Shown one piece after another: positions 1-64,000 of a stretch of 64,000 bases of DNA. The position numbers were made by a program, and so were the translations under genes. Numbering within the stretch: position 1 is the first letter of the stretch; each line of letters opens with the position of its first letter. The DNA is from an uncultured Gemmatimonadales bacterium. Lineage in GTDB: Bacteria; Gemmatimonadota; Gemmatimonadetes; Gemmatimonadales; JACORV01. The stretch spans positions 153,948-217,947 of the forward strand of contig CAWDZR010000016.1 of the NCBI GenBank assembly GCA_963806755.1, read 5' to 3'. The notes under the pieces are model-generated. The model was not told the origin of the DNA and did not search any database. It was given only the letters and a program-made list of their open reading frames with translations.

Positions 1-978
1 GTTGATCAGGTCGGCCATGAACTGGATGCGGCCGGCCTGGTCGAGCGGCCACATCATATCCGGATTGTTCCTGACGTGCGAGTTGCCGTACCCGGTCTCG
101 GCCACGAGGAACTGCTTGCCCGGAAAGCGCGCGGCGCAGCTGTCCATGTTGGCGAGCAGCTGCTCCAGCGTGCCGTGGCCCCACTCGGGGTAGAAGCTCT
201 CGGCGATGATGTCGTAGGGCACGTGCGCCGCCTCGAGGTGGTCGAAGAACCACTTCGTCTTGGGCCAGTCGCCGCCGCGGTCGATGTGGATCGCGATCCT
301 GGGCGGCGTGTTGCCCGCGCCCTCCAGGACGCCGCGGACGCCCGCCTTCAGCAGGTCCGTCAGGTGCGACCACTGCAGCGTCGAGTCGTAGGGCTGCGGC
401 GGCAGGTAGGCCGTGTCGCCCGGCTCCTCCACCTGCCCCACCGGCCACAGCGTGCCGCGCGTGATCTCGTTGCCGACCTGTACCCAGTCGGGCATGGCGC
501 CGGCGTCCTTCAGCGCCTGGATGACGTCGCGGCTGTAGGTCTCGACCTGCCGCTGGAGCGCGTCGAAGCTCAGGCCGCGCCAGGCGACGGGGATCTCCTG
601 GTGCTGCGGGTCGGCCCAGGTATCGGAGTAGTGGATGTCCAGCAGGAACAGCGCGCCGGACTGCTTGATCTTCCGCGCCAGCGGGATCGTGTTCTCCAGC
701 GAGTTGTCCGGCGCCTGCCGCACCGGGGACACGAACACCCGCAGCCGGTAGGCGTTCCAGCCGTGGTGCTCCAGGATCGTCATCTCGTCGCTGGTCTGGC
801 CGTTCTCCCGGTACTCCGGCCGCTGCATGCCGGGCCGCATCGGCGGCGAGTCGAGGAAGCTGATGTCGGCGCCGAGGTAGAAGGGCCTGGCCGCGGCCGG
901 CGCCTGCGCCCGCAGCGTCGCGGGCAGCGCTGCGAGCAGGACGCCGGCCGCGGCGAGAATGAAGCTCCGGTGAGACAT
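1..978 (-). CDS. Arabinogalactan endo-beta-1,4-galactanase, GH53 (C-terminus cut off by window edge)
   Basis: Not in the ORF track because there is no stop inside the window. My translation of the minus strand from the ATG at 978 gives MSHRSFILAAAGVLLAALPATLRAQ (signal peptide) ..FYLGADISF..GWNAYRLRVFV..DIHYSDTWADP..VQVGNEITRG..FLVAETGY. This has GH53-type GNE acid/base and ETG nucleophile motifs. The frame stays open to base 1. Confidence 0.8.
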   Translation of the reverse strand, partial: MSHRSFILAAAGVLLAALPATLRAQAPAAARPFYLGADISFLDSPPMRPGMQRPEYRENGQTSDEMTILEHHGWNAYRLRVFVSPVRQAPDNSLENTIPLARKIKQSGALFLLDIHYSDTWADPQHQEIPVAWRGLSFDALQRQVETYSRDVIQALKDAGAMPDWVQVGNEITRGTLWPVGQVEEPGDTAYLPPQPYDSTLQWSHLTDLLKAGVRGVLEGAGNTPPRIAIHIDRGGDWPKTKWFFDHLEAAHVPYDIIAESFYPEWGHGTLEQLLANMDSCAARFPGKQFLVAETGYGNSHVRNNPDMMWPLDQAGRIQFMADLIN

Positions 979-1082
979 GCCAGGTCCTCCCAGGGGATGG
1001 CCCGGCGCCGGGCGCGGTTTGCGGCGCGCCGCCGGGTGCGCGTACGTTGCTCGATGGTTGGCTCAATTTAGTGGAGACTCCG

Positions 1083-2300
1083 ATGCGTCGCATGCTCTTG
1101 TCGTTCGCCCTGCTGCTTGCCGCCGTCCCCGCGCTCGCCCAGCAGCCGTCGGCCGCAGCGCCCGGCGGCCTGACGATCCGGCTCGGCGTGCCCGCCTCGA
1201 CGCCCGCGGGTGCCGCGGTGTACGTGGCCGGCAGCTTCAACGCCTGGAACCCCGCCGATTCGAGCTGCCGGCTCGCGAGGGCCGCCGACGGCTCGTACAC
1301 CATCACGCTGCCGGAGACGGTGCGCGGCCCGGTCGAGTTCAAGTTCACGCTCGGCTCGTGGGACCGGGCCGAGACGGACAGCGCCGGCCGCGACGTCGGC
1401 AATCGCGCGTTCACCATCCCGGCCGCGGGCCCCGCCACGTGGGAGGGCGCCGTCGCGGCCTGGCGGAAGGGCCCGGCGGCGCCCCGCGCCCACACGGCCA
1501 GCGCGTCGGTCTCGATCCTCGACACCGCGTTCGCGATACCGCAGCTCGGCCGGACGCGGCGGGTGTGGCTGTATCTCCCGCCCGGCTACGCCGCTTCGCA
1601 CCGGCGCTATCCCGTGCTGTACCTCCACGACGGCCAGAACGTGTTCGACGCGGCAACCAGCTACGCCGGCGAGTGGGGCGTGGACGAGACGCTCGACAGC
1701 CTGCGCGCACTTGGCGACCCGGGTGTGATCGTGGTCGCGGTGGACAACGGCGGCGCCGAGCGGATGAACGAGTACATGCCGTGGAAGGCGGCGACGGCGG
1801 ACGTCGGCGGCGGCCAGGGCGGCGCCTACGTGGACTTCCTGGCCAGGACCCTCAAGCCCTGGGTGGACGCGCACTACCGCACCCTGCGCGATCCCGCCCA
1901 CACCGGCATCGGGGGCTCGAGCCTGGGGGGGCTGATCTCCTTCTACGCCGCCCTCGAGTACCCGCGGGTGTTCGGCCGCGCGATCGTGTTCTCGACGCCC
2001 TTCTTCATCAACCCGGAGCTGTACGCGATGGCCCGCGCGTTCCGGCCCCCGCGCTCCCGCGTGCGATTCTACTTCGACATGGGCGCGGGCGAGGGCCTGG
2101 GCAGCCTGGGCCTGCCCGACAGCGCGATGGTGCGCTCGCAGCGGGCCATGGTGGATACGCTGGCGGCGGCGGGGGTGGACACCGTGCGCGACGTCCGCGC
2201 CATCGTCCGCGCCGACGGGCAGCACCAGGAGTGGTTCTGGAGGAGAGAGTTCGCCGCGGCGTATCTGTACTTGTTCGAGAACAGGACGACGGGGAGGTGA
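1083..2300 (+). CDS. Secreted esterase-family alpha/beta hydrolase with an N-terminal carbohydrate-binding (CBM20/48-like) beta-sandwich domain
   Basis: Track ORF 1047..2300. The preferred start is ATG 1083, 6 nt after GGAG (1073-1076), giving signal peptide MRRMLLSFALLLAAVPALAQQ. Supporting motifs: YVAGSFNAWNP..FKF..GSWD (starch/glycogen-binding-like), and YLHDGQNVF plus GGSSLGG (GxSxG), typical of the 'putative esterase' family. Confidence 0.75.
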   Translation: MRRMLLSFALLLAAVPALAQQPSAAAPGGLTIRLGVPASTPAGAAVYVAGSFNAWNPADSSCRLARAADGSYTITLPETVRGPVEFKFTLGSWDRAETDSAGRDVGNRAFTIPAAGPATWEGAVAAWRKGPAAPRAHTASASVSILDTAFAIPQLGRTRRVWLYLPPGYAASHRRYPVLYLHDGQNVFDAATSYAGEWGVDETLDSLRALGDPGVIVVAVDNGGAERMNEYMPWKAATADVGGGQGGAYVDFLARTLKPWVDAHYRTLRDPAHTGIGGSSLGGLISFYAALEYPRVFGRAIVFSTPFFINPELYAMARAFRPPRSRVRFYFDMGAGEGLGSLGLPDSAMVRSQRAMVDTLAAAGVDTVRDVRAIVRADGQHQEWFWRREFAAAYLYLFENRTTGR

Positions 2301-2392
2301 TGAAGTGATGGCGTGATGATGTGATGAGGTGATGGCCGGGCGCGGGACCGTCATCACTTCATCACCGCATCACCTCCATCACGTCCTCACCT
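2293..2392. terminator. Long imperfect hairpin between convergent genes, built from GTGATG units (left arm) and CATCAC units (right arm)
   Basis: Left arm: ggaggtgatgaagtgatggcgtgatgatgtgatgaggtgatgg. Right arm: ccgtcatcacttcatcaccgcatcacctccatcacgtcctcacc. For example, gtgatgaagtgatg (2297-2310) is the exact complement of catcacttcatcac (2352-2365). The stop codons of both flanking genes (2298-2300 and 2387-2389) lie inside the arms. Confidence 0.5.
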
Positions 2393-2728
2393 TCCCGTGG
2401 GCCCCTCGTGCTCCACCTTGCCCACGAGGCTGCCGTCCTTCGCGTTGACGTTCACCTCGTAGATGCCGGGCCGGCTCGGGACCTTGAACTCGAACGACCA
2501 GATCAGGAGGCCGTTCTCGTTCTCCAGCTCGAGGGCCTGCACGGTCCCACTCGGGATCCGCGCCTGCGCCACCTTCAGGGCGGAATCCTCCGTGATCTTG
2601 GTCTGCCTGAGGAGGCGCGGCGGCACCTCGCGCTTGTAGGCTCGCGCCGGTTGCTGCTGGGCGGCGGCCAAGGTGGGGATGCCGCCGAGTGCACCGGCGA
2701 CGACGGCGACGGCGATGAGACGATTCAT
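2387..2728 (-). CDS. PepSY domain-containing secreted protein
   Basis: This is the C-terminal part of track ORF 2387..3022; the real start is ATG 2728 (MNRLIAVAVVAGALGGIPTLAAAQQ signal peptide). The segment ITEDSALKVAQARIPSGTVQALELENENGLLIWSFEFK..YEVNVNAKDGSLV matches the PepSY pattern. Confidence 0.75.
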   Translation of the reverse strand: MNRLIAVAVVAGALGGIPTLAAAQQQPARAYKREVPPRLLRQTKITEDSALKVAQARIPSGTVQALELENENGLLIWSFEFKVPSRPGIYEVNVNAKDGSLVGKVEHEGPTGR

Positions 2729-2805
2729 CGGTGACTCCTTCTGCAAAGGGATGGACAACACCCGGTGAGTGGTGAACGGGTGAGAACGAGGGAGACGTTC
2801 ACCTC

Positions 2806-5800
2806 CTAGCTCCCGCTTCTCACGTCCGGATTCCGCGCCTTCGCGCTCCCCTCGGGGAGCCAGTCCCGTCCGCGCACGGCGACCACCAGGGTCGGGACGA
2901 GAAACAGGGTGATGGGCGTCGAGAGCGCCAGGCCGCCGATGACCGCCAGCGCCAGCGGCTGCTGCATCTCGCTCCCGGCGCCGAGGGCCAGGGCGAGCGG
3001 GAAGAGCCCGAACAAGGTGCACAGCGTCGTCATCAGGATCGGGCGCAGCCTGATCCGCCCCGCGTCGATGATGGCTTGTTCCAGCGGCATTCCGTCGTAC
3101 AGCCCGCGGCGCCTGGTGAAATCGAGCAGGATGATGCCGTTCTTGACGATGAGCCCCACCAGCAGGATCAAGCCCATGAACGAGGAGACGTTGAGTGGCG
3201 TGCCCGTCACCCAGAGCATGCCGATGGCGCCGATGGACGACACGGGCGCGGCGAGCGCGATGGAGAGCGGCTCGACGAACGACTCGAACTGCAGCACCAT
3301 CACCGCGATCACGCTCACCGTGGCGAGACCGAGCACCATCAGCAGGGCCCGGAACGCGTCCTGCTGGCTCGCGTACTGGCCGCCGAATTCGAGGCGGATC
3401 CCGGTCGGCGGCGGATTGGCCGCCAGCACGCGCTTGACGTCGCCGATCACCTGGCCCAGCGACCGGCCGCTGACGTCGGCCGTCATGGCGATCATCTGCT
3501 GCTGGTTCTCGCGATCCAGCTCGGCCCGCGACTCCACCGGCCGGATGCTCGCGAGCGCCGAGAGCGGGGCCACCCGGCCCCCCACGCCGGCGGAGATGGG
3601 GAGCGATCCGAGCTTCATGGGGTCGAAGCGCACGGAGTCGGGTGCGCGCACCCGCACGTCGATGGCGCGGTCGTCGGTGTGGACCTGACCGGCGTCAACG
3701 CCCAGCAGCGCGCCGCTCACGCCGGCCCCCACCTGCTCCGGCGTCATCCCGATGCGGCTCGCCTCCGCCTGGTCCACCTTGAGCAGCATCTCGGCCGCCG
3801 GCAGGCTGACGCCGTCGTAGAGGTCCACCAGCCCGTCCACCTTCTCGAGCGGCGGCGCAACGCGGCGCGCGTACGCCTCGAGGGAATCGAGCTGGCTGCC
3901 GAACAACTTGATTTCGACCGGCTTGGCCCCCGAGCCGGAGAGGTCGTTGATCACGTCGGACAGAATCTGTACGAACTCGATGTGCAGGGTCGGGATCGCC
4001 GCGTTGACCTTGTCACGCACGTCGTCCATCACCTGGAAGATGGTGCGCCTGCGCTGGCTCCGCGGCTTGAGGCGGGCCACCAGGTCGCCCGTATTCTGCA
4101 GGGTCGCGTACAACCCCAGCTCGGCGCCCGTGCGCCGGGAGGTGGCGGTGATCTCGGGCTCCTGGGCGAGGATGTGCTCGACGATCTTCATCTCGCGGTC
4201 CGTCTCGGCGAGCGCCGTCCCGCCCGGCGTCCAGTAGTCGAGCACGAACGCACCCTCGTCCATGTCGGGGAGGAACCCGCTCCCCAGGAACCGCTGCACG
4301 ACCACGCCACCCACGATCAGCGCCAGGGCGCCCGCCAGCACCCGGCGCGGATGGCGCAGGACCGACCCCAGCGCCTTCGCATAGAGGTCCCCGAGACCGT
4401 CGAGGGCATGACCCACCAGCTCCGGGATCGCGGCCAGGCCGCCGCGCCGCCGCGCGCCCGAACCCGCCTCCGTCTCGATGTCCTCCTCCCGCAGGTACTG
4501 GTCCGACAGGAGGGGGATGACCGTGAAGGCCAGCACCAGCGAGATCAGCACCGCGATGGTGAGCGTCAGCCCGAGCGCAGCGAAGAACTGTCCCGCGACC
4601 CCCTGCAGCAACCCGAGGGGCAGGAACACCACCACCGTCGTGATCGTGGACGTCGCGACCGGCCAGATCAACTCCTGCACCGCCTCCCGCACGGCCACGT
4701 GGCGGTCCGGGACCAGCAGGAGGTGGCGCGCGATGTTCTCGGTGATGACGACCGCGTCGTCGATGACCAGGCCGATGGCCAGGGCCATCGCGCCGAGCGT
4801 CATCAGGTTGAATGTCTGACCCACGAGGTGCATCACGAAGATGGTGATGATCATCGTGAGGGGGATCGAGGAGGCGCTGATGGCGGTGATGCGGCCACGG
4901 CGCAGGAAGGCCAGCAGGATCACGACGGCGAGGAACGCGCCGATCAGCATCGCGTCCCGGACGGCCTTGACCGCGTCCCGCACCAGGGTGGCCTGGTCGT
5001 AGACGGGCACGAAGTGCACGCCGGGCGGCAGGGTCGGCGCGAGCTCCGCCATCGTCCTGGCGACGCTGTCCGCCAGCTCGAGGGTGTTCCCGCCGATCTG
5101 CCGCGTCACGAAGATGGCGGCGACGGGCTTGCCGTCGCCGGAGATGATGCGGACGTGGTCCTCGGTGCCGAGGTTCACGGTCGCCACGTCCCTCACCCGC
5201 AGTCCGTTGCCGATGACCACGTTCCCGACGTCCTCGGGGGTGCGGGCGTCCTGGTCGGTGACGATCAGGTACTGCTTGTAGTCCTTGGCGATCCGCCCCA
5301 CGGCCTCGGGAGTGATGGCCTGGCGGATGTCGTTGGCCAGATCGTCGTAGGTCAGCCCCAGGGTGGCGAGGCGCGTGGGGTCCGCCACGACCTCGATCTC
5401 CCGCACGTCCGTGCCCTGCACCTCCACCCGCCCCACCCCCGGCATGCCGGACAGGGCGGGCATGATCTGATAGCGCGCGATGTCGTAGAGGGTGGCGGGG
5501 TCGCCTCCCTCCAGGTTGTACGAGAGAATCGGGAAGAGCGACGGGGTCATGCGCTCGACGCGGACGTCGAGACCGGGCGGAAGCTGGGAGGCGATCTGGT
5601 TCACGTACGCCCGCACCAGGTCGAGCGCGTTGATCATGTCCGTGTTGGGCGCGAACCAGATCGAGATCTCGCTCGCGCCGCGGATGGACCGGGAGTGGAC
5701 GCGCCGCACGCCCGGCACCACGCTCACCGCCTGCTCGAGCGGCCGGGTGATGCTGAAGACGACTTGCCGGGTGCCGAGCGAGGAGCCCTGCGCGACGACG

Positions 5801-5937
5801 GCGATGCGGGGGAAGAGCAGCTCCGGGTAGATGGCGGACGGCAGCAGGAAGGCCGACCCGATGCCGGCCGCGCTCGCCAGCGCCACGGCGAGATAGACGA
5901 ACCGCCGCTGGCGGACCAGGATGTCGAACAGCTTCAC
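2806..5937 (-). CDS. RND efflux transporter permease (CzcA/CusA-like, 1043 aa)
   Basis: Track ORF of 1043 aa: MKLFDILVRQRRFVYL.. with 12 TM-type hydrophobic blocks and two large loops, the typical AcrB/CzcA architecture. Its ATG overlaps the MFP stop codon (ATGA at 5934-5937). Confidence 0.9.
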   Translation of the reverse strand: MKLFDILVRQRRFVYLAVALASAAGIGSAFLLPSAIYPELLFPRIAVVAQGSSLGTRQVVFSITRPLEQAVSVVPGVRRVHSRSIRGASEISIWFAPNTDMINALDLVRAYVNQIASQLPPGLDVRVERMTPSLFPILSYNLEGGDPATLYDIARYQIMPALSGMPGVGRVEVQGTDVREIEVVADPTRLATLGLTYDDLANDIRQAITPEAVGRIAKDYKQYLIVTDQDARTPEDVGNVVIGNGLRVRDVATVNLGTEDHVRIISGDGKPVAAIFVTRQIGGNTLELADSVARTMAELAPTLPPGVHFVPVYDQATLVRDAVKAVRDAMLIGAFLAVVILLAFLRRGRITAISASSIPLTMIITIFVMHLVGQTFNLMTLGAMALAIGLVIDDAVVITENIARHLLLVPDRHVAVREAVQELIWPVATSTITTVVVFLPLGLLQGVAGQFFAALGLTLTIAVLISLVLAFTVIPLLSDQYLREEDIETEAGSGARRRGGLAAIPELVGHALDGLGDLYAKALGSVLRHPRRVLAGALALIVGGVVVQRFLGSGFLPDMDEGAFVLDYWTPGGTALAETDREMKIVEHILAQEPEITATSRRTGAELGLYATLQNTGDLVARLKPRSQRRRTIFQVMDDVRDKVNAAIPTLHIEFVQILSDVINDLSGSGAKPVEIKLFGSQLDSLEAYARRVAPPLEKVDGLVDLYDGVSLPAAEMLLKVDQAEASRIGMTPEQVGAGVSGALLGVDAGQVHTDDRAIDVRVRAPDSVRFDPMKLGSLPISAGVGGRVAPLSALASIRPVESRAELDRENQQQMIAMTADVSGRSLGQVIGDVKRVLAANPPPTGIRLEFGGQYASQQDAFRALLMVLGLATVSVIAVMVLQFESFVEPLSIALAAPVSSIGAIGMLWVTGTPLNVSSFMGLILLVGLIVKNGIILLDFTRRRGLYDGMPLEQAIIDAGRIRLRPILMTTLCTLFGLFPLALALGAGSEMQQPLALAVIGGLALSTPITLFLVPTLVVAVRGRDWLPEGSAKARNPDVRSGS

Positions 5938-7034
5938 GGCTTGGCCGGGACGATCTTGGCGCTGTCGGAGACGCCGTAGGCGCCGTAGGTCACCACCCGT
6001 TCGCCGCCCACGAGGCCGCTGGTGATCTCCGCCAGTGAGTCGGTGCGCGCGCCCGCGGTGACGGGACGGCTGAAGGCGAGGCCGGCACTGTCCACGACGA
6101 AGACCTTGAAGGTCTCGCCCTCGGGGACCAGCGCCTCAAGCGGCACACTGACCGCGCGGGGATGCGTGCCCACGGCGACGCGGCCGTACACCTCCTCGCC
6201 GATCTTGAGCGGGCGGCTGGCGCGGGTCACGCGGGCCCGGACCGCCACCGCCCGCGTGGCCGAATCCACCGTCGCGCCCACGGCATCCACCGTCCCGACC
6301 GCCAGCGGCGGGCCGTGCGATTCGGCGGCAGGCCAGACCGAAACGCCCATCCCGGGCCGGACGGGTGCGGCATCGGCCGGGGAGAGGTTGAAGACGACGT
6401 CGAGGGCGGAAGGGTCGGCCACGGCGACCAGAGGCCCGGAGGTGGGATCCACCGCCTCGCCGAGCACCGCGGTCATCCGCGTCACGACGCCGTTCACCGG
6501 GGAATGGAGCGTCGCCAGCTCCTCGTTGCGCCGGGCGGTCACGAGCGCGGCCTGGGCCTGGGCCAGGTCGGCGGCGGACTGATCCACGTCCTTCCTAGGT
6601 AGGATGCCGGCCTCGGCGAGCCGGACGGCCCGGTCGTTGGCTCTCTGAGCGACCGTCACGGCGGCCTGGGCGCTCAGCGCGGCCGCGTCGAAGGGGGCGC
6701 GATCGAACTCGACGAGCGGAGCGCCCTCCGCGACCGCCTGTCCGGCGGCGACGAAGATCCGCATCACGCGGGTGGGGGCCGGCGCCCCCAGCGCCGCGTA
6801 GTGGTCCGGGCGAGGGGCGACGATCCCGAGCGCGCCGAGCGACACGGCGAACGGGCCTACCGCGGCCACGGCCGTGCGCGCTCCCACCACGGTCTGGACG
6901 TTGGCGCGCACCTCCTGCTCGGTGTCGCCCCCGCCGGCACCGCTGCAACCGCTGAGGATGGCGAGCAGGGCCAGGATGCCCACGGCTGCGCTCAGCTGTG
7001 GGGCGGGGGGCGCGTCAGGGCGCGAGCGTTTCAC
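5934..7034 (-). CDS. RND efflux periplasmic adaptor (membrane fusion protein), lipoprotein
   Basis: This is the C-terminal 366 aa of track ORF 5934..7964. The GTG at 7034 overlaps the TolC-like stop codon (GTGA). It has a lipobox (LAILSGC) and HlyD/MFP-like hairpin and beta-barrel segments (..LVEFDRAPFDAA..LHSPVNGVVT..). Confidence 0.8.
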   Translation of the reverse strand: MKRSRPDAPPAPQLSAAVGILALLAILSGCSGAGGGDTEQEVRANVQTVVGARTAVAAVGPFAVSLGALGIVAPRPDHYAALGAPAPTRVMRIFVAAGQAVAEGAPLVEFDRAPFDAAALSAQAAVTVAQRANDRAVRLAEAGILPRKDVDQSAADLAQAQAALVTARRNEELATLHSPVNGVVTRMTAVLGEAVDPTSGPLVAVADPSALDVVFNLSPADAAPVRPGMGVSVWPAAESHGPPLAVGTVDAVGATVDSATRAVAVRARVTRASRPLKIGEEVYGRVAVGTHPRAVSVPLEALVPEGETFKVFVVDSAGLAFSRPVTAGARTDSLAEITSGLVGGERVVTYGAYGVSDSAKIVPAKP

Positions 7035-8251
7035 GGCGACATCCCGGTGGCGGAAAAGAGTTGAACGGCTGCGGCCGCCGTGTTCGCGGCGGCGGTATCG
7101 TCGATCAGCAGTGCCAGGGCGCCGCGCGCCTGGCGTTGGGCCTCGAGCACGCTGGGCAGGCCGACCGCGCCTTCGGCGTACGCCTGGAGCGACATGGCGG
7201 CGACGCGCTCCGCGCTCGACACCAGCCCGCGGTCGCGGCCGGCCTTCTCCACGGCGACGGCCAGGTCGCGCCGCGCGCGCGCCCGCGACGCATCCGACTC
7301 GCGGCGCGCCAGCTCCACCACGGCTCGCGCCCGGTCGCGCTCCGCCGCGGCCGCGGCGATCTGGCCGCCGTTGAGATTGAACAGCGGCAGCGGGATGGCG
7401 ATGCCGATCGCCGGCAGCAGGCCGCGCTGCGTCGGGTCGTGGGTGTCGAAGCCGAGCGTCAGACTCGGCGAGAGAAGCACGCTGCGCCGCGCCAGGGCGA
7501 GGGCGGCGTCGGCCGAGCCCAGCGCCGCTTCCGCGGCGGCCACCTGGAGGGTCGGCGCCGCAGCCAGGGCCGTATCCGCCGCCGGCAACGCGAGCGTGTC
7601 CGCGAGCGCAATGGAGACGGTGTCCGCGGCGAGACCCATCGCGCGCTGCACGTCCAGCACGGCGGTGACGGCCGATACGGAGTCCTGGGCCGCGGCGTTC
7701 GCGACCTGCCCCGCGTTCACGGCCGCCAGCTGCACGTCGAGGTCGCTGGCATCGCCTGCGTCCCGCCGGGCCCGCGCCATCTTGAGCAGACTGTCGGCGT
7801 CCACGGCGTCGCGGCGCGAGAGCCGGGCGTGCGCCGCGGCGCCGAGCGCCGCCGCGTAGGCCAGGTCCGCGTCGAAGCGAGCGGAGGCGCGCTGGAACCG
7901 GAAGCTCAGCACCGCCGAGCGGCTGGCCTCGGCGGCGGCCCGAATGCGCGCGCTGCGGATCCACGGGAAATCGATGAGCACGCCGACGGTGGCGTGGTAC
8001 TGCGGCGCGTCCTTGCTGTAGCCTGCGCTGAAGACGGGGTTCTCGTACTCCCGCGCGGTGATCAAGCCGGCGCGGGCGCTGGCGGTGTCGGCGGCGGCCA
8101 GCGCCACCAGGGGCCCGCGGGCGATCGCCGCCGCCTCGGCCTGGACGCGCGTGACGGTTTGCTGTGCGCGCGCCGACGGGGCCGCGAGCGCGTGGAGCGT
8201 GAGGAGGGCGGCGAGCCAGAACGCGGCGCGGAACGGCGCGGGACTAGGCAT
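7031..8251 (-). CDS. TolC-family outer membrane efflux protein
   Basis: Track ORF 7031..8305; the likely start is ATG 8251 (MPSPAPFRAAFWLAALLTLHALAAPSARAQQ signal peptide). The sequence is Ala-rich with a duplicated coiled-coil/beta pattern typical of OEP/TolC, and it is the first gene of the RND tricistron. Confidence 0.8.
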   Translation of the reverse strand: MPSPAPFRAAFWLAALLTLHALAAPSARAQQTVTRVQAEAAAIARGPLVALAAADTASARAGLITAREYENPVFSAGYSKDAPQYHATVGVLIDFPWIRSARIRAAAEASRSAVLSFRFQRASARFDADLAYAAALGAAAHARLSRRDAVDADSLLKMARARRDAGDASDLDVQLAAVNAGQVANAAAQDSVSAVTAVLDVQRAMGLAADTVSIALADTLALPAADTALAAAPTLQVAAAEAALGSADAALALARRSVLLSPSLTLGFDTHDPTQRGLLPAIGIAIPLPLFNLNGGQIAAAAAERDRARAVVELARRESDASRARARRDLAVAVEKAGRDRGLVSSAERVAAMSLQAYAEGAVGLPSVLEAQRQARGALALLIDDTAAANTAAAAVQLFSATGMSP

Positions 8252-8390
8252 GGCCTTGGAAGTTAGCGGCCCAACCTGTCGCGACGATGACACGCCGTCG
8301 CCCACGTTAGTCCTCGAGCACCGGCATCGATTCCAGCACCTCGCGTGCGTTGGGCCTTCCGGGCACCGGCTCGTTACCGGGTAGTACCAG

Positions 8391-9670
8391 TCAGGAGGAT
8401 GACAGCGGCGCCGGGAACCGGATCGCCACCCGCGTGCCCCGGCCCGGCTCGCTGGTCACGTCGATCCGCGCCCCGTGCGTGTCGGCGATCCAGCGCGCGA
8501 TCGCGAGGCCGAGGCCCGCCCCGACCGCGCCGGCGCCGCGCGAGCGCGAGGGATCGCCGCGATAGAACCGCTCGAAGATGTGCGGGAGCTGCTCGGCCGG
8601 GATCCCGACGCCGGTGTCGGCGACCACCACCTCGCTCTGGCCCCCGGGCGCGGACACGTCCACGCGCACCCGGCCGCCGGTCGGCGTGAACTTCACCGCG
8701 TTGTCGAGCACGATCATCAGCAGCTGACGCAGCAACGCCGGGTCGCCCACCGCCACCGCCTCCTCGAACTCACCCACCTCCAGCTGGACCCCCCGTCGCT
8801 CGGCCAGCGCCCGGGCCGCGGACGCCGCGTCCACCGCGAGATCGTCGAGGAAGACCCGCCGCCGCTCCACCGGCCGCTGCCCGGCGTCGGCACGCGCCAG
8901 CGTCAGCAGGTCCTCCACCGTCGCGCCGAGGCGCACCGCCTCCCCCTCGACGCGCCGCAGCGCCTCGGCGTAGCCCGCGGCGTCCCGCGCCCGCTGCAGC
9001 GCCACCTCCGCCTGGCTGCGCACCACGGCGATGGGCGTGCGCAGCTCGTGCGCCGCGTCCGCCATGAAGCGCCGCATGGTCTCCAGCGACTGCTCCACCG
9101 GCGCGGTGGACTTCCGCACCAGCAGCGACCCTCCCGCCGCGATGAGGAACAGCCCCGCCAGCGCCGCGGCGCCGAACGCGTAGATCAGCGCGGCATACTG
9201 GTCCTCCAGCTCGACCACGTCGGCTACGGCCACGGCGACGTACGTCTTCGGGCCCGGCACCGTGAACCGCTCCGCGTGCAGTCGCAGGCGGCGCTCGTGG
9301 GGCACGTTCCGCTCCAGGTCCGCCCTCCCGTCGGCGCCGGCCCGCCGCGCCGCGTCCCGGATCCACGGGTCGGCGACGGGAGGCTTCACCGGAGTACCGT
9401 CCGCCGTCGTCAGGTACAGCGAGCGGTCGGGGATGTGCAGCTCGTCCACGGCGTCCACGACCGCGCCGCGCGCCTCGCGCGACTCGACTTCCCGGATCCG
9501 GGCGGCCCGCATCAGCTCGCCCGTGGCCAGGGCGAGAGAGGTATCCAGGCTGTGCGAGATCTGAGCGCGGACGACGAGGAACAGGCCGCCGCCCAGGAGC
9601 AGCAGGATCAGCCCGAACGTGCCGACATACCAGGCCGTGAGCTGCAGACGCAGGCGGGCGAGCGGGGGAA

Positions 9671-9674
<4 letters not shown>
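8391..9674 (-). CDS. Two-component sensor histidine kinase (CusS/BaeS-like)
   Basis: This is the C-terminal 427 aa of track ORF 8391..10217. ATG 9674 overlaps the response regulator stop codon (ATGA). It has two TM segments, an H-box (FMADAAHELRTPIA), an N-box (LDNAVKFTP) and G-boxes (DTGVGIP, GAGLGLAIA). Confidence 0.85.
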
Positions 9675-10348
<674 letters not shown>

Positions 10349-10376
10349 GGGCTCCTCCGGCGCGGAACTCCGAGGC

Positions 10377-11504
10377 TCAGTACTTCAGCCCCGCGGAATC
10401 GGCGAAGCTCTTGATCAGCGCCTCCTGCTCCGGCGAGAGCTTGGCCGGCAGGTCCACCTGGATCTCGACCAGCTGGTCCCCGCGGGCGCCGCCCTTCTCG
10501 ATGCCCTGGCCCTTGATCCGGAACGTCCGGCCCGCCTGCGTGCCGGCCGGGATCCGGAGCACCACGTGCTTCCCATCGAGCGTGCGCACCTTGAGCCTCG
10601 TGCCCAGGATCGCCTGGGCGACGTTGATCGGCACGGTGCAGCGCACGTCGAGACCGTCGCGGGAGAAGAAGTGGTCCGGCTCGACCTGGAACGCCACCAT
10701 CAGGTCGCCGGCCGCCGCGCCGCCGGTCCCCCGCGGCCCCTGCTCCTTCAAGCGGATCTTGGTGCCGTCGTCGGTCCCCGGCGGCACGTTGATCATCAGC
10801 CGCTTCTCGAGCCGGACCTCGCCGACGCCCTGGCAGGTGGGGCACTTCTGCGCCGCGACCTTGCCGCGGCCCCGGCAGGCGGGACACGGGCGCTTGACCG
10901 CGAAGCCGCCGTAGCCGAACGAGACGGTGCCGGTGCCCCGGCACTCCGCGCAGGTGCTGAGCGTCGAGCCGGGCGCGGCCCCCGTGCCGCCGCAGGTCCC
11001 GCACGCCTCGGTGACCAGGACCGAGACCGGGACCTTGCCGCCCAGCGCCGCGACGCGGAACGGAATGGAGACGACGGTCTCCACGCTCTCGCCGCGCTCG
11101 CTGCCGCCCTTGCGCTTGCCGCCCCCGCCGCCGCCCCCCCCGCCGAAGATCGAGGAGAACAGGTCACCGAGACCGCCCAGCCCGCCGAGGTCGCCCGGAT
11201 CGAACTCCTCGAAGCGGGTCCCGCCGCCGGGACGCGGCCTCGGACCCGCACCCGGGCTCCGCGTCCCCGCGCCCGAGAACGCCCCGTACTTCCGAAGCTG
11301 GTCGTATTGTCTGCGGCGCGCGGGATCGGCAAGAACGGCGTGCGCCTCCGAAATCTCCTTGAAGCGCTCGCCCGCGCTCTTGTCCCCGGGATTCGCGTCC
11401 GGGTGGTGCTTCTTCGCGAGCTTCCGGTAGGCGCGCTTGATCTGGTCGGGCGTGGCGTTCGCCGTCACGCCCAGGACGCCGTAGTAGTCCTTGTCCGCGG
11501 CCAT
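10377..11504 (-). CDS. dnaJ: Chaperone DnaJ (type I, with zinc-finger domain)
   Basis: J-domain (DYYGVLGV..AYRKLAKKHHPDANP), a G/F-rich linker, and four CxxCxGxG motifs (CGTCGGTG, CAECRGTG, CPACRGRG, CPTCQGVG). Confidence 0.9.
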   Translation of the reverse strand: MAADKDYYGVLGVTANATPDQIKRAYRKLAKKHHPDANPGDKSAGERFKEISEAHAVLADPARRRQYDQLRKYGAFSGAGTRSPGAGPRPRPGGGTRFEEFDPGDLGGLGGLGDLFSSIFGGGGGGGGGKRKGGSERGESVETVVSIPFRVAALGGKVPVSVLVTEACGTCGGTGAAPGSTLSTCAECRGTGTVSFGYGGFAVKRPCPACRGRGKVAAQKCPTCQGVGEVRLEKRLMINVPPGTDDGTKIRLKEQGPRGTGGAAAGDLMVAFQVEPDHFFSRDGLDVRCTVPINVAQAILGTRLKVRTLDGKHVVLRIPAGTQAGRTFRIKGQGIEKGGARGDQLVEIQVDLPAKLSPEQEALIKSFADSAGLKY

Positions 11505-11507
11505 CGG

Positions 11508-12182
11508 CTACTCGGGCGAGCCGGCGGCGGGCTCGGTCCAGGTGAGGACCGACACGCGCGCGGGCCTGAGCAGGACGCCGTTCAGACGGTACCCGGGCTG
11601 GAACACCGAGCCCACCAGGTGGTCGGCCTCGGGCGACTGGGCCGGCGCCGTCATCACCGCCTCGTGCAGGTTGGGATCGAAGGGCTGGCCCGCCGGGTCC
11701 ACCCGCTCCAGGCCGACGCCTTCGAGGGCCTTGAGCAGCTTCCGCTCGACCAGCCCCGCGCCCTCGTGCAGTGCCTGCGCGCTGGTCTGCCCCGGGTCCA
11801 GCGCGGCGATGCGGCCCAGGTCGTCGAGCGCGTCGAGCGCCTTGCCGATCAGGTCCGCCTGCGCGCGGCCCCAGGTCTCCGCGCGCTCCCTGGCCGCGCG
11901 CTTCTTGAGGTTCTCGAACTCGGCCGCCGCGCGGAGCGCCCGGTCCTTCCAGTCCGCAGCCTCCTGCTCCAGCCGGCGCCGCGCCTCCCCGGCGGGCTCC
12001 GCCAGCGCGGCGCCGGCCGCCGCCCCCGCGTCCTGCGCGCCGCCCAGGTCGGGGCTCACGCGCTCTCCGTCCGCCAGCGTCTCGGCCGGGGGAGCCATGT
12101 CACCACCCTGAGGCACGGACGCCCCGGGAGGAGGGGCCGGGGTGTGGTGCGCTGCGTGCTGTGAATGGGGCTTCCTGCCCAT
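11508..12182 (-). CDS. grpE: Nucleotide exchange factor GrpE
   Basis: This is the C-terminal 224 aa of track ORF 11508..12470, starting at ATG 12182. Supporting motifs: ..RALRAAAEFENLKKRAARE.. and ..FDPNLHEAV..GYRLNGVLLRPARV. dnaJ starts 4 nt after its stop codon. Confidence 0.85.
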   Translation of the reverse strand: MGRKPHSQHAAHHTPAPPPGASVPQGGDMAPPAETLADGERVSPDLGGAQDAGAAAGAALAEPAGEARRRLEQEAADWKDRALRAAAEFENLKKRAARERAETWGRAQADLIGKALDALDDLGRIAALDPGQTSAQALHEGAGLVERKLLKALEGVGLERVDPAGQPFDPNLHEAVMTAPAQSPEADHLVGSVFQPGYRLNGVLLRPARVSVLTWTEPAAGSPE

Positions 12183-12235
12183 GTCGCCTCGACGATGGAT
12201 CGTGCGTAAGTTGGCCTTGAACGATAACCCTATCC

Positions 12236-12315
12236 GGTTGCGACACGCCAAGTTGTACGGCGCGGAACCGCACTGATGCAAGCATGGGGCCACTCGACGG
12301 GCGCCAACTTGGCAG
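12236..12315. repeat. Degenerate copy of the AGTTGCGAG-type inverted-repeat element (see 25442..25938)
   Basis: ggttgcgacacgccaagttgtacgg (12236-12260) resembles agttgcgagacgccaagttgcgag at 25443. A partial inverted partner, gcgccaacttggc, lies at 12301-12313. Confidence 0.35.
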
Positions 12316-12426
12316 GGCGCGCGCAGCCTCGAATCGCCGGCCGCCGCGTCGGGCGTCGGCTCCCGGGCCAACCCTCCGTCCAGGAGACGCCACCAACATA
12401 CGGGCCATGAGACGCCGTCAACCGAT

Positions 12427-13008
12427 GTGCCGCCCGTGCCGGTGACCGCCGGCGCCGCCCTCGATCCCACCCGGCCCGACCGGGAGCTGGCGGAGCTGGT
12501 GCTCGCCGGGGACGAGACCGCGTTCCGCGATCTCTACCGCCGGCATACGCCCCGGCTCCTCCAGCTCGCGCTGCGCCTGCTCGGGGGCGAGGCGTCCGAC
12601 GCCGAGGACGTGGTCCAGGAAACCTGGATCCGGGCGACGGAGAAGCTCGACGCGTTCCGCTGGGAGTCGGCCTTCGGGACCTGGCTCCACTCCATCGGCG
12701 TCAACGTGGCGCGGGAGGCGGCGCGGAAGCGAGGCCGGCGGCACGAGGTGGCATGGCCGGACGACGCCGATCCTCCCGCGGCGGAACCGCAGGACCACGT
12801 GGAGCCGCTGGATCTCGAGCGGGCCATCGCCGCGTTGCCCGCCGGTTACCGGACCGTGCTCGTGCTCCACGACGTCGAGGGGTACACGCACGAGGCCATC
12901 GCCGGCCAGCTCGGCGTGACGCCCGGCACCACCAAGTCGCAGCTCTTCTGGGCGCGGCGCGCGGTCCGCGCGCTGCTCGCCCCGCAGACGAAAGGCGGGA
13001 TCCGATGA
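12427..13008 (+). CDS. ECF-type RNA polymerase sigma factor
   Basis: Region 2 (..FRDLYRRHTPRLLQLALRLLG..DAEDVVQETWIRA..) and region 4 (..LPAGYRTVLVLHDVEGYTHEAIAGQLGVTPGTTKSQLFWARRAV). GTG start. Confidence 0.85.
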   Translation: MPPVPVTAGAALDPTRPDRELAELVLAGDETAFRDLYRRHTPRLLQLALRLLGGEASDAEDVVQETWIRATEKLDAFRWESAFGTWLHSIGVNVAREAARKRGRRHEVAWPDDADPPAAEPQDHVEPLDLERAIAALPAGYRTVLVLHDVEGYTHEAIAGQLGVTPGTTKSQLFWARRAVRALLAPQTKGGIR

Positions 13009-13565
13009 CCGATCACGACGAACTGACGCCCGCCGAACGACGCGCCTTCGAGCAACTGCCGCGCGAGCAGGCGCCGCGCGCGGCCCTCGAGGAGCGGGTC
13101 GTCGGCGCCCTGCGGCGCCGCGGGCTGCTGCCGATCCCCCTCGCCGCCGAGGCGCCGCGCCGCCGGCTCGCGCCGTGGCTCGTGGGCGCGGTGGCGGCGT
13201 CGCTCGCCCTGTTCGCGGGCGGGTTCGCGGCCGGGCAGTACTTCGGCGCCCGGAGCGGCGCGGCCGCGGCGATCTCGGGCGCGCAGGCAGCGGGCTCCGC
13301 GACGCAGGTGGCGGCGCACGTGGAGCGGGCCGGCGCCCTGTACGTGGCGGCGCTGGTCGCTCTCAACCAGATGGACGATTCGGCCGACGCGCCGACCCGG
13401 GCCAAGGCGCGCCAAGTCGCGCTCACCGCGCTCGGCGCGGCGGCGACGGAAGTGGCACACCTGGCACCCAACGATCCGCTCGCGGCTGCGGTGCTGAGGG
13501 GCATGACCGAGCGGGAAGATGAGCAGCGGCCGGCGCCGTCCACCCGGTCCGTGGTGTGGTTCTGA
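13005..13565 (+). CDS. Putative anti-sigma factor (single-pass membrane protein)
   Basis: Lies in the frame of track ORF 12753..13565. ATG 13005 overlaps the sigma factor stop codon (ATGA). One TM segment (PWLVGAVAASLALFAGGFAAGQYF). There is no zf-HC2 motif, so the call rests on position and topology only. Confidence 0.5.
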   Translation: MTDHDELTPAERRAFEQLPREQAPRAALEERVVGALRRRGLLPIPLAAEAPRRRLAPWLVGAVAASLALFAGGFAAGQYFGARSGAAAAISGAQAAGSATQVAAHVERAGALYVAALVALNQMDDSADAPTRAKARQVALTALGAAATEVAHLAPNDPLAAAVLRGMTEREDEQRPAPSTRSVVWF

Positions 13566-13582
13566 CCCAGGGAGGATGGAGC

Positions 13583-14191
13583 ATGTTGCGTTACATCATC
13601 GCGTTGGGCGCGCTGGCGGCCGTCACGGCTCCGGCCGCGGCCCAGGTGGACTCGAGCCGAGCCGGCAGCGCCACCATCAGCCGCAGCGTCCCGCGGCTCA
13701 CCTACAGCATCACGTCACGCGAGGGCTGGCTGGGCATCGGCGTGGCGTGCAGCCAGTGCAGCCTCACGGCGAGCGACGACGGGGAGGCTCGCCGGTGGAC
13801 GTTCTCGGCGCCCCCGACGGTCTTCACCGTGGACCGGGACGGCCCCGCAGACCGCGCGGGCCTGAGGACCGGCGACACGCTCATCGCGATCGACGGCGTG
13901 CCCCTCACGTCGTCCCGGGGCGGCACCGCGTTCGCCAACATCCGTCCGGGGCAGGCGGTGAGATTGACCTACCGGCGTCTTTCCGAGGAGCGGGAGGTGG
14001 GTCTCGTGGCGCAGTCGCATCCCGTCAGCTACCAGGTCGGGGCGGCGATGCGGGCCGTGCGGCGCGCGCAGGAGTTGCAGCAGCAGACCCTCGAGTCGTC
14101 GCGCGAGCAGTTGGAGCGCTCGCGCGCCACGCTCGACCAGGTCCGGGAGCAGATGCGGCAACAGCTCGAGGCAGGCGCAGAGTCAGCGTGA
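13583..14191 (+). CDS. Secreted PDZ domain protein with C-terminal coiled coil
   Basis: ATG 13583 follows GGAGGA (13571-13576). Signal peptide MLRYIIALGALAAVTAPAAAQ. PDZ-like segment: GWLGIG..V..DGPADRAGLRTGDTLIAIDGVPL.. Q/E/R-rich tail. Confidence 0.65.
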   Translation: MLRYIIALGALAAVTAPAAAQVDSSRAGSATISRSVPRLTYSITSREGWLGIGVACSQCSLTASDDGEARRWTFSAPPTVFTVDRDGPADRAGLRTGDTLIAIDGVPLTSSRGGTAFANIRPGQAVRLTYRRLSEEREVGLVAQSHPVSYQVGAAMRAVRRAQELQQQTLESSREQLERSRATLDQVREQMRQQLEAGAESA

Positions 14192-14201
14192 CTCGGCCAC
14201 G

Positions 14202-14672
14202 GTGGACCAGGTTCAGCGGCTGCAGCGCGTGCTCGAGGAACAGCAGCGCGTGCTCGCCCGGACGCTGGCCGAGCGCGCGACGCTGGAGTCACGCGAGTGG
14301 CAGGAGCCCCCGCCGGTCGCGGCGATGCCGCCGACGCCGGCAGCCGCGCCCGCCGCGCCCGGTGAGCCGGCGGAGCCGGCCCCGGCCGCAGTGCCGGCCC
14401 AGCCTGCGATGCCGGCCGCGCCCGCCATCGCGGCGATGCCCCCGATGAGCTACCGCGAGCACCGCCGCTTCGGGCCGCTGCGCTACACCGGCCGCCTCGG
14501 CGACGTCGTCATCGAGGCGCGCGGTCCCGGCGAGGTGACGGCGACGGAAGTGTCGGACAGCGAGGTGGTGGTGACCTCGGGCGACCTCAGCGTGCGGCTG
14601 GCCCTGCGGCCACGGACGCCCCCTCCGGCCCCGGCGCGCGCGCCCCGGCCCGCGCGCCCGCCGCAGCCCTAG
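14202..14672 (+). CDS. Hypothetical Pro/Ala-rich protein (possibly the displaced C-terminus of the PDZ protein)
   Basis: GTG-start ORF beginning 10 nt after the previous stop codon. It continues the same coiled-coil style (VDQVQRLQRVLEEQQRVLA). Its TAG overlaps the stop codon of the convergent gene (CTAG at 14669-14672). Confidence 0.4.
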   Translation: MDQVQRLQRVLEEQQRVLARTLAERATLESREWQEPPPVAAMPPTPAAAPAAPGEPAEPAPAAVPAQPAMPAAPAIAAMPPMSYREHRRFGPLRYTGRLGDVVIEARGPGEVTATEVSDSEVVVTSGDLSVRLALRPRTPPPAPARAPRPARPPQP

Positions 14673-15553
14673 GCGGCGGCCGGCGCCGGCGCGTCGCGCG
14701 CGACCACGATCAACCCGAGCATGCCGAGGTCGCAGAACAGCAGCGGCGCGAGGACCGGGGCGAAGACGAGGATCCGCTCGAGGCTGAGCTGCCCGGTCTC
14801 CGCCAGGTCGCCCGAGAGGTGGAATGCGAAGCCCATGACGCCGACCACGAACGCGGCCACCATGGTCCACACGTAGGTGAGCTCGTCGGCGCGCGACCAC
14901 GTCCGGCTCACGGCGAGCGTGAGCACGACGCTGGTCGCGAACAGCCCGTACGCGATCGGGATGAGCTTGTAGAGACCGTACCCGTACTGCCCGTGGTCGA
15001 TGATCGACGTCAGCGCGCTGGCCCCGAAGCCGAGGCCCACCAGCCACAGGAAGTGCCGCTCCCGCGAGATCGGCGCCTTGAACGTTCCCAGGCCCGGGAC
15101 CTCCAGCAGCCCGGGCTGGCCCTCCACCTCGTGGACGGCGGCGACCAGCCCGACCAGCGAGATCCCGGCGAAGGCGAGCGGCGCCAGGATCGGCGACGCG
15201 AAGGTGAGCCAGATCCACGTGAGGCGCCCCAGCGGATTCAGGGCTTCGTTGGCGTGGAACGCCGTCCCCAGCACGCCGACGCCGACGCCGGCCAGCATCA
15301 GCGCCACGTGGGCGAGGCCCACGACCCGGCCCGGCCGCGGCCGCACGGCGGCGAGGAAGCTCGAGGCCGCGGCCAGCGGCGCGAAGAAGATCGGGATCAA
15401 CTCGTACGTCGGGTGGAAGTCGTTCACGGCATGGGCCAGCGCGACGTCCAGGCCGGTGAACAGGAAGTTCACGCCCACGAGGATCAACAGCAGCCGGTGC
15501 TTCTCGATCGGCAGCTTCACGCGCGCCAGGTGGAACACGGTCAATTCGCTCAC
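14669..15553 (-). CDS. Polytopic membrane protein (about 8 hydrophobic segments, His-bearing), partner of the octahaem cytochrome
   Basis: This is the C-terminal 294 aa of track ORF 14669..16687. GTG 15553 overlaps the cytochrome stop codon (GTGA). Hydrophobic helices contain AHAVNDFH, FHANE, VHEVEG, IIDHGQ and FAFHLSG. I recognise no family. Confidence 0.7.
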   Translation of the reverse strand: MSELTVFHLARVKLPIEKHRLLLILVGVNFLFTGLDVALAHAVNDFHPTYELIPIFFAPLAAASSFLAAVRPRPGRVVGLAHVALMLAGVGVGVLGTAFHANEALNPLGRLTWIWLTFASPILAPLAFAGISLVGLVAAVHEVEGQPGLLEVPGLGTFKAPISRERHFLWLVGLGFGASALTSIIDHGQYGYGLYKLIPIAYGLFATSVVLTLAVSRTWSRADELTYVWTMVAAFVVGVMGFAFHLSGDLAETGQLSLERILVFAPVLAPLLFCDLGMLGLIVVARDAPAPAAA

Positions 15554-16857
15554 GGCCGTGCCCTCCCGCCGCGGCGCGAGCGCAGCGCGGCGGCGTCCTC
15601 TTCGACCCTGGTGAGTTGCTCGAGGAGCGGGTACACGCCGTGCCATTGCACGAAGTCGGGACCCTGCATGTAGGCCGCGAACTTCGCCGTCCGCCCGTAG
15701 TAATGCCACAGGTCGAAGGCGTCGAAGCTGATCCCGGTCGCGAACGGCTTCGCGGTGATGACGCGGTCGCGAATCAGCCCGCTCAGGAGGTCGGACGCCT
15801 GCTGCACGTGCGCGTTGACGAACGCGGTGACGCTGTCGGCCCGCCGGTACGCCGCCGCGACGAGCGGCTGCGCGTGGCAGTTCTCGCACACCTGCTGCAT
15901 CGCCAGCCGGTGCTGGCCCGCGTCCGGCCGGTCGGTCGAGAGCGCCGCGAACAGGAACTTCGACAGCCGGGTGCCCACCTCGTGCGTGGTGCCCTGGCCG
16001 CCGAAGCCGCTCATGTGGCAGGTCGCGCAGGTGGGCGCCGGCATGTCGAGCGTGGTCAGCCGCCCGGCGGGCTGCGACCAGTTCCAGGTCGCTCCCTCGG
16101 TGGCGTACATGACGCCGTGGGCGGACTCGCGGTAGATCTCGTCCTGCGGGTGGTCCGGGCCGAGGTGGCACTGGCCGCACACCTCGGGCTTGCGCACCTG
16201 CGCGAGCGAGAACTCGTGGCGCAGGTGGCAGGTGGTGCAATTGCCGATGCTCCCGTCCGCGTTCGGCCTGCCGATGGCGTGGCAGCTCTGGCACGCCGCG
16301 GGGGTGACGGTCGGGCCCTCCAGGTCGAAGATCGCGTTGCGCGTCGCCGTCGGGATGCCGTTCGGCCCCCGCGTCAGCTCGGCGATCTGCTCCGTCTGCG
16401 CGCGCTGCGCCGGGCTGAAGTCGCTCCATCCCGTGAGCGCCATCCACGCCGGACCCGCGTGCCGGCTGTGCGCGAACTCCGCCGCCTCGCGGACGTGGCA
16501 GCGCCCGCACTGCTGCGGCGTGGGCGCCGACGTGATGAAGAAGCCCTCGTGCTCGTGGCCCCCGCCCGGCGCATCGCCCCGGGGCAGGACGTGGCAGTCC
16601 TCGCAGGTGACGCCCGCCCGCGCCATCGCGCCGGCCGCGAACTGGTGGACGATGTCGGGGGACACGCGCTGGTGGCAGGTGGCGCACTTGTCGCCGCCGG
16701 TGTAGGCGACCGAGCCGGTGCCGAGGCGGGACCCGGCGGACTGCAGCGTGGCGGTCTCGGCGCCGCCGGGCAGGCGGGTGAAGAGGTACAGCGCGGCAAG
16801 ACCGACGACGGTGACCGTCGCTCCGACGACCAGCGACTTGGGAATCTCGCGCGGCAC
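15550..16857 (-). CDS. Octahaem c-type cytochrome, hydroxylamine oxidoreductase (HAO)-family-like, membrane-anchored or secreted
   Basis: This is the C-terminal 435 aa of track ORF 15550..18114. GTG 16857 lies 6 nt after GAAAGGAA. N-terminal hydrophobic anchor: SLVVGATVTVVGLAALYLF. Eight CxxCH motifs: CATCH, CEDCH, CGRCH, CQSCH, CTTCH, CGQCH, CATCH, CENCH. Also GPDHPQDEIYRESAHG and DLWHYYGR. Confidence 0.85.
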   Translation of the reverse strand: MPREIPKSLVVGATVTVVGLAALYLFTRLPGGAETATLQSAGSRLGTGSVAYTGGDKCATCHQRVSPDIVHQFAAGAMARAGVTCEDCHVLPRGDAPGGGHEHEGFFITSAPTPQQCGRCHVREAAEFAHSRHAGPAWMALTGWSDFSPAQRAQTEQIAELTRGPNGIPTATRNAIFDLEGPTVTPAACQSCHAIGRPNADGSIGNCTTCHLRHEFSLAQVRKPEVCGQCHLGPDHPQDEIYRESAHGVMYATEGATWNWSQPAGRLTTLDMPAPTCATCHMSGFGGQGTTHEVGTRLSKFLFAALSTDRPDAGQHRLAMQQVCENCHAQPLVAAAYRRADSVTAFVNAHVQQASDLLSGLIRDRVITAKPFATGISFDAFDLWHYYGRTAKFAAYMQGPDFVQWHGVYPLLEQLTRVEEDAAALRSRRGGRARP

Positions 16858-16904
16858 GGCCCGTTCCTTTCGCGATGCGCCGCGACCGGTACCCGCGGCC
16901 GCGG

Positions 16905-18281
16905 CTACGCCAGCATGCCTCCGAGCGGCGCCAGGCGCGCCGTGAAGTGCGGCAGCACCGGCGCCCGCGTCACGATCCTGAGCCCGCGGATCGTGTCGCG
17001 GCAGGCCAGGAGCCGGGCGCACACCTCCACCACGTGGTCCAGGTGGGCGTCGGTGTACACGCGCCGCGGCACGGCGAGGCGCACCAGCTCCAGCTCCGGC
17101 CAGCTCCACGCGCCCGTCGCCTCGTCGGGCGTCCCGAACATCAGCCCGCCGATCTCGACGCCGCGGACCCCGCCCTCGAGGAAAAGCGCGCAGGTCAGCG
17201 CCTGGGCCGGAAACTCCGGCTGCGGAATGTGCGGGAGGAACCGCTTCGCGTCGAGATACACGGCGTGGCCGCCCACGGGCACCAGGATCGGCACCCCGGC
17301 CGCCTGCAGCCGCTCGCCGAAGCGCCGCACCTGCCCCACCCGGTGCTCGAGGTAGCGCACGTCGAGCACCTCCTCCAGGCCGAGGGCGATGGCCTCCAGG
17401 TCGCGCCCCGCGAGGCCGCCGTAGGTCGTGAAGCCCTCGATCAGGATCAGCATGTTGGAGAGGTGGGTGGCCAGGGCGTCGTCGTTGGTGGCGATGAATC
17501 CGCCGATGTTGACCAGCCCGTCCTTCTTGGCCGACATCGTGCACCCGTCGCCCAGGGTGAAGAAGGCCCGGGCGATCTCCTCGATGCTCATCCCCGCGCA
17601 CTCCGCCTCGCGCGTCTTGCAAAAGTAGGCGTTCTCGGCGAACCGGCAGGCGTCGAAGAACAGCGGAATGCCGTGGTCGCGGCACCACCGGCTCGTCGCG
17701 CGGGCGCTGGCGAGCGAGACCGGCTGCCCGCCGCCGGAGTTGTTCGTCACGGTGAGCATCACCACGGGAATGCGCTCGCGGCCCACCTCGGCGAACAGGC
17801 GGTCGAGCTTGGCGACGTCCATGTTCCCCTTGAACGGGAACTCGTTCGTGGGGTCGTACGCCTCGTCCACCACGCAGTCCACGGCGACGCCGAGGTTGTG
17901 CTCGACGTTCGCCCGGGTCGTGTCGAAGTGGATGTTGTTGGGCACGCGGTCGCCGGGCTTGACGACCGTGGTGAACAGGAGGTTCTCCGCGACGCGCCCC
18001 TGGTGGGTCGGGATCACGTGCCGGAACGTGGTGATCCGCCGGACCACGCTCTCGAGATGGAAGTAGTTCCGGCTGCCCGCGTACGACTCGTCGCCGAGCA
18101 TCATGCCGGACCACTGCCGGTCGCTCATCGCCGACGTGCCGGAATCCGTCAGCAGGTCGATGGTGATGAGCGCCGCCGGGACGTTGAAGAGGTTGTACCC
18201 CGCCTCGGCGAGCGCCGCCGCCCGCTGCGGGCGGGTGGTGAACGCGATCGGCTCGACGACCTTGATCTTGTAGGGTTCCAT
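16905..18281 (-). CDS. Tryptophanase / tyrosine phenol-lyase family PLP beta-eliminating lyase
   Basis: MEPYKIKVVEP..LLTDSGTSAMSD.QW..GDESYAGS.NY..., with the PLP-lysine motif SAKKDGLVNIGG. 458 aa. Confidence 0.9.
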   Translation of the reverse strand: MEPYKIKVVEPIAFTTRPQRAAALAEAGYNLFNVPAALITIDLLTDSGTSAMSDRQWSGMMLGDESYAGSRNYFHLESVVRRITTFRHVIPTHQGRVAENLLFTTVVKPGDRVPNNIHFDTTRANVEHNLGVAVDCVVDEAYDPTNEFPFKGNMDVAKLDRLFAEVGRERIPVVMLTVTNNSGGGQPVSLASARATSRWCRDHGIPLFFDACRFAENAYFCKTREAECAGMSIEEIARAFFTLGDGCTMSAKKDGLVNIGGFIATNDDALATHLSNMLILIEGFTTYGGLAGRDLEAIALGLEEVLDVRYLEHRVGQVRRFGERLQAAGVPILVPVGGHAVYLDAKRFLPHIPQPEFPAQALTCALFLEGGVRGVEIGGLMFGTPDEATGAWSWPELELVRLAVPRRVYTDAHLDHVVEVCARLLACRDTIRGLRIVTRAPVLPHFTARLAPLGGMLA

Positions 18282-18285
18282 GGTC

Positions 18286-19158
18286 TCAGGTGGTGGTGGG
18301 GCGGAGCCGCGCGGGCGCCGCCGCCTGGAGGATGCGCTCGAGCCACGGCTCGAGATCGCGGTACGCCATCGCGCGGTCCTTCTCGTTCAGGACCTCGTGA
18401 TAGAAGCCGTCGTAAACGCGCACCGTCACGTCGCCCCGGAGCCCGCGCGCGAAGGCCTCCGAGGCCGGCCGGGAGACGATACGGTCGTCGCCGCCGAGGA
18501 GGAAGAGCAGCGGGACCGCGATCCGGTCCCCTTCGGCCAGCACGGCCGCCTGGGCGGCCAGCACCTCGCGATACGCGCGCGGCGTCATGACCCGGTGGTA
18601 GAGGGGGTCGCTGAGCGCCGCCTGGCCGACGGCCGGGTCCGTGGACAGGTGGGCCGCGTCGAGGCCGGTCGCGACGGGCAGCGCCGGCAGGATCTCGCCC
18701 AGCGCCCGCGCCAGCACCCGCTTCCACCGCGGCACCGGCATGGCCACCGCGAGGAACGGACTCACCAGGATGCCGCCCGCCAGGCCCTCCGGCCCCGTCT
18801 CCAGGTAGCGCAGCGCCACGCAGCCGCCGAAGGAATGGCCGAGGATGACCTGCGGGCCCGGGACCTCCCCGCCGGCGAGCTTGCGCAGCGCCGCGACGTC
18901 CGAGAGGAACTGCGCGAAGCGCGACATGTGGCCGCGCCGGCCCGGGGACCGGCCGTGCCCCCGCTGGTCCAGCGCGTACACCGCGAGGCCCCGCCGGCTG
19001 AACCACTCGGCCGCTTCGACGTAGCGGCCGCTGTGGTCGCCGAAGCCGTGCAGCAGGATCAACGCCCCCCGGGACGGAGTGGCGGGCTGGGCCCGGCGCA
19101 AGGCGAGCCTGGCGCCGTCCGCGGCCGTCCAGAACTCGACCTCGCCGAAGCCCGCCAT
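18286..19158 (-). CDS. Alpha/beta hydrolase (lysophospholipase / monoacylglycerol lipase-like)
   Basis: This is the C-terminal 290 aa of track ORF 18286..19788, starting at ATG 19158. Supporting motifs: LLHGFGDHSGRY, the nucleophile elbow GHSFGG, and ..GGDDRIV..FYHEVLNE. Confidence 0.8.
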   Translation of the reverse strand: MAGFGEVEFWTAADGARLALRRAQPATPSRGALILLHGFGDHSGRYVEAAEWFSRRGLAVYALDQRGHGRSPGRRGHMSRFAQFLSDVAALRKLAGGEVPGPQVILGHSFGGCVALRYLETGPEGLAGGILVSPFLAVAMPVPRWKRVLARALGEILPALPVATGLDAAHLSTDPAVGQAALSDPLYHRVMTPRAYREVLAAQAAVLAEGDRIAVPLLFLLGGDDRIVSRPASEAFARGLRGDVTVRVYDGFYHEVLNEKDRAMAYRDLEPWLERILQAAAPARLRPTTT

Positions 19159-19160
19159 GC

Positions 19161-20489
19161 TCAGCTCCCTCCCCCTCCGCCGTCGGCCATCGCGCGCCGC
19201 AGCGCGTCGAGCGCCGCCTGCGCGGCGCGGCGCCGGATCGCGTCGCGGTCGCCGGGCAGCAGGAACCGGAAGGCCCGCACCCGCCCCTGCCATTGCACGC
19301 CGATCCACACCGTGCCCACGGGCTTCTCCGGCGTCCCCCCGTCGGGCCCGGCAATGCCGGTGACGGCGATCGCCGCGTCGGTGCCGAGGACGCGGGCCGC
19401 CCCCGCGCACATCTGGCGCACGACCTCCTCGCTCACGGCACCGTGTCGCGCCAGCTCGTCGGCCGACACGCCGAGGAGTCCGCACTTCACGTCGTTGTCG
19501 TAGGCGACCACGCCGCCGAGGAAGACGCGCGAGCTGCCGGGCACGGCGGTGATCCGTCCTCCCAGCAACCCGCCGGTGCACGATTCGGCGACCGCCAGCC
19601 TGGCGCCGTGGCGCTCGAGCTCGCCGAGGACGAGCGCCGCGAGATCCGCGTCGCCTTCGCCGTAGCAGGTCGCGCCCAGCAGCGGGCGCAGCGCCGCGGC
19701 GGCCTTCGCCAGCGCCGCCTCGGCCTCCGCCGGAGCGACCTGCCACGCCGTCAGCCTGAGGTCGGTGCCTTCGGGGCCGGGGAGCCACGCGAGCGTCACG
19801 TGCTGCCCGAGCAGCCGGGAGGGGTCGCCGACCTTGTCCGCGAGCGCGGATTCCGAAATGCCGGTGGTGCGCAGCGTGCGGCTGAGGATGACCGTGGCCG
19901 CGGTCTCCGTGCCTCCGTGCCCCTGTGCCCCCGTGCCTCCGTCCTCCCGTGCCCCCGTGCCCCCGTGCCCCCGTGCCACCAGCCTCGGGATCACCTCCTG
20001 CTCGAGCAGCCCCCGCATCTCGACCGGCACGCCGGGGAGCAGGACGGCCAGGCGGCCGCGATCGTCCTCGAGCCAGAGCCCCGGGGCGGTGCCCGCGCGG
20101 TTCGGGAGCACCGTGGCGCCCTCCGGCACGTCCGCCTGGCGCCGGTTGGCCTCGGGCATCGGCCCGCGGCCCAGCCGGGCGAACCGCTCCTCGAGGGCGG
20201 CCACCAGCGCGGGGTCGCGCACCAGGCGGCGGCCGAAGACCGCGGCCACGGCCTCGCGCGTGAGGTCGTCCTCGGTCGGGCCGAGCCCGCCCGTGACGAT
20301 CACGGTGCCGGTGCGCTCGAGCGCGGCCGCCACGGCCGCGCGCACGGCTGCGGCCTCGTCGCCGACCGTGCCGTGCGCCGCGAGCCGGATGCCAGCCGCG
20401 GCCAGCCGCCGCCCGGCGTCGGCCGCGTTCGTGTCCACCGTGAAGCCCAGCAGCAGCTCGGTGCCGACGGTCAGGAGCTCGCAGTCCAT
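19161..20489 (-). CDS. cinA: CinA family protein (MoCF-binding domain plus nicotinamide-nucleotide amidohydrolase PncC domain)
   Basis: This is the C-terminal 442 aa of track ORF 19161..21125, starting at ATG 20489. Supporting motifs: ELLTVGTELLLG..DTNA.., ..VTGGLGPTEDDLT.., and C-terminal AESCTGGLLG..VAY.N..K...LGV. The interdomain linker carries the 8-nt repeat tract. Confidence 0.85.
   Translation of the reverse strand: MDCELLTVGTELLLGFTVDTNAADAGRRLAAAGIRLAAHGTVGDEAAAVRAAVAAALERTGTVIVTGGLGPTEDDLTREAVAAVFGRRLVRDPALVAALEERFARLGRGPMPEANRRQADVPEGATVLPNRAGTAPGLWLEDDRGRLAVLLPGVPVEMRGLLEQEVIPRLVARGHGGTGAREDGGTGAQGHGGTETAATVILSRTLRTTGISESALADKVGDPSRLLGQHVTLAWLPGPEGTDLRLTAWQVAPAEAEAALAKAAAALRPLLGATCYGEGDADLAALVLGELERHGARLAVAESCTGGLLGGRITAVPGSSRVFLGGVVAYDNDVKCGLLGVSADELARHGAVSEEVVRQMCAGAARVLGTDAAIAVTGIAGPDGGTPEKPVGTVWIGVQWQGRVRAFRFLLPGDRDAIRRRAAQAALDALRRAMADGGGGGS
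19907..19978. repeat. Nine tandem copies of an 8-nt unit (CCGTGCCC on +, GGGCACGG on the coding strand), in frame inside cinA
   Basis: Units: ccgtgcct ccgtgccc ctgtgccc ccgtgcct ccgtcctc ccgtgccc ccgtgccc ccgtgccc ccgtgcca. That is 72 nt or 24 codons, encoding ..ARGHGGTGAREDGGTGAQGHGGTE.. Confidence 0.85.
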
Positions 20490-20491
20490 GG

Positions 20492-21127
20492 TCAGCGCTG
20501 GGGCGCGCGGAACAAGGCGCGGTACCGGTACAGGTACACGGCGAAGGAGTACACGGTCAGGACGACCGCGATGGCCAGCGTGAGGGCCACCACGGCGCCG
20601 TGGAAGTCGTCCCAGGCGTCCCGCAGGCGGCCGGTGAGCCCGGTCGAGACGATGTAGTCCTTCCACGCGAACCAGGCGATGGTGGCGCCGATGAAGACGT
20701 ACTGGAAGATGGCCTTGAGCTTCCCCTCGTTGCCCGCGGGAATCACGACGCCGCGCTTCTTCGCTTCGTAGCGGAACGCCGTCATCAGCAGCTCGCGGCC
20801 CACGAGCATGATCGCCACCCACAGCGGCAGGCTCCCCCACCACGGGATCCCGTACAGCACGGTCGGGTGGCGCGTGAGCCAGTAGATGGGCACGAGGGTC
20901 GCGACCAGCAGCAGCTTGTCGGCGACGGGGTCGAGCAGCTTGCCCACGTCGCTCACCTGCTGGCGGCTGCGCGCCAGGTAGCCGTCCACCACGTCGCTGA
21001 CGGCGGCGACGACGAAGATCACGAACGCGATGACCTTGGGCCAGTAACCTTCGATGAACGGCAGCAGGGCGATGACCGGCGCGAGGACGATGCGCGCCAG
21101 GGTGAGAACGTTCGGCAGGGTCCACAT
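20492..21127 (-). CDS. pgsA: CDP-diacylglycerol--glycerol-3-phosphate 3-phosphatidyltransferase
   Basis: MWTLPNVLTLARI.. with the CDP-alcohol phosphatidyltransferase motif SDVVDGYLAR....S..GKLLDPVADK. 211 aa, multi-TM. Confidence 0.9.
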   Translation of the reverse strand: MWTLPNVLTLARIVLAPVIALLPFIEGYWPKVIAFVIFVVAAVSDVVDGYLARSRQQVSDVGKLLDPVADKLLLVATLVPIYWLTRHPTVLYGIPWWGSLPLWVAIMLVGRELLMTAFRYEAKKRGVVIPAGNEGKLKAIFQYVFIGATIAWFAWKDYIVSTGLTGRLRDAWDDFHGAVVALTLAIAVVLTVYSFAVYLYRYRALFRAPQR

Positions 21128-21134
21128 GCGCCCG

Positions 21135-21812
21135 TCAGCCGAGCGACTTCAATACCAGCTTGCTGACCGCCTTGAGCGTCTCGAAGACGCCGTCGCCCGT
21201 GATCGCCACCGCCTCGTACGCCGGCGCGCGCTCCACCCACTCGCCGGTGGGCAGCTGCATGACGAGGTACTCGCCCGCCCAGTTCGGGTCGGGCGTGACC
21301 TTCTGCCGGTCGGGGCTCGCGACCGGCCAGCCGGGATTCAGCGAGGCCTGCAGCTCCTTGATCGGCGATGCGTTGGGAAGGTCGCGCTTGTTGTACTGCA
21401 CCACGAAGGGGAGCTTGGTCAGGTCGTAGCCGTACTCGGCCATGTTGTCGTACAGGTTCTGCATGGACTCGATGTTCGCTTCCATGCGCTCGACCTGGCT
21501 GTCGGCCACGAACACGATGCCGTCCACGCCCTTGAGGATCAGCTTGCGGCTGGCGTTGTAGTACACCTGGCCCGGCACGGTGTAGAGGTGGAACCGGGTC
21601 TTGAAGCCGCGGATCGTGCCCAGGTCCACGGGCAGGAAGTCGAAGAACAGCGTGCGCTCGGTCTCGGTCGCGAGCGAGATGAGCTTGCCGCGCGTGTTGG
21701 GCTGCACCTTGCCGTACACGTGCTCGAGGTTGGTGGTCTTGCCCCCCAGCCCGGGCCCGTAGTACACGAGCTTGCAGTTGATCTCGCGCGAGGCGTAGTT
21801 GATCATCGACAT
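21135..21812 (-). CDS. mglA: MglA-type Ras-like small GTPase (polarity/gliding motility regulator) carrying an insertion of about 35 aa
   Basis: [86 protein letters not shown]. This is near-identical in pattern to Myxococcus MglA. There is extra sequence between LNP and YEAVA. Confidence 0.9.
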
Positions 21813-21824
21813 GGCGTGAGCCCC

Positions 21825-22316
21825 TCAGTCCCCGAACAGCTTGTCGATCTCATCTTCCGCCTCTTTGGAGCCGAAGCCCTCGACCTTCGGGCTCTGGGTC
21901 CCGGACCGCGTGAACATGTCCTCGAACACCTTGGTGAGCTCCTCGACCGTCGCCTTCATCTTGAGGCGCACCAGGCCCAGGGTCGTCCGGCTGTCGAACA
22001 GCGCCACCAGGATGACGCGCCGCGCCACGTCGGCCAGGTACATGGACTCCTTCTCGCCCTGGTGGAACAGCGAGGAGAACTCGTGCTCGCCGATCATCTT
22101 CGCGAGCTGGTCGTTGGCGCTGAAGTCCGCGGCCGTGAGCGAGGCGAACGCCTGCGGATCGAACTGGGGCGGCTCCCCGACGTTGGCGACCACCTGCCCG
22201 TTGCGGTCCACCAGCATCAGGGACTTCACGTTGGTCTCCCGCAGGAGGCCGCTCATGTGGCCCGTGATGGTCTTGTAGTCCTCTTCGCGGAACGACCAGC
22301 TCGACGCACCCGGCAT
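21825..22316 (-). CDS. mglB: MglB-like Roadblock/LC7 domain protein (putative GAP for MglA)
   Basis: 163 aa. Has the Roadblock/LC7 pattern (..VKSLMLVDRNGQVVA..FASLTAADF..ILVALFD..TLGLVRLK..) and an acidic C-terminal tail. Lies 12 nt upstream of mglA. Confidence 0.8.
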   Translation of the reverse strand: MPGASSWSFREEDYKTITGHMSGLLRETNVKSLMLVDRNGQVVANVGEPPQFDPQAFASLTAADFSANDQLAKMIGEHEFSSLFHQGEKESMYLADVARRVILVALFDSRTTLGLVRLKMKATVEELTKVFEDMFTRSGTQSPKVEGFGSKEAEDEIDKLFGD

Positions 22317-22328
22317 GCCGTGCCCCGC

Positions 22329-22598
22329 TTACGAGAGGTGAGCTTCCATCCGGCGTACGATGGCTTCGGCCCGCCGCCGCAGCGCCGGATGTTCTTCCCA
22401 GGAGAGGTAGTCGCGCAGCACCTGCACCGCCTCGACCCCCGGATGCCCGCTCAAATACCCCAGCGCCGCCAGCCGGCGCAAGGGGCGCGCGCTGAACAGG
22501 GCCGAGCGCCACTTGCCCATGGACCGCTGCGCGAGCAGGGCCCCCGCCACGAAGCCGGCCGCCGTGGCCGCCGCCACGTACAGGCCGCGGCGCCTCAT
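22329..22598 (-). CDS. Small hypothetical protein with N-terminal TM segment
   Basis: This is the C-terminal 89 aa of track ORF 22329..22964. ATG 22598 overlaps the recR stop codon (ATGA). Sequence: MRRRGLYVAAATAAGFVAGALLAQ.. then a helical region (YLSGHPGVEAVQVLRDYL). TAA stop. I recognise no family. Confidence 0.45.
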   Translation of the reverse strand: MRRRGLYVAAATAAGFVAGALLAQRSMGKWRSALFSARPLRRLAALGYLSGHPGVEAVQVLRDYLSWEEHPALRRRAEAIVRRMEAHLS

Positions 22599-23200
22599 TC
22601 GACCGGGAAGCGGCGGCGCGCCGCGAAGGCCTGGGCGATGGTCTCGCCGTCCGCGTACTCGAGCTCGCCGCCCACGGGCAGCCCCCGTGCCAGGCGGCTG
22701 ACGCCGACGGCCGGCGCCTGGGCATGGAGCGAGCGCTCGAGGTAGTGGGCCGTCGCTTCCCCCTCCACCGACGGGTTCGTGGCCACGATCACCTCGCGGA
22801 CCGCCGACCCGTCCGCGAGCCGCCCGAGCAGCGCGGCGATGTTGAGGCGATCGGGCCCCACGCCGTCGAGGGGCGAGAGCCGCCCGCCGAGCACGTGGTA
22901 GAGCCCCCGGTATTCCCCCGTCCGCTCGATCGCCGCCACGTCGGAGGCCTCCTCCACGACGCACACCAGGGTGGCGTCGCGCCGCGGATCGGTGCAGATC
23001 GCGCAGGGATCCTGCTCCGTGAGGTCGCCGCAGCGGGAGCAGGCCCGTACCCGCTCGCCGAGCGCCGCGACGGCGCGGGCGAGCCGCGCGGACTCCTCGC
23101 GGGGCTGCTTGAGCAGGAAGTACGTCAGGCGCTGCGCCGTCTTGCGGCCGATGCCCGGGAGCTTCGCGAACTCCGCGACCAGCTCCTCGATCGCGGCCAC
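22595..23200 (-). CDS. recR: Recombination protein RecR
   Basis: ..LPGIGRKTAQRL.. HhH motif, a C4 zinc finger (CSRCGDL...CAIC) and a Toprim domain (VCVVE...D..A.E.TGEY.G.YHVLGG). Confidence 0.95.
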   Translation of the reverse strand: MAAIEELVAEFAKLPGIGRKTAQRLTYFLLKQPREESARLARAVAALGERVRACSRCGDLTEQDPCAICTDPRRDATLVCVVEEASDVAAIERTGEYRGLYHVLGGRLSPLDGVGPDRLNIAALLGRLADGSAVREVIVATNPSVEGEATAHYLERSLHAQAPAVGVSRLARGLPVGGELEYADGETIAQAFAARRRFPVE

Positions 23201-23202
23201 GG

Positions 23203-23523
23203 CTACAGCGAGAACGGCAGCGGAAACGGCAGGGCCGTCTGGACCTTCTTGATCTCGTCCTGCGCCACCTCCGCCGCCCGCTTCTGCACTTCCGCCACCG
23301 CCGCGAGGACGAGGTCCTCGAGCATCTCGACGTCCGCCGCCGACCCCAGGAGGCTGGGGTCGATGTGGACTTCCCGGACCTGGCCCCGGCCGTCGGCCGT
23401 CACCGTCACCATGCCGGCGCCGGACGACCCCGTCACGGTCCGCTGCGCCAATTCCGTCTGGATCGCGGCCAGCCGCCCCTGCATCTGCTGCCCTAACTGC
23501 AGGAGCGCACGAAGATCGGTCAT
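23203..23523 (-). CDS. ybaB: YbaB/EbfC family nucleoid-associated protein
   Basis: Track ORF 23203..23559, with the start placed at ATG 23523. Sequence: MTDLRALLQLGQQMQGRLAAIQTELAQRTVTGSSGAGMVTVTADGRGQVREVHIDPSLL. Conserved position between dnaX and recR. Confidence 0.9.
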   Translation of the reverse strand: MTDLRALLQLGQQMQGRLAAIQTELAQRTVTGSSGAGMVTVTADGRGQVREVHIDPSLLGSAADVEMLEDLVLAAVAEVQKRAAEVAQDEIKKVQTALPFPLPFSL

Positions 23524-23561
23524 TGGTGGAAACCTAGGCCCGGCGGGGGTCCGTCGCAAGC

Positions 23562-25403
23562 CTACTCGAGAAGCTCCAAGTCCAAGCTATCTATAGCGCT
23601 ATCCAGCGTCGGGTCACGCTGGCGCAGGGCCTTCACGCGCTCCGCCTTGGCGCCCGTGGCGGTGACGCGCTGCGGGAGCGAAGGGGGCACCGGGGGCGGG
23701 TTCGGGACGGAACCCGCCGGGGCGGCGGGCACCGCCGAGGCCTCCCGGACCGCGCCCGGACCGCCGCCGCCGGGTCGCGCGGGTGCCGCCTCGGAGACCA
23801 CGACGCGGACGCGGGCGCCGGTCACCTGCTCGACGATGGTCTCGACGGCCGAGCGGTTCCGGCTCAATCCCTCCGCCGTCATCGGGTTGAGACCGCGGGT
23901 CCGCAGGCGCAAGGCGCCGTCCTCGAGCTCCGCCGGCTCGGCGTCCTCGAGCGCGTTGCCCACCATCGGCTTCTGGGCCTTGGCGGCCGCGACGACGTCG
24001 GGCCAGGCGGCGACGAGCGACGCGAGCGACACGGCACCGCCGGCCACCGCGGGCGCAGGAGCCACATCCTCCGGCTGCGGCGACGCGACGCGCTCGGCAG
24101 GCGCCGCGGCGGACGCCGGCCCCGGCGGCGCGGCAGGCGGCGTCGGCGGCGCCCCGGCGTCGCGCACCAGCCTGGGGGGTGGTGGTGGGGCCTGCCCTCT
24201 GCCCCCTCCCGACTCGTAACCACTTCGCAACTTGGCGTCTCGCAACTGACCTGAAGGCTCACCTCTGAGCAACTCCGCGATCTGCACGGTGCGATCCATG
24301 AGCGTCCATCGCACCAGCAGCGTCTCGATCGCCAGTCGCGCGTTGGCGCCGCGCCGGATCGGCTCCTCCGCCTCCTCGAGGGCGCGGAGCATGCGCAGCA
24401 GGTCGCCGGGCTCGAACGACGGCGCGGCCGCGACGACGCGGGCCGCGAGGCCGGACGCGAGGCCGGCGGGCTGCCCGCCGAGGCGCGTGGCCAGGAGCGC
24501 GCGCAGCACGTCGCCCGCCCCGTCCACGAACGGGGCGAGGTCCACGCCGGCGTCCGCCAGTCGCGCCACGAACGGGAAAACGTCCGCCGCCCGGCGCGCG
24601 GCGACCAGGTCCAGCAGCTCCGCGAACACCTCGTCGCCCACCAGGCCGAGCACCTGCCGCACGCGCTCCGCGGTCAGCGGGCCCTCGCCGAAGGCCGTCG
24701 CCTGGTCGAGCACCGAGAGCGCGTCCCGCAGGCCGCCGTCGGCCACGCGCGCGATGATCTCGACCGCGTCGGGCTCGGCGCTCAGGCCTTCCTGGGCGAG
24801 GACGCTGCGCAACCGCTCGGCGATCGCCGGCGCGCCGACGCGGCGGAAGTCGAACCGCTGCAGCCGGCTCATCACGGGCGCGGCGGTGTTGCCGATCTTG
24901 TGCGGCTCGGTGGTGGCGAAGACGAACACGACGCCGGGCGGCGGCTCCTCCAGGATCTTCAGGAGCGCGTTCCAGGCGTCGCGGGTGAGCATGTGGGCTT
25001 CGTCCACGATGTAGACCTTGTGGCGGCCCTCCTGCGACGCGGCGTACATCGCCCGCTCCCGCAGGTCGCGCGCGTCGTCCACGCCGCGGTTGCTCGCCGC
25101 GTCGATCTCGACCACGTCGAGGCTCGCCGACCCCGCCCAGATCCGCCGGCACGACGCGCACTCGCCGCACGGCTCCCCCGGGGCGGCCGTCGCCGTGCCG
25201 GCGTGCCGCGCTTCGCAGTTCAGGGCCATGGCGAGGATGCGGGCCGCCGTCGTCTTGCCCACGCCGCGCGGCCCGGCGAACAGGTACCCGTGCGCCACCT
25301 TGCCCTGCTCCACCGCGCCGCGCAGCGCGCGGGCGACGTGGTCCTGCGCGATCAGGTCGCCGAACAGTCGCGGACGATATTTCCGGGCCAGGGCGAGGTA
25401 CAT
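23562..25403 (-). CDS. dnaX: DNA polymerase III subunit gamma/tau
   Basis: MYLALARKYRP..F.DLI.Q.HV...L......GKVAHGYLF.GPRGVGKTT.ARI.A..LNC, a zinc module (CGECASC), and KVYI.DEAHMLT. Long Pro/Ala-rich variable C-terminal half. Confidence 0.95.
   Translation of the reverse strand: MYLALARKYRPRLFGDLIAQDHVARALRGAVEQGKVAHGYLFAGPRGVGKTTAARILAMALNCEARHAGTATAAPGEPCGECASCRRIWAGSASLDVVEIDAASNRGVDDARDLRERAMYAASQEGRHKVYIVDEAHMLTRDAWNALLKILEEPPPGVVFVFATTEPHKIGNTAAPVMSRLQRFDFRRVGAPAIAERLRSVLAQEGLSAEPDAVEIIARVADGGLRDALSVLDQATAFGEGPLTAERVRQVLGLVGDEVFAELLDLVAARRAADVFPFVARLADAGVDLAPFVDGAGDVLRALLATRLGGQPAGLASGLAARVVAAAPSFEPGDLLRMLRALEEAEEPIRRGANARLAIETLLVRWTLMDRTVQIAELLRGEPSGQLRDAKLRSGYESGGGRGQAPPPPPRLVRDAGAPPTPPAAPPGPASAAAPAERVASPQPEDVAPAPAVAGGAVSLASLVAAWPDVVAAAKAQKPMVGNALEDAEPAELEDGALRLRTRGLNPMTAEGLSRNRSAVETIVEQVTGARVRVVVSEAAPARPGGGGPGAVREASAVPAAPAGSVPNPPPVPPSLPQRVTATGAKAERVKALRQRDPTLDSAIDSLDLELLE
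24218..24250. repeat. Solo arm of the AGTTGCGAG-type inverted-repeat element, embedded in frame in dnaX
   Basis: aaccacttcgcaacttggcgtctcgcaactgacc, compared with aaccactcgcaactcggcgtctcgcaactcaact at 25905-25938. It encodes ..GQLRDAKLRSGYE.. in the DnaX variable region. Confidence 0.55.
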
Positions 25404-25441
25404 ATCAGAGTTGCCAGATGGCGAGTTGACAGGTGTCAGGG

Positions 25442-25580
25442 AAGTTGCGAGACGCCAAGTTGCGAGTGGTCACGAGACGCGAGTCAGCGGCACGCAGACG
25501 AGTCAGCAGTTGCCAACAACCGGTCTCACGTCGGCAGTCTCCGGTCTGTGAACCACTCGCAACTCGGCGTCTCACCACTT
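25442..25580. repeat. MITE-like long imperfect hairpin element (copy 1) between ffs and dnaX
   Basis: Terminal inverted repeats: aagttgcgagacgccaagttgcgagtggt (25442-25470) and aaccactcgcaactcggcgtctcaccactt (25551-25580). The interior is also partially self-complementary. Confidence 0.6.
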
Positions 25581-25623
25581 CACTGCAGTCCGCCAGGCCG
25601 ACTGACTGATCACCGTGCAGGTT

Positions 25624-25730
25624 GGAGTGCCCCAGGCACCCCGCCGCGACGTGGGACATCACTTAGCGCTGCTGCCTTCGGGGCTCTGACGCGGTTCGTG
25701 CGCCCTCGCCCGACGGACCTGGGGCACCTC
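25624..25730 (-). ncRNA. ffs: Signal recognition particle RNA (small, 4.5S-type)
   Basis: Minus-strand RNA: GGUGCCCCAGG...CGUCAGAGCCCCGAAGGCAGCAGCGCUAAGUGAUG...CCUGGGGCAC. The ends form a 10-bp closing helix. The apical GUCAG..GAAGG.AGCAGC..AAG.GA resembles the conserved domain IV of E. coli 4.5S RNA (GUCAGGUCCGGAAGGAAGCAGCCAAGGCAGA). It sits immediately upstream of dnaX, as in Bacillus subtilis scr-dnaX. Ends are approximate. Confidence 0.8.
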
Positions 25731-25783
25731 AAGGTAGCATGTCGGCATCTGGGAGACCAGTTGCGAGGCACGAGTCTGCAGAA

Positions 25784-25938
25784 CAGTTGTGAGACGCCGA
25801 GTTGCGAGCGGTTACGAGATGCGAGTTGCCGGCAGGAGAGCAAGCCCCGCGGCAGCCCCGTAGCCGCCCGAGGGCTGTTCTCGCACGGCTTCCTCACATC
25901 TCACAACCACTCGCAACTCGGCGTCTCGCAACTCAACT
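25784..25938. repeat. MITE-like long imperfect hairpin element (copy 2) between kdpE and ffs
   Basis: Terminal inverted repeats: cagttgtgagacgccgagttgcgagcggt (25784-25812) and aaccactcgcaactcggcgtctcgcaactcaact (25905-25938). The segment after the left arm (tacgagatgcgagt) parallels copy 1 (cacgagacgcgagt). Confidence 0.6.
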
Positions 25939-25955
25939 GACCCCCGACATCCTCC

Positions 25956-26648
25956 TCACTCCGCCTTGAGCCGGTAGCCGACGCCGGATTCGGTGAGCAG
26001 GTACCGCGGCCGGGACGGCTCCACCTCGAGCTTGTGCCTGAGCTGCGTCATGTACACCCGCACGTAGTGCGCATGCTCCACCGCGTTCGGCCCCCACGCC
26101 TCCTTCAGCAGCTGGCGGTGCGTGACCACCTTGCCCGCATGGTGCACCAGGGTGGTGAGCAGCTTGTACTCGATCGGCGTGAGGTGGACCTCGGCGCCGC
26201 CCCGGTACACCAGTCGCGCGGCGAGGTCCACCTTCAGATCGCCCACGGTGAAGACCGGATCGCCGTCTTCGGCGCTCGCGACGCGGCGCAGGGCGACGCG
26301 GAGCCGTGCGAGCAGCTCGCCAAGGCCGAACGGCTTGGTGAGGTAGTCGTCGGCGCCGGCGTCCAGCGCGGCGATCTTGTCCTGTTCGCGGCCGCGGGCG
26401 GAGATGACGATGATCGGCGTCCGGGACCACTCCCGGACGCGGCGCGTCAGCTCGAGGCCGTCCAGGTCGGGCAGGCCGAGGTCGAGGAGGATGACGTCGG
26501 GGTTGCGGCCGGTGGCCTGGGCGAGGCCCTCGCGCGCGGTCACCGCCTCGACGATGCGGTAGTCGTGCGCCTCGAGCGACGCCTTCAGGAAGCGTCGCAT
26601 CTGGGGCTCGTCTTCGATGACCAGGATCGTCGGCGCTACGTCGCTCAT
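25956..26648 (-). CDS. kdpE: Response regulator KdpE (OmpR family)
   Basis: Track ORF 25956..26714, with the start at ATG 26648. Sequence: MSDVAPTILVIEDEPQMRRFL..DLGLPDLDG..ISARG.E.DKI.ALDAGADDYLTKPF..LTP.EYKLL..L..HAGKV.T...LL...WG. Lies downstream of kdpD. Confidence 0.9.
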   Translation of the reverse strand: MSDVAPTILVIEDEPQMRRFLKASLEAHDYRIVEAVTAREGLAQATGRNPDVILLDLGLPDLDGLELTRRVREWSRTPIIVISARGREQDKIAALDAGADDYLTKPFGLGELLARLRVALRRVASAEDGDPVFTVGDLKVDLAARLVYRGGAEVHLTPIEYKLLTTLVHHAGKVVTHRQLLKEAWGPNAVEHAHYVRVYMTQLRHKLEVEPSRPRYLLTESGVGYRLKAE

Positions 26649-26673
26649 GGGGCCGCCCGCGAGGTGGCAGAAG

Positions 26674-29394
26674 CTAACTCGCGGCGGGCTCCCCCGGAAC
26701 GCCTTCGGGCACACGCGTGGCCAGGGGCAGCGAGAAGCGGAACATGGCGCCGCCGCCGGGCCTGTTCTCGGCCCAGATGCGCCCGCCGTGGGCCGTCAGG
26801 ATGCCGCGGCAGATGGTGAGGCCCAGGCCGACGCCGCCGCCACTGCCCTCCGGGACGGCACCCGGGACGCGGTAGAACTTCTCGAACACCCGCGCTTCCT
26901 CCCCGGGCGCGAAGCCCGGGCCGCGGTCGGCCACGTTCACGGTCACCTGGCCGTCGGCCGCGGCGGCCGAGATCTCGATCGCGGTGCCGGCCGGCGTGTA
27001 CTTGGCGGCGTTCTCGAGCAGATTGACGAACACCTGCTCGACGAGGAGCCCGTCGATCCACAGCAGCGGCAGGTCGGCCGGCAGCGACACTTGCACCGGA
27101 TGCCCCTTGAGCCGCTCCTCGAGCCGAATCAGCGCGACGCCGACCACCTCCTCGAGCGGCTGCCAGTCGCGCTGCACCTCCAGCGCTCCCGTCTCGACGC
27201 GGATCATGTCGAGCAGGTTGCCGATGAGGCGGTTCATCCGCTGCGCCTCTTCCAGGATGGCGGTCAGCAGATCGCGCCGGGTGGCGTCCGCGAGCGCCCC
27301 GCGGTCCTCGAGCAGGCTGCTGGCCGCGCCGGTGATCGCGCCCAGCGGCGTACGCATGTCGTGCGAGAGGGACGAGAGCAACGCCGTCCGCAGCCGCTCC
27401 GCCTCCGCCTCGACCTGCTCCTGCTGGGCGCGCTCGCCGAGGTTGACGCGCTCCAGCGCCAGGGCCGCCTGGCCGGCGAGCGCCTCGAGCAGCCGCTGCA
27501 GCCCGGGATCCTGGAGGCGCTGCGGCACGTCGGACCGGAGGCCCACGACGCCGACCGTGCCGGAGGAGCCGATCAGCGGCAGGTAGAGCGCCTGGGCGGC
27601 CGGCAGCGTATCGGTACCCGCGCCGGCGGGGTGGCTCCGCTCGAACACCCACTGCGCGACGCTGCGCTCCTTCTCGTCGAGAGGATAGGCGGGGGGCGCG
27701 CCCACCGGGATCTCGAGCCGCCCCGCCGCGTCGGGCAGCAAGATCAGCGCCCGGCCGCCGAATCCGGCTTCCAGCTGCCGGCCGGCCGCGACGGCCACGC
27801 CGCTCCGGCCCCGCGTGGCCGCCAGCTCCCGGCTCATCGCGTACAGCGCCGCCGTCCGCTGCTCGCGCTCGCGCGCCGCCTCGGCCTGGGCGCGGATCCG
27901 CAGCGTCAGCGCGCTGATCAGCAGCGCGATGGTGAGCATCACCACGAAGGTCAGCACGTAGCGGATGTCGGAGACGGCGAAGGTGTAATACGGCGGCACG
28001 AAGAAGAAGTCGAACAGGGCGATGCTGATCAGCGCCGCGGACACCGAGGGCCCGCGGCCGTACCGCGAGGCCACGACGCCTGCGCCGAGCAGGTACACCA
28101 TCGCGACGTCGGTGACGGTGAGGTAGCGGAACACCAGCGCGGCCACCACCGTGGCGGCCGCGACGATCAGCCCGGCCGACGCGTACTCGTCGAGCGGCGA
28201 GCGCCGGACCGCGCGGCCGGCCCGGCGCCGGCGCCGCGGCTCGCCCTCGACGTCGCCGCTGATCGCGTACACGTCCACGTCGCCGCTGCCCCGGACCAGC
28301 TGGTCGAGCAGCGACCCGAAGACCTTGTCGCGCCAGCGCGGATGGGTGGGCTTGCCCACCACGATCTTGGTGACGTTGTGGGCCCGCGCGTAGGCCAGGA
28401 TCTCCTCGGCCGCATGGTGGCCGCTCAGCGTCGCCGTCGCCGCCCCCAGCGACTCGGCGAGCTGGAGGTTGGCGACCAGCGCCTCGCGGTCCGCGGGCGA
28501 GACCGCCTGGCCCGGGCGCTCGACGTACGCCACCCGCCACTCGCACTTGAGGCCCGTCGCCATCCGCTTGCCGGCGCGCACCAGCCGCGCGCCCTCGGGG
28601 TTCGGGCCGATGCACACCAGCAGCCGCTCGCCCGCGGGCCACGTGGCGTGGATCCCGGCCTCGCGCATGTAGCCGCGCATCTGCGCGTCCACGCGCTCGG
28701 CGGCACGGCGCAGCGTCAGCTCCCGGAGCGCGATCAGGTTGCCCTTCCGGAAGAACCGCTCGATCGCCGCCGCGGCCTGCTCGGGCACGTACACCTTCCC
28801 CTGCCGCAGCCGGGCGAGGAGGTCGTCCGCCGAGAGATCGGCCAGCTCGATCTCGTCCGCCTGGTCGAACACGGCGTCGGGGAGCGTCTCGCGCACCGTG
28901 ACGCCGGTGATCTGGGCCACCACGTCGTTGAGGCTCTCGAGGTGCTGGACGTTCAAGGTGGAATAGACGCTGATGCCCGCCGACAGCAGCTCCTCGACGT
29001 CCTGCCAGCGCTTGGCGTGGCGCGAGCCGGGCGCGTTGGTGTGGGCCAGCTCGTCCACCAGGAGGATCCCCGGCCGGCGCTGCAGGGCCGCGTCGAGGTC
29101 GAATTCCTGGAGGGTGATGCCGCGGTACTCGATCGGGTGCCGGGGCAGCACGGCGAGCCCCTCGGCGAGGGCGGCCGTCTCGGGGCGGCCGTGGGTTTCC
29201 ACCACCCCCATGACCACGTCCGCGCCGTCCCGCAGCTGGGCGCGCGCCGCCTCGAGCATGGCGAACGTCTTGCCGACGCCGGGCGCGGCGCCGAAGAAGA
29301 TCTTGAGGCGCCCGCGCGACGCGCGCCGTTCCTCCTCGTGCGCCTGCGCGAGGAGCGCTTCGGGATCGGGCCGGCGAGGCTCGGAGGGCGTCAC
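26674..29394 (-). CDS. kdpD: Sensor histidine kinase KdpD
   Basis: 906 aa. N-terminal KdpD domain (GRLKIFFGAAPGVGKTFAMLEAA), a Usp domain, a 4-TM block, GAF-like region, H-box (SLSHDMRTPL) and an HATPase domain (NLLENAAKYTP..DRGPG..GVGLGLTICRGI). Confidence 0.95.
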   Translation of the reverse strand: MTPSEPRRPDPEALLAQAHEEERRASRGRLKIFFGAAPGVGKTFAMLEAARAQLRDGADVVMGVVETHGRPETAALAEGLAVLPRHPIEYRGITLQEFDLDAALQRRPGILLVDELAHTNAPGSRHAKRWQDVEELLSAGISVYSTLNVQHLESLNDVVAQITGVTVRETLPDAVFDQADEIELADLSADDLLARLRQGKVYVPEQAAAAIERFFRKGNLIALRELTLRRAAERVDAQMRGYMREAGIHATWPAGERLLVCIGPNPEGARLVRAGKRMATGLKCEWRVAYVERPGQAVSPADREALVANLQLAESLGAATATLSGHHAAEEILAYARAHNVTKIVVGKPTHPRWRDKVFGSLLDQLVRGSGDVDVYAISGDVEGEPRRRRRAGRAVRRSPLDEYASAGLIVAAATVVAALVFRYLTVTDVAMVYLLGAGVVASRYGRGPSVSAALISIALFDFFFVPPYYTFAVSDIRYVLTFVVMLTIALLISALTLRIRAQAEAAREREQRTAALYAMSRELAATRGRSGVAVAAGRQLEAGFGGRALILLPDAAGRLEIPVGAPPAYPLDEKERSVAQWVFERSHPAGAGTDTLPAAQALYLPLIGSSGTVGVVGLRSDVPQRLQDPGLQRLLEALAGQAALALERVNLGERAQQEQVEAEAERLRTALLSSLSHDMRTPLGAITGAASSLLEDRGALADATRRDLLTAILEEAQRMNRLIGNLLDMIRVETGALEVQRDWQPLEEVVGVALIRLEERLKGHPVQVSLPADLPLLWIDGLLVEQVFVNLLENAAKYTPAGTAIEISAAAADGQVTVNVADRGPGFAPGEEARVFEKFYRVPGAVPEGSGGGVGLGLTICRGILTAHGGRIWAENRPGGGAMFRFSLPLATRVPEGVPGEPAAS

Positions 29395-29477
29395 GCGCCT
29401 AACCTAGCATCGGCGCGTGACGCCTGGTGAGGGCGGGGCTGCGGCCGGAGGCATCGCCCCCGGCCACGGGCGGCCGG

Positions 29478-30827
29478 CTACAGCTTCACCAGCAGCGCGC
29501 AGTTGATGCGGTTCTCCATCTTCCGCAAGTCCGGCGACCAGCCGGCGACGTTCGATCCGGGCGCGCCCTGGTTGCCGTTCGGCGGCGTCACGCCACCGGG
29601 GCCCGCGAAGTACGGCACGCTCGCCGCGCGATGATCGAACTCGGCCCGGAAGGTCACGAAGTCGTCGGGCATGTAGTCGAACGTGAGCGAGGCGTCCCAG
29701 GCCGAGAACCGGTCGCCGGGATTCTCGGTGAAGTACGACGTGCCCGAGAAGGCGGTGGCGCCGTTGATCGGCGGCATCAGCACCAGGTAGCGACCCGGGT
29801 TGGTCATCGCGCCGCCGCCCAGGGTGACGGCGTACAGGTCCTTGTCGAACCAGAGCCGGTTGTAGAGCATGAAGCCGAGAAACGCCTGCTTGGGGCCAAG
29901 CGTGGTGCCCGTGCAGCTCACGCCTCCGCCGTTCTCGCAACCTGCGTCCACCGTGAGCGAGAACGCCGCCTTGTCCGGCAGCCCCGCCGGCCGGTCGAGG
30001 TACTTCACCTGCACGCTGTTGTCGGTGTGCACCCGGGCCCGGTTCGGGATGCCCAGCCAGTCGTAGCCGTAGTAGTTGTTCGACAGCACTGAGACGGCGC
30101 CGGTGGGCCGCCACAGGATCTGCACGCCGTAGCCCGGGCTCTCGTTGAACATGCCGTACGATTGCCAGCCGTTCACCAGCCACGGCTCGATCTTGAGCTT
30201 GTCGCTGGGGAAGATCTGCACCCGCAGGCCGTTGAAGAACCACGGCGTATTGCTCGACACGTATGACGGCTGATACGCCCAGTTGTCGAAGTTGTAGTAG
30301 CCGAACAGCCCCACGTACGACATGAAGATGCCGGCCTCGAAGTTGATCCCGTTCCACACGTTCCAGTGGTAGCCGCCGTACGCCTCGGAGATGTAGCGGT
30401 AGGCGTCAGCCAGGTTCCACTGGCCGCGCGCCGGGCTGGCGTCGTTGCGCGGCGTCATCGTGGAGTACATCCCGAACTGCGTCATCAGGCGTCCGATGGC
30501 GTTCCCCGCGTGGAAGTCGCCGCCGATGCCGAGCTGCTGCACCTGGATCTCGCTGGTGCGCCCGCTCTCGCTGGTGCCGACCAGCGTGTGGTCCGACGGG
30601 TGGTTGAAATCGCCGATGTACGAGACGTCCACCCGGAACTCGCCCGTGAAGTACTTCGAGTCCAGCACGCTCTGGTGGCTGCGCGGGTTGCCCTGCAACC
30701 ACGTGAAGTCGGCGAAGGCGAAGGGAGCGGGCTTCGCTGCCGCGTGGGCCGTGTCCGCCGGCGTGGAGGCGGCGCGCGTCGTGTCCTGCGCAGCCAGGCA
30801 GCCGGGCACGAGCAGGCCCGCGAGCAT
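29478..30827 (-). CDS. Outer-membrane beta-barrel porin encoded inside the kdp locus
   Basis: Track ORF 29478..30881. The preferred start is ATG 30827, after the kdpC stop codon (MLAGLLVPGCLAAQ). The sequence is rich in alternating aromatic/Gly beta-strand patterns (YGGYHWNVWNGINFEAGIFMSYVGLFGYYNFDNWAY..). Confidence 0.7.
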   Translation of the reverse strand: MLAGLLVPGCLAAQDTTRAASTPADTAHAAAKPAPFAFADFTWLQGNPRSHQSVLDSKYFTGEFRVDVSYIGDFNHPSDHTLVGTSESGRTSEIQVQQLGIGGDFHAGNAIGRLMTQFGMYSTMTPRNDASPARGQWNLADAYRYISEAYGGYHWNVWNGINFEAGIFMSYVGLFGYYNFDNWAYQPSYVSSNTPWFFNGLRVQIFPSDKLKIEPWLVNGWQSYGMFNESPGYGVQILWRPTGAVSVLSNNYYGYDWLGIPNRARVHTDNSVQVKYLDRPAGLPDKAAFSLTVDAGCENGGGVSCTGTTLGPKQAFLGFMLYNRLWFDKDLYAVTLGGGAMTNPGRYLVLMPPINGATAFSGTSYFTENPGDRFSAWDASLTFDYMPDDFVTFRAEFDHRAASVPYFAGPGGVTPPNGNQGAPGSNVAGWSPDLRKMENRINCALLVKL

Positions 30828-30841
30828 CAGGCGTCCGATCA

Positions 30842-31420
30842 CTAGTGTCCTCCGAGACTGTCGAGAGCGAGATTGAGCCACAGCACGTTGACGCGCGGCT
30901 CGCCGAAGATGCCGAGGGTGCGTCCCTTCGTGTGCCGGGCCACCAGCGCGCGCACCGCCGCTTCCGGGAGCCCGCGGGCGCCGGCCACCCGCGCCACCTG
31001 GCCCTCGGCGCTGGCCGGCGAGATGTCGGGATCGAGCCCCGAGCCCGACGAGGTGACGAGATCGGCCGGGATCTGCCCCTTCACCCAGTGATCGAGCTTC
31101 ACCGCGCTGTCCACCGCCCCCACGACCAGCGTGTCGAGCTTCGCGCTGGTGGGCCCGAGATTGGTGCCGCCCGAGAGCGTGTCGTCGTAGCCGTTCCCGG
31201 CCGCCGACGGGCGCGCGTGGAAGTACCGGGCGCCGGCGAACGTCTGCCCGATGAGCAGGCTGCCCACGACCCTCCCGTCCACCGTCACCAGCGAGCCGTC
31301 GGCCTGGCGCGGGAAGAGGAGCCGGGCGATGCCCGTCACCAGTCCCGGGTAGAGGAGCCCGGTGATCACCATGAGGACGAGGGTGACCACGATCGCGGGA
31401 CGGAGCTGGTTCTTGAGCAT
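30842..31420 (-). CDS. kdpC: K+-transporting ATPase subunit KdpC
   Basis: This is the C-terminal 192 aa of track ORF 30842..31552, starting at ATG 31420. Sequence: MLKNQLRPAIVVTLVLMVITGLLYP...SGGTNLGPTS..L......ADLVT.SGSGLDP.ISP..A..Q..RVA..RG. Confidence 0.9.
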   Translation of the reverse strand: MLKNQLRPAIVVTLVLMVITGLLYPGLVTGIARLLFPRQADGSLVTVDGRVVGSLLIGQTFAGARYFHARPSAAGNGYDDTLSGGTNLGPTSAKLDTLVVGAVDSAVKLDHWVKGQIPADLVTSSGSGLDPDISPASAEGQVARVAGARGLPEAAVRALVARHTKGRTLGIFGEPRVNVLWLNLALDSLGGH

Positions 31421-31422
31421 GG

Positions 31423-33468
31423 CTACGCCAGATGGAGCAGGGTGAGAAGCACGTCCAGGACCTTGATGCCGGCGAACGGAATCAGGATGCCGCCGACACC
31501 GTACAGCCACAGGTTGCGGCGCAGGATCGCGGCGGCCGGCGCCGGGCGCCACCGCACGCCCCGGAGCGCCAGCGGGATCAGCGCGACGATGATGAGGGCG
31601 TTGAAGATCACCGCCGCGAGGATCGCCGACTGCGCCGAGTGCAGGCGCATGACGTTGAGCGCCTGGAGCGCCGGGTAGGTCGTCACGAACATCGCCGGGA
31701 TGATGGCGAAGTACTTGGCCACGTCGTTGGCGATCGAGAAGGTGGTGAGCGCGCCGCGGGTGATCAGCAGCTGCTTCCCGATCTCGACCACCTCGATGAG
31801 CTTGGTGGGGTTGGAGTCGAGATCGATGAGGTTCCCGGCCTCCTTCGCCGCCTGCGTGCCCGTGTTCATCGCGACGGCCACGTCGGCCTGGGCCAGCGCC
31901 GGCGCGTCGTTGGTGCCGTCGCCCGTCATCGCGACGAGCCGGCCGCCCGCCTGCTCGCGCTTGATGAGCGCCATCTTGTCCTCGGGCCTGGCCTGGGCGA
32001 GGAAGTCGTCCACGCCGGCCTCGGCCGCCACCGCGGCGGCCGTGAGCGGGTTGTCGCCGGTGATCATCACCGTCTTGATGCCCATCCGCCTGAGCTCGGC
32101 GAAGCGCTCCTTGATGCCGCCCTTCACGATGTCCTTGAGGTGGACGACGCCGAGGGCGCGCGGTCCGTCCGCCACCACCAGCGGCGTCCCGCCGTCCCGC
32201 GCGATCGCCTCCACGGAGGTGCGAACGCCGGCCGGGACGCTGCCTCCCTGCTCCGCGACGAAGGCCTCGATCGCGTCGGAGGCGCCCTTGCGGATCCGGC
32301 GGCCGTCGAAGTTGACCCCGCTGAGGCGGGTCTGCGCACTGAAGGGAATGAACGTGGCGCCCAGCCCGTGCACGTCGCGCTCCCGCAGCCCGTAGCTGGT
32401 CTTCGCCAGCACCACGATGCTCCGCCCCTCGGGCGTTTCGTCGGCCAGCGAGGCGAGCTGCGCCGCGTCCGCCAGCGCCTCGCCGGACACGCCCTCGGCG
32501 GGAACGAGCGCCACGGCCTGCCGGTTGCCGAGCGTGATCGTGCCGGTCTTATCGAGCAGCAGGGTGTCCACGTCGCCCGCCGCCTCCACCGCCCGGCCGC
32601 TCATCGCGATCACGTTGTGCTGGATCATCCGGTCCATGCCCGCGATGCCGATCGCGGAGAGCAGCCCGCCGATGGTGGTCGGGATCAGGCAGACCAGCAG
32701 CGCGACGAGGATCGGAATCGCGACGGCGCCGCCGGAGTAGATGGCGAACGGCTGCAACGTCACCACGGCCAGCAGGAAGACGATCGTGAGCCCCGACAGC
32801 AGGATGATCAGCGCGATCTCGTTGGGCGTCTTCTGGCGCTTGGCGCCCTCCACCAGGCCGATCATCCGGTCCAGGAACGTCTCGCCCGGATTGGCGGTGA
32901 TGCGCACGACCAGAAAGTCGGACAGCACCCGGGTGCCGCCCGTGACCGCCGACCGGTCGCCGCCGGACTCGCGGATCACGGGCGCCGACTCGCCGGTGAT
33001 GGCCGACTCGTCCACCGACGCCACCCCTTCGATCACCTCGCCGTCGCCGGGAACCAGGTCGCCCGGCTGGCACAGGACGACGTCGCCGCGCCGCAGCTCG
33101 CCCGCCCATACGCTCAGGGTCTTCGCGCGATCCTTGGGGTCACTCAGCTTCTTGGCGAGCGTCTGGGTCCGCGAGCGGCGCAGCGTGTCGGCCTGCGCCT
33201 TGCCCCGGCCTTCGGCCATCGCCTCGGCGAAGTTCGCGAACACCACGGTGAACCAGAGCCACAGGGCGATCTGGAGCGTGAAGCCGACGTCGCCCCGCCC
33301 CGCCGCGACGTCGCGCACCAGGACCAGCGTCGTCAGCACGCTGCCCACGAGCACCACGAACATCACCGGGTTGCGCACCATGTGCCGCGGATCGAGCTTG
33401 GCGAACGAGTCTCGCACGGCCCGGCGCACGATGGGCGGATCGAACAGGGGGCGCTTCGCGGTCGCCAT
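31423..33468 (-). CDS. kdpB: K+-transporting P-type ATPase subunit KdpB
   Basis: 681 aa. Contains [14 protein letters not shown] (the DKTGT phosphorylation site), [10 protein letters not shown] and [21 protein letters not shown]. Confidence 0.95.
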
Positions 33469-35184
33469 CTAGAACAGCCTCCCCGCGCCCATCAGCAGGT
33501 GCTCGACGATGGGGCCGAGCGAGAGCGCCGGAAAGAACGTGAGCGCGCCCACGATCAGGATGACGCCGACCAGCAGCGCGACGAACAGGGGCGACGTGAC
33601 CGGGAAGGTGCCGGCCGACGCCGGGACGATCTTGCGCTCCGAGAGGAACCCGGCCAGGGCCAGCGCCGGCACCATCATCGCGAACCGCCCGAACAGCGTG
33701 CCGAGCCCCAGCAGGGTGTTGTAGTAGTAGGTCGAGCCCGTCAGGCCGGCGAACGCGCTGCCGTTGTTGCCGGTGACGGACGAGAAGGCGTACAGGATCT
33801 CGCTCAGGCCGTGCGGCCCGTTGTTGTTGAGGCCCTTGAGCCCCGCCGGCAGCACGGCCGAAGCGGCCGTGAACAGCAGGATGACGGCCGGGAAGATCAG
33901 GACGTACAGCATCGCCATCCGCACTTCGCGGCTCTGGATCTTCTTGCCCAGGTACTCGGGCGTCCGGCCGACCATCAATCCGGCGATGAACACGGTCAGG
34001 ATCGCCATGACCAGCATCCCGTACAGCCCGGACCCGACGCCGCCGAAGATCAGCTCGCCAAGCTGGATGTTGACCAGCGGCACCATCCCGCCCAGCGGCG
34101 TGAACGAGTCGTGCATGCTGTTCACCGCGCCGCACGACGCGTCGGTGGTCACGGTGGCGTAGAGGGCGGAGTTCGCGATCCCGAAGCGGACCTCCTTGCC
34201 CTCCATGTTGCCGCCGGGGTTCGTCGCCGACGCCACGACGTCCACGCCGGCGGCGGCGTGAATCGGATTCCCGCGCGCTTCGGCCCAGTACGCGGTCGTC
34301 ACGCCGGCGGCGAACAGCACGAACATCGCCGCCCACAGCGCCCAGCCGTGCTTCTGGTTCTTCACCATCCGGCCGAAGGTGTAGGTGAGCCCGGCCGGCA
34401 CGATGAAGATCGCGAGCATGCTCAGGAAGTTGGTCCACGGCGTCGGGTTTTCGAACGGATGCGCGGCGTTGGCGTTGAAGAAGCCGCCGCCGTTGGTGCC
34501 GAGCTGCTTGATGGCTTCCTGGCTGGCGACCGGCCCCATCGCCAGCACCTGCTTGGCCCCTTCGAGCGTGGTGGCGGTGACGTAGGGGTGGAAGTTCTGG
34601 ATCACGCCCTGCTGGACGAACAGCAGCGCCAGGACGAACGACGCCGGCAGGAACAGGTACAGCGTCCCGCGCACCAGGTCCACCCAGAAGTTGCCGATCC
34701 TGCCCGCGGACCGGCGCGCGATGCCGCGCGCCAGGGCCACCGCCGCCGCGACGCCGCACGCCGCCGACATGAAGTTGTGGAAGGCGAGCTGCATCATCTG
34801 CGAGAGGTAGCTCATCACCGTCTCGCCGGAGTACGACTGCCAGTTGGTATTGGTGGTGAACGACGCGGCGGTCTCGAACGCCTGGCGGTCGGTCACCGCC
34901 ACGCGGTGGAAGGGATTGAGCGGCAGGTGCCCCTGCAGGCGGAGGGCGCCGTAGGTGACGAGCATGGACACGGCGCTGAAGAGCAGCAGGCCCGCCGCGT
35001 AGCGCGTCCAGTGCTGATCCTCCGCCGGGTCCACGCCGCACAGCCGGTAGATGACCCGCTCCACCGGCGCGAGCCAGCGCAGCGAGCCGTCGTACACGCG
35101 CAGGATGTAGATGCCCGCGGGCTTCGTCACGGCGAGCACCGCGACGGAGAAGATCAGGATCTGCAGCCAGCCGTTGAGGGTCAT
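33469..35184 (-). CDS. kdpA: K+-transporting ATPase subunit KdpA
   Basis: 571 aa. MTLNGWLQILIFSVAVLAVTKPAGIYI..., with TNTNWQSY and NGGGFFNAN selectivity-filter-like motifs. Confidence 0.95.
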   Translation of the reverse strand: MTLNGWLQILIFSVAVLAVTKPAGIYILRVYDGSLRWLAPVERVIYRLCGVDPAEDQHWTRYAAGLLLFSAVSMLVTYGALRLQGHLPLNPFHRVAVTDRQAFETAASFTTNTNWQSYSGETVMSYLSQMMQLAFHNFMSAACGVAAAVALARGIARRSAGRIGNFWVDLVRGTLYLFLPASFVLALLFVQQGVIQNFHPYVTATTLEGAKQVLAMGPVASQEAIKQLGTNGGGFFNANAAHPFENPTPWTNFLSMLAIFIVPAGLTYTFGRMVKNQKHGWALWAAMFVLFAAGVTTAYWAEARGNPIHAAAGVDVVASATNPGGNMEGKEVRFGIANSALYATVTTDASCGAVNSMHDSFTPLGGMVPLVNIQLGELIFGGVGSGLYGMLVMAILTVFIAGLMVGRTPEYLGKKIQSREVRMAMLYVLIFPAVILLFTAASAVLPAGLKGLNNNGPHGLSEILYAFSSVTGNNGSAFAGLTGSTYYYNTLLGLGTLFGRFAMMVPALALAGFLSERKIVPASAGTFPVTSPLFVALLVGVILIVGALTFFPALSLGPIVEHLLMGAGRLF

Positions 35185-35218
35185 GACGCCCCCGGGCGGC
35201 GCCCCATCGTGGGCACGG

Positions 35219-35308
35219 TCAGAACTTCTCCGGCTTGAGCAGGGTGTAAGCCAGGTACACCAGGAGCAGCAGCGACACGATCGCGGCGACGAGGGTCTCG
35301 GCGCTCAC
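35219..35308 (-). CDS. kdpF: K+-transporting ATPase subunit KdpF (29 aa)
   Basis: Not in the track (too short). My translation from GTG 35308 is VSAETLVAAIVSLLLLVYLAYTLLKPEKF*. It has the same length and pattern as E. coli KdpF and lies 35 nt upstream of kdpA. Confidence 0.7.
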   Translation of the reverse strand: MSAETLVAAIVSLLLLVYLAYTLLKPEKF

Positions 35309-35421
35309 GGCCGGTCCCCTTCGCCGGCGCCGTCCTTGCCCAGGTGCTCGCAGCCTCGGACGTAGGCGAGCATCAGGGCGAAAAACGCCACCGTGACGGC
35401 GATGTAGACGACGTCCAGCAT
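35305..35421 (-). CDS. Small hydrophobic ORF (38 aa) leading the kdp operon
   Basis: My translation is MLDVVYIAVTVAFFALMLAYVRGCEHLGKDGAGEGDRP*. The ATG at 35421 directly follows GGAGGGGAG. Its TGA overlaps the kdpF GTG (GTGA). Confidence 0.4.
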   Translation of the reverse strand: MLDVVYIAVTVAFFALMLAYVRGCEHLGKDGAGEGDRP

Positions 35422-35561
35422 CTCCCCTCCCGGAGCGGGAGGAGGAGAGTATCGGCCGTCAGGTCAAGATGGGGTCAGGAAGTCGCGGCGGGACATCAGG
35501 AAAGTATCAAGACGCAGGGTTGCCTGGTCGCGGCGGCTTCCAGGGCAACCCCGCGCCTCCG

Positions 35562-36452
35562 TCAGTGCCCCGCCTCCTGCGCGGCCCGCCACGCGCTCCG
35601 GTCCATCGGCGACAGGCTGTCGGCGAGACCCGGCCGAAGCTGGAAGCCGCGCTCGAAGACGAGCTTCGCCTCGCTGATGCGGTTGAGCAGCACCAGCACG
35701 CGACCGGTCTCGACGTACCACAGGCCGTTCTCGGGGAAGTGCTCCTTGAGGTACAGCGCGTGAGCCAGCGCGGAGTCGAGCTGCTGCGTCGCGACGAACG
35801 CCTCCATCAGCGCCCACTGGAGCGGCGGGGCCCGAGGCTCGTCGCGCACCGCGACCTGCATCACGGCCACGGCCTCCGGCGCCCGATGGAGCCGCAACAG
35901 GCAGTAGGCCAGCTCAGGGGCCGGTGCGTGCCACTGGGGGTGAGCGCTCACGAGGGGAAGCAGGACCGCGACGGCCTCCGGGCAGCGCCCCGCCGAGGCG
36001 AGGAGCCGCCCGTGCAGGGCGACGAAGGCCTGGTCCGTGTCGCCGAGTGCGGAGGCGCTGTCGGCCAGGGCGAGGGCCGCGGGGATGCGCCGCGCGCGCG
36101 CCTCCAGCAAGGCCTGCCCGCCCAGCGCCCGGGCCAGGCGAGGCTGGATCCGCAGGGCCGAGGCGAACTCGCCCGCCGCCTCCGAGTCCCGGCCGACTTC
36201 GATCGCGGCCGTGCCGCGGGCCACCAGCTCGGCGGCCCGGCTCGAGTCCCTCGCCGCGCGCCGTGCGGCCGCCGCGACGGTGTCCGATGCCCCCGGTGCG
36301 ACCGGGGTCGGCGGCACCGGCGCCTCGCCGGCGGGCGCGGCCGCCGGCACGGGCGATGCCCCGGCGCGGACGGCCACCCTCCCGGCACAGGCCGCCGCTG
36401 CCAGGGCCAGGACACACGTCGCGCCGACGACGAGCCGCTCGTTGGTGCTCAT
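35562..36452 (-). CDS. Secreted/lipoprotein TPR-like helical repeat protein
   Basis: 296 aa. Signal/lipobox: MSTNERLVVGATCVLALAAAAC. Ala/Leu-rich helical repeats (..AAGEFASALRIQPRLARALGGQALL.., ..ALMEAFVATQQLDSALAHALYL..). No specific family recognised. Confidence 0.55.
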   Translation of the reverse strand: MSTNERLVVGATCVLALAAAACAGRVAVRAGASPVPAAAPAGEAPVPPTPVAPGASDTVAAAARRAARDSSRAAELVARGTAAIEVGRDSEAAGEFASALRIQPRLARALGGQALLEARARRIPAALALADSASALGDTDQAFVALHGRLLASAGRCPEAVAVLLPLVSAHPQWHAPAPELAYCLLRLHRAPEAVAVMQVAVRDEPRAPPLQWALMEAFVATQQLDSALAHALYLKEHFPENGLWYVETGRVLVLLNRISEAKLVFERGFQLRPGLADSLSPMDRSAWRAAQEAGH

Positions 36453-36533
36453 GCCGCTCCTCCCCGGGCTGTGCCCACTGCGATTTGACTCAGGCTCCTG
36501 GGGGGAAGGTGCGGGGCAGGCGTCACTCGGGCG

Positions 36534-37556
36534 TCACTTCAGCACTTCCGCGACCACCGCGATCGCGCGCTCGACGTCGGCGGCGCTCACGTCGAGGTGC
36601 GTGATGGCCCTGAGCCGCTTCGGTCCGAACGCCGTCACCAGCACGCCCCGCTCCGCCAGCTTCGGGATCACGTCGTCGGCCATGTGACGGGTGAGGTCGA
36701 GCATCACGATGTTCGTCTCGGGCGGAAGCGGGCGCACGGCCGGGTGGCCCGCGAGGCCGTCGGCCAGGCGCCGGGCGTTGGCGTGGTCCTCGGCGAGCCG
36801 GCCGAGGTTGTGCTCGAGCGCCCAGAGCCCGGCGGCCGTGAGGATGCCCGACTGGCGCATCCCGCCGCCGAAGCGCTTGCGGATCTCCCACACCTCATCG
36901 CGCGCCTCCTTCGGGAACGCGAGGCACGAGCCGATGGGACAGCCCAGCCCCTTCGAAAGGCTCACCATCACGGTGTCGGCGGGCGCCGCGAGACGCGAGG
37001 GCGGGACGCCCAGCGCGGCCGCCGCGTTCCACAGCCGCGCGCCGTCGAGGTGCAGCGGCACCTTCACCTCCCGGGCCAGCGACCCGATGGCATCGCCCAC
37101 CGCGGCCGGCATCACCTTCCCGCCCGCCGCATTGTGGGTGTTCTCGATCGCCATCGCCGAGACGCGCGGGTAGTGCGGCGACCGGGGCCGCAAGGCCGCA
37201 CGCAGGAGCTCCGCCGTCAGCACGCCGTCGGGCGTCTGGACCGGGCGGACCTGCACCCCGGCGTTCGCGGCCACGCCGGCGATCTCGTACGTCAGCAGGT
37301 GCGCGCCGGCCTCCAGCAGCAGCTCCGTGCCGGGCCGCGTCAGGAGCCGGATGCCGGTCTGGTTGGCCTGCGTGCCGCTGGGGAAGAACAGCGCCGCTCC
37401 CTTGCCCAGCAGCTCGGCCACGCGCTCCTCGAGGCGCAGCGTGGTCGGGTCGTGGTCCAGGACGTCGTCGCCGACCTCCGCCTCGGCCATGGCGCGGCGC
37501 ATCGCGGCCGACGGGCGGGTGACGGTATCGGAGCGGAGATCTATGGGCATGGCCAT
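36534..37556 (-). CDS. ltaE: Low-specificity L-threonine aldolase (PLP)
   Basis: IDLRSDTVTRPS.AMR.AMA.AEVGDDV...DPT...LE..VAELLGK.AALF.PSGTQAN. The start is placed at ATG 37556 (MAMPIDL). The track GTG at 37580 would lie inside the GGCACGGG repeat. Confidence 0.85.
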   Translation of the reverse strand: MAMPIDLRSDTVTRPSAAMRRAMAEAEVGDDVLDHDPTTLRLEERVAELLGKGAALFFPSGTQANQTGIRLLTRPGTELLLEAGAHLLTYEIAGVAANAGVQVRPVQTPDGVLTAELLRAALRPRSPHYPRVSAMAIENTHNAAGGKVMPAAVGDAIGSLAREVKVPLHLDGARLWNAAAALGVPPSRLAAPADTVMVSLSKGLGCPIGSCLAFPKEARDEVWEIRKRFGGGMRQSGILTAAGLWALEHNLGRLAEDHANARRLADGLAGHPAVRPLPPETNIVMLDLTRHMADDVIPKLAERGVLVTAFGPKRLRAITHLDVSAADVERAIAVVAEVLK

Positions 37557-37575
37557 GGGCGCACCAACGCTGGAG

Positions 37576-37602
37576 GGCACGGGGGCACGGGAACGGCACG
37601 GC
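37576..37602. repeat. Intergenic GGCACGG(G) short tandem repeat
   Basis: ggcacggg ggcacggg aac ggcacggc, between the yihY-family stop codon and the ltaE start. Same unit as in cinA (19907..19978). Confidence 0.7.
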
Positions 37603-37608
37603 TGGCGC

Positions 37609-38496
37609 CTAGCGCAGCACCGCGCGCTGCGCGGTCTGGCGCCGCCGCAGCTCGTACACCTGCGCGATCTGGGCGCCGATGAGAAAGACGAACGTGAGGT
37701 AGTACACCCAGGCCACGAACAGGATGAGGGCGCCGAGCGTGGCGTCGCTCACCAGCTGGCCGGGGCGCACGAAGGTGCGGAAATAGATGCCCAGCGCGGT
37801 CCTCGCGACCTCGAAGCAGACCGCGCACACGAGGCCGGCCACGAGCGCCGTGTCCCAGCGCACCCGGTGCGCGGGGGCGTACTTGAAGATCATGACGAAC
37901 AGGCCGACCAGGAACGCGAAGGCCAGGATCTGGGCGGCGAAGAACTCGACGAAGCCGTGCCGGCCTTCCACCGAGAGCAGGCCCACGCTGAGCGCGGTGT
38001 AAACGGCGGAGAGAAGGCCGGTAGCCACGACCAGCACTGCGTCGTACGCCTTGCCGCGGAGCCAGGAGCGGGTCTCGCGGGTGTCGAAGACCTCGCACAG
38101 GGCGGCCCGCAGGGAGCCGAAGAGCCGGGTCGCAAACCAGACGAACAGCGGCAGGCCGACGAGGGTCAGGCGGCCGCGCGAGTGGGCGACGGTTTCGACC
38201 AGGTGGACCACCGGCGCGAAGGGGTCGGCGCCCGCGCCGCGGCCGTATTCCGGCAGGAGGCCCTGCAGGTACACGGCAAGATCCACCCGCGCGGCGGCCG
38301 CGCGCGCGTTGAGGACCGAGCCGGCGATGGAGAGGATCACGAGGACGAGCGGGATGGCGGCGAGGAGCGCGTCGAACGCCAGGCCGCTCGCGAGGAACGG
38401 CACGTTCGCCTCCACCGCGCCTTCGTAGACGCGGCGGACGAAGTTCCGCACGTCGTGCCACAGAAACAGCCAGCGGCGATGGCGGTCGGCCGCCAC
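37609..38496 (-). CDS. YihY/BrkB family membrane protein
   Basis: 295 aa. ..NVPFLASGLAFDALLAAIPLVLVIL.., six hydrophobic segments, C-terminal ..LILFVAWVYYLTFVFLIGAQIAQVYE. GTG start. Confidence 0.8.
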   Translation of the reverse strand: MAADRHRRWLFLWHDVRNFVRRVYEGAVEANVPFLASGLAFDALLAAIPLVLVILSIAGSVLNARAAAARVDLAVYLQGLLPEYGRGAGADPFAPVVHLVETVAHSRGRLTLVGLPLFVWFATRLFGSLRAALCEVFDTRETRSWLRGKAYDAVLVVATGLLSAVYTALSVGLLSVEGRHGFVEFFAAQILAFAFLVGLFVMIFKYAPAHRVRWDTALVAGLVCAVCFEVARTALGIYFRTFVRPGQLVSDATLGALILFVAWVYYLTFVFLIGAQIAQVYELRRRQTAQRAVLR

Positions 38497-38504
38497 GGTC
38501 GTGG

Positions 38505-39002
38505 CTACGCTCCCGGCTCCTCGCTGCCGCCGGGCGGCAGGGTGCCGCCGCGGGGCACGGTGCCCCCGCGGGGCACGGTGCCCCCCGGCGGGGAGCGCCG
38601 GGCGGCGCGCCGCGCCTCACGGGCGTCCGCGAGCCGCTGCTCGAGCTCGGCGCGCGCCGACGTGGCCACCTCGCGACCGGCCTCGACCGCGTCGTGCGCC
38701 GCATCCCGGCCTTCCTGCACGCTGCGCTTGGCCCGCTCGAGGTGCTCCTCGACGCGCGCCCGGGCGCTCTCGTAGCCGCCCGCCACCAGATCCTCGAGTT
38801 CGTCCACCTTCTCGGTGGCGAGGTCCTTGAGCTTGCGGGAGCGCGAGCGCAGGTCGGCGCGCAGCGCCGCGCCGCTCATCGGCGCGAACAGCAGGCCGAG
38901 GGCGGCGCCGGCCGCCAGCCCCCACAGGAACGGCGCCACCGCGGAGCCGCGCTTCTCCACCACCACCACGTCCTCGTCATCCTCGTCGTGATGCCGGGCC
39001 AT
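38505..39002 (-). CDS. YtxH domain-containing protein
   Basis: FLWGLAAGAALGLLFAPMSGAALRADLRSRSRKLKD.. followed by a long charged helix. The C-terminal tail PPGGTVPRGGTVPRGGTLPPGG is encoded by the 18-nt tandem repeat. Confidence 0.7.
   Translation of the reverse strand: MARHHDEDDEDVVVVEKRGSAVAPFLWGLAAGAALGLLFAPMSGAALRADLRSRSRKLKDLATEKVDELEDLVAGGYESARARVEEHLERAKRSVQEGRDAAHDAVEAGREVATSARAELEQRLADAREARRAARRSPPGGTVPRGGTVPRGGTLPPGGSEEPGA
38530..38583. repeat. Three tandem 18-nt units, each containing the palindrome GGCA(C/G)GGTGCC, in frame at the 3' end of the YtxH gene
   Basis: ccgggcggcagggtgccg / ccgcggggcacggtgccc / ccgcggggcacggtgccc. Confidence 0.8.
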
Positions 39003-39011
39003 GACGCCTCC

Positions 39012-40469
39012 CTATTCTCCGGCTTCGGCGTCGTCCGGCGCGGCGGAGCCGGCCACGGCCGGCTCCGTCCGCCGCACCGCCGGCGCCTTCACATGCTTCG
39101 CGACCAGCGCCGCGCTCCCCTCGACGCGCAGGGTCTTCAGCAGGAACGCGAACTGCTCCTCGAGCGCCGCGCCCAGCGCCCCGCGCACCACCTCCGACAG
39201 GCCCCACCACTCCTCCTTGAAGGGGCCGAGGGCCTTCTTGCGCGTCTTGTAGAAGAACTGCTCGTCCGTCTCCCCGGCCTTGCGCTCGTTGGCGGCGTTC
39301 GCGCGCAGCCAGTCGTAGATCTTCGCCTTGAAGGCGGCCGGCGTGGCCGGGTGCTCGAACAGCAGCGTCTGGAACGCGGTCGCCAGGTGGATCTCCGCCG
39401 TCTCGATCTCGGGGAACTTCCCGAACGCGGAGTTCGGCAGGGTCGAGGCGCCGTGCTGCACGGCGCCCGCCATCCCGTAGCGCTCGCGCGCATCGCGCGA
39501 CAGGATCCGCAGCGTATCGAAGTCGATCTTGACGTCGGCAATGGAGCCGTCCGGGAGCACGACGCCCCCGTGGCTCGTGCCGGTCTGAACGCTGATCTTG
39601 GAGATGCCGGTCAGCTTCGCGCCGCGAGCCGCGAGCGACGTGCGGTACCCGTCCGCGAACGCGTGCTGCTCCTCGATCGTGCTGTTCTTCCCCCCCACTT
39701 CCCCGATCTCGGCGCCCACGGAGATCGTGACGCCCTTGGGCTCCTGCGCCCGGATCGCCGCCGTCAGCTCCGCGGCGCGCTCGTAGTTGACCCGCTGCTG
39801 CGTGTCGAGCGTGGGCTGCGACAGGTCCACCAGCGTGGACGTGTCCACGTCGATGTTGTAGAACCCCGCCGCCACCGCCTCCTTCACCAGCGCCTTCACC
39901 GCACCGACCTCCCCCTCCGGGTCGGACGCGTACTTTTTGGCGTTGATCTGGAAGTGGTCGCCCTGCACGAACAGCGGGCCGCGGAACCCTTCCCGCAGGG
40001 CCGCCGCCAGGAGCACGGACACGTACTCCGCCGGCCGCTGGTCGGTGTAGGCCATCTCGGAGCGCGCGATTTCGCACAGGAAGGCCCCGGCCTCCAGCGC
40101 CCGCGCCGCCCGGAACAGGGCGCGCGCGGAGTCGTAGGCGAGGCCACGGATGTTGATCGCGGGCACGGTGAAGCCGTGCACCTCGCCCCGCCCGCGCGCC
40201 ATGTAGAGGTCGTGAATCGACGCCGGCCGCACGCCGACCACCTGGCCGATCTCCCACAGCAGCCAGCGGGCCGCGTCGCGGGTCGCCGGCTCGCCGAACA
40301 CCGCGCTGCGGACCAGCGTGTCCGTCGCCGGACCCGCCAGCACCGCCGGCCTCGGCACCGCGACCGCCCCACCCGCACTCACCGTCACCGCGCCCTTGAA
40401 GGGCTCGAGCAGCTTGCCGACCGTCTCCACCATCACGACCCCCGCATGCATGTGCGGCCGCGAAACCAC
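39012..40469 (-). CDS. Class II (metal-dependent) fructose/ketose-bisphosphate aldolase, long form
   Basis: ..HGFTVPAINIRG..., ..PLFVQGDHFQ.., ..GFYNIDVDTS.., ..TSHGGV.., ..GAVQHGASTLP. These are class II aldolase signatures. The start may instead be an internal Met (about 40433). Confidence 0.8.
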   Translation of the reverse strand: MVSRPHMHAGVVMVETVGKLLEPFKGAVTVSAGGAVAVPRPAVLAGPATDTLVRSAVFGEPATRDAARWLLWEIGQVVGVRPASIHDLYMARGRGEVHGFTVPAINIRGLAYDSARALFRAARALEAGAFLCEIARSEMAYTDQRPAEYVSVLLAAALREGFRGPLFVQGDHFQINAKKYASDPEGEVGAVKALVKEAVAAGFYNIDVDTSTLVDLSQPTLDTQQRVNYERAAELTAAIRAQEPKGVTISVGAEIGEVGGKNSTIEEQHAFADGYRTSLAARGAKLTGISKISVQTGTSHGGVVLPDGSIADVKIDFDTLRILSRDARERYGMAGAVQHGASTLPNSAFGKFPEIETAEIHLATAFQTLLFEHPATPAAFKAKIYDWLRANAANERKAGETDEQFFYKTRKKALGPFKEEWWGLSEVVRGALGAALEEQFAFLLKTLRVEGSAALVAKHVKAPAVRRTEPAVAGSAAPDDAEAGE

Positions 40470-40558
40470 GGCTCAACAGGCAAATGTAGGGCGCCCGGCA
40501 GGGGGCGTAAAGCACGGCACACCGCTCGAGTTGCGATGCCCGCACGCCTCCGGCCACA

Positions 40559-40981
40559 TTGAGCGTCGCGACGTCCCGTCCCCGCGCCGAGGAGAACGCC
40601 CCCGTGAGCGATCCATCCGCCGACCCGTACGACACGCACCTCGACATCCTGCACGGCGCGCTGGAGATCGTGGACGTGCCGGCGCTGGTGGCGGCGTGCC
40701 GGCACCCGTGGTACAACCAGACCCTGTGCCGGGTGAACGACGCGGTGGTGCGCCTCGGCGTGGTCCGAGGCGAGTACCACTGGCACCACCACGACACGGA
40801 GGACGAGTTCTTCTTCGTCGTGAGCGGCCGCCTGCTGGTGGACCTGGAGGGCCGCACCCTCGAGCTGGGGCCCGGGCAGGGTGTGGTCGTGCCCCACGGC
40901 GTGGAGCATCGCACGCGGGCCCCCACGCGCACCGTGATGCTGATGGTGGAGCGCGCCACCATCGTGCCGACGGGCAGCTGA
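40559..40981 (+). CDS. Cupin domain protein
   Basis: GEYHWHHHDTEDEFFFVVSGRLLVDL.G....L.PGQGVVVPHGVEHR (cupin motifs 1 and 2). The TTG start in the track may be replaced by a downstream GTG. Confidence 0.7.
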   Translation: MSVATSRPRAEENAPVSDPSADPYDTHLDILHGALEIVDVPALVAACRHPWYNQTLCRVNDAVVRLGVVRGEYHWHHHDTEDEFFFVVSGRLLVDLEGRTLELGPGQGVVVPHGVEHRTRAPTRTVMLMVERATIVPTGS

Positions 40982-40983
40982 CG

Positions 40984-41406
40984 ATGCGCCCGCCGCGCTC
41001 GCCGCCGCGCGTCCTCGCGTACGATCTCGGCGAGGGCTGGACGGCGCTGGTCGGGCGCTCGGACGCCGACAACGACCGGCTGACGCTGCGCCTGGCGCGC
41101 CCGGACGACCGCTGGTTCCACGTGCGCGGCTGGCCCGGGAGCCACGTGCTGCTGCGCGGCCCGGAGGGCGAAGAGCCCGGCCGGGACCTGCTCGAGCGCG
41201 CGGCGGCCATCGCGGCGCATCACAGCAAGGCGCGCGACGCGGGCGTGGTGCCGGTCTCGTGCACGCTCGCGCGCCACGTCACCAAGCCCCGGGGCGCCAA
41301 GCCCGGGTCGGTGGAGATCCGCAAGGAAGTCGTGCTGAAGGTCCGCCCCGCTCTGCCGGGCGGCACGGGGCCGCCGCGCGGCACGGTGCCGCCGGGCGGC
41401 GCCTGA
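40984..41406 (+). CDS. NFACT-R/DUF814 domain protein
   Basis: Lies in the frame of track ORF 40318..41406, starting at ATG 40984. Sequence: ..GWTALVGRSDADNDRLTLRLARPDDRWFHVRGWPGSHVLLRG..AA.IAA.HSKAR.....V......V.KP.GAKPG.V. The tail LPGGTGPPRGTVPPGGA is encoded by the 18-nt repeat. Confidence 0.7.
   Translation: MRPPRSPPRVLAYDLGEGWTALVGRSDADNDRLTLRLARPDDRWFHVRGWPGSHVLLRGPEGEEPGRDLLERAAAIAAHHSKARDAGVVPVSCTLARHVTKPRGAKPGSVEIRKEVVLKVRPALPGGTGPPRGTVPPGGA
41356..41403. repeat. About 2.5 tandem 18-nt units of the same GGCACGG(T/G)GCC family, in frame at the 3' end of the DUF814 gene
   Basis: ccgggcggcacggggccg / ccgcgcggcacggtgccg / ccgggcggcgcc. Confidence 0.75.
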
Positions 41407-41412
41407 CCCGCG

Positions 41413-42186
41413 TCACACCTCGACGGCGAGCCCGTCGTAGGCCGGCTCGATGCCGGCCGGCAGCTCCGCGAGCAGGGCCGCGTGGCCCGTCTCGTGGGTG
41501 AGGTGGGTGAGGAAGGTGCGGCGCGCCCCGAGCGCCCGCGCCGTCTCCACCGCCTCCGGGATGGACAGGTGCGTGGGGTGCGGCCGGTGGAACAGCGCGT
41601 TCAGGACCAGCACCTCGAGCCCGCGGAGGCGCTCGCGCGCCGCCTCCGGCACGACCTGCACGTCGGTGAGGTAGGCCAGCGCCCCGATCCGGTAGCCGAA
41701 CACGTCGGACGGCCCGTGCGAGAAGCGCAGCGGGAGGACCGGGGTGCCGGCCACGACCGTCGCCACGCCCGCCTCGAGCGCGGTCGCGCTGACGTCGGGC
41801 CGCGACGAGCCCGGGATGGGGCGGGCCGCGGGATCGAAGATGTAGTCGAACTTCCGGCGCATCCGCTCCAGCGCGTCGGCCGGCCCGTAGATCGGCACGC
41901 GGCCGCGACCGTGGCCCGACAGCGCCCGCAGGTCGTCGATCCCGTGCGTGTGGTCGGCGTGATCGTGGGTGTAGAGCACCGCGTCCACCGCGCCGATGCC
42001 GGCCCTGAGCAGGCCGAGCCGCAGCTCCGTCGGGGTGTCGATCAGCAGCGTCGCCGTCGCCGTCTGCACCACGACCCCGGCGCGGTTGCGCTTGTCGCGC
42101 GGGTCGGTCGAGGTGCACACCGCGCACGTGCATCCCACCTGCGGGATCCCGAACGACGTGCCCGTCCCGAGGAAGGTGAGGCGCAC
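41413..42186 (-). CDS. MBL-fold metallo-hydrolase (PhnP/RNase Z-like)
   Basis: This is the C-terminal 257 aa of track ORF 41413..43101. GTG 42186 lies 2 nt after the pyk stop codon. Sequence: VRLTFLGTGTSFGIP...C.C..C......NR......LLIDT, and YTHDHADHTHGIDDLR. Confidence 0.8.
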   Translation of the reverse strand: MRLTFLGTGTSFGIPQVGCTCAVCTSTDPRDKRNRAGVVVQTATATLLIDTPTELRLGLLRAGIGAVDAVLYTHDHADHTHGIDDLRALSGHGRGRVPIYGPADALERMRRKFDYIFDPAARPIPGSSRPDVSATALEAGVATVVAGTPVLPLRFSHGPSDVFGYRIGALAYLTDVQVVPEAARERLRGLEVLVLNALFHRPHPTHLSIPEAVETARALGARRTFLTHLTHETGHAALLAELPAGIEPAYDGLAVEV

Positions 42187-42188
42187 CG

Positions 42189-43625
42189 CTAGACCTCTTC
42201 CACCTTGACCAGGTTCGTGGTGCCCGGGACGTCGAACGGGACGCCGGCGGTGACCACGACGCGGTCGCCGGGCCGGGCGAGGCCGGTGGCGAGGATCCGC
42301 TCGCGGGCCGCGTCGAGCATCGCGTCGTAGTGCGGCGCGCCCTCGCACCGCATCGGCACCACGCCCCACACCAGCGCCAGCTGCCGGCACGTCGCGGCGT
42401 TGTCGGTGACGCCCAGCACTGGCACCGCCGGGCGATTGGCCGCGACCATCCGCGCGCTGAAGCCGCTCTTGGTGAAGGTGACGATCAGCGGCGCGCCCAG
42501 CATCCGCGCCGCGGCCACCGCCGCCGCCGCGACGGCGTGCTCGCTGCGCGCCGGGGCCTCCGGCACGAGGTCGAGCCACTCGGGCGCCGGCCGCCAGCTC
42601 CGGTCCCCCTCCACGGCGCGGATGATCCGGTCCATCGCCTCGACCGCCTGGCGCGGATGGGCGCCGACGGCCGTCTCCTCCGACAGCATGACCGCGTCGG
42701 TGCCGTCCCAGATCGCGTTCGCCACGTCCGACGCTTCGGCCCGCGTGGGGCGCGGCGCGCGCACCATGGACTCGAGCATCTGCGTGGCGGTGATCACCGG
42801 TCGCCGGTGCGTCACGGCGGCGCGGATGACGCGCTTCTGCGCCAGGGGCACCTGTTCGAACGGCAGCTCCACGCCGAGATCGCCGCGCGCCACCATCACG
42901 CCGTCGCTCGCGTCGGCGATGCGGTCGAGATCGTCGAGCGCGGTGTCCTTCTCGATCTTGGCCACGATCCGGATACCGGCCGGCAGGAGGGAGCGCAGCG
43001 TCGTGACGTCCCCGGCCCGGCGCACGAACGAGAGCGCCACGTACTCGACGCCCTGCGCGACGGCGAAGCCCACGTCCGCGCGGTCCTTGTCGGTCAGGCA
43101 CGGGGCGGAGACTGCGACGCCCGGCAGGTTGATGCCCTTGTGGCTGGACAGCGGCCCGCCGCAGCGCACCCGCGCCTCGACCCGCGGCGGCCGCACGGCG
43201 ACCACGTCGAGCGCCAGGAGGCCGTCCGCCACCAGGATCCGCGTGCCGGCGGCCACGTCGGGCGCCAGGTCGTAGGTGACCGGCACCTCTCCGCGCTCCG
43301 CCACGCCCTCCGGCGCGAACACCACGGTCCCGCCTTCCTCCAGCACCAGGGGCGCCGCCAGCTCGCCGATCCGGATGCGCGGCCCCTGGAGATCGAGCAG
43401 GACGGCGACGGGCTTGCCCGCCGCGGCCGCCGCCTCGCGCGTGGCGGCGACGAGCGCCGCCCGCTGCTCGGGCGTGCCGTGGCTGGCGTTGATGCGCGCC
43501 ACGTCGAGCCCCGCGGCGATCAGGCCTCCGACCGAGGCGGCGGAGGCGGCGGCGGGACCGAGGGTGGCGACGATCTTGGTGCGGCGGACGACCAGGGGGC
43601 TACCTCGCGGCGGGACGAAGCTCAA
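42189..43625 (-). CDS. pyk: Pyruvate kinase
   Basis: ..RRTKIVATLGPA......L..AG.DVARIN.SHG.., ..IVAKIE......L..I....DG.MVARGDLGVE.., ..ATQMLESM...P.PTRAE.SDVANA. The proposed TTG start at 43625 (7 nt after GGTGGAG) overlaps the receptor stop codon as TTGA. The track's longer N-terminus looks spurious. Confidence 0.88.
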   Translation of the reverse strand: MSFVPPRGSPLVVRRTKIVATLGPAAASAASVGGLIAAGLDVARINASHGTPEQRAALVAATREAAAAAGKPVAVLLDLQGPRIRIGELAAPLVLEEGGTVVFAPEGVAERGEVPVTYDLAPDVAAGTRILVADGLLALDVVAVRPPRVEARVRCGGPLSSHKGINLPGVAVSAPCLTDKDRADVGFAVAQGVEYVALSFVRRAGDVTTLRSLLPAGIRIVAKIEKDTALDDLDRIADASDGVMVARGDLGVELPFEQVPLAQKRVIRAAVTHRRPVITATQMLESMVRAPRPTRAEASDVANAIWDGTDAVMLSEETAVGAHPRQAVEAMDRIIRAVEGDRSWRPAPEWLDLVPEAPARSEHAVAAAAVAAARMLGAPLIVTFTKSGFSARMVAANRPAVPVLGVTDNAATCRQLALVWGVVPMRCEGAPHYDAMLDAARERILATGLARPGDRVVVTAGVPFDVPGTTNLVKVEEV

Positions 43626-46405
43626 AAGATAAGCTCCACCCCCAGTCTCACCAGCCGCGGCGGCCCGTAGCAGAACAGCGGCTGGTAGAAGTCGCGCGCC
43701 GCCGCGACGTAGAGCGGCAGCAACTCGCTCTGGCCGGAGATGTAGCCGTCGTGGTTCTGGTCGGCCCACGCCCGGTAGTACGGCGACTCGTACGGGATCG
43801 GCTGTGGGTGCGCCTGGTAGGCGGCCATCCCCGCCGCCTGGATCCCCGCGTCCGAGAGTCCCGGTTCACCGGTGTCCCGCCGCACCGAGATCAGGTTGCG
43901 GGCGTTGAGGAGGTTGCGGACGTCGAGGTACAGGCTGCCGTGCACCCCCGCGACCGTGACCGGGCGCCGCAGCAGCATGTCCACCGTGGACGTGCTCGGC
44001 AGGCGCTCGCCGTTGATCGGCCCGAGCAGCGTGTCGCCGCTGGCGCTCGTCTTGGTGTACGGGAGCCCCGTCCCGTACCGGACGATCACCGCGCCCTGCC
44101 AGTTGGCCAGCGGCCGGATCCCCTGCACCACCGGCCCGAACTGCTCCGGCGCGCGCGCCTGGCCGATCACCGTCACGCCGAGCCGCTGGTCGTAGTCGAG
44201 CGGGAACTGGACCTGACCCGGATTCACCGTGTCCACGCCGACGACATAGGTGCCGCGGTACAGGTTGAAGGCGTTGCTGGCCGTGGCCGTGGCCGACTGC
44301 ACCGTGGCCGAGACCCGCACACCCCACCAGTCCTTCAGCTCCCGCTCGAACAGCACCTCCAGCCCCTTCACGGAGCCGTAGTCCACGTTGCCGAACACCG
44401 TCGAGTCGGGATTGAGCCCGAACGGCACGCTCGCCACCAGGCCCTCGAGCTGCTTCACGTACACGTTCACGTGCACCGAGGTCTCGGGCGTGGGCCGCGC
44501 CCGCACGCTGAACTCGTACTGCGTGGACTGCTCGAAGCCGAGATCCGGATTGCCGACGCGGAACCGGCCCGTGCGCAGCGTGTCGTCGAACGCCTGGTCC
44601 ACGAGGTACTGGTAGTCCGGCGACTGGCTGAAGCGACCCCAGCTGGCCACGACCGTGGCGCCGTGCAGCACCGTGGACAGCGCGAAGCGCGGGTTGAAGG
44701 TGGAGCGCCCCGGCATGCTGCGCGTCTGGCCCGCGAACGGAGGGGCGTGGGGATCGAACGCGTCGTAGCGTACGCCGAAGGTGAGCGCCAGGTCCTCGGT
44801 GCGCACCTGCGTCTCCGCGTACGCCGCCCCGCTGACGGGCGAGAAGTTGGATGCCGCGGGCGCGGGCACGCTGTCGCCCACCGGGAGATAGGCGAGCACT
44901 CGCTGGAACGTCTGCACCTTCTGGCGGACCACCTCGCCGCCGAAGTACAGGTCGGCGTCGTGCGACAGGCCGAGATCCGCATCGAGCTGGCCCCGGTACT
45001 CGCGGAACCGGTTCCAGGCGATCTCTCCGTCCGACCCCCCGCTCATGAAGAACGCCGGCACGCCCCACGGCGTATTGGTGGCGAACTGGGGCACCGCGAA
45101 GCCGGACACCGCGTTCCGCGCGCCGAGGGTGTCCTGGGCCTGCGCCAGCCCCTCGCCCAGGAAGTGGAAGGTCGTGCCGGTGAACGCCCCGAACCGGTAC
45201 GGGGCGGGCGAGCTCAGCATGCCGCGCTCGAAGTCGCGGGCGAAGTACCCGGCGCGCAGGTCCACGAGGAGCGTCGTGCCGGCGGAGGGCGGCGACACCA
45301 GCTGCAGGTGCCCGCTCAGCAGGTCGCCCGCCGTCCGCTGGGCGGGCGCGTCCGACTCGTCGTACTTGTACACCGGGTCGTACAGCAGCCGCTGGTCGAT
45401 GGAGTGCAGCGCGAACAGCCGCAGCGTCTGGCGGCCGAGGAACGGCACCGTCAGCTTGGCCGCGGCGTCGAGCTGCTCGGCGCTGTTGTGCGGCAGCATG
45501 TAGGGATTCGAGGAGCGCGGGTCCAGGCTCTGGCCGGGCCCCGGCGCGTTCACCGGGTCGCCGTCGAGGCGCCCGGTCGCGTCCAGGGCCGCCAGGAACT
45601 TGACGCCGCCCACCAGCGGCCCATCGGCCTCCAGCACGGCGCGGTCGAGCCCGTGGTCGAACGCCTGCCCCAGGCCCCGGTCGCTCTCGTAGGCGGCCCG
45701 GCCCTGCCAGCGATCACCGCCGTCCTTCGTCACGACGTTGATCATGCCGGAGATGGCCTGCCCGTACCGCGCCGAAAATCCATCGGTGACGAGCGCGGCC
45801 TCCGTCAGGATGTCGGGCGGCACCTGGACGCCGAGCGTGCCCGTGGAGGCGTCGAGCTGGTTCTTGAGGCCCAGGCCGTCGATGATGAACGTCTGCTCTC
45901 CGAGGCGGCCGCCGCGGTAGCTCTCGCCCACCGCCCCCGCGCTCAGGCTCACCGCCTCTTCGAGGGTGCTGACCGGCAGATGGCGCAGGTCGTCGGACGT
46001 GATGTGCTGGGTCGTGGCGGTCGCCAGGGGATTCAGCACCGCGTCGGGCTCGGCCTGCACGTTGACCGCGCCGAGCGGCACCGCCTGGGGCTGGAGCGCG
46101 AAGGACAGCATCGTCATCTCGCCCGCCCGGACCAGGACGCTGTCGCGCCGCGTCGGGGCGAAGCCGATCAGGCGCACCGTGACGGCGTGCCACCCGCTCG
46201 ACACCCCGCGGACCATGTAGTTGCCGCCGGTGTCGCTGAGCGTCGCGAGCCGGTGGTCGAGCAGCACCTGCGCGCTGCGCACCGCCGCGCCGGTGGTCGC
46301 GTCGCGCACGCGGCCCCCGATCGACCCCGAGGACTGGGCCGCGAGGGGCGACGCCGCCGCGACGAGAAGGGCCGCCGCGGCCACGAGCCGGCCGCGCGAC
46401 CTCAC
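43622..46405 (-). CDS. TonB-dependent receptor with N-terminal carboxypeptidase-regulatory-like domain
   Basis: This is the C-terminal 927 aa of track ORF 43622..47260. GTG 46405 overlaps the upstream stop codon (GTGA). Signal peptide: RLVAAAALLVAAASPLAAQ. Also SGSIGGRVRDATTGAAVRSAQV..GNYMV..SGWHAVTVRLIGF (CarboxypepD_reg), a plug domain (..FSARYGQAISGMINVVTKDG), a long beta-barrel and a terminal ..RLGVELIF. Confidence 0.85.
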   Translation of the reverse strand: MRSRGRLVAAAALLVAAASPLAAQSSGSIGGRVRDATTGAAVRSAQVLLDHRLATLSDTGGNYMVRGVSSGWHAVTVRLIGFAPTRRDSVLVRAGEMTMLSFALQPQAVPLGAVNVQAEPDAVLNPLATATTQHITSDDLRHLPVSTLEEAVSLSAGAVGESYRGGRLGEQTFIIDGLGLKNQLDASTGTLGVQVPPDILTEAALVTDGFSARYGQAISGMINVVTKDGGDRWQGRAAYESDRGLGQAFDHGLDRAVLEADGPLVGGVKFLAALDATGRLDGDPVNAPGPGQSLDPRSSNPYMLPHNSAEQLDAAAKLTVPFLGRQTLRLFALHSIDQRLLYDPVYKYDESDAPAQRTAGDLLSGHLQLVSPPSAGTTLLVDLRAGYFARDFERGMLSSPAPYRFGAFTGTTFHFLGEGLAQAQDTLGARNAVSGFAVPQFATNTPWGVPAFFMSGGSDGEIAWNRFREYRGQLDADLGLSHDADLYFGGEVVRQKVQTFQRVLAYLPVGDSVPAPAASNFSPVSGAAYAETQVRTEDLALTFGVRYDAFDPHAPPFAGQTRSMPGRSTFNPRFALSTVLHGATVVASWGRFSQSPDYQYLVDQAFDDTLRTGRFRVGNPDLGFEQSTQYEFSVRARPTPETSVHVNVYVKQLEGLVASVPFGLNPDSTVFGNVDYGSVKGLEVLFERELKDWWGVRVSATVQSATATASNAFNLYRGTYVVGVDTVNPGQVQFPLDYDQRLGVTVIGQARAPEQFGPVVQGIRPLANWQGAVIVRYGTGLPYTKTSASGDTLLGPINGERLPSTSTVDMLLRRPVTVAGVHGSLYLDVRNLLNARNLISVRRDTGEPGLSDAGIQAAGMAAYQAHPQPIPYESPYYRAWADQNHDGYISGQSELLPLYVAAARDFYQPLFCYGPPRLVRLGVELIF

Positions 46406-47490
46406 GGCACCTCCAGCAGCCACAGGTCGGACGCTGCGTTCACGACGGTATCCACGGGGCCGCCCTCCACCTGTAGGTACGTCACGGCATGGCCCTCGGC
46501 CACCACTTGCGTGCCCGACGGCGACAGGGCCGGCCGCATGTAGAATACGTACGGACCCGACGTGAGATGGGACGGCCCGCCGGCGGGCAACCTGGCGGTG
46601 AAGACGTGACCCGCACGCTGGGACTCGGTCGCGGCCCCCAGGATCGCCACCAGCCGTCCCGACGCCACCTGCGCATCCACGCAGGTGCCCAGGCTGTCGA
46701 ACGCGTACACGGGCGTCCGCGCGCCGCTGACCGCGTTCACGGCGTACACCACGGAGTCGCGGGTCATCGTCACGTACACGGACTCCGAATCGCCGGGGGT
46801 CGTGCTCACCGAGGTCGCACCCGCCGTCCCGGGAACGACCCGAACCACGGCCGTCGCGCCGCTGACGTCGGCCACGGCGACTTCGAGCGGCACGACGATC
46901 GTGTCCACGAGCGTTCCTCGCGTCTGGTAGGTGACCAGCTCGGCGAGGTAGACCAGCGTGGTGCTGCTGAGCCAATGGAGGTTCGACAGGCTGGTGTGCA
47001 GCACGCCATCGGGCGCCAGGTAGGGGAACGAGAGGACCACGCGGCCCGATTCCGGCTGCGCCATCGCCCCCACCACCAGGTCGCGGGTGTGCGGGCTCTC
47101 CGCGCCGATCGCCGAGCTCTCCCTCAAATAGGCGATATCCGCCCTGAACCCCAGCGCGGGATTCGAGAGCACGTTGGTCGAATCCGCGTCGAGCACGGGC
47201 GGCACGTGGCAGACGATCTCCTCCAGATGTCCGCCCTGTGACGGCAGCACGCCGAGGCACTGGTCGTGGTCCGCCTGCGGGAGCTGGAAAGCGTACGCGA
47301 TGAGGGCGCCGTCGGGCGACCAGGACGGATCCACGTTCGCGCCGGCCCTGAACGTGAGTCGGCGCGGAAACGCGCCGTCGAACGGCCCGCCGGGCTCACC
47401 CGGGCCCAGCGGGAACGGCTGCGCGTGATCGCAGGCCGCGAGGGAGGCCAGCCCCATCATCACCGCGGTCACGACCGTGCCGACCTTCAT
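46402..47490 (-). CDS. Lipoprotein, beta-propeller-like, paralog B
   Basis: This is the C-terminal 362 aa of track ORF 46402..48108, starting at ATG 47490. Lipobox: GLASLAAC. PD40-like WSPDGALIAY. Shares CxHAQPF, FPRxLTF, QCLGVxPxxGGHL, LDADSTN, VPGTAGATSV and DLWLLxVP with the gene at 47610..48617. Confidence 0.65.
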   Translation of the reverse strand: MKVGTVVTAVMMGLASLAACDHAQPFPLGPGEPGGPFDGAFPRRLTFRAGANVDPSWSPDGALIAYAFQLPQADHDQCLGVLPSQGGHLEEIVCHVPPVLDADSTNVLSNPALGFRADIAYLRESSAIGAESPHTRDLVVGAMAQPESGRVVLSFPYLAPDGVLHTSLSNLHWLSSTTLVYLAELVTYQTRGTLVDTIVVPLEVAVADVSGATAVVRVVPGTAGATSVSTTPGDSESVYVTMTRDSVVYAVNAVSGARTPVYAFDSLGTCVDAQVASGRLVAILGAATESQRAGHVFTARLPAGGPSHLTSGPYVFYMRPALSPSGTQVVAEGHAVTYLQVEGGPVDTVVNAASDLWLLEVP

Positions 47491-47609
47491 CGCTCGCCCT
47501 GCGGTTGGCACATCCAGCTCTCCCCGCCGTGCCCGAACGCCGGGATCTCCGAAAGCACGATCCCGGCCAGGACCGCCGTCCGTCGCACGCGCGAGGCGGG
47601 CGCCTAGGC

Positions 47610-48617
47610 TCACGGCACCACCAGCAGCCACAGGTCCGGGGGAGCCCCGGACGCGCTCGCCGCGGCGACCAGCCGGTCGCCGGCGTGGCTCAGTGCGATG
47701 TCCACCACCTGCAATGAATCGGGGAGGCCGAGCACGGTCGGCGTCCCGGAGCCGACGTGGACGTCGTAGATCGAATCCCCCACGAGCGCGGCCAGGACCT
47801 GCCCCGCCACCCGGATGCGCGTCGGCGCGCCGGCCGCGCCGAAGTCGTACCACGCCGTGGGGGTGGGAGCGTTCTCCAGGAGCCGGTACACGCGGCTGTC
47901 TCCGGGCAGCGTGTAGTACAGCGCGAGCGAGTCGGTGGCGACCGACGTCGCCCCGGCGGTGCCGGGGACCGAAGTCTCCTGCACCGAGTCCCCGACCAGG
48001 TCGAGGCGGACGATCTCGATCGGAGCGAACAGTGTGTCCACCGGCAGCGGCGGCGTGGTGAACGTCAGCACGCCCGAGCGGAAGACGAGCGTGCCGGCGT
48101 GCCACCACTGGAGGTCGCGGACGCCCGTGACGAGCGAGCCGCCGCTGTCAGTGTAGGGGAGCCGCAGCAGCACCCGGCCGGGGTCCGGCGCGCTCCAGGG
48201 GGCCAGCACCAGCTCGCTGCTGCCGGGGTCGGTCGCGCCGATCGCCGAGCCGTCGCGCAGGTACGCCAGCAGGCCCGCCGGCCCCGGCGCCGGCATCCAG
48301 AGCGCATTGGTGGAGTCGGCGTCGAGCGGAGCGGTATGGCAGATCGTCGTGGTCAGGTGCCCGCCGGCGGGCGGCATGACGCCGAGGCAATGGTCCCCGT
48401 CGGGCCGGTCGAGCGACAGCGAGTAGATGATGCCGGAGTCGGCCGGCAGGAATGCGGGCTGCACGTCGCCGAGCCGGCTGAACGTCAGCTGGCGGGGAAA
48501 GGCGAAGCCGAACGGCTCGTTCGGCCCGAGATCGGCCCGGCCGAAAGGCTGCGCGTGCTCGCAGGCGGCCACGGTGGCGAGGCCGGCCAGGGCGACCGCT
48601 GCGGCGGCGCGCGACAT
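47610..48617 (-). CDS. Lipoprotein, beta-propeller-like, paralog A
   Basis: This is the C-terminal 335 aa of track ORF 47610..49718, starting at ATG 48617. Lipobox: LATVAAC. See the shared motifs listed for paralog B. Confidence 0.65.
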   Translation of the reverse strand: MSRAAAAVALAGLATVAACEHAQPFGRADLGPNEPFGFAFPRQLTFSRLGDVQPAFLPADSGIIYSLSLDRPDGDHCLGVMPPAGGHLTTTICHTAPLDADSTNALWMPAPGPAGLLAYLRDGSAIGATDPGSSELVLAPWSAPDPGRVLLRLPYTDSGGSLVTGVRDLQWWHAGTLVFRSGVLTFTTPPLPVDTLFAPIEIVRLDLVGDSVQETSVPGTAGATSVATDSLALYYTLPGDSRVYRLLENAPTPTAWYDFGAAGAPTRIRVAGQVLAALVGDSIYDVHVGSGTPTVLGLPDSLQVVDIALSHAGDRLVAAASASGAPPDLWLLVVP

Positions 48618-49546
48618 CACGGCGCGATCCCGGGCAATGGCACCCACCCCTCCCCGCGGTGACCGAAGGTGAACACGTCCGGATGCAGCACTTCGGCGAG
48701 GATCTCCAGCGATTCCACCAGCCGCGGGCCAGGCCGGTGGAAGTACGCGTTCCCGTCGGCGAGATATACACGTTGCGACGAGACGGCGCGAAGTCCCGGC
48801 CACCCGGCGCGCCCCGCCAGCGCCGGCATTTCGGCCCGCGTGCGTTCCAGGTCGAAGCCGCACGGCGAAACCAGGATGAGGTCGGGGTCCGCCGCGGCGA
48901 GCGATTCCCACGTCATCCACGGCGAGTGCTTGCCGGCCGTTCCGAAGAGGTTGACGCCGCCCGCCGCGGCCACCAGCTCGGGCATCCAGTTGCCGGCGGC
49001 CATGAGGGGCTCGATCCATTCTACCACGGCGACCCGGGGGCGTTCCGGGACGGAGGCGGCCCGCCGTTCGATCGCCTCGACGCGGGCCCGGAGCCGAGCC
49101 ACCAGCGCCGCGCCGCGCGCCGCGACCCCCAGCGCCGCCGCCACGCGCGCGATGTCCGCCCAGACGTCGCCCAGCCCATTGGGCTCCAGCGCCACGATGC
49201 GCGCCGGGTGCTCGGCCAGCTCGCACGCGGCCCGCTCCACGTCGGCGGGGCTCACGGCGCACACCTCGCACTGCGTCTGGGTGAGAATGACGTCCGGTCG
49301 GAGCGCCTTCAACAGCCCCGCGTCCACCTCGTAGATCGACAGCGCGCGGCGCAGCCGCTCCTTCAGCGCGGCGTCCACCGCGCGGCTGCTCCCGCCGGTC
49401 GCAAAGGCCGGGCGGCTCACCGCCGGGAGGTGTCGCACCGACGGCGGCCAGTCGCACTCGTGCGAGCGGCCGACGAGCGACGCCTCCGCTCCCAGGGCGC
49501 ACACGATCTCGGTGGCCGAGGCGATCAGCGACACGACCCGCGGCAT
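48617..49546 (-). CDS. BtuF/TroA-like periplasmic-binding-protein fold (cobalamin/iron-siderophore binding family) without a signal peptide
   Basis: This is the C-terminal 309 aa of track ORF 48617..50824, starting at ATG 49546. MPRVVSLIASATEIVCALGA...LVG.SHECDWP...., ..LRPDVILTQ..C.VC.., ..PDLILVSPCGF... The protein begins directly with the first beta-strand motif, and no hydrophobic leader is present. Confidence 0.7.
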   Translation of the reverse strand: MPRVVSLIASATEIVCALGAEASLVGRSHECDWPPSVRHLPAVSRPAFATGGSSRAVDAALKERLRRALSIYEVDAGLLKALRPDVILTQTQCEVCAVSPADVERAACELAEHPARIVALEPNGLGDVWADIARVAAALGVAARGAALVARLRARVEAIERRAASVPERPRVAVVEWIEPLMAAGNWMPELVAAAGGVNLFGTAGKHSPWMTWESLAAADPDLILVSPCGFDLERTRAEMPALAGRAGWPGLRAVSSQRVYLADGNAYFHRPGPRLVESLEILAEVLHPDVFTFGHRGEGWVPLPGIAP

Positions 49547-51090
49547 CAGGTGCCGCGGGTCGGGAAGGTGTCGAGCAACCAGCTCCGCCACCGCGCCTGC
49601 CGCTGCATGGCCAGCACGAAGGGCCGCTCGCGCGGCGCCTCCTTGGCGCGGAGGACGGCGAGCAGGGCGCGGCGCTGGGACGGCTCCCAGCGCCCCAGAT
49701 CGGGCACCAGGGCCGCAACCGGAGCCAGGCGGGGCGGGACGGTGTCGGCGCCGAGGGCGCGGGCGACCTGGCGCACGGACTCCCGGACGGCCCGGGCCCG
49801 GTCGCCGCCGTGGCGGAGCCGGATGGCGCGCGTGACCGCGAGCCCCGCGGCGCGCACGTCCACGTCCCGGAACGCCTCGGGCGGCGCGCCGTCGGTGGAC
49901 AGCACGAGGTCGCTGCGCGCCAGGCGTCGCAGGGTCGCGGGCGAGCTGCGCGCTCCCGGCCGCGCCGCGAGGCGAGCCGCCTCCGCCTCCGCCTCGAGCC
50001 GCACCACCCGCGCCAGAGGCCGGAAGCCCAGCTTGTGGTAGAACCAGAACGAGCCGGCCTCGATCCCCTCGGGGTTGTGGTGGCCCACCTGGTAGCGGCG
50101 CATCACGAAGGTCCGGGCCCCGAAGTTGTGATGGAACGTGGCGCAGAAGCGGTCGAAGACGAAGGCCGACTCCCCGCCCCGGTACGTCGGGAAGATGTTG
50201 ATCCCGATGTCGGCGCGGCCGAAGAGCAGGACGGCGTACCCGTACCCGATCGGCACCCCGTTCTTCACCAGCAACGCACCGTAGTCGCTCTCCAGGGTCA
50301 GGCGGAGCGGCGCGACGAGGCCGATCACGTAGATCTCGAGCCCGCGGCCGGCCGCGACGCGGTACACCTCCCGCGGGTTGCCGTGGACGATGACGTGAAA
50401 CTCCCGCTCGCGCTGGGACAGCGCGGCGCGGGCCGCGTCCACGATCCGGCGGCCGCGCTCGGGGGCGAGCAGCCGCAGCGCCCCCGGCGCGCGCCGCACG
50501 CCGGCGGCGAAGTCCGGCGGCCGCTCCACCAGGAGCCGGCGGTGGAAGAACGGCGCGGCCGGCAGCTTCGCGTGGGTGATCGCGTCGCGGCACCCGCTCA
50601 GGTCCCAGCGGATCGGCAGGTTGAGGGATTCGAAGAGGTGCGCCTCGAGCTGCGGATCGAGGCCCCGGGCCGCCAGCGCGTCGAGCAGCCACGCCAGGTC
50701 GGTGCGCCGGTCGGCGCCTTTCGCCGCGCGGATCCACGCCCACGAGGGCACGTCGTCGTCGTCCAGCCCCTCGTTCTCCGCCCAGGCCACCACCAGCGAC
50801 AGCAGGGCCGCGACGTCGTCCCACGGCCGGCGCCGGTAGGCCGCCCAGTCCACCTCGACCGCGGAGCCGTAGCGGCCCCGCAGCCAGCGGGTCATCGCGT
50901 AGTTGAAGGGATAGTGATAGGTGGTCCCGGCGATCCCGGTGTTGCGCAGCTCCTCGCGCCGCGGCCCGACCAGGCGCTCGAACACCGCCAGCGCGCGCTC
51001 GGCGCGCCGCAGCTCGCGGGCGCTGCGGGGAAAGGCCCGCTGAAAGCAGAGGCGCTCGTGTCGCGCCGCGAGCGCCTCCGCCGTCACCAT
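49546..51090 (-). CDS. Conserved-looking hypothetical protein (514 aa) with a possible GNAT-like C-terminal half
   Basis: Full-length track ORF with a coding-like composition (Trp/Tyr/Phe/His-containing, not Arg/Gly junk). The segment ..NGVPIGYGYAVLLFGRADIGINIFPTYRGGESAFVFDRFCATF...GIEAGSFWFYHKLGFRP resembles an acetyltransferase fold by eye only. Confidence 0.6.
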   Translation of the reverse strand: MVTAEALAARHERLCFQRAFPRSARELRRAERALAVFERLVGPRREELRNTGIAGTTYHYPFNYAMTRWLRGRYGSAVEVDWAAYRRRPWDDVAALLSLVVAWAENEGLDDDDVPSWAWIRAAKGADRRTDLAWLLDALAARGLDPQLEAHLFESLNLPIRWDLSGCRDAITHAKLPAAPFFHRRLLVERPPDFAAGVRRAPGALRLLAPERGRRIVDAARAALSQREREFHVIVHGNPREVYRVAAGRGLEIYVIGLVAPLRLTLESDYGALLVKNGVPIGYGYAVLLFGRADIGINIFPTYRGGESAFVFDRFCATFHHNFGARTFVMRRYQVGHHNPEGIEAGSFWFYHKLGFRPLARVVRLEAEAEAARLAARPGARSSPATLRRLARSDLVLSTDGAPPEAFRDVDVRAAGLAVTRAIRLRHGGDRARAVRESVRQVARALGADTVPPRLAPVAALVPDLGRWEPSQRRALLAVLRAKEAPRERPFVLAMQRQARWRSWLLDTFPTRGT

Positions 51091-51108
51091 GCCCGCCCCG
51101 CCGTCACC

Positions 51109-51948
51109 CTAGGCGCACTCCCGCTCCACGATCTCGCGATAGAGCTGCGCCAGCCGGCGGGTGACGGGGCGGTCCGCCGGGAGCTTCCGCCCGTCGAGGC
51201 AGTCCACGCTCACCACTTCATACGGCGTGCTCGTCAGGAACAGCTCGTCCACGTCGCCGAGCTCGGTGGCGAACACCGGCGTCTCGCGGCAGGGGATCCC
51301 GTGCTCGCGGCACAGGTCCAGCACCACCGCGCGCGTGATCCCCGGCAGGATGTAGTTCGACAGCGGCGCCGTGCGCACCTCCCCGTCGCACACCGCGAAC
51401 ACGTTGCTGAGCGACCCCTCCTGCACCACGCCGTCGCGCACGAACAGCCCCTCGTGCGCCCCCAGCTCCCTGGCCCGCTGGGCCGAGAAGGAGTTGGGAA
51501 TCAGCGACGTGACCTTGATGTCGCAGCGGGACCAGCGCACGTCGGGCTCGAGGATCGCGATCGCGCCGGGATCGGCGAAGGCCGGATTGGGCTTGAACGC
51601 CCAGGCCATCCCGAACACCGTCGGCTTCGTGTCGGCCGGCGGGAAGACGTGCGAGCGCGGCGCCGTGCCGCGGGTCACCTGGAGGTAGATCGCCGCGTCG
51701 CCGGTCAGGCCGTTCTCGCGCAGCAGCCGGCCCGCCACCTCCTCGAGCGGGGTGAGGTGCACCCCGATGCGCATCTTCGCGCAGCTGGAGGCCAGGCGCT
51801 GGAAATGCTCCCCGAGGAGAAACGGCTTGCCGTGGTAGGCGCGGATCCACTCGTACACGCCGTCGCCGTAGGTGAACCCGCGGTCGAGGGGGGAGATGCG
51901 CGCCTGGTCGTCGGGCAGGTACTGCCCGTTGAGATAGACAGTGCTCAT
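51109..51948 (-). CDS. Class IV aminotransferase (D-amino-acid / branched-chain aminotransferase family)
   Basis: ..DRGFTYGDGVYE..R.Y.GK.F....H..RL..S......., ..RCDIKVTSLIPN.. (the PLP Lys), ..EGS.SNVF.V.DG...T.P.....LPGITR. 279 aa. Confidence 0.85.
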   Translation of the reverse strand: MSTVYLNGQYLPDDQARISPLDRGFTYGDGVYEWIRAYHGKPFLLGEHFQRLASSCAKMRIGVHLTPLEEVAGRLLRENGLTGDAAIYLQVTRGTAPRSHVFPPADTKPTVFGMAWAFKPNPAFADPGAIAILEPDVRWSRCDIKVTSLIPNSFSAQRARELGAHEGLFVRDGVVQEGSLSNVFAVCDGEVRTAPLSNYILPGITRAVVLDLCREHGIPCRETPVFATELGDVDELFLTSTPYEVVSVDCLDGRKLPADRPVTRRLAQLYREIVERECA

Positions 51949-51969
51949 GACTTCAACCTAGCCCCGCGG

Positions 51970-53112
51970 CTAGCGACGCCGCCAGATCGTCCAGCGGTCC
52001 ACGACCTCCTCGCCGCGGACCACGTCGTAGTGATCGAACATCGCCGCGGTGAGGCAGGAGTGGTTGGGCAGGATGCGGACCTTGTCCCCCACGGCCAGCC
52101 GCCCCTCGACGTCGGCGATGTCCGGCCCTCCCACCAGGCCGTGCTCCTGCGAGACGCCCCGGACCTCGAGCCGCGGCTCGAGCTCGGCCCCCGCCAGGCC
52201 GGCGAGCAGGGGACCGAGGCCCCGGGCCCGCGCCGGGTCGTGCGGCCCGGCGTCCTTGGACAGCGCGAGCGCGCCGGCGTCCACCACGGCGTGGCCGGCG
52301 CCGGGCTGGTGCGAGACCACGCTCGCCAGCACGCTCACCGCGCAGTCGGCCGGCGCGCACACCCCGACCGCCGCCTGCATGTAGTCGTAGAAGGCGTAGT
52401 TGCCCGGCCGGATCTCGCTCACCCCGTCCAGCCGCTCGACGGCGGACATCCCGGGCGTCGAGCCCACGCTCACGCCGGACACGGTGATTCCCTCCCCCGC
52501 CAGCCGCGCCGCGAGGCCGGCCATCGTCGCGCGCTCGGCCTCCGCCACGGCCGCGCGCGCCGCGCGGCCGCCGGCCTGGTAGCTCTGCCCCGCGTGGGTG
52601 AGCAGACCGTCGAAGGCCACGCCCCGCTCCCCGGCCATGCGCCGCGCCAGCTCCACGGTGGCCGCCGCGGCGGGGTCCACGCCCGAGCGGTGGTGGCCGG
52701 CGTCCACCTCGAGCCACGCGTGCACCACGACGCCGGCCGCGCGCGCCGCCGCGCCGAGGGCCTCGAGCGCGCGCGGCGAATCGAGCGTCACCCGGAACGC
52801 GAGCCGGCGGGCCAGCGCGACCACCTCGTCGAGCCGCCCCACCACCAGCGGAAAGGCCCAGGTGACGTCCTTGAAGCCGCCGTCGGCGAACGCCTGCGCC
52901 TCGGGCAGCGTGGCGACCGTGATCCCCACCGCGCCGCGCGCCAGCTGGCGGCGCCCGACCTCGAGGCACTTGTGGGTCTTGGCGTGGGGCCGCAGCGCGA
53001 CGCCGAGCGCCGAGGCGCGTGCGGCCATGCGGTCGAGGTTGCGCTCGAGGACGTCGAGCTCGAGCAGCAGGGCGGGCGTGGGCAGGTCGCCCACCAACGA
53101 ACGGCGCGGCAT
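51970..53112 (-). CDS. D-threonine aldolase / D-serine dehydratase-like PLP enzyme (alanine-racemase-N fold, DSD1 family)
   Basis: LPTPALLLELDVLERNLDRMA......GVALRPHAKTHKC.EV...QL..GA.GITVATL.EA. C-terminal ..RILPNHSC.TAAMFD.Y.V. Confidence 0.8.
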   Translation of the reverse strand: MPRRSLVGDLPTPALLLELDVLERNLDRMAARASALGVALRPHAKTHKCLEVGRRQLARGAVGITVATLPEAQAFADGGFKDVTWAFPLVVGRLDEVVALARRLAFRVTLDSPRALEALGAAARAAGVVVHAWLEVDAGHHRSGVDPAAAATVELARRMAGERGVAFDGLLTHAGQSYQAGGRAARAAVAEAERATMAGLAARLAGEGITVSGVSVGSTPGMSAVERLDGVSEIRPGNYAFYDYMQAAVGVCAPADCAVSVLASVVSHQPGAGHAVVDAGALALSKDAGPHDPARARGLGPLLAGLAGAELEPRLEVRGVSQEHGLVGGPDIADVEGRLAVGDKVRILPNHSCLTAAMFDHYDVVRGEEVVDRWTIWRRR

Positions 53113-53185
53113 CAGTCGAAACTGACGCCGCGCCGTGGAGACTTCAATGCCTCCCTGGTTCCCGACCCCTGGCCCCTAGCCCGTC

Positions 53186-53569
53186 TTACTTGGCAAACCC
53201 GCCCGGCATCTGCAGCAGGAAGAACTTGTTGCCGTCGAGGTCCTTGAAGTTCGCCAGAATGCCGCCCCAGCGTTCCTTGCGCGGCTTCAGCGTGAACTTG
53301 ACCTTCTTCTGCTTCAAAGTCCGGTAGGTCTTCTCGATGTCGTCCACCTGGAAGCTCACGCCGGTCTTGATCCCCACCAGTTTCTTCGCGGCCTTGTTCC
53401 ACGGCGTGGTGAGCGACAGGGTGGTGCGCCCGGCCCCGCAGTCGAAGCACACCCAGGCGTGCTTCCGGTCGAAGAAGCACAGCCTGAGCCCCAGCTTGTC
53501 GCGATAGAACTTGAGCGACTTGCCCAGGTCCTTGACGACGACCGTCACGTTCCCGATCTGCGTGATCAT
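53186..53569 (-). CDS. VOC (glyoxalase/bleomycin-resistance) family protein
   Basis: 127 aa. MITQIGNVTVVVKDLGKSLKFYRDKLGL.. FQVDDIEKTY..LK.KKV.F......RWGG..A.F.D.DGN.F.L. The protein is Lys-rich, ends in a TAA stop and has visibly lower G+C than its neighbours. Confidence 0.8.
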   Translation of the reverse strand: MITQIGNVTVVVKDLGKSLKFYRDKLGLRLCFFDRKHAWVCFDCGAGRTTLSLTTPWNKAAKKLVGIKTGVSFQVDDIEKTYRTLKQKKVKFTLKPRKERWGGILANFKDLDGNKFFLLQMPGGFAK

Positions 53570-53584
53570 AACCCGCCCCGGCCT

Positions 53585-54922
53585 TTAGAGAAGCTTGCGT
53601 TCGCGCGCCGCCCGCTCCAGCTCCTCGCGGAACTTGGGGTGCGCGATGTCGATGAGGGCGCGGGCGCGCTGCCGCACCGTCTTGCCGAACAGGTAGGCCG
53701 AGCCGTACTCGGTCACCACCCAGCGGACGTCGGCGCGCGTCGTCACCACCCCCGCGCACGAGGACAGGCACGGCACGACGCGCGACAGCGTGCCGCCCTT
53801 GGCCGTCGAGGGCAGCGCGATGATCGGCTTGCCGCCCCGCGAGCGCGACGCGCCGCGGATGAAGTCGGTCTGGCCCCCGAAGCCGCTGTAGAAGATCGCG
53901 CCGATCGAGTCCGACGAAACCTGCCCCGTGATGTCCAGCTCGATCGCCGAGTTGATCGCCACCATGTTGTCGTTCTGCGCGATGACGAACGGATCGTTGG
54001 TGTACGACGTGGGGTGCAGCTCGACCACGGGGTTGTCGTGCACGAAGTCGAACAGCCGCTTGGTGCCGAGCAGGAAGCCGGCGATCACCTTGCCGCGGTG
54101 GATGGACTTGCGCTCGCCGGTCACGACGCCGGCCTCGATCAGGTCCACGATCCCGTCGGCGAACATCTCGCTGTGGACGCCGAGGCCGCGGCGGTCCGTC
54201 AGGTCCTTGAGCACCGCGTCGGGGATGCCCCCGATGCCCATCTGCAGCGTGTCGCCGTCGTCGATCAGCTCGGCCACGTTGTGCGCGATGGCGTCGGTGA
54301 TCTCGTCGCCCGGCTCCACGTGCAGCTCCATCAGCGGCCGCGACGTCTCCACCACCGCGTTGAACTGCCGCACGTGCAGGAACGCGTCGCCGTGGGTGCG
54401 CGGCATCTGGTCGTTGACTTCGGCGATCACGTGCCGCGCGTGCCGCGCCGCGTCGAGCGTGTGATCCACGCCCACGCCGAGCGAGCAGAAGCCGTGCGCG
54501 TCCGGCGGCGACACCTGGATCAGCGCCACGTCGATGGGCAGCGTGCCGTCGCTGAACAGCCGGGCGATCTCGCCCAGGAAAATCGGCGTGTAGTCCGCCC
54601 GGCCCTCGTTCACCGCCTTGCGGGCATTGGCGCCGATGAACATCGCGTTGTGCCGGAAGTGGCCCTCCATCTCCGGCGTCATGTGCGACGCCCGGCCCAT
54701 CGTCAGGAGGTGCACCACCTCCACGTCCTTCAGGGACGGCGCCCGCGCGCTCAGGGCGTCCACCAGCGGCTCCGGCACCGCGCAGCCGGGATGGATGTAC
54801 ACCCGGTCGCCGCTGCGCACGACCTTGACCGCCTCTTCCGGGGTGCAGACGAGGGAGCGGTAGAACTCCGACCACGTCGTACGTGGATGGGCACTCATCG
54901 GTGGCGCGGCGACGGCGGACAT
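53585..54922 (-). CDS. Acetyl-CoA hydrolase/transferase family protein (4-hydroxybutyrate / succinyl-CoA:acetate CoA-transferase-like)
   Basis: Track ORF 53585..54958. The start is probably ATG 54922 or 54898, which lie outside the upstream hairpin. Supporting motifs: ..EEAVKVVRSGDRVYIHPG.A.P..L..AL.., ..GD.LQMGIGGIPDAV.., ..INSAIELD.TGQV.S.S.G....SG.GGQ.DF..GA. Confidence 0.85.
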   Translation of the reverse strand: MSAVAAPPMSAHPRTTWSEFYRSLVCTPEEAVKVVRSGDRVYIHPGCAVPEPLVDALSARAPSLKDVEVVHLLTMGRASHMTPEMEGHFRHNAMFIGANARKAVNEGRADYTPIFLGEIARLFSDGTLPIDVALIQVSPPDAHGFCSLGVGVDHTLDAARHARHVIAEVNDQMPRTHGDAFLHVRQFNAVVETSRPLMELHVEPGDEITDAIAHNVAELIDDGDTLQMGIGGIPDAVLKDLTDRRGLGVHSEMFADGIVDLIEAGVVTGERKSIHRGKVIAGFLLGTKRLFDFVHDNPVVELHPTSYTNDPFVIAQNDNMVAINSAIELDITGQVSSDSIGAIFYSGFGGQTDFIRGASRSRGGKPIIALPSTAKGGTLSRVVPCLSSCAGVVTTRADVRWVVTEYGSAYLFGKTVRQRARALIDIAHPKFREELERAARERKLL

Positions 54923-54926
54923 GTTG

Positions 54927-55010
54927 CCTCTCCCCTGGCGGCGATGATGCGAGCTCACGCCACCCGTAACCGCAATTTCTGTGCTCGCCTTGGCCGCCAG
55001 GGGAGAGAGG
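54927..55010. terminator. Inverted repeat directly downstream of the BNR-protein gene
   Basis: cctctcccctggcggc (54927-54942) and gccgccaggggagagagg (54993-55010), with an inner gcgagc/gctcgc pair around a lower-G+C loop. It lies between the stop codon at 55051 and the next start. Confidence 0.4.
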
Positions 55011-55050
55011 AGAGCGGCGCCCTCGAACGGGCGTTCGAAGGTCTACGCCG

Positions 55051-58000
55051 TCATTGCCAGTCCCCCACCATCACCGACTTCGGACCGGCGGGGCGCTCCA
55101 CGTGGACGATCTGGCGATACCGGACGCCGTTCACGGTCACGCTCACCACGTAATCGCCCGGATCCACCGTGGTGGGCCCGCCGAATCCGCCGAAGCCGCC
55201 GAAGCGACGCGGCTCGAGGCCGGGCGGCGCCTCGTACGTGCCCGGCTCCGACGGCTCGGGGTCGCGGCCCCTGGCCAGCCGGCGGCCGCGGGCCGTCGTG
55301 TCGCCGCGGTACGCTTCGGCGAGGCTGTCGTGGACCACGCGCGAGCGCGCGGCCGCCAGCACGCTGTCGCGGAGCGCCGCCGGCCCGAGCGGCGGGCGGT
55401 TCTTGCGCAGGTCCCACGCCAGCCAGTGGAAGCCGGGCGCACCGCTGGCCTTGAGCGACCGCAGCGTGTCGCCGAGCGGGCCGGTGACGACGAACTCGAG
55501 GGTGTCCGCGCGCCTGCGCCCGCCGGCCCCTCCCCTGCCGCCGCCGGCCTGGGCGGTGTCGCCGCCCTCGCCGCCGCGGGCCGCGCCGGTGTCGGGCGCC
55601 GCCGGGGTGGCGCCGGGCATCCGGTAGGCGATCGCCGCGCCGAACGGAGGGTTGGACGCGACGTACAGCTTGTCGCCCGACCAGAATTGGCCCGTGCGCT
55701 GCTGGTAGAGCAGCGCCGGCTCCACCGGGAAGAGGGCGAACGGCGCCGCGGCGATGGAGTCGGTCAACTCCTCGAGCGGCCCGATGTCCATCGTGTAGAC
55801 GCTGCGGCCGTGGGTGGCCGCCACCAGCACCCGGTCGCGGGGATGGATGGCGAGATCGTGCACCGGCACCGTGGGCAGCCCCGCGTCGAGCCGGTGCCAC
55901 GCCGCGCCGGCGTCGAAGGAGACGTACGCGCCGTGCTCGGTGCCCAGGAACAGCAGCGACCGCCGCCGCGGGTCTTCGCGGATCACGTGGACGAAGTCGC
56001 CGTCGGGGAGCCCGGCCGCGAGGCCGGTGAACGTCTTGCCGAAGTCGTGCGTCACGAACACGAACGGCCGGTCGTCGTCGTCGCGGTGGCCGTCGAACGT
56101 CACGTAGCACGTGGCCGAGTCGAAGTGCGACGGCTCGACGCGGGTCACCCAGGTCATGCGCGGGACGCCGGGGAAGCGGCCCGCCAGGCTGCTCCACGCC
56201 GCGCCACCGTTGGTCGAGAGCCAGACCATGCCGTCGTCCATGCCCACCCACAGGATGCCGGGACGCACGGGCGACTCGGCGAGCGTGGTGATCGTGCCGT
56301 AGGTCTCCGCCCCGGTGACGTCGCGGGTGACGCCGCCGGTGGTGTGCAGGCTGACGTTGATGCGCGCCGTGTCGTGCGCCGACAGGTCGTCGCTGATGGG
56401 GACCCAGTGGTCGCCGCGATCCACGGACCGGTAGAGCCGGTTCCCGCCCAGGTAGAGCGTGTTGGGGTCGTGCGGCGAGAGGACGAACGGCGTGGACCAG
56501 TTGAAGCGCGGGCGGCCCACCGAGTCGGACGCGATGCGCGCCTTGTAGGCGTCCACCGCGCGCTGCTCCTCGGGCGTGGCCGGCTTCGTCGTGTCGCCGC
56601 GCGCGATGATCACCGAGTCCTCCAGCAGCTGCGACAGGGGCCGGCCGCCCGGGAAGATCCGGGCGCGATCCCAGGTCCTGAGGTCGAGGCGCGAGATGCG
56701 GCCGCCCTGGGACTCGGGGTACACGATGTTCGGGTCGGTGGGGTCGATCGCGGCGTAGAACCCGTCGCCGCCGCCCACGTTGAACCAGTCCTGATTCAGG
56801 ATCCCGTCGCGGCGGCTGGTGGCGCTCGGCCCGCACCACGCGCCGTTGTCCTGGAGCCCGCCGCAGATCCAGAACGGCTGCTGCATGTCGAGGGCGATCG
56901 CGTAGAACTGCCCGACCGGAAGCTGGCTGATGGCGTCGTAGGTGCGGCCCCGGTCGTAGGTGATCCCCAGGCCGCCGTCCTCGCCGACCACGTAGTGGTC
57001 CGGGTCGTTGGGGTCGATCCAGAAGGCGTGGTTGTCCACGTGGATGCTCTTGCCGATGACGCGCGGGGTGCGCCCCCCGTCGTTCGAGAACTTCAGCTCC
57101 GTCCCCATCCAGTAGATGCGGTCGGGGTCGCTGGGGTCCACCGCCACCTGGGAGAAGTAGAACGGCCGGTCGTCGTCCTCGTTCATCCTGGTCCAGGTGG
57201 TACCGCCGTCGCTGGTGCGGTACAGCCCCGACTGGAGGTGCTGGCGCTTGCTCGTGTCGGCCACGAATCCGCGGCGCAGGGACGCCGGGTTGGGGCTGCT
57301 GTCGGCCTCGACCATGGCGTACACGACCTGCGCGTTGCTCGGAGCGATCGCGACGTCGATGCGGCCCAGGGTCGTCGCGGGGAATCCGCCGCCCGCGATC
57401 TTCGTCCAGTGCTCGCCCGCGTCGGCGCTCCGCCACAGGCCGGAGCCGGGGCCGCCGCTGGTGAGCGAGTACGGCGTGCGCTGCCGCTCCCACGCCGACG
57501 CCCACACCACGTCGTGGTTCGACGGGTCCACGGCGACGTCCACGAAGCCGGCCCGGTCGCTGATGAACTTGACGTTGCGCCAGGTGCGGCCGCCGTCCGT
57601 GGTCTTGTACAGCCCGCGCTCCTTGTTGGGCGCCCACGCGTGTCCCAGCGCCGCCACGTACACGACGTTCGCGTCCGTCGGATCGATCGCGATCCGGCCG
57701 ATCTGCCGGGTGTCGGCGAGCCCCATGAAGGCCCAGGTCTTTCCGGCGTCGGTGGACTTGAAGACCCCGCCGCCCGGCGAGATGGAGTTGCGCGAGTCCG
57801 CCTCCCCGGTGCCGGCCCACACGACGCTGGTATCGCTCGGCGCCACGGCGAGGGCGCTCACGGTCGAGACCGGCTGATGGTCGAAGACCGGCGTCCAGGT
57901 GACGCCGTCGTTCACGGTGCGCCACAGCCCGCCGGTCGCGAACCCCGCGAACAGCTCCTTGGGATTGCGGGGGTTGCCGGTCACGGCGCTCACCCGCCCG

Positions 58001-58149
58001 CTCATGTCGGCGGGCCCGATCTCGCGCCACTTGAAGGCCGAGAGCAGCGTGGTGTCGGAGAGCGCCGTGGTGTCGGTCGCGGGCTCCTGGGCCTGGCCGG
58101 CGAGGGGCGCGAGCAGGACGAGGGCGAGCAGGGCGGTCGCGCTGCGCAT
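55051..58149 (-). CDS. Secreted Sortilin/VPS10-type BNR (Asp-box) beta-propeller protein (GH74-like fold), 1032 aa
   Basis: Signal peptide: MRSATALLALVLLAPLAGQAQ. Repeated Asp-box motifs: TVNDGVTW, STDAGKTW, TTDGGRTW, SADAGEHW, TSDGGTTW, SNDGGRT, SVDRGDHW, STNGGAAW, SFDAGAAW. Confidence 0.8.
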   Translation of the reverse strand: MRSATALLALVLLAPLAGQAQEPATDTTALSDTTLLSAFKWREIGPADMSGRVSAVTGNPRNPKELFAGFATGGLWRTVNDGVTWTPVFDHQPVSTVSALAVAPSDTSVVWAGTGEADSRNSISPGGGVFKSTDAGKTWAFMGLADTRQIGRIAIDPTDANVVYVAALGHAWAPNKERGLYKTTDGGRTWRNVKFISDRAGFVDVAVDPSNHDVVWASAWERQRTPYSLTSGGPGSGLWRSADAGEHWTKIAGGGFPATTLGRIDVAIAPSNAQVVYAMVEADSSPNPASLRRGFVADTSKRQHLQSGLYRTSDGGTTWTRMNEDDDRPFYFSQVAVDPSDPDRIYWMGTELKFSNDGGRTPRVIGKSIHVDNHAFWIDPNDPDHYVVGEDGGLGITYDRGRTYDAISQLPVGQFYAIALDMQQPFWICGGLQDNGAWCGPSATSRRDGILNQDWFNVGGGDGFYAAIDPTDPNIVYPESQGGRISRLDLRTWDRARIFPGGRPLSQLLEDSVIIARGDTTKPATPEEQRAVDAYKARIASDSVGRPRFNWSTPFVLSPHDPNTLYLGGNRLYRSVDRGDHWVPISDDLSAHDTARINVSLHTTGGVTRDVTGAETYGTITTLAESPVRPGILWVGMDDGMVWLSTNGGAAWSSLAGRFPGVPRMTWVTRVEPSHFDSATCYVTFDGHRDDDDRPFVFVTHDFGKTFTGLAAGLPDGDFVHVIREDPRRRSLLFLGTEHGAYVSFDAGAAWHRLDAGLPTVPVHDLAIHPRDRVLVAATHGRSVYTMDIGPLEELTDSIAAAPFALFPVEPALLYQQRTGQFWSGDKLYVASNPPFGAAIAYRMPGATPAAPDTGAARGGEGGDTAQAGGGRGGAGGRRRADTLEFVVTGPLGDTLRSLKASGAPGFHWLAWDLRKNRPPLGPAALRDSVLAAARSRVVHDSLAEAYRGDTTARGRRLARGRDPEPSEPGTYEAPPGLEPRRFGGFGGFGGPTTVDPGDYVVSVTVNGVRYRQIVHVERPAGPKSVMVGDWQ

Positions 58150-58252
58150 GAGAGGCGTCCGGGTTGTGGTGGTCGGGACGAAGAAGATGGCGTGCCGATC
58201 AGCCGGCGGCCATCCCAGGTAGTACGACGGGCTCCCGGATGGCGTTGCAGGA

Positions 58253-58303
58253 GGGGTTAGGGGTTAGGGCCCCGCCGCCCCTAGCCCCTTGTCCCTAGCC
58301 CCT
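58253..58303. repeat. GGGGTTA / CCCTAGCCCC unit-repeat hairpin in a divergent intergenic region
   Basis: ggggttaggggttaggg c cccgccg cccctagccccttgtccctagcccct. GGGGUUAGGG pairs with CCCUAGCCCC using one G-U wobble, and only in the plus-strand RNA. It lies 45 nt upstream of ATG 58349. Confidence 0.4.
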
Positions 58304-58348
58304 TTGGCTTGCCGCGCGGACGGTACGGCGCCACCATTTACCCATCTC

Positions 58349-58942
58349 ATGGACCCCAACGAGAGCTACCAGCTGCTGCGCAGCCTGACGTCGCCCATCG
58401 TGGCCATCACGGCCTCGCGGGGCGCGAAGGCGAACGGGATGATCTCCGATGCGGCGTCACGCGCTTCCATCGTCCCGGACATCCCGCGCCTGATCGTGCT
58501 CGTGCACAAGATCAACTACACGCACGACATGATCTTCGAGACCGGACGGTTCGCCGTGCACGTGCTGCACCGCGGGCAGTTCGACCTGGTCGAGCGGCTC
58601 GGGTTCCACAGCGGGCGCGACGGCGACAAGCTCGCCGGCGTGCCGCACCATCTCGGGCGGCTCGGATGCCCGATCCTCGAGGACTGCTGGGCGTGGTTCG
58701 AGTGCCGGGTGATCAACGTGATGGACACGGGCAGCTCGACCTGCTTCCTGGGCGAGGCGGAGGACGTGGGGCGCGGTCCCGGGAAAGAGGAGATGACGGC
58801 GGGCTACCTGCGGGCGAACCTGCCGGAGGAGCTGCGCGAGCGTTACCTGCGGAATCTCGCGGCCGCCCAGGACTGGGCGCGGGAACGGTCGGGGGACATT
58901 CGCGCGGTGACGTGGAAGGACCTTCGAGACCTGGTCGAGTAG
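58349..58942 (+). CDS. Flavin reductase-like FMN-binding domain protein
   Basis: Track ORF 58289..58942, starting at ATG 58349. Sequence: ..LTSPIVAITASRGAKANGMISDAASRASI.P..PRL.V.V.K.NYTHD.I...G.FAVHVL...Q..L... Confidence 0.75.
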   Translation: MDPNESYQLLRSLTSPIVAITASRGAKANGMISDAASRASIVPDIPRLIVLVHKINYTHDMIFETGRFAVHVLHRGQFDLVERLGFHSGRDGDKLAGVPHHLGRLGCPILEDCWAWFECRVINVMDTGSSTCFLGEAEDVGRGPGKEEMTAGYLRANLPEELRERYLRNLAAAQDWARERSGDIRAVTWKDLRDLVE

Positions 58943-58955
58943 CGCAGCCCCGTCG

Positions 58956-61556
58956 CTACCGGCGCAGCGCGGCCACCCAGATGTCGCTTTCCGGCTCCGC
59001 CACGGTGACGTAGAGCGAGTCGCGACCGACGCTGTGAAAGTTCATGTTGATCAGGCCGGGGGAGTCGTTCAGGACCACGAGCCGAGGATCGCCCCCCGCA
59101 ACATCCATGGCCCAGATTCCCCGACGGCCATCTTCGTGGTTCGCCGCGAAGTAGATCGTACGGCCGTCCCGGGAGTAGCGCCAGCCGCCGAACACGAGGC
59201 TCAGGCGCGTCGTCGTGGCGATGTTCCGCCGCCAGAGGACCTGGCCTGCGAGGGACACGAGCACCAGGCTGGGACCCGATTCAAGCAGCAGTCCGCGGCC
59301 GTCGGGCGCCCAGGCGGCGGGTGGAGGCTGCCACCGGGCTGTGACCTGCACGGAGTCGGGAACCAGCTGCACGGCGTCGTGCCACGCTCCGCCCCCGCTG
59401 TCGCGCGAGGCGACCCAGATTCCCCAGCGCCCCTGTCCATCCGAGGCGAACGCGACGCGCCGTCCGTCGGGCGACCATTCCGGGCCGGAAGTCGCCCGGC
59501 CGCCGGTCGGCAGAACGGTCGGCGTTCCGCCCCAGGCGGGGATCACGAGGATCCTGGTCGTACGTTCAGGCCCTGGCGACTCGGCGAGGAACGCGATCTC
59601 GGATCCGTCGGGCGACCACCGCGGGTGGTACGTGTTCCCCTGGTAATCGGTGAGCCGCACGGCCTTGCCTCCGCCGGCGGGCACCCGGTACAGGTCCATC
59701 TTGCCGCGGAGGTTGCTGACATAGGCAAGCCACCTTCCGTCCGGCGAAAGATCGTGCGCCTCGACCACCTGGAGCCCGGACGTCACGGGACGCCCGCTTC
59801 GGAGGGATACCGGCCTGCCACCGCCAAGGGCGTAGGCTTGGATGTTCTGGGGCACGGTCAACTTGGCAAACGCGAGCACCCGCCCCTGCGCGGAGTACGA
59901 GATCGAGTAGGGGTCGGCGATGCCGGCGATGGCGCGGGCCTCGCCGCGAGGCCCGCTCGCTCCGACCTCGACGACATAGACGGCGCGCGCTCCGTCCCGA
60001 TTGGAGACGAACATCAGGTGGCGCGAGTCGAGCCACGCGGGGCTGGCGTTGAGGTATTCGTTCGTGGTCAGCCGATATCGCTCGCCCCCCGCGGCGTCCA
60101 CGACCCAGAGGGCGGAACCCTCAACGTTCGCGCTGAACAGCCATTCGCGGTTCCCGGATACGTAGGCGATTCGTTTCCCATCGGGCGACCATGCCAGCGA
60201 GTGCAGGTCCGTGACCGAGTCGCCGTGGATGGTGACGACGTGCCGGGCTCCGTCGGCCGTCGTGGCGCTGAAGATCGTGTCCGCGACGACGAAAGCCACG
60301 CGCGACCCGTCCGGGGACCACGACGGCAGCTCAGCGTGCGCCGGCAAGGTGACCGACCGAACAGGTCCGCCGAGCCTGCCGACCTCGTTCCACTGTTCCG
60401 TGGTGCCGGGATCGACACTCATGAAACGCACGAATTCGCCGTCCGCACTCCAGCTCGGATACCACTGGCTCCCGGAGACCGTGTCGCTGAGCCGGACTTC
60501 GCCGCTTCCACCGGCGCCGCCGGCGCTCCTGATCACCAGGCGCGGCAGCCCGATCGGGCCGGCGAGGAACGCCACTTCCTTTCCGTCGGGCGCGATGGCC
60601 GGCTGGAATTTGAAGCCCGGCTCGCTCGACACCGGCGCAATGTCCATCGCGGTGATGACCGGCGGCTCGTGTTGCAGCAGGCGCGCGATCAGCAGGCCGA
60701 CGACGACCGCCGCGGCGAGTGTGCCCACAGCGGCGACGGCGGTCCGATGCCACGGAGGTGGCGCGGCGGCCGCGTTCGGGACGGGCTGCGGCGCCGGGGC
60801 GATCGGGGGTGGAGCGGACGCCGTCTCGCGCTTCGGTTCCGACGGGGCCTGGGTGCGGACCTCGGCGATAGCCTCGAGGATGCCGTGCCCCGCGTCCATC
60901 CCCAACTCGGCACGGATCAGCGCACCGTGGCTGACCAGGATCTCCATGGCGTTCGCCCGGTCACCCGTGGCGGCCAGCGCCCGGGCAAGGCCGATCGCCA
61001 CGGGCGTGTTGAGCGGGTCCACCGCCAACAGCCTTCGCCACCACCGCGCCGCAGACTGGTGGTCCCCCTCCTGCACCGCAGCGCGTGCCAGTGCCTCCAG
61101 AGCCCCCACATGGAGCCCGGCGAAGCGCTGGCGCTCCGCGCCGAGCCATTCGTCGAACGCCGAAGCACCCGCGACGTGGAACCCCTCCAGGAACGGACCC
61201 CGGTAGAGGGCCACGGCCGCCGACCGGTCACCGGCCCGCAGTCCGGCGAAGAACCCGGCCAGGTCGGTCGAGACGACGTTCGCGTCGAGATAGAGAACCT
61301 GCCCCACCGACCTGATCGCCTCGTCGCCCAAATCCTGATGGACGCCGTAGAGCGTATCGGAGAGGTTGTGACGTGCCCGACTCTCGTCCACCTCGCCCCA
61401 GAGCAGCGACACCAAACGGTCACGGGTGGCGCCATCAGCCGCTCCCACCGCCAGCACCGACAGCAGCGCCAGGGGCCGCGGCTGCATCAGCCGGCCGTGC
61501 GTCGCCCCGGACGGTGTACGGACCTGGGGCGTCCCGAGCAGGAGGAGCCGGTGCAT
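58956..61556 (-). CDS. Membrane-anchored SARP-type regulator: OmpR-like winged helix plus BTAD, one TM segment, and an extracytoplasmic PD40 (TolB-like) beta-propeller region
   Basis: 866 aa. N-terminus: ..RPLALLSVLAVG...ATRDRLVSLLWGEVDESRARHNL..TLY... BTAD: DLAGFF.....GD...AVALYRGPFLEGF......FDEWL..ER.R......GALEALA.. TM segment: TAVAAVGTLAAAVVVGLLIARLL. Followed by repeated WSPDG(S/K/R)x(V/I)A(F/Y) PD40 motifs. Confidence 0.8.
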   Translation of the reverse strand: MHRLLLLGTPQVRTPSGATHGRLMQPRPLALLSVLAVGAADGATRDRLVSLLWGEVDESRARHNLSDTLYGVHQDLGDEAIRSVGQVLYLDANVVSTDLAGFFAGLRAGDRSAAVALYRGPFLEGFHVAGASAFDEWLGAERQRFAGLHVGALEALARAAVQEGDHQSAARWWRRLLAVDPLNTPVAIGLARALAATGDRANAMEILVSHGALIRAELGMDAGHGILEAIAEVRTQAPSEPKRETASAPPPIAPAPQPVPNAAAAPPPWHRTAVAAVGTLAAAVVVGLLIARLLQHEPPVITAMDIAPVSSEPGFKFQPAIAPDGKEVAFLAGPIGLPRLVIRSAGGAGGSGEVRLSDTVSGSQWYPSWSADGEFVRFMSVDPGTTEQWNEVGRLGGPVRSVTLPAHAELPSWSPDGSRVAFVVADTIFSATTADGARHVVTIHGDSVTDLHSLAWSPDGKRIAYVSGNREWLFSANVEGSALWVVDAAGGERYRLTTNEYLNASPAWLDSRHLMFVSNRDGARAVYVVEVGASGPRGEARAIAGIADPYSISYSAQGRVLAFAKLTVPQNIQAYALGGGRPVSLRSGRPVTSGLQVVEAHDLSPDGRWLAYVSNLRGKMDLYRVPAGGGKAVRLTDYQGNTYHPRWSPDGSEIAFLAESPGPERTTRILVIPAWGGTPTVLPTGGRATSGPEWSPDGRRVAFASDGQGRWGIWVASRDSGGGAWHDAVQLVPDSVQVTARWQPPPAAWAPDGRGLLLESGPSLVLVSLAGQVLWRRNIATTTRLSLVFGGWRYSRDGRTIYFAANHEDGRRGIWAMDVAGGDPRLVVLNDSPGLINMNFHSVGRDSLYVTVAEPESDIWVAALRR

Positions 61557-61600
61557 GCGGCATGATATGACGCGGCCGCGGGCCGACGGTCAACAGGCAC

Positions 61601-61631
61601 GGGGGGAGCGGGCCGCCGGCCCGCTCCCCCC
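61601..61631. terminator. GC-rich perfect stem-loop downstream of the lipoprotein gene
   Basis: ggggggagcgggcc gcc ggcccgctcccccc (14-nt complementary arms), located 26 nt after the minus-strand stop codon at 61657. Confidence 0.7.
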
Positions 61632-61656
61632 GACGCGCGAGAGATCCTGAAGCGAA

Positions 61657-62382
61657 CTAGCGGTGGTGGCCGCGGTGGTCGTGGTCGCGGCGGTCTTGGT
61701 GGTCCTTCACGACCCGCAGATCGATCTTCCAGGCCCAGTCCACCGGAGTCAGCGCTCCATCCCGTCCGAGGACGGGCGTCGCGAAGATTGGTGCCTCCGG
61801 CGTGCCCGACGGCCCGGGACAGACCGACCTGAACGTCGCCGCCGTTACGAGCTTCTCGCCATCGAAGCGCCCGTGTTGCCGCGGGAAATCGCCCGAGGTG
61901 ATGTTGCAGCCGCTGTGCCACTGCACCATCCCCACGAGGAACGGGACGCCGGGCGCCCACTCGGGCATCGGACCGCCGCTCAGGCCGACGTAATCCAATG
62001 TCAGCACGCCGTTGTGCTGGAGCGTGCCCTCGAGGGTGGTCCAGCGATCCCCCTCGCCCGCCGCGACGTGGTCCTCGTGCAGCTGCAGTCGCACCCTGTC
62101 GCCCCCGAGGAACTCCAGCGTGGTGGTCGTCCCGGCTGTCGGCACCACGAAGGGGGCGTCCTGCAGGAGCGCGTGGATCTTCGGCGCGTAGGTCCAGTAG
62201 GTCACCGTACCGGTCAGGACGACGGGCGCCGACTCGTGTCGGATCGAGGCCAGCGGCGCACTCCCGGTCGCAGTGGAGAGTGCCCCAGCCGGCGCCGTAG
62301 GGGGATTGACTGGCGTGGAGGAATCTTCGCACGCGGCTGCCGCGACCAGCAGGGTCAAGAGCATCCAGATGGGTCTGACCAT
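61657..62382 (-). CDS. Hypothetical lipoprotein with His/Asp/Arg-rich C-terminal tail
   Basis: Track ORF 61657..62466, starting at ATG 62382. Lipobox: MVRPIWMLLTLLVAAAAC. Tail: ..VVKDHQDRRDHDHRGHHR. No recognisable family. Confidence 0.55.
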   Translation of the reverse strand: MVRPIWMLLTLLVAAAACEDSSTPVNPPTAPAGALSTATGSAPLASIRHESAPVVLTGTVTYWTYAPKIHALLQDAPFVVPTAGTTTTLEFLGGDRVRLQLHEDHVAAGEGDRWTTLEGTLQHNGVLTLDYVGLSGGPMPEWAPGVPFLVGMVQWHSGCNITSGDFPRQHGRFDGEKLVTAATFRSVCPGPSGTPEAPIFATPVLGRDGALTPVDWAWKIDLRVVKDHQDRRDHDHRGHHR

Positions 62383-62550
62383 ACCTGCCTCCGTTTGGGG
62401 CGTGCCGTCCCTGGCGGCCGTCGAGCGATGGGGGACGGCGGCATGAGACGGGTATCCGCGTGCCAACGTGCGTCGGAGGCATCCGAGCGCTCTCGTGCAG
62501 TCTCAGCGAAATCTCGATGGGGAGGGCTGGGCGGGCTGAGGGGGTGCCGA

Positions 62551-62562
62551 TCGCAATTGCGA
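62551..62562. promoter_or_regulatory. Perfect 12-bp palindrome TCGCAATTGCGA upstream of the lipoprotein gene (candidate operator)
   Basis: Read directly from the sequence. It lies in the 216-nt spacer between the decarboxylase stop codon (62599) and the lipoprotein start (62382). Function is unknown. Confidence 0.25.
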
Positions 62563-62598
62563 CTCGTCTATTCGGCTCTATAGTTTGCTGCACGGGCG

Positions 62599-63999
62599 TC
62601 AGGTCCCGGCGGCCGCCTTCCGGATCAGCTCCCACGCCGTCTCGACGTCACGCCGCGTCGTCCGCAGGTTGCCGATCGCAATGCGCATCACCAGCCGCCC
62701 CCGGAGCCGGGTTGGCGAGAAAAACACCGGGCCCGCGGCGTTGACTTCGTTGATCACCCGCTCGTTGATCCGGTCCTGCTCTTGCCCGCTCGCGCCGCGC
62801 GTCGTTCGCAAGCAGACCACGCTGAAAGGCACCGGCGCCGCCAGCTCGAAGCCCGGTTCCGCGCGTACCCACCCGGCGAGCTCCTGCGCCAGGGCGCAGT
62901 GGCGGCGGATGCGGTCGCGGAGCCCGTTCACTCCGAAGGCGCGGATCACCATCCACAGCTTCAGCGCGCGGAAGCGCCGGCCGAGCTGGATCCCGTAGTC
63001 CATGAGGTTGGTCACGCCCTCCTCGTCGGTGCGCAGGTAGTCGGGCACCAGCGAGAAGGCGGCGCGGAGCGCGGCGGGGTCGCGCACCAACATCACCGAG
63101 CAGTCCACCGGCGTGAACAGCCACTTGTGCGGGTTCACCACGATCGAGTCCGCGCGCTCGATGCCGTCGAACAGCGGGCGGAACTCCGGGCAGATGGCGG
63201 CGCCGCCGCCGTACGCGGCGTCCACGTGCAGCCAGATGGCCTCGCGGCGGCAGATCTCGGCCACGGCGCCGACCGGATCCACGCTCGTCGTCGAGGTGGT
63301 GCCCGCCGTCGCGACGACGGCGATGGGCAGCCGGCCGTGGATGCGATCTTCGGCGATCATGGCCTCGAGCGCGACCGGGTTCATCCGGAACTCGCCGTCC
63401 ACCGGCACCTTGCGCAGGTTGGCGAGCCCGAGGCCGAGGGCGATGACCGCCTTGTCCACGGAGACGTGCGCCTGCTCGCTGGCATAGACCACGAGTGGCG
63501 GTACGTCGGCCCGGCCCGCGAGGCCCTTCTCCCGGATCTCGAGGCCCGGCGCGCGGTCGCGCGCGCAGGCCAGCGCCAGGAACGTCGAGACCGACGCCGT
63601 GTCGTTGATGTGGCCGCGGTAGGCCGCCGGCAGGGCGAGCATCTGCCGCAGCCAGTCGGTCACGACCTCCTCCAGCTCCGTCGCGGCCGGACTGGTGCGC
63701 CACAGCATCGCGTTGACGTTGAGTCCCGCCGCCAGCGCCTCGCCGAGGATGCCCGGTCCCGACCCGGTGATGCCGAAGTAGGCCATGAAGCCGGGGTGGT
63801 TCCAGTGCGTGACGTTGGGCTCGATGAGGCGCTTGTAGTCGTCGAGCACCAGGTCGATCGGCTCGGCGTCGCGCGGCGGAACCGCCGCCAGCGCCGCGCG
63901 CACGTCGCCCGGCCGCACCTTCGGCAGGACCGGGTACTCGCCGACGTGCTCGAGGTAGTCGGCGACCAGGTCGGCGACGCGGTGCATGGCCGGCCGGAA
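62599..63999 (-). CDS. Aromatic-L-amino-acid (group II PLP) decarboxylase, N-terminus probably beyond the window edge
   Basis: ..THWNHPGFMAYF......PGILGE.L.AGLNVN...W..SPAATELE..V..WL.., ..NDTASVS.., ..WLHVDAAYGG.A...PE.R.....GIE.ADS...NPHKWL. The frame remains open upstream of the track ATG 63987 (FRPA-MHRVADLVADYL), and that upstream sequence resembles the family N-terminus. Confidence 0.85.
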   Translation of the reverse strand, partial: FRPAMHRVADLVADYLEHVGEYPVLPKVRPGDVRAALAAVPPRDAEPIDLVLDDYKRLIEPNVTHWNHPGFMAYFGITGSGPGILGEALAAGLNVNAMLWRTSPAATELEEVVTDWLRQMLALPAAYRGHINDTASVSTFLALACARDRAPGLEIREKGLAGRADVPPLVVYASEQAHVSVDKAVIALGLGLANLRKVPVDGEFRMNPVALEAMIAEDRIHGRLPIAVVATAGTTSTTSVDPVGAVAEICRREAIWLHVDAAYGGGAAICPEFRPLFDGIERADSIVVNPHKWLFTPVDCSVMLVRDPAALRAAFSLVPDYLRTDEEGVTNLMDYGIQLGRRFRALKLWMVIRAFGVNGLRDRIRRHCALAQELAGWVRAEPGFELAAPVPFSVVCLRTTRGASGQEQDRINERVINEVNAAGPVFFSPTRLRGRLVMRIAIGNLRTTRRDVETAWELIRKAAAGT

Positions 64000-64000
64000 C

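Follow-up and report, generated by a model that had tools for sequence, protein, structure and literature searches.

The array of nine head-to-tail octanucleotide units within cinA, in the 64-kb stretch of Gemmatimonadales DNA analysed here (the window), is likely to be a translated long simple-sequence repeat that is tolerated in the disordered hinge of CinA; we found no evidence of an ON/OFF switch. In the mechanism we propose, units would be gained, lost and homogenised in the DNA, by way of slipped-strand mispairing or recombination between units, and only frame-preserving outcomes would survive in cinA because the enzyme is kept by selection. The outcomes seen in cinA, a 24-nt step of three units and other in-frame indels, would give rise to a hinge of variable length. 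The cinA array would be one member of a family of octamer arrays found in Gemmatimonadales at permissive sites, i.e., protein termini, loops and intergenic spacers.

The 442-aa ORF that carries the array was assigned to CinA, a three-domain COG1058-KH-PncC enzyme (Table 1), on the basis of Pfam matches to PF00994 (112.8 bits), PF18146 (47.5 bits) and PF02464 (187.4 bits), all above the gathering score and in the expected order, and of its similarity to the solved structure 4uux (E = 1.4e-63). Its product is annotated as a housekeeping NAD-salvage (NAD-recycling) enzyme. The GISES motif in CinA_KH is the counterpart of a conserved GIGES loop, and E213 is invariant in 55 homologues. Thermus thermophilus CinA (TtCinA; PDB 4CT8/4UUX; PMC4246079) is the same three-domain enzyme, with the same boundary after an ...EV(I/L)PRL helix and the conserved G-I-(G/S)-E-S loop past the hinge. 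The hinge itself differs: the equivalent stretch has 8 residues in TtCinA and 32 here, of which 24 come from the array. In TtCinA the COG1058 domains rock by about 51 degrees (PMC4246079), and the array-bearing stretch joins the domain that is mobile there to the KH-type domain. An AlphaFold2 model of the protein had a mean pLDDT of 89, with values below 50 only at residues 177-195 and at the C-terminal tip; on this model, the hinge is predicted to be an intrinsically disordered inter-domain linker. The preliminary description of this DNA had set the array between the MoCF-binding and PncC domains. The inter-domain position following MoCF/COG1058 holds, but it is the KH-type domain that adjoins the array, not PncC directly. 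On either side of cinA the spacing is tight: the stop codon of the pgsA-like gene is 2 nt ahead of the cinA ATG, which places the two in the same operon, and the ATG of the alpha/beta-hydrolase gene is 2 nt past the cinA stop.

Table 1. Positions in the window of the octamer arrays, of cinA and its domains, and of the adjoining genes.
Feature	Position	Strand	Remarks
cinA CDS, bifunctional COG1058 - KH - PncC enzyme	19161..20489	(-)	442 aa
MoCF_biosynth / COG1058 (ADP-ribose pyrophosphatase-type) domain	19980..20477	(-)	residues 5-170
Inter-domain hinge	19884..19979	(-)	residues 171-202; 32 aa, 24 array-encoded
Octanucleotide array, nine units	19906..19977	(-)	cinA codons 171-195
Perfect period-8 tract, 32 nt, four identical units	19946..19977	(-)	within the cinA array
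CinA_KH domain	19659..19883	(-)	residues 203-277; holds GISES
CinA/PncC NMN-deamidase domain	19188..19646	(-)	residues 282-434
Upstream gene, pgsA-like (CDP-alcohol phosphatidyltransferase)	20492..21127	(-)	PF01066 at same position in relatives
Downstream alpha/beta-hydrolase gene	18286..19158	(-)	PF00561/PF12146 at same position in relatives
Second octamer copy, GGGCACGG x2 and a degenerate unit	37575..37602	(+)	intergenic

Read on the gene strand from 19977 to 19906, the array consists of GGCACGGG four times, AGGACGGA, GGCACGGG, GGCACAGG and GGCACGGA twice, i.e., 72 nt or 24 codons, and encodes ARGHGGTGAREDGGTGAQGHGGTE, about 24 residues. TRF reported it at 19907-19977 with period 8, 8.9 copies, 85% matches, a score of 107 and the consensus CCGTGCCC, the top-scoring tandem repeat of the whole window. 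The ungapped period-8 segment score was 67 for the array, compared to 18.7 ± 2.6 (maximum 28) for 200 dinucleotide-preserving shuffles of the 64-kb window; the array is real and far beyond chance. Tandem GGCACGGG contains a stop codon in none of the six frames, and all three sense frames give one cyclic octapeptide, GTGARGHG. Thus, an array of this unit is harmless in an ORF whenever its net length is divisible by three. The octamer recurs between genes, as a perfect 2.1-unit tract at 37575-37591 followed by a degenerate unit, flanked by two minus-strand genes: a YihY-like one (37609-38496), whose stop faces the array, and a threonine-aldolase-like one (about 36534-37559), whose start does. 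In a relative, the orthologous intergenic array occupies a site conserved in position and is 16 nt (two units) longer, which indicates that unit-level changes occur, with no frame filter outside genes. Three of the five perfect period-8 tracts in the window are made of this octamer. On the nine-unit array in cinA, the 'GHGGTGA-type linker' that it encodes and the intergenic recurrence, the preliminary description was correct.

That description had also proposed a slipped-strand phase-variation switch, with a tolerated expansion in a linker as the fallback. The underlying frame arithmetic is sound: the frame is kept only if units change in number by multiples of three, and simulated changes of one or two units shift it. 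A change of +1 or -2 units leads to a stop after a tail of ~55 aa and leaves the COG1058 domain intact in a product of 225-233 aa, while a change of -1 or +2 units yields an open frame of more than 730 codons which, given the position of the hydrolase ATG, reads through into the hydrolase gene. If one or two units were gained or lost by slipped-strand mispairing, cinA would toggle reversibly between a full-length product and a truncated (COG1058-only) or aberrant one, as heritable ON/OFF bet-hedging. The tract has properties expected of such a contingency locus, in that the length of its unit is not divisible by three, the tract lies in an ORF and exceeds chance, and a perfect 32-nt stretch is present. 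It also reaches the published screening cut-off for phase-variable tracts of at least three octanucleotide units in an ORF (PMC7383803). Unit number does change, both between close strains and in the intergenic orthologue; standalone COG1058 proteins of the kind left by a +1/-2 change exist (3kbq); and in Mycobacterium tuberculosis cinA is reported to be dispensable and to influence drug tolerance (PMC9033802).

The comparison with relatives speaks against a switch. Among 120 homologues the hinge is hypervariable in length, with recurring octapeptides of the HGGTGAQG or HGRTDAQT type, and it spans 10-43 aa between anchors in relatives. At the DNA level, we compared 49 related cinA linkers (42 distinct, 27-129 nt), drawn from DNA loci and hence a frame-unbiased sample: all had a length that is a multiple of three, and none was out of frame. 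Their 8-nt periodicity persists down to ~64-68% protein identity. The preliminary description had suggested that an invariant unit number, with a non-periodic linker in orthologues, would tell against the switch; neither was found, since unit number varies (in frame in cinA) and the orthologous linkers are 8-nt periodic. Ten clusters at 90% identity contained one length variant among the members with a readable linker. It differs by exactly 8 aa. The DNA, at 99.8% identity, shows that precisely 24 nt, or three units, have been deleted. Identical arrays were present in near-identical populations from separate samples, and the unit-by-unit layout, four units, a degenerate one and four more, is common to lineages ~20% diverged in protein. 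One relative (L199) has CGCACGGA-type units throughout in the same 4+1+4 layout; arrays have decayed in two others (L197 and L037), and almost none is left in a further one (L198). Units have changed in concert, and have also decayed, among the arrays of relatives. The cinA array thus appears to change slowly with the frame always kept, and slippage is the likely mechanism of unit change; within the array, only the perfect tract has a length at which slippage would be plausible.

OFF alleles at 30% are common in true phase-variable genes, and at that frequency the chance of finding none among 42 distinct linkers is about 3e-7. The linkers come from consensus assemblies, which hide minority alleles, and one sequence stands for the population of the window itself, so that OFF variants at low frequency may still occur within populations; among all 49 there was no sign of a hypermutable tract with OFF states. 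The sole strain-level change is of exactly three units, the arrays are identical across samples of one population, and the layout is held over deep divergence. Only four of the nine units are perfect and contiguous, the other five being interrupted. The gene is a housekeeping one, its operon is tightly packed, with a -1/+2 shift reading continues through the next gene, and the hosts are free-living environmental bacteria. A CinA of 186 aa (P0152/L189), the one apparently truncated allele, was considered as a frameshift and rejected, as it results from an in-frame GAG-to-TAG nonsense change three codons past the array and not from slippage. Proteins that begin inside the array (P0133-type) were likewise rejected as split genes, their contigs starting at the array. 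Three assemblies break exactly at the array, and these breaks could reflect heterogeneity or assembly difficulty. We consider a contingency locus very unlikely; the evidence supports the fallback of the preliminary description, a tolerated expansion of a linker.

The same contrast emerges from comparison with established simple sequence repeat (SSR) contingency loci, which are formed by tetra-, penta- and heptanucleotide tracts in ORFs of Haemophilus, Neisseria and Campylobacter (review PMC11868660). The cinA array shares with them short head-to-tail units of a length that is not a multiple of three within an ORF, probable slipped-strand mispairing and a unit number that differs by strain. It differs from them in the lack of out-of-frame alleles among the distinct relatives, in its interrupted tract with four perfect units, in a layout conserved across deep divergence, in residing in a housekeeping gene of a free-living bacterium, and in its location in a disordered hinge, where an in-frame change of length would be neutral.

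Codon usage within the array points to the DNA as the level at which it arose. All three of its Ala codons are GCA, compared to 1% in the background, and in the units of relatives GCA accounts for 35 of 62 Ala codons. The linkers have diverged by 16-23% (33% in one relative), compared to 41-49% at 4-fold sites, and elsewhere only 5.3% of pairs have retained A/T at 4-fold sites. Within the unit it is the second codon position that varies most (R/Q and G/D changes), not the third. These comparisons place the origin and upkeep of the unit at the DNA level, as the rare GCA codon and a linker divergence below that of 4-fold sites indicate. The array is also more conserved than a neutral linker would be, which leaves room for a function at the DNA, RNA or peptide level.

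If selection acted on the peptide, a longer Gly/Thr/His-rich flexible tether might tune how COG1058 rocks relative to the KH domain in the partner chain, or metal might be bound by the regularly spaced His residues. In favour of this, the hinge sits at the site of the large domain movement in TtCinA (PMC4246079), the amino-acid divergence of the linker between the window and relative L002 (5 of 24) is not above the protein average of ~21%, and arrays in putative ORFs are mostly read as the hydrophilic GTGARGHG. However, the codons follow the DNA unit and not the genome, second codon positions vary most, and the same peptide occurs in unrelated proteins. In close relatives the hinge is 14 aa long or the array has decayed, which together with the short hinge of Thermus means that neither the length nor the sequence of the hinge is required. 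Peptide-level selection was rejected as the origin of the array on codon usage, and as an explanation of it we regard such selection as unlikely.

The octamer is not confined to this locus. A genome scan, which covered this octamer alone, placed 32 Gemmatimonadota arrays among the 119 matches listed, with at least nine loci in one MAG; among the matches listed, one unit thus forms arrays at multiple unrelated loci in Gemmatimonadales. In-frame arrays were found there in MutL and in a radical-SAM protein (on the opposite strand, read as PVPPCARA), and likewise in ORFs for an aldehyde dehydrogenase, a patatin and an enoyl-CoA hydratase. The thiolase locus of one MAG (MFD00008.bin.2.66; L082) has an apparent +1 frameshift at an array. 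Coding and intergenic arrays were told apart by Pfam matches on the spanning ORFs, a GC3-based call being ambiguous. In eight of nine putative ORFs the G-rich strand is read, giving GTGARGHG rather than PVPPCPRA, and arrays occur in both orientations relative to transcription. A tblastn search of the window with the other array-bearing genes gave no match. A mobile element carrying the array was rejected, since the flanks of the 32 Gemmatimonadota arrays (among the matches listed) share nothing.

As an alternative, the array could be a nucleic-acid-level element translated by chance, e.g., a row of protein-binding sites in which a conserved GCAC-G core returns at 8-nt intervals, a G-quadruplex, or a cluster of rare codons at which ribosomes pause, at the domain boundary. 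At the DNA level it is conserved well beyond the neutral expectation, there are arrays at many loci, with one intergenic site conserved in position, and unit positions 2-5 and 7 are near-invariant while 1, 6 and 8 vary, a count that is partly circular in that units were recognised by their core. A canonical G-quadruplex motif is formed by the perfect 32-nt tract in the sense orientation (CDS nt 518-544), but of the 22 related arrays that have three or more units only 7 carry it, and the G-quadruplex was rejected as a conserved feature. A Chi-, KOPS- or uptake-sequence-like octamer was rejected as well: the window holds 19 exact copies against 10.2 ± 3.1 expected, with no strand bias, and as 8 of these lie inside arrays, single octamers show no excess once the arrays are removed. 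A known RNA family was rejected, the SRP RNA being the only Rfam match in the window and lying elsewhere than the array. Arrays that face either way relative to transcription, or that have decayed or been lost in close relatives, also argue against such an element, and our literature search for the octamer motif and for SSRs in Gemmatimonadota returned nothing relevant. We find a nucleic-acid-level element quite improbable, much as we do the switch.

A translated repeat in a permissive hinge is in keeping with two kinds of known repeat. Some repeat elements, e.g., the Rickettsia palindromic elements, are tolerated within ORFs with the frame kept. As with these elements, a nucleotide-level repeat is written here into many unrelated proteins at surface-exposed permissive positions; in contrast to them, the cinA array is not palindromic, shares no flanks with other copies and, instead of being a discrete insertion of mobile DNA, is a tandem microsatellite. 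The other kind is the long simple sequence repeats (LSSRs) with units of 5-11 nt, which, in later accounts of Mrazek et al. (2007), include dispersed heptamers in cyanobacteria and Beggiatoaceae (TAACTGA) (PMC4679880; PMC11868660). LSSRs are defined there by a unit of 1-11 nt and a total length above a cut-off from a random genome model (Mrazek et al., 2007, as given in PMC11868660). The cinA array is longer than random expectation, as judged from our own dinucleotide-shuffle control on the 64-kb window in place of the model and cut-off of that study. As far as those accounts go, the two have in common one short unit forming tandem arrays at many unrelated loci, a sporadic phylogenetic spread and mostly permissive sites. 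What sets the present unit apart is that it is an 8-mer, stop-free in all six frames and for that reason repeatedly translated inside housekeeping proteins (CinA, MutL and the radical-SAM protein), and that its lineage is Gemmatimonadales, for which our literature search found no description.

A unit length that is not a multiple of three within an ORF is insufficient alone as evidence of phase variation. Genome-wide 'phasome' screens at a threshold of at least three octanucleotide units would call the cinA array a switch, whereas the comparative data point to frame-preserving evolution in a disordered hinge. The single cinA locus carries little weight, and the wider pattern is more interesting, i.e., octamer arrays that are maintained in the DNA and translated as part of several core proteins throughout a little-studied order. 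It is conceivable, if doubtful, that Gemmatimonadales actively seed the octamer family (GGCACGGG / CGCACGGA) at many unrelated loci and maintain it there, through a dedicated mechanism acting on the DNA. Candidates would be the templated addition of repeats at breaks, gene conversion between arrays, or selection for a protein that binds the arrays. In that case GTGARGHG would have been written into CinA and MutL as a by-product, and the above-neutral conservation and concerted unit changes would mark a function or an active process and not mere tolerance. The wider pattern is also a clean natural illustration of how linkers in proteins arise, and change in length, through the dynamics of repeats in the DNA.

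The cinA array is the top tandem repeat of the window in a TRF analysis (19907-19977, period 8, 8.9 copies, 85% matches, score 107). Compared to dinucleotide-preserving shuffles (n = 200), which gave a period-8 ungapped segment score of 18.7 ± 2.6 with a maximum of 28, the array scored 67, in a window of ~72% G+C. These two measures bear out the existence and location of the array as given in the preliminary description, which had placed it between the MoCF and PncC domains; its position inside a CinA linker held, but the Pfam boundaries show the neighbour after the array to be a KH-type domain and not PncC. Single octamers were not found to be over-represented in the window, and in an Rfam search of the window the array had no match. 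The sole Rfam match in the window was a bacterial small SRP RNA (RF00169, 41.8 bits, 25626-25725, minus strand). A G-quadruplex motif, present in the window's array, was rejected as a conserved feature, since it is not kept among relatives' arrays.

Octamer arrays, the CinA protein and related repeats (window coordinates unless a locus is named; L numbers are retrieved DNA loci of relatives or other genomes)
Feature	Location	Strand	Remarks
cinA ORF, 442 aa	20489-19161	minus	holds array
Array units, in gene order	19977 -> 19906	minus	GGCACGGG x4, AGGACGGA, GGCACGGG, GGCACAGG, GGCACGGA, GGCACGGA
Perfect period-8 tract, 32 nt	19946-19977	minus	first four array units
MoCF_biosynth (COG1058)	residues 5-170		Pfam, far over cut-off
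CinA_KH	residues 203-277		Pfam, far over cut-off
CinA/PncC	residues 282-434		Pfam, far over cut-off
Intergenic octamer copy	37575-37602		between YihY-like and threonine-aldolase-like genes; position conserved in L092
Repeat tail	38525-38585	minus (gene)	gene 38505-39002
Repeat tail	41355-41405	plus	
MutL C-terminal domain	L115 7276-7305		array inside, domain matches both sides (Pfam)
Radical-SAM protein	L136 5777-5845	C-rich	array near C-terminus, PVPPCARA (Pfam)
Aldehyde dehydrogenase	L166 7149-7202		array in C-terminal tail (Pfam)
Patatin-like protein	L086 7066-7103		array in C-terminal tail (Pfam)
Enoyl-CoA hydratase	L079 2350-2379		array at predicted N-terminus (Pfam)

The array forms codons 171-195 of cinA, encoding V-ARGHGGTGAREDGGTGAQGHGGTE, in the interval between the COG1058/MoCF and KH-type domains as delimited by Pfam. 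The closest solved structure is Thermus thermophilus CinA (TtCinA; 4uux, E = 1.4e-63), in which 8 residues lead from ...EVLPRL (168) to the next aligned stretch (177), whereas the window CinA has 32. In an AlphaFold2 model built with 55 homologues (mean pLDDT 89.3), values <50 are confined to residues 177-195, a stretch flanked by a helix (155-176) and a strand (200-208), and to the final four residues. Since the COG1058 domains of TtCinA rock through ~51 degrees against its KH and deamidase domains (PMC4246079), this is a hinge in which added flexible residues would plausibly be harmless. A pgsA-like gene stops 2 nt upstream of cinA, an alpha/beta-hydrolase ATG lies 2 nt past the cinA stop, and relatives retain the gene order recR - ? 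- mglB - mglA - pgsA - cinA - hydrolase. An MglA-like small GTPase gene (21135-21812, minus strand) is located directly upstream of pgsA-cinA in the window, and in L189, L193 and L194 an MglB-like (Robl_LC7) gene lies upstream of the MglA-like gene. Placement of the organism in the Gemmatimonadales follows from the source names of homologues.

The trinucleotides of tandem GGCACGGG are GGC, GCA, CAC, ACG, CGG and GGG, and those of its complement CCC, CCG, CGT, GTG, TGC and GCC, so that none of the six frames holds a stop codon. As 8 shares no factor with 3, one cyclic peptide, GTGARGHG, is spelled in every sense frame (antisense, PVPPCPRA); judged from the unit itself, frame sensitivity is restricted to the sequence 3' of the array. 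Simulated gain of one or loss of two units in cinA led to a stop ~55 aa on and a product of 225-233 aa carrying the COG1058 domain only, and simulated loss of one or gain of two units left the frame open for >730 codons, running through the next gene.

Among 120 homologues (64-100% identity), the stretch from EVIPRL to VI(L/R)SRTLRT is strongly variable in length, with octapeptides such as HGGTGAQG or HGRTDAQT recurring in 1-4 copies between these anchors. Linker DNA was looked for in 69 metagenomic cinA loci, genome loci and exact-match loci, and the anchors were sought in all three frames, which makes frameshifted alleles detectable. The 49 linkers recovered (42 distinct) measured 27-129 nt, all multiples of 3. 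Contig pairs from separate samples (n = 8) showed 0-4 substitutions over ~1.3 kb and identical arrays. Members with a readable linker in ten 90%-identity clusters had substitution differences only, with one exception: L193 is distinguished from L194, L195 and L196 by one exact 24-nt deletion, i.e., three units or 8 aa, at 3-4 substitutions in ~1.9 kb (99.8% identity). The orthologue of the intergenic array in the MAG MFD01476.bin.1.191 (L092, 2804-2850), which aligns on both flanks, is longer by 16 nt, i.e., two units. Changes in unit number do occur, and among these consensus assemblies, in which rare OFF cells would go unseen, all those observed in cinA preserve the frame; such a pattern is expected of a functional gene under purifying selection and not of an ON/OFF switch.

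The preliminary description had proposed a slipped-strand phase-variation switch or, alternatively, a tolerated linker expansion. With 0 of the 42 distinct related alleles out of frame, the variability that defines a switch is missing and phase variation is not supported; tolerated expansion is supported by the in-frame-only changes in a disordered hinge. Unit number does vary among relatives, in cinA as in the intergenic copy, but the cinA change is not out of frame; recurrence of the unit in intergenic DNA was confirmed. A published screen for phase-variable ORFs takes at least three octanucleotide units (PMC7383803), a length that the cinA tract reaches, but it lacks the out-of-frame variability of such ORFs.

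L189, a population variant of a related cinA with a truncated product of 186 aa, was rejected as a slippage allele, as it carries a GAG-to-TAG nonsense change in the same frame. This change, together with GGC-to-GAC (3055-3061), lies three codons past the array and cuts CinA after the COG1058 domain; the allele may belong to a pseudogene or be erroneous. Products starting within the array were rejected as split genes, as the contigs themselves begin at the array: those of L190, L191 and L192 (independent assemblies, from two JGI metagenomes and one Logan run) begin exactly there, and the same array is assembled through in L003-L005. The cinA array breaks assemblies.

All three Ala codons of the window's array are GCA, compared to 1% of 214 background Ala codons, and GGG and GGA are enriched among its Gly codons; in relatives' units, the Ala codons are GCA (35), GCG (24) and GCC (3). 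Relative to six relatives, the window differs at 41-49% of 4-fold degenerate sites, near saturation, and at 16-23% of the aligned linker (33% in L008). At 4-fold third positions, A makes up 1.5% outside the linker and 10.6% within it, and A/T at 4-fold sites outside the linker is kept in 5.3% of pairwise comparisons. Within-unit variation is highest at second codon positions (R/Q, G/D) and not third, a count with some circularity as regards the unit core. These results mark the repeat chiefly as a feature of the DNA and not as a selected peptide.

At least three GCACRG units spaced 8 nt occur in 22 of the 42 distinct linkers, and the periodicity persists to ~64-68% protein identity (L032, L041). 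A layout of four GGCAC units, a degenerate A(G/A)GACGGN unit ('ED') and three or four further units is common to the window, L002, L020, L008 and L018 and spans ~20% protein divergence. The octapeptide RTDAQTHG is the unit variant CGCACGGA/CGCACAGA in three phases. Unit changes between relatives' arrays are concerted: L199 (83% identity) has CGCACGGA-type units all along the same 4+1+4 layout. The arrays of L197 (84% identity) and L037 are decayed, their codons drifting to GCG/GCC, and the hinge of L198 (83% identity) is 42 nt, almost without units. We infer that the usual microsatellite cycle is at work, in which arrays expand, become homogenised, are interrupted and decay; the alternative is that the unit serves a function in the DNA or RNA.

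Of the five perfect period-8 tracts in the window that reach 16 nt or more, three are the cinA-array unit. When one genome per species was scanned for four GCACRGRS units in a row, at least 119 loci came up, at least 32 of them in Gemmatimonadota and at least nine in the single MAG MFD01476.bin.1.191. Gemmatimonadota make up on the order of 1% of species; their enrichment for octamer arrays, as scanned for this unit alone, is indicative only. The flanks of arrays among the matches listed had nothing in common. When spanning ORFs were searched with Pfam, the arrays of five loci from Gemmatimonadales genomes (L115, L136, L166, L086 and L079) proved to be translated in frame; the copies in L092 and L137 are intergenic. 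In L082 (3264-3301; MAG MFD00008.bin.2.66), a thiolase appears +1 frameshifted exactly at a CGCACRGA array of 4-5 units, and the downstream sequence VVTQDEHPRPDTT... resumes in a different frame. Either the allele is truly out of frame or the assembly has an indel here; indel errors are possible in this MAG, and the case is given no weight.

Many phyla, including Planctomycetota, Verrucomicrobiota, Actinomycetota, Pseudomonadota and Bacteroidota, have perfect arrays of the related types (GGCACAGA)n, (GGCACGGA)n and (CGCACGGA)n, 4-12 units long (L071-L188, as scanned for this octamer family alone); these arrays are mostly non-coding in appearance, often with an inverted copy a few tens of nt off (e.g., L143, L183, L184, L187). 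In the window, inverted imperfect octamer arrays at 2285-2400 ((GTGATGAN)~5 at 2297-2334, (TCATCACN)~5 at 2351-2390) form a long hairpin (RNA MFE -76 kcal/mol, z = -8.5, 0 of 200 shuffles equally stable) between convergent ORFs (1047-2300 plus, 2387-3022 minus), which looks like a bidirectional terminator made of octamer repeats. Two different proteins end in Gly/Thr/Val/Pro repeats that resemble each other, ..GGTVPRGGTVPRGGTLPPGG.. in one and ..PGGTGPPRGTVPPGGA-stop in the other, and 18-nt tandem repeats containing GGCACGG encode both tails. Our literature search found no description of the octamer motif or of simple sequence repeats (SSRs) in Gemmatimonadota. Long SSRs with 5-11-nt units are sporadic in their lineage distribution according to the extracts of PMC4679880 and PMC11868660 that relay Mrazek (2007), and the cinA array fits the class as these extracts describe it.

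The mechanism that we consider most likely, with fair though not full confidence, is an octanucleotide microsatellite translated in a permissive CinA hinge, where the array would be resized via slippage or between-unit recombination and the resized arrays would be filtered by selection for reading frame. Because the unit is conserved above neutral expectation and the octamer is seeded at many loci, we retain a small probability that a lineage-wide mechanism of greater interest may be at work.

Follow-up and report, generated by a model that had tools for sequence, protein, structure and literature searches.

The window analysed here, a 64,000-nt stretch of DNA from an uncultured Gemmatimonadales bacterium, carries the ffs gene for the small bacterial SRP RNA at 25626–25725 (Rfam RF00169, 41.8 bits relative to a gathering score of 40, full model length). 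The gene lies on the minus strand, an orientation missed in the initial annotation, as do its neighbours: upstream, at 25956–26714, a gene encoding a kdpE-like OmpR-family response regulator (Pfam PF00072 and PF00486) and downstream, at 23562–25403, dnaX encoding DNA polymerase III gamma/tau. KdpD (Pfam PF02702) is encoded at 26674–29394. On either side ffs is flanked, without being interrupted, by a long hairpin. Hairpin copy 1 (25437–25585, 149 nt) is located between ffs and the dnaX start codon, with arms at about 25437–25483 and 25539–25585. Hairpin copy 2 (25779–25939, 161 nt) is located between the stop codon of the kdpE-like gene and ffs, i.e., upstream of ffs by the direction of transcription, with arms at about 25779–25825 and 25893–25939. 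Both copies are of the GAG subtype described below and no strand was assigned to either. The initial annotation had placed the pair correctly with slightly narrower spans; the limits used here were set by the family consensus ends CAGnn(C/G)AGTTGC...GCAACTGnnCTG.

The 23-nt arm sequence AACCACTCGCAACTCGGCGTCTC was matched four times in the window with no more than 3 mismatches (25449–25471(-), 25551–25573(+), 25791–25813(-) and 25905–25927(+)) and in none of 100 dinucleotide shuffles, which confirmed the bracketing of ffs by two hairpins. The repeat search identified an inverted pair of 52 nt within copy 1 (77% identity) and of 41 nt within copy 2 (88%), as well as direct repeats between the copies (50 nt at 84% and 54 nt at 76%). 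The bare 9-mer AGTTGCGAG, with at most one mismatch, was found 15 times across the window relative to 13.5 expected; the count itself showed no window-wide excess, and the repeat signal lies in the clustering, with 10 of the 15 matches in 25409–25933 and two more in a solo arm within dnaX. An extra degenerate terminal unit ("stub", 25758–25778, no strand assigned) is present outside copy 2, in an arrangement seen also in loci L017, L023 and L034, and the degenerate outer units of copy 1, GAGTTGCCAGATGGCGAGTTGACAGG (25405–25436, no strand assigned), extend to the dnaX start codon. The loose units noticed earlier at 25408, 25423 and 25758 are real degenerate terminal units, and the terminal 25-nt unit is repeated in tandem 3–4 times in relatives (25-nt arrays in L016/L017). 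The interior of copy 2 is of a type marked by an apical G+C hairpin, common to the orthologous copy in L170 and copies at other loci (it clusters with L170, L055, L017 and L029), and no relative of the copy 1 interior was found among the sampled elements. A local duplication was ruled out: the two copies have unrelated interiors, their arms are spread over hundreds of loci, and in relatives both copies are found in the same places.

Both copies folded far better than shuffled sequences on either strand, with minus-strand energies of -84.6 kcal/mol (z -8.0) and -110.1 kcal/mol (z -12.9). Neither hairpin matched an Rfam 15 family at the gathering score, and the sub-threshold matches were to generic long-hairpin miRNA models (MIR831, 34 bits with a gathering score of 100; mir-48, 24 with a gathering score of 69). 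A scan for Rho-independent terminators in 25300–26100 returned no sites, and the stems are not followed by a U tract; hence, the terminator role suggested earlier does not hold in the sense of a canonical intrinsic terminator. Some interiors in the family contain GGCCCCG...CGGGGCC followed by a T/C-rich stretch. Roles of the hairpins as terminators or insulators, as processing sites or as arrays of protein-binding sites are plausible. An integron attC identity was rejected: the cores TCGCAAC...GTTGCGA do not fit RYYYAAC...GTTRRRY at R position 1 and at RRR, and the copies stand singly between housekeeping genes (kdpE, ffs, dnaX, rrn) rather than in cassette arrays.

Eight ffs loci were compared, seven of them distinct (L050 duplicates L049). 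The upstream copy was present at all eight (seven distinct), including all seven from other genomes, even where the upstream gene differed. The downstream copy was present in L046, L047 and L170, reduced to a solo arm in L048 and absent from L049 and L130. Compared with the last two, which represent empty sites, the inserted block corresponds to the entire ffs–dnaX spacer, with a possible 4-nt TGAT duplication at that one site. In L170, a GAG copy lies upstream of ffs and a CAG copy downstream. The alignment of the seven ffs loci also revealed a conserved block, AACTGGTCTCC-N13-TGCTACCTT, directly upstream of ffs (25731–25762, minus strand), ending 5 nt ahead of the first base of the Rfam match. 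Its upstream half is a terminal unit of the repeat family (GCAACTGnnCTG). The block looks like an extended -10 promoter, a putative function read from its sequence, and a scan of the ffs region for the sigma-70 promoter consensus gave no match. The RNA of the region can adopt two alternative folds. In one, the two hairpins form locally (-312.6 kcal/mol); in the other, a nested stalk carries ffs at its tip (-316.8 kcal/mol). The same holds for L046 and L047.

A third copy of the arm, not noticed in the initial annotation, was detected with an nhmmer arm profile (51 bits) at 24192–24267 on the minus strand, in the dnaX reading frame. This solo arm is translated as ...GQLRDAKLRSGYESGGG... after DnaX domain III and occupies the same codon position in five genomes including the window (L046, L047, L048 and L049 being the others), with an extra in-frame 24-nt unit in L048. 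Copies of Rickettsia palindromic elements are likewise inserted in frame within protein-coding genes. The solo arm in the DnaX linker resembles them in this respect; it differs in that half an element resides in the gene and in that its codon position is conserved in five genomes. Rickettsia palindromic elements are mentioned in PMC3733652.

Copies 1 and 2 belong to a palindromic repeat family of an uncultured Gemmatimonadales clade. An exact 22-mer of the arm was found at 45 loci in eight Gemmatimonadales MAGs and nowhere else among 185,579 species genomes, and a subtype-degenerate 26-mer gave at least 120 metagenome matches. No arm matches were present among 2.9 million viral contigs and a phage origin was therefore rejected. 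In the sample on which the family description is based, 1.16 Mb of sequence around the arms, 325 arm matches and 107 elements with both cores were recorded, 98 of them short (median 155 nt, IQR 148–158) and nine long (463–535 nt). With over 300 sites in uncultured Gemmatimonadales, the arms define a dispersed multi-copy family, and the copies around ffs are neither confined to this locus nor the product of a local duplication, the outcome that would have refuted the initial annotation.

Each arm, 35–45 nt long across the family, is an array of at least five (G/C)AG-led units of 7–8 nt (CAGnn CAGTTGC GAGACGCC GAGTTGC GAGTGGTTAC GAGA...), the opposite arm being its complement. The arms are conserved far beyond the neutral rate, with cores identical between genomes whose enclosed gene shows dS of 0.4–3. 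The interiors of short elements are heterogeneous, 50 of 98 being singletons. There are two compensating arm subtypes, GAG and CAG, the compensated changes hitting the first base of each triplet (arm positions 0, 8, 15, 25 and 32). Counts of the subtypes were 200 for GG, 116 for CC and 29 for mixed; within one element, the arms agreed in 72 cases, were fully opposite (CC with GG) in three and included a mixed-type arm in 11. The idea of one arm subtype per genome was rejected as GAG and CAG coexist in six of 21 multi-element loci; six of eight contigs were homogeneous (p = 0.18).

The family prefers the 3' ends of genes. Short elements were found in 26 convergent, 39 co-directional and two divergent spacers compared with 72, 574 and 77, respectively, for element-free spacers (chi-square p = 3e-11), and their median distance from the stop codon was 9 nt. 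Solo arms upstream of gene starts carried the purine strand as sense 32 times and the opposite orientation five times. A G:U versus A:C asymmetry tracking transcription was sought in co-directional contexts and gave no signal (about five cases consistent and five not), hence nothing to indicate that one RNA strand is under selection, as opposed to DNA or both strands. Besides ffs, elements were seen near several stable RNA genes, namely two tRNA-Ser genes interleaved with elements in L023, a tRNA-Ser in L157, tRNA-Gln/Ala in L109 and the 5S end in L022. Enrichment beside stable-RNA genes was not detectable: the count, about four of 120 loci selected by arm, does not exceed what would roughly be expected. 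Copies at orthologous sites were found at the eight ffs loci (seven distinct) and at a tRNA-Gln/Ala locus.

The distance separating the two arms of a pair has a bimodal distribution, being at most 62 nt in 95 pairs and 415–428 nt in 10. Each of these 10 wide pairs contains an ORF of the PF05635 family (S23p/23S-rRNA IVS protein, Avd-like), the only gene found between arms in 106 arm pairs of the 1.16-Mb sample. The gene-carrying form is about 535 nt long and all of its copies are at one conserved locus, between a metallophosphoesterase gene and deoxyhypusine synthase. The cargo gene is under strong purifying selection (median dN/dS of 0.075) and encodes a four-helix-bundle protein of 124 aa. 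A tblastn search of the 64-kb window with the L011 protein as the query found no PF05635 gene. Two residue differences of the protein, LHE versus LDE and ATVDE versus ATRDE, correlate with the subtype of the flanking arms in nine of nine loci, a count that includes the degenerate single arm of L053 as CAG and comes from few independent lineages. The match holds in L075 and L163, although the adjacent host gene of these loci shows the opposite grouping.

PF05635 genes of other organisms are arranged similarly. The nine genes checked (Gemmatirosa, Calothrix, two Nostoc, Azospirillum, Leptolyngbya, Pseudanabaena, X. citri and the XCC0516 orthologue of X. campestris) were all flanked by lineage-specific 7–8-mer arrays, forming paired inverted arms that bracket the gene in eight; among the arrays listed for Pseudanabaena, those seen were upstream. 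The Gemmatirosa unit was found again at 22 places, one of which is an ORF-less hairpin, and in Xanthomonas the S23p gene (XCC0516 orthologue) lies between arrays of a GGGAATC-type unit. PF05635 is the exclusive cargo of the family, and a PF05635 gene between inverted 7–8-mer arrays is a general arrangement. Dispersed arrays of this same type of unit, GGGAATC, are highly enriched in Xanthomonas, with 70–75 inverted pairs (Rehm et al. 2015, PMC4692102). These and the Nostoc GGGGA(T/C)T arrays were published as G-quadruplex-forming simple repeats, with no link to S23p (PMC4692102). They resemble the elements described here as dispersed intergenic arrays of a lineage-specific heptamer, and the GGGAATC arrays also as often convergent inverted pairs able to form stem-loops. 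In contrast to them, Gemmatimonadales units are not rich in G tracts and the arms have a fixed order of non-identical units. Outside subscription journals, a literature search gave no paper that connects PF05635/S23p with heptamer arrays or with dispersed hairpins, nor any about repeats of Gemmatimonadota.

The connection with PF05635 and rRNA intervening sequences (IVSs), which had escaped the initial annotation, comes from the ORF-containing 23S IVSs of Coxiella burnetii and Leptospira (PMC4990558). The Coxiella IVS has a 28-bp terminal stem cleaved by RNase III and GACAGAT heptamers upstream of S23p (PMC4990558). Shared features are the long inverted-repeat stem around a PF05635/S23p ORF, the overall size of about 430–540 nt, the purine-rich heptamers upstream of the ORF and the existence of short ORF-less hairpins. 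Unlike IVSs, the elements lie outside rRNA genes; in L022, where one is found 80 nt after the 5S gene, the 23S gene fits the full Rfam model without a large insertion. The long form is placed between two protein genes, each genome contains a dozen or more dispersed short forms and strong purifying selection acts on the ORF, whereas the Coxiella ORF is decaying. The gene-less hairpins and the PF05635-carrying copy link hairpins built from dispersed heptamer arrays to the intervening sequences of rRNA and to a protein family of unknown function.

The hairpins are gene-less short forms (about 155 nt) of the PF05635-carrying palindromic family and probably act through RNA duplexes that delimit or process transcripts. 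For the ffs-flanking copies, the most likely function by comparison with IVSs is the formation of long RNA duplexes delimiting or processing the ffs transcript, in the manner of the RNase III excision of IVSs. Each transcribed copy, or both copies together, would give rise to a 35–60-bp RNA duplex, which would stop or delimit transcripts and serve as an RNase III substrate as IVS stems do. At this locus, such duplexes would keep the precursor of ffs apart from the messages of kdpE and dnaX. RNase III cleavage and termination are proposed by analogy only. The downstream copy is dispensable, being absent in L049 and L130 and halved in L048. The ffs promoter region appears to have co-opted the outermost unit of the upstream copy, and the PF05635 protein is the candidate cognate factor.

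Other palindromic repeats of about 100–160 nt, such as Correia elements in Neisseria and ERIC/IRU in enterobacteria, are co-transcribed with neighbouring genes, and Correia hairpins have been reported as RNase III substrates altering transcript stability. Unlike the elements described here, they have defined ends (with a TA duplication for Correia) and are not known to be associated with a PF05635 gene.

Alternatively, the arms may be arrays of binding sites, at the DNA or RNA level, for a PF05635 pentamer, with the hairpins constituting a regulon or partner population and the duplex and RNase III effects being secondary. We regard this as possible but less probable than a primary role of the RNA duplexes. 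The arms are conserved in sequence and not in pairing alone, they contain about five triplet-led units and their two discrete subtypes differ at every unit at once; the two subtype-tracking residues of the protein (nine of nine loci), the sites flanking the PF05635 gene itself in every lineage tested and the 32 to 5 strand bias of solo arms upstream of gene starts point in the same direction. The one relative to have been characterised, Avd, is a subunit that is pentameric and contacts RNA (bioRxiv 10.1101/2023.10.23.563531). On the other hand, binding is predicted from sequence and the residue correlation comes from few independent lineages. The coexistence of both subtypes in six of 21 multi-element loci would demand two protein variants per genome, and Coxiella S23p is apparently not expressed (PMC4990558).

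A related and equally tentative proposal is that PF05635 proteins are cognate sequence-specific partners of the lineage-specific 7–8-mer arrays, in a REPIN-RAYT-like system built on a non-catalytic nucleic-acid-binding protein. Each lineage would then possess one or a few PF05635 genes within inverted arrays of their own unit, together with dispersed gene-less hairpins or arrays built on that unit.

It is improbable that the family represents classical MITEs, i.e., deletion derivatives of an insertion sequence moved in trans by the transposase of that IS, with no host role and an incidental position at ffs. Terminal inverted repeats, a length of about 150 nt, a high copy number and intergenic location would suit MITEs, as would the presence of the ffs–dnaX copy in some genomes and its absence from others, the possible TGAT duplication and the in-frame copy within dnaX. 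However, the elements have no sharp termini, their flanks consisting of outward-decaying periodic units, and no target-site duplication recurred in 35 elements, leaving the TGAT as the single candidate. No transposase was found between any of the 106 arm pairs in the 1.16 Mb around the arms, the sole cargo being the 124-aa PF05635 protein. Arms conserved across genomes with saturated dS around mostly unrelated interiors are unlike the result of a recent copy-and-paste burst, and copies occur at orthologous sites (the eight ffs loci, seven distinct, and the tRNA-Gln/Ala locus). Of the "MITE-like" description in the initial annotation, the part that stands is that the hairpins are short versions, lacking a gene, of a longer element that carries one; the classical MITE traits, target-site duplication, sharp ends and a transposase, are not supported.

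Still less credit can be given to a system of the REP/REPIN type, in which a single-copy Y1 (RAYT) transposase encoded elsewhere in the genome would mobilise and maintain the repeats. The family shares with REPIN-RAYT and REP-BIME systems the long hairpin doublets downstream of genes, the preference for convergent and co-directional spacers, vertical inheritance, lineage-specific sequence types, a single-copy gene flanked by repeats and occasional intragenic copies, including in replication genes (PMC3116915, PMC3733652). In contrast to those systems, a single arm is not a small palindrome with a GTAG- or CGTC-tagged stem-loop, the published criteria specifying an imperfect palindrome of 20–40 nt (PMC3733652), but a direct 7–8-mer array, in which two direct 15-nt repeats form no internal stem-loop. 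The repeat-flanked single-copy gene is PF05635 and not PF01797, coding for a four-helix-bundle protein with no known catalytic activity instead of an HUH tyrosine transposase, and no RAYT was seen in the 1.16 Mb sampled around the arms.

That the hairpins are dedicated maturation signals evolved for the SRP RNA, similar to the processing stalks of rRNA operons, is hardly credible and largely refuted by the family distribution: they do lie on both sides of ffs, pairing between inner and outer arms can place ffs at the tip of a long stalk and the upstream copy accompanies ffs despite differing upstream genes, but the same element is present at hundreds of unrelated loci and, with the downstream copy missing in L049 and L130 and halved in L048, the stalk cannot form there.

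Interspersed palindromic repeats are known in bacteria, and to our knowledge, neither the maintaining factor nor the function is understood for most such families. We also know of no role assigned to PF05635/S23p outside diversity-generating retroelements (DGRs) since its discovery in rRNA intervening sequences about thirty years ago. The conserved arrangement described here, with the gene between inverted 7–8-mer arrays and the arms dispersed in the genome, makes the binding target of S23p a testable question, together with the origin of IVSs and the nature of the enriched Xanthomonas and cyanobacterial heptamer arrays. Xanthomonas and Gemmatirosa are cultured, so these questions can be addressed there. 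If PF05635 proteins are indeed the partners of such arrays, one mechanism would account for the Gemmatimonadales hairpins (including those at ffs), the 23S IVSs, the Xanthomonas GGGAATC arrays and the cyanobacterial heptamer arrays, and PF05635 would have a function outside DGRs. Locally, half an element fixed within the DnaX linker is documented, and the hairpins offer a concrete hypothesis for how the SRP RNA may be insulated from kdpE and dnaX transcription in Gemmatimonadales.

The two hairpins that bracket ffs, the gene of the small SRP RNA, are members of a constrained and dispersed family, the long form of which is an IVS-like element with an S23p gene (PF05635, 23S-rRNA IVS protein). 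The inspection of the sequence confirmed two imperfect palindromes around ffs (25626-25725, minus strand, Rfam), as described in the initial annotation. With ends set by the family consensus, copy 1 spans 25437-25585 and copy 2 25779-25939. Their arms read AGTTG(C/T)GAGACGCC(A/G)AGTTGCGAG(T/C)GGT, with the complement on the other side. The 23-nt arm had four matches with up to three mismatches in the 64-kb window, and none of 100 shuffles gave any match. Folding of both strands, a check proposed earlier, showed each copy to be far more stable than shuffled controls (z from -5.7 to -12.9). The genes neighboring ffs, encoding an OmpR-type response regulator (kdpE) beside KdpD and, on the other side, DnaX and then YbaB, also lie on the minus strand, and therefore the transcriptional order is kdpE, copy 2, ffs, copy 1, dnaX. 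The previously noted loose units (25408, 25423, 25758) correspond to degenerate forms of the family's terminal 25-nt unit. No recognisable Shine-Dalgarno sequence was seen upstream of the dnaX ATG at any of the loci compared (window 25404-25440 and relatives).

Eight ffs loci were compared, seven of them distinct (L050, a stretch from another genome, duplicates L049). The upstream copy was present in all eight, even where an aminotransferase gene replaced kdpE, and in L049 it consisted of the arms alone, a hairpin of minimal size (about 70 nt). Between ffs and dnaX, a complete copy was seen in the window and in L046, L047 and L170, a solo arm (half an element) in L048 and no copy in L049 and L130. 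At loci lacking this downstream element, the end of ffs was only some 40 nt from the start codon of dnaX. The arm subtype varied among orthologous copies, and in L170 the two copies flanking ffs were themselves of different subtypes. A block AACTGGTnTCC-N13/14-TG(C/G)TACCTT-N4/5 preceded the ffs start at every locus. Its upstream half is a terminal unit of the family and, in L048, the element's own last unit. The block is read as a putative extended -10 promoter with a -35 region recruited from the repeat; a consensus scan of the region found no sigma-70 match. For the minus-strand RNA of 25400-25960, two nearly isoenergetic folds were predicted, one with two local hairpins (-312.6 kcal/mol) and one in which the two copies pair arm to arm with each other, giving a nested stalk with ffs at its tip (-316.8 kcal/mol). 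The same alternative folds were predicted in L046 and L047.

A local duplication is rejected as the origin of the two copies, as their arms belong to a family dispersed in Gemmatimonadales. The exact 22-mer ACCACTCGCAACTCGGCGTCTC was found in 45 DNA stretches, all from eight uncultured Gemmatimonadales MAGs and about 30 of them from a single MAG. A subtype-degenerate 26-mer of the arm had at least 120 matches in JGI metagenomes and no match in 2.9 million viral contigs. The arm profile search of 1.16 Mb of sampled sequence detected 325 arms and 107 elements with both arm cores, comprising 98 short, gene-less ones (median 155 nt, IQR 148-158) and nine long ones (463-535 nt). The arms were strongly conserved and the interiors were not: 50 of the 98 short interiors had no relative in the sample, and the others fell into a few classes, one with an apical GGCCCCG...CGGGGCC hairpin and another with CCAGTTGTCAGTACTGACAACTGG. 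Copy 2 has the same interior class as its L170 orthologue, a class also seen in copies at unrelated loci, and the interior of copy 1 is unique in the sample.

From the outside to the inside, the arm reads CAG nn (C/G)AGTTGC GAGACGCC GAGTTGC GAGTGGTTAC GAGAnnn GAG... It is built of triplet-led units with a period of 7-10 nt, with two direct 15-nt repeats as the core. Degenerate units (e.g., CTGCAGACTGCAGACACCGTAGACCTGAGAACGCAGGACAGTTGC) go on into the flanks; the elements therefore lack a sharp end, and no target-site duplication recurs. In some cases the terminal 25-nt unit is repeated three to four times in tandem, as observed for GGCGTCTCGCAACTGTCCTGGTCGT outside an element in L016 (6920-7010) and L017 (4570-4660), two different contigs of the same MAG. 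The initial annotation had considered a MITE; the family differs from MITEs in lacking target-site duplications and a transposase, none being associated with the elements in the 1.16 Mb sampled.

The arms formed two discrete subtypes, GAG and CAG, with each GAG replaced by CAG in the latter and each CTC of the partner arm by CTG. There were 200 GG, 116 CC and only 29 mixed arms. Within one element, the arms agreed in 72 pairs, were fully opposite (CC with GG) in three and included a mixed-type arm in 11. The compensated changes hit exactly the first base of every triplet. Both subtypes can occur in one genome. Between genomes, the gene of the long form had a pairwise dS of 0.4-3, and the 18-nt arm cores beside it were identical within a subtype across the same genomes; the arms therefore change at a far lower rate than neutral sites. 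Homogenisation within genomes alone cannot account for arm identity across species.

The gap between paired arms was bimodal (at most 62 nt in 95 pairs, 415-428 nt in 10, and 182 nt in one). All 10 wide pairs enclosed an ORF of 123-131 aa, which matched Pfam 23S_rRNA_IVP (E = 2e-26) and had as its nearest solved relative XCC0516 of Xanthomonas, an S23p pentamer (PDB 2GSC). The gene was intact in every case, with a median dN/dS of 0.075, and its locus was constant, between a metallophosphoesterase and a deoxyhypusine synthase gene. Relative to the flanking genes it was inverted in L090, L163 and L053/L054, compared with L011, L052, L075, L105, L156 and L051, so inversion by recombination across the arms has occurred. 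The arms were of the GAG type in four genomes and the CAG type in five, including L053, which keeps a weak right arm only. Two S23p residues tracked the arm subtype in 9/9 (LHE vs. LDE, ATVDE vs. ATRDE), also in L075 and L163, though their metallophosphoesterase groups with the opposite set. In L075 (4341) and L100 (5053-5077), a GAG-type solo arm directly adjoined the S23p element on the outer side of its CAG-type arm, and relatives of this host lineage carry GAG-type arms there; it looks as if one subtype had replaced the other or become nested in it.

The PF05635 genes of nine other organisms were all flanked by lineage-specific 7-8-mer arrays: GGAGGGCA in Gemmatirosa, TAGGGTG in Calothrix, TAGGGAG in Nostoc edaphicum, TCAGGAG in N. 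punctiforme, GAGGACA/G in Azospirillum, a GGAGAT-like unit in Leptolyngbya, GCTAAAA in Pseudanabaena and GGGAATC/GGGAGTG around the XCC0516 orthologue in Xanthomonas citri and X. campestris. Paired inverted arms bracketed the gene in 8/9, the arrays of Pseudanabaena being seen upstream, the only side covered; where arms were paired, the purine-rich strand lay upstream in sense orientation. The Gemmatirosa flanking sequence occurred at 22 places on its two megaplasmids and was absent from all other plasmid records; one of the 22 is an ORF-less hairpin of about 95 nt directly past a stop codon. The Xanthomonas gene with its GGGAATC arms is located between accB and accC (L183/L184, 801-1181), which form a tight operon in most bacteria. 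On a Pseudanabaena plasmid (L180, 601-960), the gene with its heptamer arrays is part of a CRISPR-Cas locus, with cas6 on one side and cas4 on the other. Xanthomonas genomes are strongly enriched in GGGAATC arrays, each having 70-75 inverted pairs in convergent orientation; the arrays were read as G-quadruplex repeats with no link to S23p (PMC4692102). The Coxiella 23S rRNA IVS has a 28-bp terminal stem, within which RNase III cuts, and three or four GACAGAT heptamers upstream of the S23p ORF (PMC4990558).

Genomic positions were evaluated with a GC3-based gene caller, which agreed with the reference calls in L047 and L052. Short elements occupied 26 convergent, 39 co-directional and two divergent spacers, compared with 72, 574 and 77 element-free spacers of the same loci (chi-square p = 3e-11), and lay a median of 9 nt from the nearest stop codon. 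Solo arms were a second, polar class: in L001-L174, 32 of 61 had the outer end toward a gene end and the inner end toward a gene start, so that the purine-rich GAG strand is the sense strand, and only five showed the reverse. The 32 lay a median of 30 nt from the start codon. In several solo arms, the inner units merged into a Shine-Dalgarno-like GGAGG (examples of solo arms: L004 6861-6935, L026 5550-5611, L037 1896-1955). Another solo arm was found in frame within dnaX (24192-24267, minus strand, the dnaX sense), directly after domain III. Its translation is QLRDAKLRSGYE, with the peptide stretch GQLRDAKLRSGYESGGG, and it is kept at the identical codon position in L046, L047, L048 and L049, with an additional in-frame 24-nt terminal unit in L048. 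In L046, a CAG-type genome, it is still of the GAG type. Elements also adjoined stable-RNA genes, at a count statistically not above expectation: two tRNA-Ser genes alternated with two elements, one tRNA being 1 nt away from an arm (L023 1967-2542), a tRNA-Gln/tRNA-Ala spacer held a conserved solo arm of the GAG type in L109 (1430-1790) and the CAG type in L079 (6219-6430), an element abutted a tRNA-Ser gene in L157 (187-520), and another lay 80 nt past the 5S rRNA that closes an rrn operon (L022 7362-7522).

In its way of working, the family resembles REP/REPIN, ERIC or Correia repeats, and in its build it resembles an rRNA IVS. Once transcribed, the copies would form RNA duplexes of 35-60 bp. 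Duplexes of such length are in general RNase III substrates, and the scRNA precursor of Bacillus subtilis is processed by RNase III. The stems of IVS are likewise excised by this enzyme (PMC4990558). A role as transcript boundaries would fit the preference of the hairpins for positions just past stop codons. However, the wobble-pair asymmetry does not track the direction of transcription, which speaks against an exclusively RNA-level reading, and the solo arms, polar and placed ahead of genes, point to a further role, possibly in translation or protein binding. S23p is the one protein that stands out as a candidate partner. Unlike REP/REPIN, the family has no tagged palindrome, and no RAYT was seen in the 1.16 Mb sampled around the arms; unlike IVS, its elements lie outside rRNA. 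In the literature, which was incompletely searchable, no paper was found joining S23p, heptamer arrays, dispersed hairpins and IVS. What appears to be new is the putative partnership with PF05635, which seems to be general, extending over Gemmatimonadota, Cyanobacteriota and Pseudomonadota.

Follow-up and report, generated by a model that had tools for sequence, protein, structure and literature searches.

Two 18-nt tandem arrays near the 3′ ends of opposite-strand genes in a Gemmatimonadales genome are probably in-frame coding minisatellites

The window analysed here, a 64-kb stretch of DNA from an uncultured Gemmatimonadales bacterium, carries two short tandem arrays, A1 and A2, near the 3′ ends of two genes on opposite strands. 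Pfam placed the minus-strand gene in the YtxH family and the plus-strand gene in the NFACT-R (DUF814) family, in agreement with a first-pass annotation of the sequence. Homologs of the YtxH protein (n = 123) come from Gemmatimonadales wherever they are named. A co-directional BrkB gene, the next gene of the same operon, starts 9 nt past the YtxH stop. The NFACT-R gene converges on an MBL-fold gene whose end is at 41413, leaving a spacer of 6 nt, and this synteny recurs in the loci L002 and L101 of relatives. An Rfam scan of the window returned SRP RNA only. The features treated below are these:

38505..39002, minus strand: YtxH-domain gene, 165 aa, with A1 near its 3′ end (Pfam PF12732, E 9.3e-12)
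38525..38585, minus strand: array A1, 3.4 units (Tandem Repeats Finder [TRF]; sequence; ortholog copy-number ladder 0/1/2/3)
38505..38525, minus strand: SEEPGA codons and stop, downstream of A1 (protein and DNA ortholog alignments)
40984..41406, plus strand: stand-alone NFACT-R (DUF814) gene, 140 aa, with A2 at its 3′ end (Pfam PF05670, NFACT-R_1, E 5.3e-10)
41355..41400, plus strand: array A2, 2.6 units (TRF; ortholog ladder; identical protein on Logan contig L001)
19907..19977, minus strand: (GGGGCACG)n octamer array in the inter-domain linker of cinA (TRF; ortholog linker alignment and DNA)
37575..37601, minus strand: short CCGTGCC(C) repeats (mRNA-strand reading) between BrkB and ltaE (TRF; window, L002 and L007 sequences)

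TRF reported A1 at 38525-38585 (period 18, 3.4 copies, 90% matches, score 87) and A2 at 41355-41400 (period 18, 2.6 copies, 89% matches, score 78). Just five arrays in the window score at least 75, compared with ∼0.07 per order-3 Markov null. A1 and A2 have the core GGCACGGTGCC in common. This exact 11-mer is present three times in the 64 kb (at 38554, 38572 and 41380), always on the plus strand and always within A1 or A2; with one mismatch it is found at 38536 and 41362. The repeat finder and the exact-core search thus uphold the earlier observation of two 18-nt tandem arrays built on GGCACGGTGCC. On the plus strand the A1 unit is GGCACGGTGCC followed by SCCGCGG, and its minus-strand translation within YtxH is (GGTVPR)2-GGTLPP; A2 translates on the plus strand, within NFACT-R, as GGTGPP-RGTVPP-GG. 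The tail peptides quoted in the first-pass annotation, SPPGGTVPRGGTVPRGGTLPPGGSEEPGA before the YtxH stop and ALPGGTGPPRGTVPPGGA before the NFACT-R stop, are correct. Its statement that the tract ends YtxH is right as to nearness to the 3′ end and not as to the terminus itself, where the protein continues past A1 with six residues, SEEPGA, that orthologs conserve whether or not they have the array. In the protein alignment EEPGA is found also in 0-unit orthologs, and the terminal Ala is invariant. The common plus-strand orientation of the arrays is likewise real: local alignment of A1 with A2 gave 40/46 identities and a score of 62 in the plus/plus orientation. The opposite orientation scored 38, and 30 Markov nulls of 64 kb also reached no more than 38.

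Unit numbers were compared among YtxH and NFACT-R orthologs at 85–98% identity. YtxH has three units in the window, two in P0001/L005, one in P0002/L006 and P0003/L007, and none in P0004–P0006/L002 or in any of the more distant homologs; the number differs even between proteins at 98% identity. NFACT-R has 2.6 units in the window and, independently, on L001, 1.6 in P0123/L008, and none in P0122, P0124 and ∼115 others, so that its tail runs ALPGGA / ALPGGTVPPGGA / ALPGGTGPPRGTVPPGGA across the orthologs. In DNA alignments all ORF length differences arise internally, by whole multiples of 18 nt; every ortholog aligns through the stop codon and into the DNA downstream, and PGGA followed by the stop is kept in NFACT-R. 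Since the stop, the downstream DNA and, in YtxH, SEEPGA are all in place after the array, these are internal in-frame expansions and not downstream DNA read into the ORF. Across both families the segments that contain the arrays differ in length as well as in sequence, and the units inside each array are 89–90% identical in DNA, synonymous sites included. The lack of arrays in distant orthologs supports a recent origin of the repeats at the DNA level, the level that the first-pass annotation had proposed.

The source is a metagenome-assembled genome, and the three-unit YtxH protein has no exact copy in the protein collection, where its best match has two units; repeat copy numbers might therefore have been mis-assembled. 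We consider this extremely improbable. The arrays, at 46–61 nt, fit within one sequencing read; an independent Logan contig, L001, reproduces the NFACT protein and its array exactly, and the intermediate copy numbers were obtained from samples and assemblers independent of each other.

Folding gave different pictures of the two arrays. The YtxH array as single-stranded DNA forms a long hairpin (−39 kcal/mol, z −3.5 to −3.9), and as RNA it reaches −81 kcal/mol (z −3.5). Together with the palindromic core, the placement of both arrays <100 nt from stop codons and the position of the NFACT array at a convergent junction with a 6-nt spacer, this very stable hairpin fits the proposal of an extragenic palindrome, REP-like or of terminator type, that entered the 3′ ends of genes and was then taken into their ORFs. 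REPs commonly lie close to the 3′ end of a gene or between two convergent genes (PMC3733652). Against such insertion, ortholog stops and downstream flanks are unchanged, the ORFs differ internally by steps of 18 nt, and YtxH keeps SEEPGA beyond its array. The NFACT array, moreover, folds no better than shuffled sequence (z about −0.2). A terminator/promoter consensus scan found zero terminator-like sites in 37000-43000, and no T run is present in the sequence at A1 or A2. The likeness to an intrinsic (Rho-independent) terminator consists in the capacity of the YtxH array to form a GC-rich stem-loop; by contrast, A1 and A2 have no U/T tract, lie upstream of the stop within ORFs, are dispensable in orthologs, and in the case of A1 sit mid-operon, with the co-directional BrkB gene just downstream. 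An intrinsic terminator was rejected on these grounds. REPs and BIMEs share with the arrays a short GC-rich palindrome with hairpin potential. Unlike them, A1 and A2 are intragenic and apparently translated, are made of tandem direct units and not inverted dimers, occupy two loci in 64 kb and belong to no dispersed family in the public genomes and metagenomes searched. Their units also lack a GTAG/CTAC or CGTC/GACG tag, whereas a GTAG or CGTC tag, unpaired at one end, marks most REP families (PMC3733652).

Searches for further copies tell the same way. Outside A1 and A2 there are none of GGCACGGTGCC in the 64-kb window, and four loci of relatives (L002, L101, L003 and L007) do not have the exact core. 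A dispersed GGCACGG signal was considered and dropped: outside the arrays there are 22 occurrences on the plus strand and 26 on the minus strand, compared with ∼19.5 expected per strand from base composition. A scan of public genome contigs that required two cores 18 nt apart yielded 67 loci in other genomes, mostly of high G+C; most of the names were Actinomycetota, none was labelled Gemmatimonadota, and the genome from which the window comes was not among them. These foreign arrays lie 3 to 1420 codons from the inferred stop, with no exclusive gene-end bias, an outcome that the first-pass annotation had itself named as contrary to its insertion proposal. By GC3 frame inference 42 of the 67 read as xxGTVP hexapeptide repeats at varied ORF positions, in frames that are approximate, the same inference having mis-called the frames of A1 and A2 in the window (neighbouring/overlapping ORFs). 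When metagenome contigs were scanned for one module and its flanking spacers, 24 matches came up, close to the ∼16 estimated for chance; these fall in unrelated genes (for example RGGTVPRG inside long ORFs whose sequence is unrelated), and none is a YtxH or NFACT ortholog. No dispersed family of the 18-nt module came to light in the public genomes and metagenomes searched, and we found no description of this specific 18-nt repeat in the literature. The REP/terminator model is already largely refuted, and we regard it as very unlikely.

Rickettsia palindromic elements (RPEs) and other MITEs place palindromic DNA in frame in conserved genes, adding a peptide segment (PMC10969869), and A1 and A2 resemble them in that in-frame palindromic DNA is tolerated in conserved genes. 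RPEs differ in being ∼150 bp long, multi-copy and inserted whole; the unit here is 18 bp, grows in tandem, shows no apparent element boundaries and gave no multi-copy family in the searches above. An in-frame MITE/RPE-type element (∼100–150 bp, multi-copy) was rejected in view of the 18-nt stepwise growth and the 24 chance-level metagenome matches.

The palindrome itself is a consequence of the genetic code. The peptides GGTVPP (GGN GGN ACN GTN CCN CCN) and PRG (CCN CGN GGN) are encoded by DNA whose first and second codon positions are self-complementary, and in a GC3-rich genome, where codons end in G or C, this makes the DNA nearly palindromic. The opposite strand of such a unit, read in the matching frame, therefore gives almost the same peptide (PRGGTV vs PPRGTV), which bears out the earlier remark that a quasi-palindromic unit would yield similar Gly/Pro/Thr/Val peptides from both strands. 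When both peptides were randomly re-encoded with the codon usage of the window, same-strand alignments scored 42.9 ± 7.5, occasionally up to 70. Their mean lies above 38, the highest Markov null score; the peptides and codon bias thus account for most of the resemblance between A1 and A2 in DNA. The observed score of 62 exceeds the re-encodings with P 0.007 when both arrays are re-encoded and 0.067 when one is.

Selection could also have produced matching peptides, if a GGTVP(R/P) hexapeptide with a function, such as a binding or spacer motif, had been expanded in both proteins. The near-identical motif in the two proteins, the frame that is always maintained and the recurrence of xxGTVP hexapeptide repeats in many unrelated high-GC bacterial proteins would agree with this, although the last point is weakened in that the census was selected on the DNA core and its GTVP readings are therefore partly built in. 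The motif is, however, confined to the closest orthologs, the units are near-identical in DNA even at synonymous sites, and copy number varies between 98%-identical proteins. A phmmer search with the 35-aa YtxH tail had 0 hits among 1.84 billion representative proteins, a result that is uninformative with so short and low-complexity a query. Selection of this kind seems to us quite unlikely.

Given an in-frame ladder, conserved flanks, codon-level symmetry and no terminator or REP features, we interpret A1 and A2 as in-frame coding minisatellites of the VNTR type that arose by 18-bp slippage duplication in this Gemmatimonadales lineage, a reading to which we assign a probability of roughly 0.8. 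Replication slippage or unequal pairing would have produced head-to-tail duplicates of an 18-bp (6-codon) unit within C-terminal segments that are short, rich in Pro and Gly and poorly conserved, in two proteins that are conserved elsewhere. Expansion would be recent and limited to this lineage. Conservation of the frame suggests that the extra residues are translated as part of a flexible tail, where they are probably close to neutral. Self-complementary single strands may form hairpins that would plausibly favour slippage. The NFACT array has no unusual hairpin stability (z −0.2 to −1.0), which counts against such a role; hairpin-promoted slippage is thus not needed there. Known coding VNTRs share with A1 and A2 the head-to-tail units (here of 18 bp), the kept frame, the stepwise copy number among close relatives, the conserved flanks and the location in low-complexity, probably disordered protein segments. 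The present arrays differ in that their unit is self-complementary at the codon level, in that they yield near-identical peptides in opposite-strand genes from the same DNA orientation, and in showing no signs of phase variation or surface-antigen function.

The first NFACT-R unit, which turns ALPGGA into ALPGGTVPPGGA, is something other than a clean tandem duplication of local sequence, and this counts against simple slippage. The same-strand similarity of A1 and A2 is also above the expectation from peptide and codon usage, hinting at some DNA-level exchange.

An exchange between the two loci, 2.8 kb apart, is proposed tentatively, as the less probable course. A palindromic module of ∼22 nt (GCCGGGCGGCACGGTGCCGCCG) would have been copied between A1 and A2 on the same strand, with GCCGGGCGGC as the microhomology for either template switching or short-patch gene conversion, and expanded afterwards by slippage; being codon-palindromic, it would be tolerated in frame in the opposite-strand gene. 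Such an exchange is compatible with the slippage account and would explain how the arrays were seeded. The same-strand alignment described above points to it, as do the excess synonymous-site similarity of A1 and A2 (P 0.007-0.07) and a stretch of 22 nt that the coding strand of L008 NFACT shares exactly with the complement of the YtxH array in L005. Further, the YtxH and NFACT-R peptide units are not the same unit, each being what the reverse complement of the other encodes (PRGG vs PPRG), and the ACGGTG of the first NFACT unit has no local template, since it is absent from the array site in the DNA alignment of 0-unit NFACT-R orthologs. However, the orientation signal rests on ∼6–7 nucleotides, and its marker is mutable, the L006 YtxH array showing that the Arg codon can stand on either side of the core. 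Peptide and codon usage alone can score as high, as the re-encodings show (mean 43, occasionally up to 70), and no third copy of the module was found in the window, the relatives' loci or the metagenomes. RecA-dependent recombination has a usual minimum homology length, and the A1/A2 homology is at or below it.

Intramolecular template switching also underlies quasi-palindrome-templated mutagenesis (Ripley/Lovett-type models). The likeness lies in the near-perfect palindrome and in a first unit that creates inverted arms of 12–15 nt (GCCGGGCGGCAC / GTGCCGCCGGGC); by contrast, the later steps in A1 and A2 are direct 18-nt duplications and not perfection of a palindrome.

The GGGCACGG octamer repeats in cinA and at 37576 are possibly related to A1, to judge from a shared 7–9-mer; the common sequence of the cinA array and A1 is limited to GGGGCACGG. 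A G-quadruplex is plausible for the cinA octamer array (G5-CAC-G5...). In the 18-nt arrays one was judged implausible, given their long loops and competing hairpin. We think it improbable that a codon-palindromic module of ∼18–22 nt (GCCGGGCGGCACGGTGCCGCCG) spreads between nearby loci through template switching or short-patch conversion and, since either strand reads as Gly/Pro/Thr/Val, seeds in-frame minisatellites in genes of either orientation. Such a strand-symmetric, translation-tolerant micro-repeat might be a miniature analogue of in-frame palindromic elements, and might be linked to the GGGGCACG octamer arrays of the lineage.

In-frame minisatellite growth is mainly a clean negative for the idea of capture: an apparent terminator or REP caught at gene ends resolves, through ortholog copy-number ladders and conserved flanks, as an ordinary minisatellite. 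In high-GC genomes GGTVPP, PPGG and PRG-type peptides are self-complementary at the codon level, and low-complexity segments rich in Pro, Gly, Thr and Val are by construction palindromic DNA, hairpin-capable and alike when read from both strands. Palindromes built by codons in this way can mislead annotation as well as the classification of repeats. Should A1 and A2 indeed have exchanged sequence, they would offer a small example of disordered protein tails seeded by DNA-level processes.

Two arrays with an 18-nt period lie in genes on opposite strands, in a window of 72% G+C whose proteins match Gemmatimonadales sequences. The first-pass annotation had reported both, their palindrome GGCACGGTGCC and their YtxH and DUF814 host genes, and Tandem Repeats Finder and the domain matches agreed:

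38505-39002, minus strand: YtxH-domain protein gene (PF12732)
38525-38585: YtxH array, period 18, 3.4 copies, 90% matches, score 87
40984-41406, plus strand: stand-alone NFACT-R/DUF814 protein gene (PF05670)
41355-41400: NFACT array, period 18, 2.6 copies, 89% matches, score 78

Exact copies of the palindrome number three in the 64 kb (38554, 38572 and 41380), and copies with one mismatch start at 38536 and 41362; all are on the plus strand and within these arrays. The YtxH array is near the C-terminus, as had been noted, but does not supply the last residues, six more following it. Only five tandem arrays in the window score at least 75, where an order-3 Markov null yields about 0.07. Period 18 also accounts for 9 of the 19 calls scoring at least 50 (starts 14375, 14634, 19194, 21052, 38525, 41355, 43893, 58040 and 61662), against about 0.33 per null, an excess that may be partly artefactual because the Markov null ignores codon structure; calls other than the YtxH and NFACT arrays are weak and degenerate, and their sequences are unrelated.

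Orthologs were collected by protein searches and alignments, and their encoding contigs were retrieved and aligned as DNA. Repeats were restricted to the closest relatives, where their number varied stepwise.

Repeat units and C-terminal tails of orthologs
YtxH, window: 3 units, peptide ending in SPPGGTVPRGGTVPRGGTLPPGGSEEPGA and stop
YtxH, P0001 (98% identical): 2 units, SPPGGTVPRGGTVPPGGSEEPGA
YtxH, P0002: 1 unit, SPPRGTVPPGGSEEPGA
YtxH, P0003: 1 unit, APPAGTAPGGGSEEPGA
YtxH, P0004-P0006 and all more distant homologs examined: 0 units, SPAGGTEEPGA and similar
NFACT-R, window: 2.6 units, peptide ending in ALPGGTGPPRGTVPPGGA and stop
NFACT-R, P0123: 1.6 units, ALPGGTVPPGGA
NFACT-R, P0124 and P0122: 0 units, ALPGGA and ALPGGG

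All length differences were exact multiples of 18 nt inside the ORF, and the stop codons, the codons preceding them (GAGGAGCCGGGAGCGTAG in YtxH, GGCGGCGCCTGA in NFACT-R) and the downstream flanks aligned in all orthologs. From these alignments we infer that both arrays are internal, in-frame, recently expanded repeats and not downstream DNA read into the ORFs; the earlier proposal, that a palindromic repeat inserted at gene 3' ends was absorbed into the ORFs, is at odds with stops and flanks that are unchanged in orthologs lacking the tails. An independent assembly (contig L001) encodes exactly the same NFACT-R protein, array included, and an assembly artefact is extremely improbable. Tails were short and unrelated in about 115 further NFACT-R homologs; that the peptide repeat is itself under selection is unlikely.

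One relative's contig, L101, carries a repeat-less NFACT-R that is 93% identical (P0126). Fragmented ACR_tran ORFs (5272-7822), adjoining the aldolase gene, hold the slot that YtxH (38505-39002) has in the window, indicating that in that lineage the region was rearranged locally or underwent pseudogenisation.

The proposal of a terminator-type or REP-like palindrome was not supported, and we consider it very unlikely. Terminator-like sites, a hairpin followed by a T tract, were lacking from 37000-43000, the GTAG or CGTC tags that mark most REP families (PMC3733652) were absent from the 18-nt units, and the core was found nowhere outside the two arrays, either in the window or in the relatives' loci. 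The YtxH array forms a long hairpin (RNA -81 kcal/mol, z -3.5; ssDNA z -3.5 to -3.9), and the NFACT array folds at the level of shuffles (z -0.2 to -1.0). YtxH sits in a co-directional string (aldolase-YtxH-BrkB-threonine aldolase), its stop 9 nt from the next start. Repeat-less relatives share the window's gene geometry, down to the convergent junction of 5-6 nt that follows NFACT-R. When 185,579 species genomes were scanned for pairs of cores spaced 18 nt apart, 67 loci matched, mostly with Actinomycetota names and none labelled Gemmatimonadota. By GC3 frame inference, in which frame calls are approximate, 42 of these are xxGTVP hexapeptide repeats, and the arrays lie 3-1420 codons from the inferred stop, so there is no exclusive bias toward gene ends. 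A metagenome scan for the single module and its spacers gave 24 matches in unrelated genes, about the composition expectation.

The palindrome has its source in the codons. For GGTVPP (GGN GGN ACN GTN CCN CCN), the Thr codon's third base is the centre of a self-complementarity that takes in every first and second codon position; for PRG (CCN CGN GG), the centre is the middle CG. Codons here nearly always end in G or C (GGC 63%, CCG 59%, GTG 60%, ACC/ACG 52/47%), and peptides of these types are therefore encoded by near-perfect palindromes, whose complementary strand, in the matching frame, gives a nearly identical peptide. Thus the plus-strand unit GGCACGGTGCC-SCCGCGG reads GTVPPR on the plus strand (NFACT-R) and PRGGTV on the minus strand (YtxH), as the first-pass annotation had expected of a quasi-palindromic unit. 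When both array peptides were randomly back-translated with window codon usage, the same-strand alignment score was 42.9 +/- 7.5, already higher than the maximum over 30 Markov nulls (38). Most of the DNA resemblance between the arrays comes from their peptides and codon bias.

The actual arrays align better still, scoring 62 on the same strand (40/46 identities) versus 38 in opposite orientation; 62 was attained in 0.7% of cases when both peptides were re-encoded and in 6.7% when YtxH alone was. Together with a 22-nt exact match, GCCGGGCGGCACGGTGCCGCCG, between the complement of the two-unit YtxH array in L005 and the NFACT-R coding strand in L008, this suggests, without proving, exchange between the arrays, with GCCGGGCGGC microhomology as the site of template switching or of short-patch conversion. 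ACGGTG, in the first NFACT-R unit, is absent locally from 0-unit orthologs, and that unit is therefore no simple local duplication. However, the orientation markers comprise only about 6-7 nucleotides, and in L006 the Arg codon lies on the core's other side, so the marker is mutable. Such exchange is a tentative possibility, as a seeding step added to slippage and not exclusive of it.

Other repeats and structures were noted:

2285-2400: near-perfect hairpin, about 110 nt long, in which a GC-rich loop separates five GTGATGAN octamers in tandem from five inverted copies; relatively AT-rich for the genome; RNA MFE -76 kcal/mol, z-score -8.5; adjoins a minus-strand PepSY-domain gene (2387-3022) and lies upstream of the gene for an AcrB-family transporter
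10803-10887, minus strand: 42-nt repeat encoding two CxxCxGxG units (CPACRGRGKV, CPTCQGVGEV); resembles the cysteine-rich zinc-finger repeat found in DnaJ-type chaperones, an ordinary protein-level repeat
19907-19977, minus strand: about nine GGGGCACG octamers, cinA inter-domain linker
25626-25725, minus strand: bacterial small SRP RNA (RF00169, 41.8 bits), the window's sole Rfam match at gathering threshold
37560-37601, minus-strand mRNA: BrkB-ltaE spacer (BrkB to threonine aldolase gene), CCGTGCC(C) short repeats at 37575-37601
58250-58303: inverted heptamer arrays, (AGGGGTT)x2.6 - GGGCCCCGCC - (GCCCCTA)x3.9; moderate hairpin, z -1.9 on the plus strand; a short distance upstream of a minus-strand Sortilin/BNR-repeat gene (55051-58149)

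The cinA and spacer arrays are GGGCACGG repeats. In cinA, (GGGGCACG)n is read in three frames as the 8-residue repeat GTGA(R/Q)GHG; a single-unit change would shift the frame between both CinA domains, and the coding strand (G5-CAC-G5...) is a textbook G-quadruplex motif. Across Gemmatimonadales, CinA orthologs (394-452 aa) keep the DNA octamer periodicity with about 4 to 10 units (for example L103 ~1020-1110 and L104 ~1040-1060), and relatives carry CCGTGCC(C)-like repeats in the same BrkB-ltaE spacer (L007 1755-1790; L002 5355-5400). These arrays have only the 7-9-mer GGGGCACGG in common with the YtxH array, and the heptamer is not over-represented outside the arrays; such short matches do not establish a common origin.

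Direct observation covers the ladder of copy numbers, the conserved frame and flanks, the codon symmetry and the lack of features of terminators or REPs. The reading we favor, with a probability of about 0.8, is that the YtxH and NFACT arrays are in-frame minisatellites of the slippage type, with an 18-bp unit, within C-terminal segments that are disordered, and that they are translated, probably near-neutral, and palindromic through codon self-complementarity. Units would multiply in frame by slippage, which hairpins may promote, and the added residues would be translated at little cost or benefit. The arrays would belong to a known class, the coding VNTRs; their strand-symmetric coding is neat, as is the shared orientation of two arrays whose genes lie on opposite strands, but both are largely a consequence of the genetic code.
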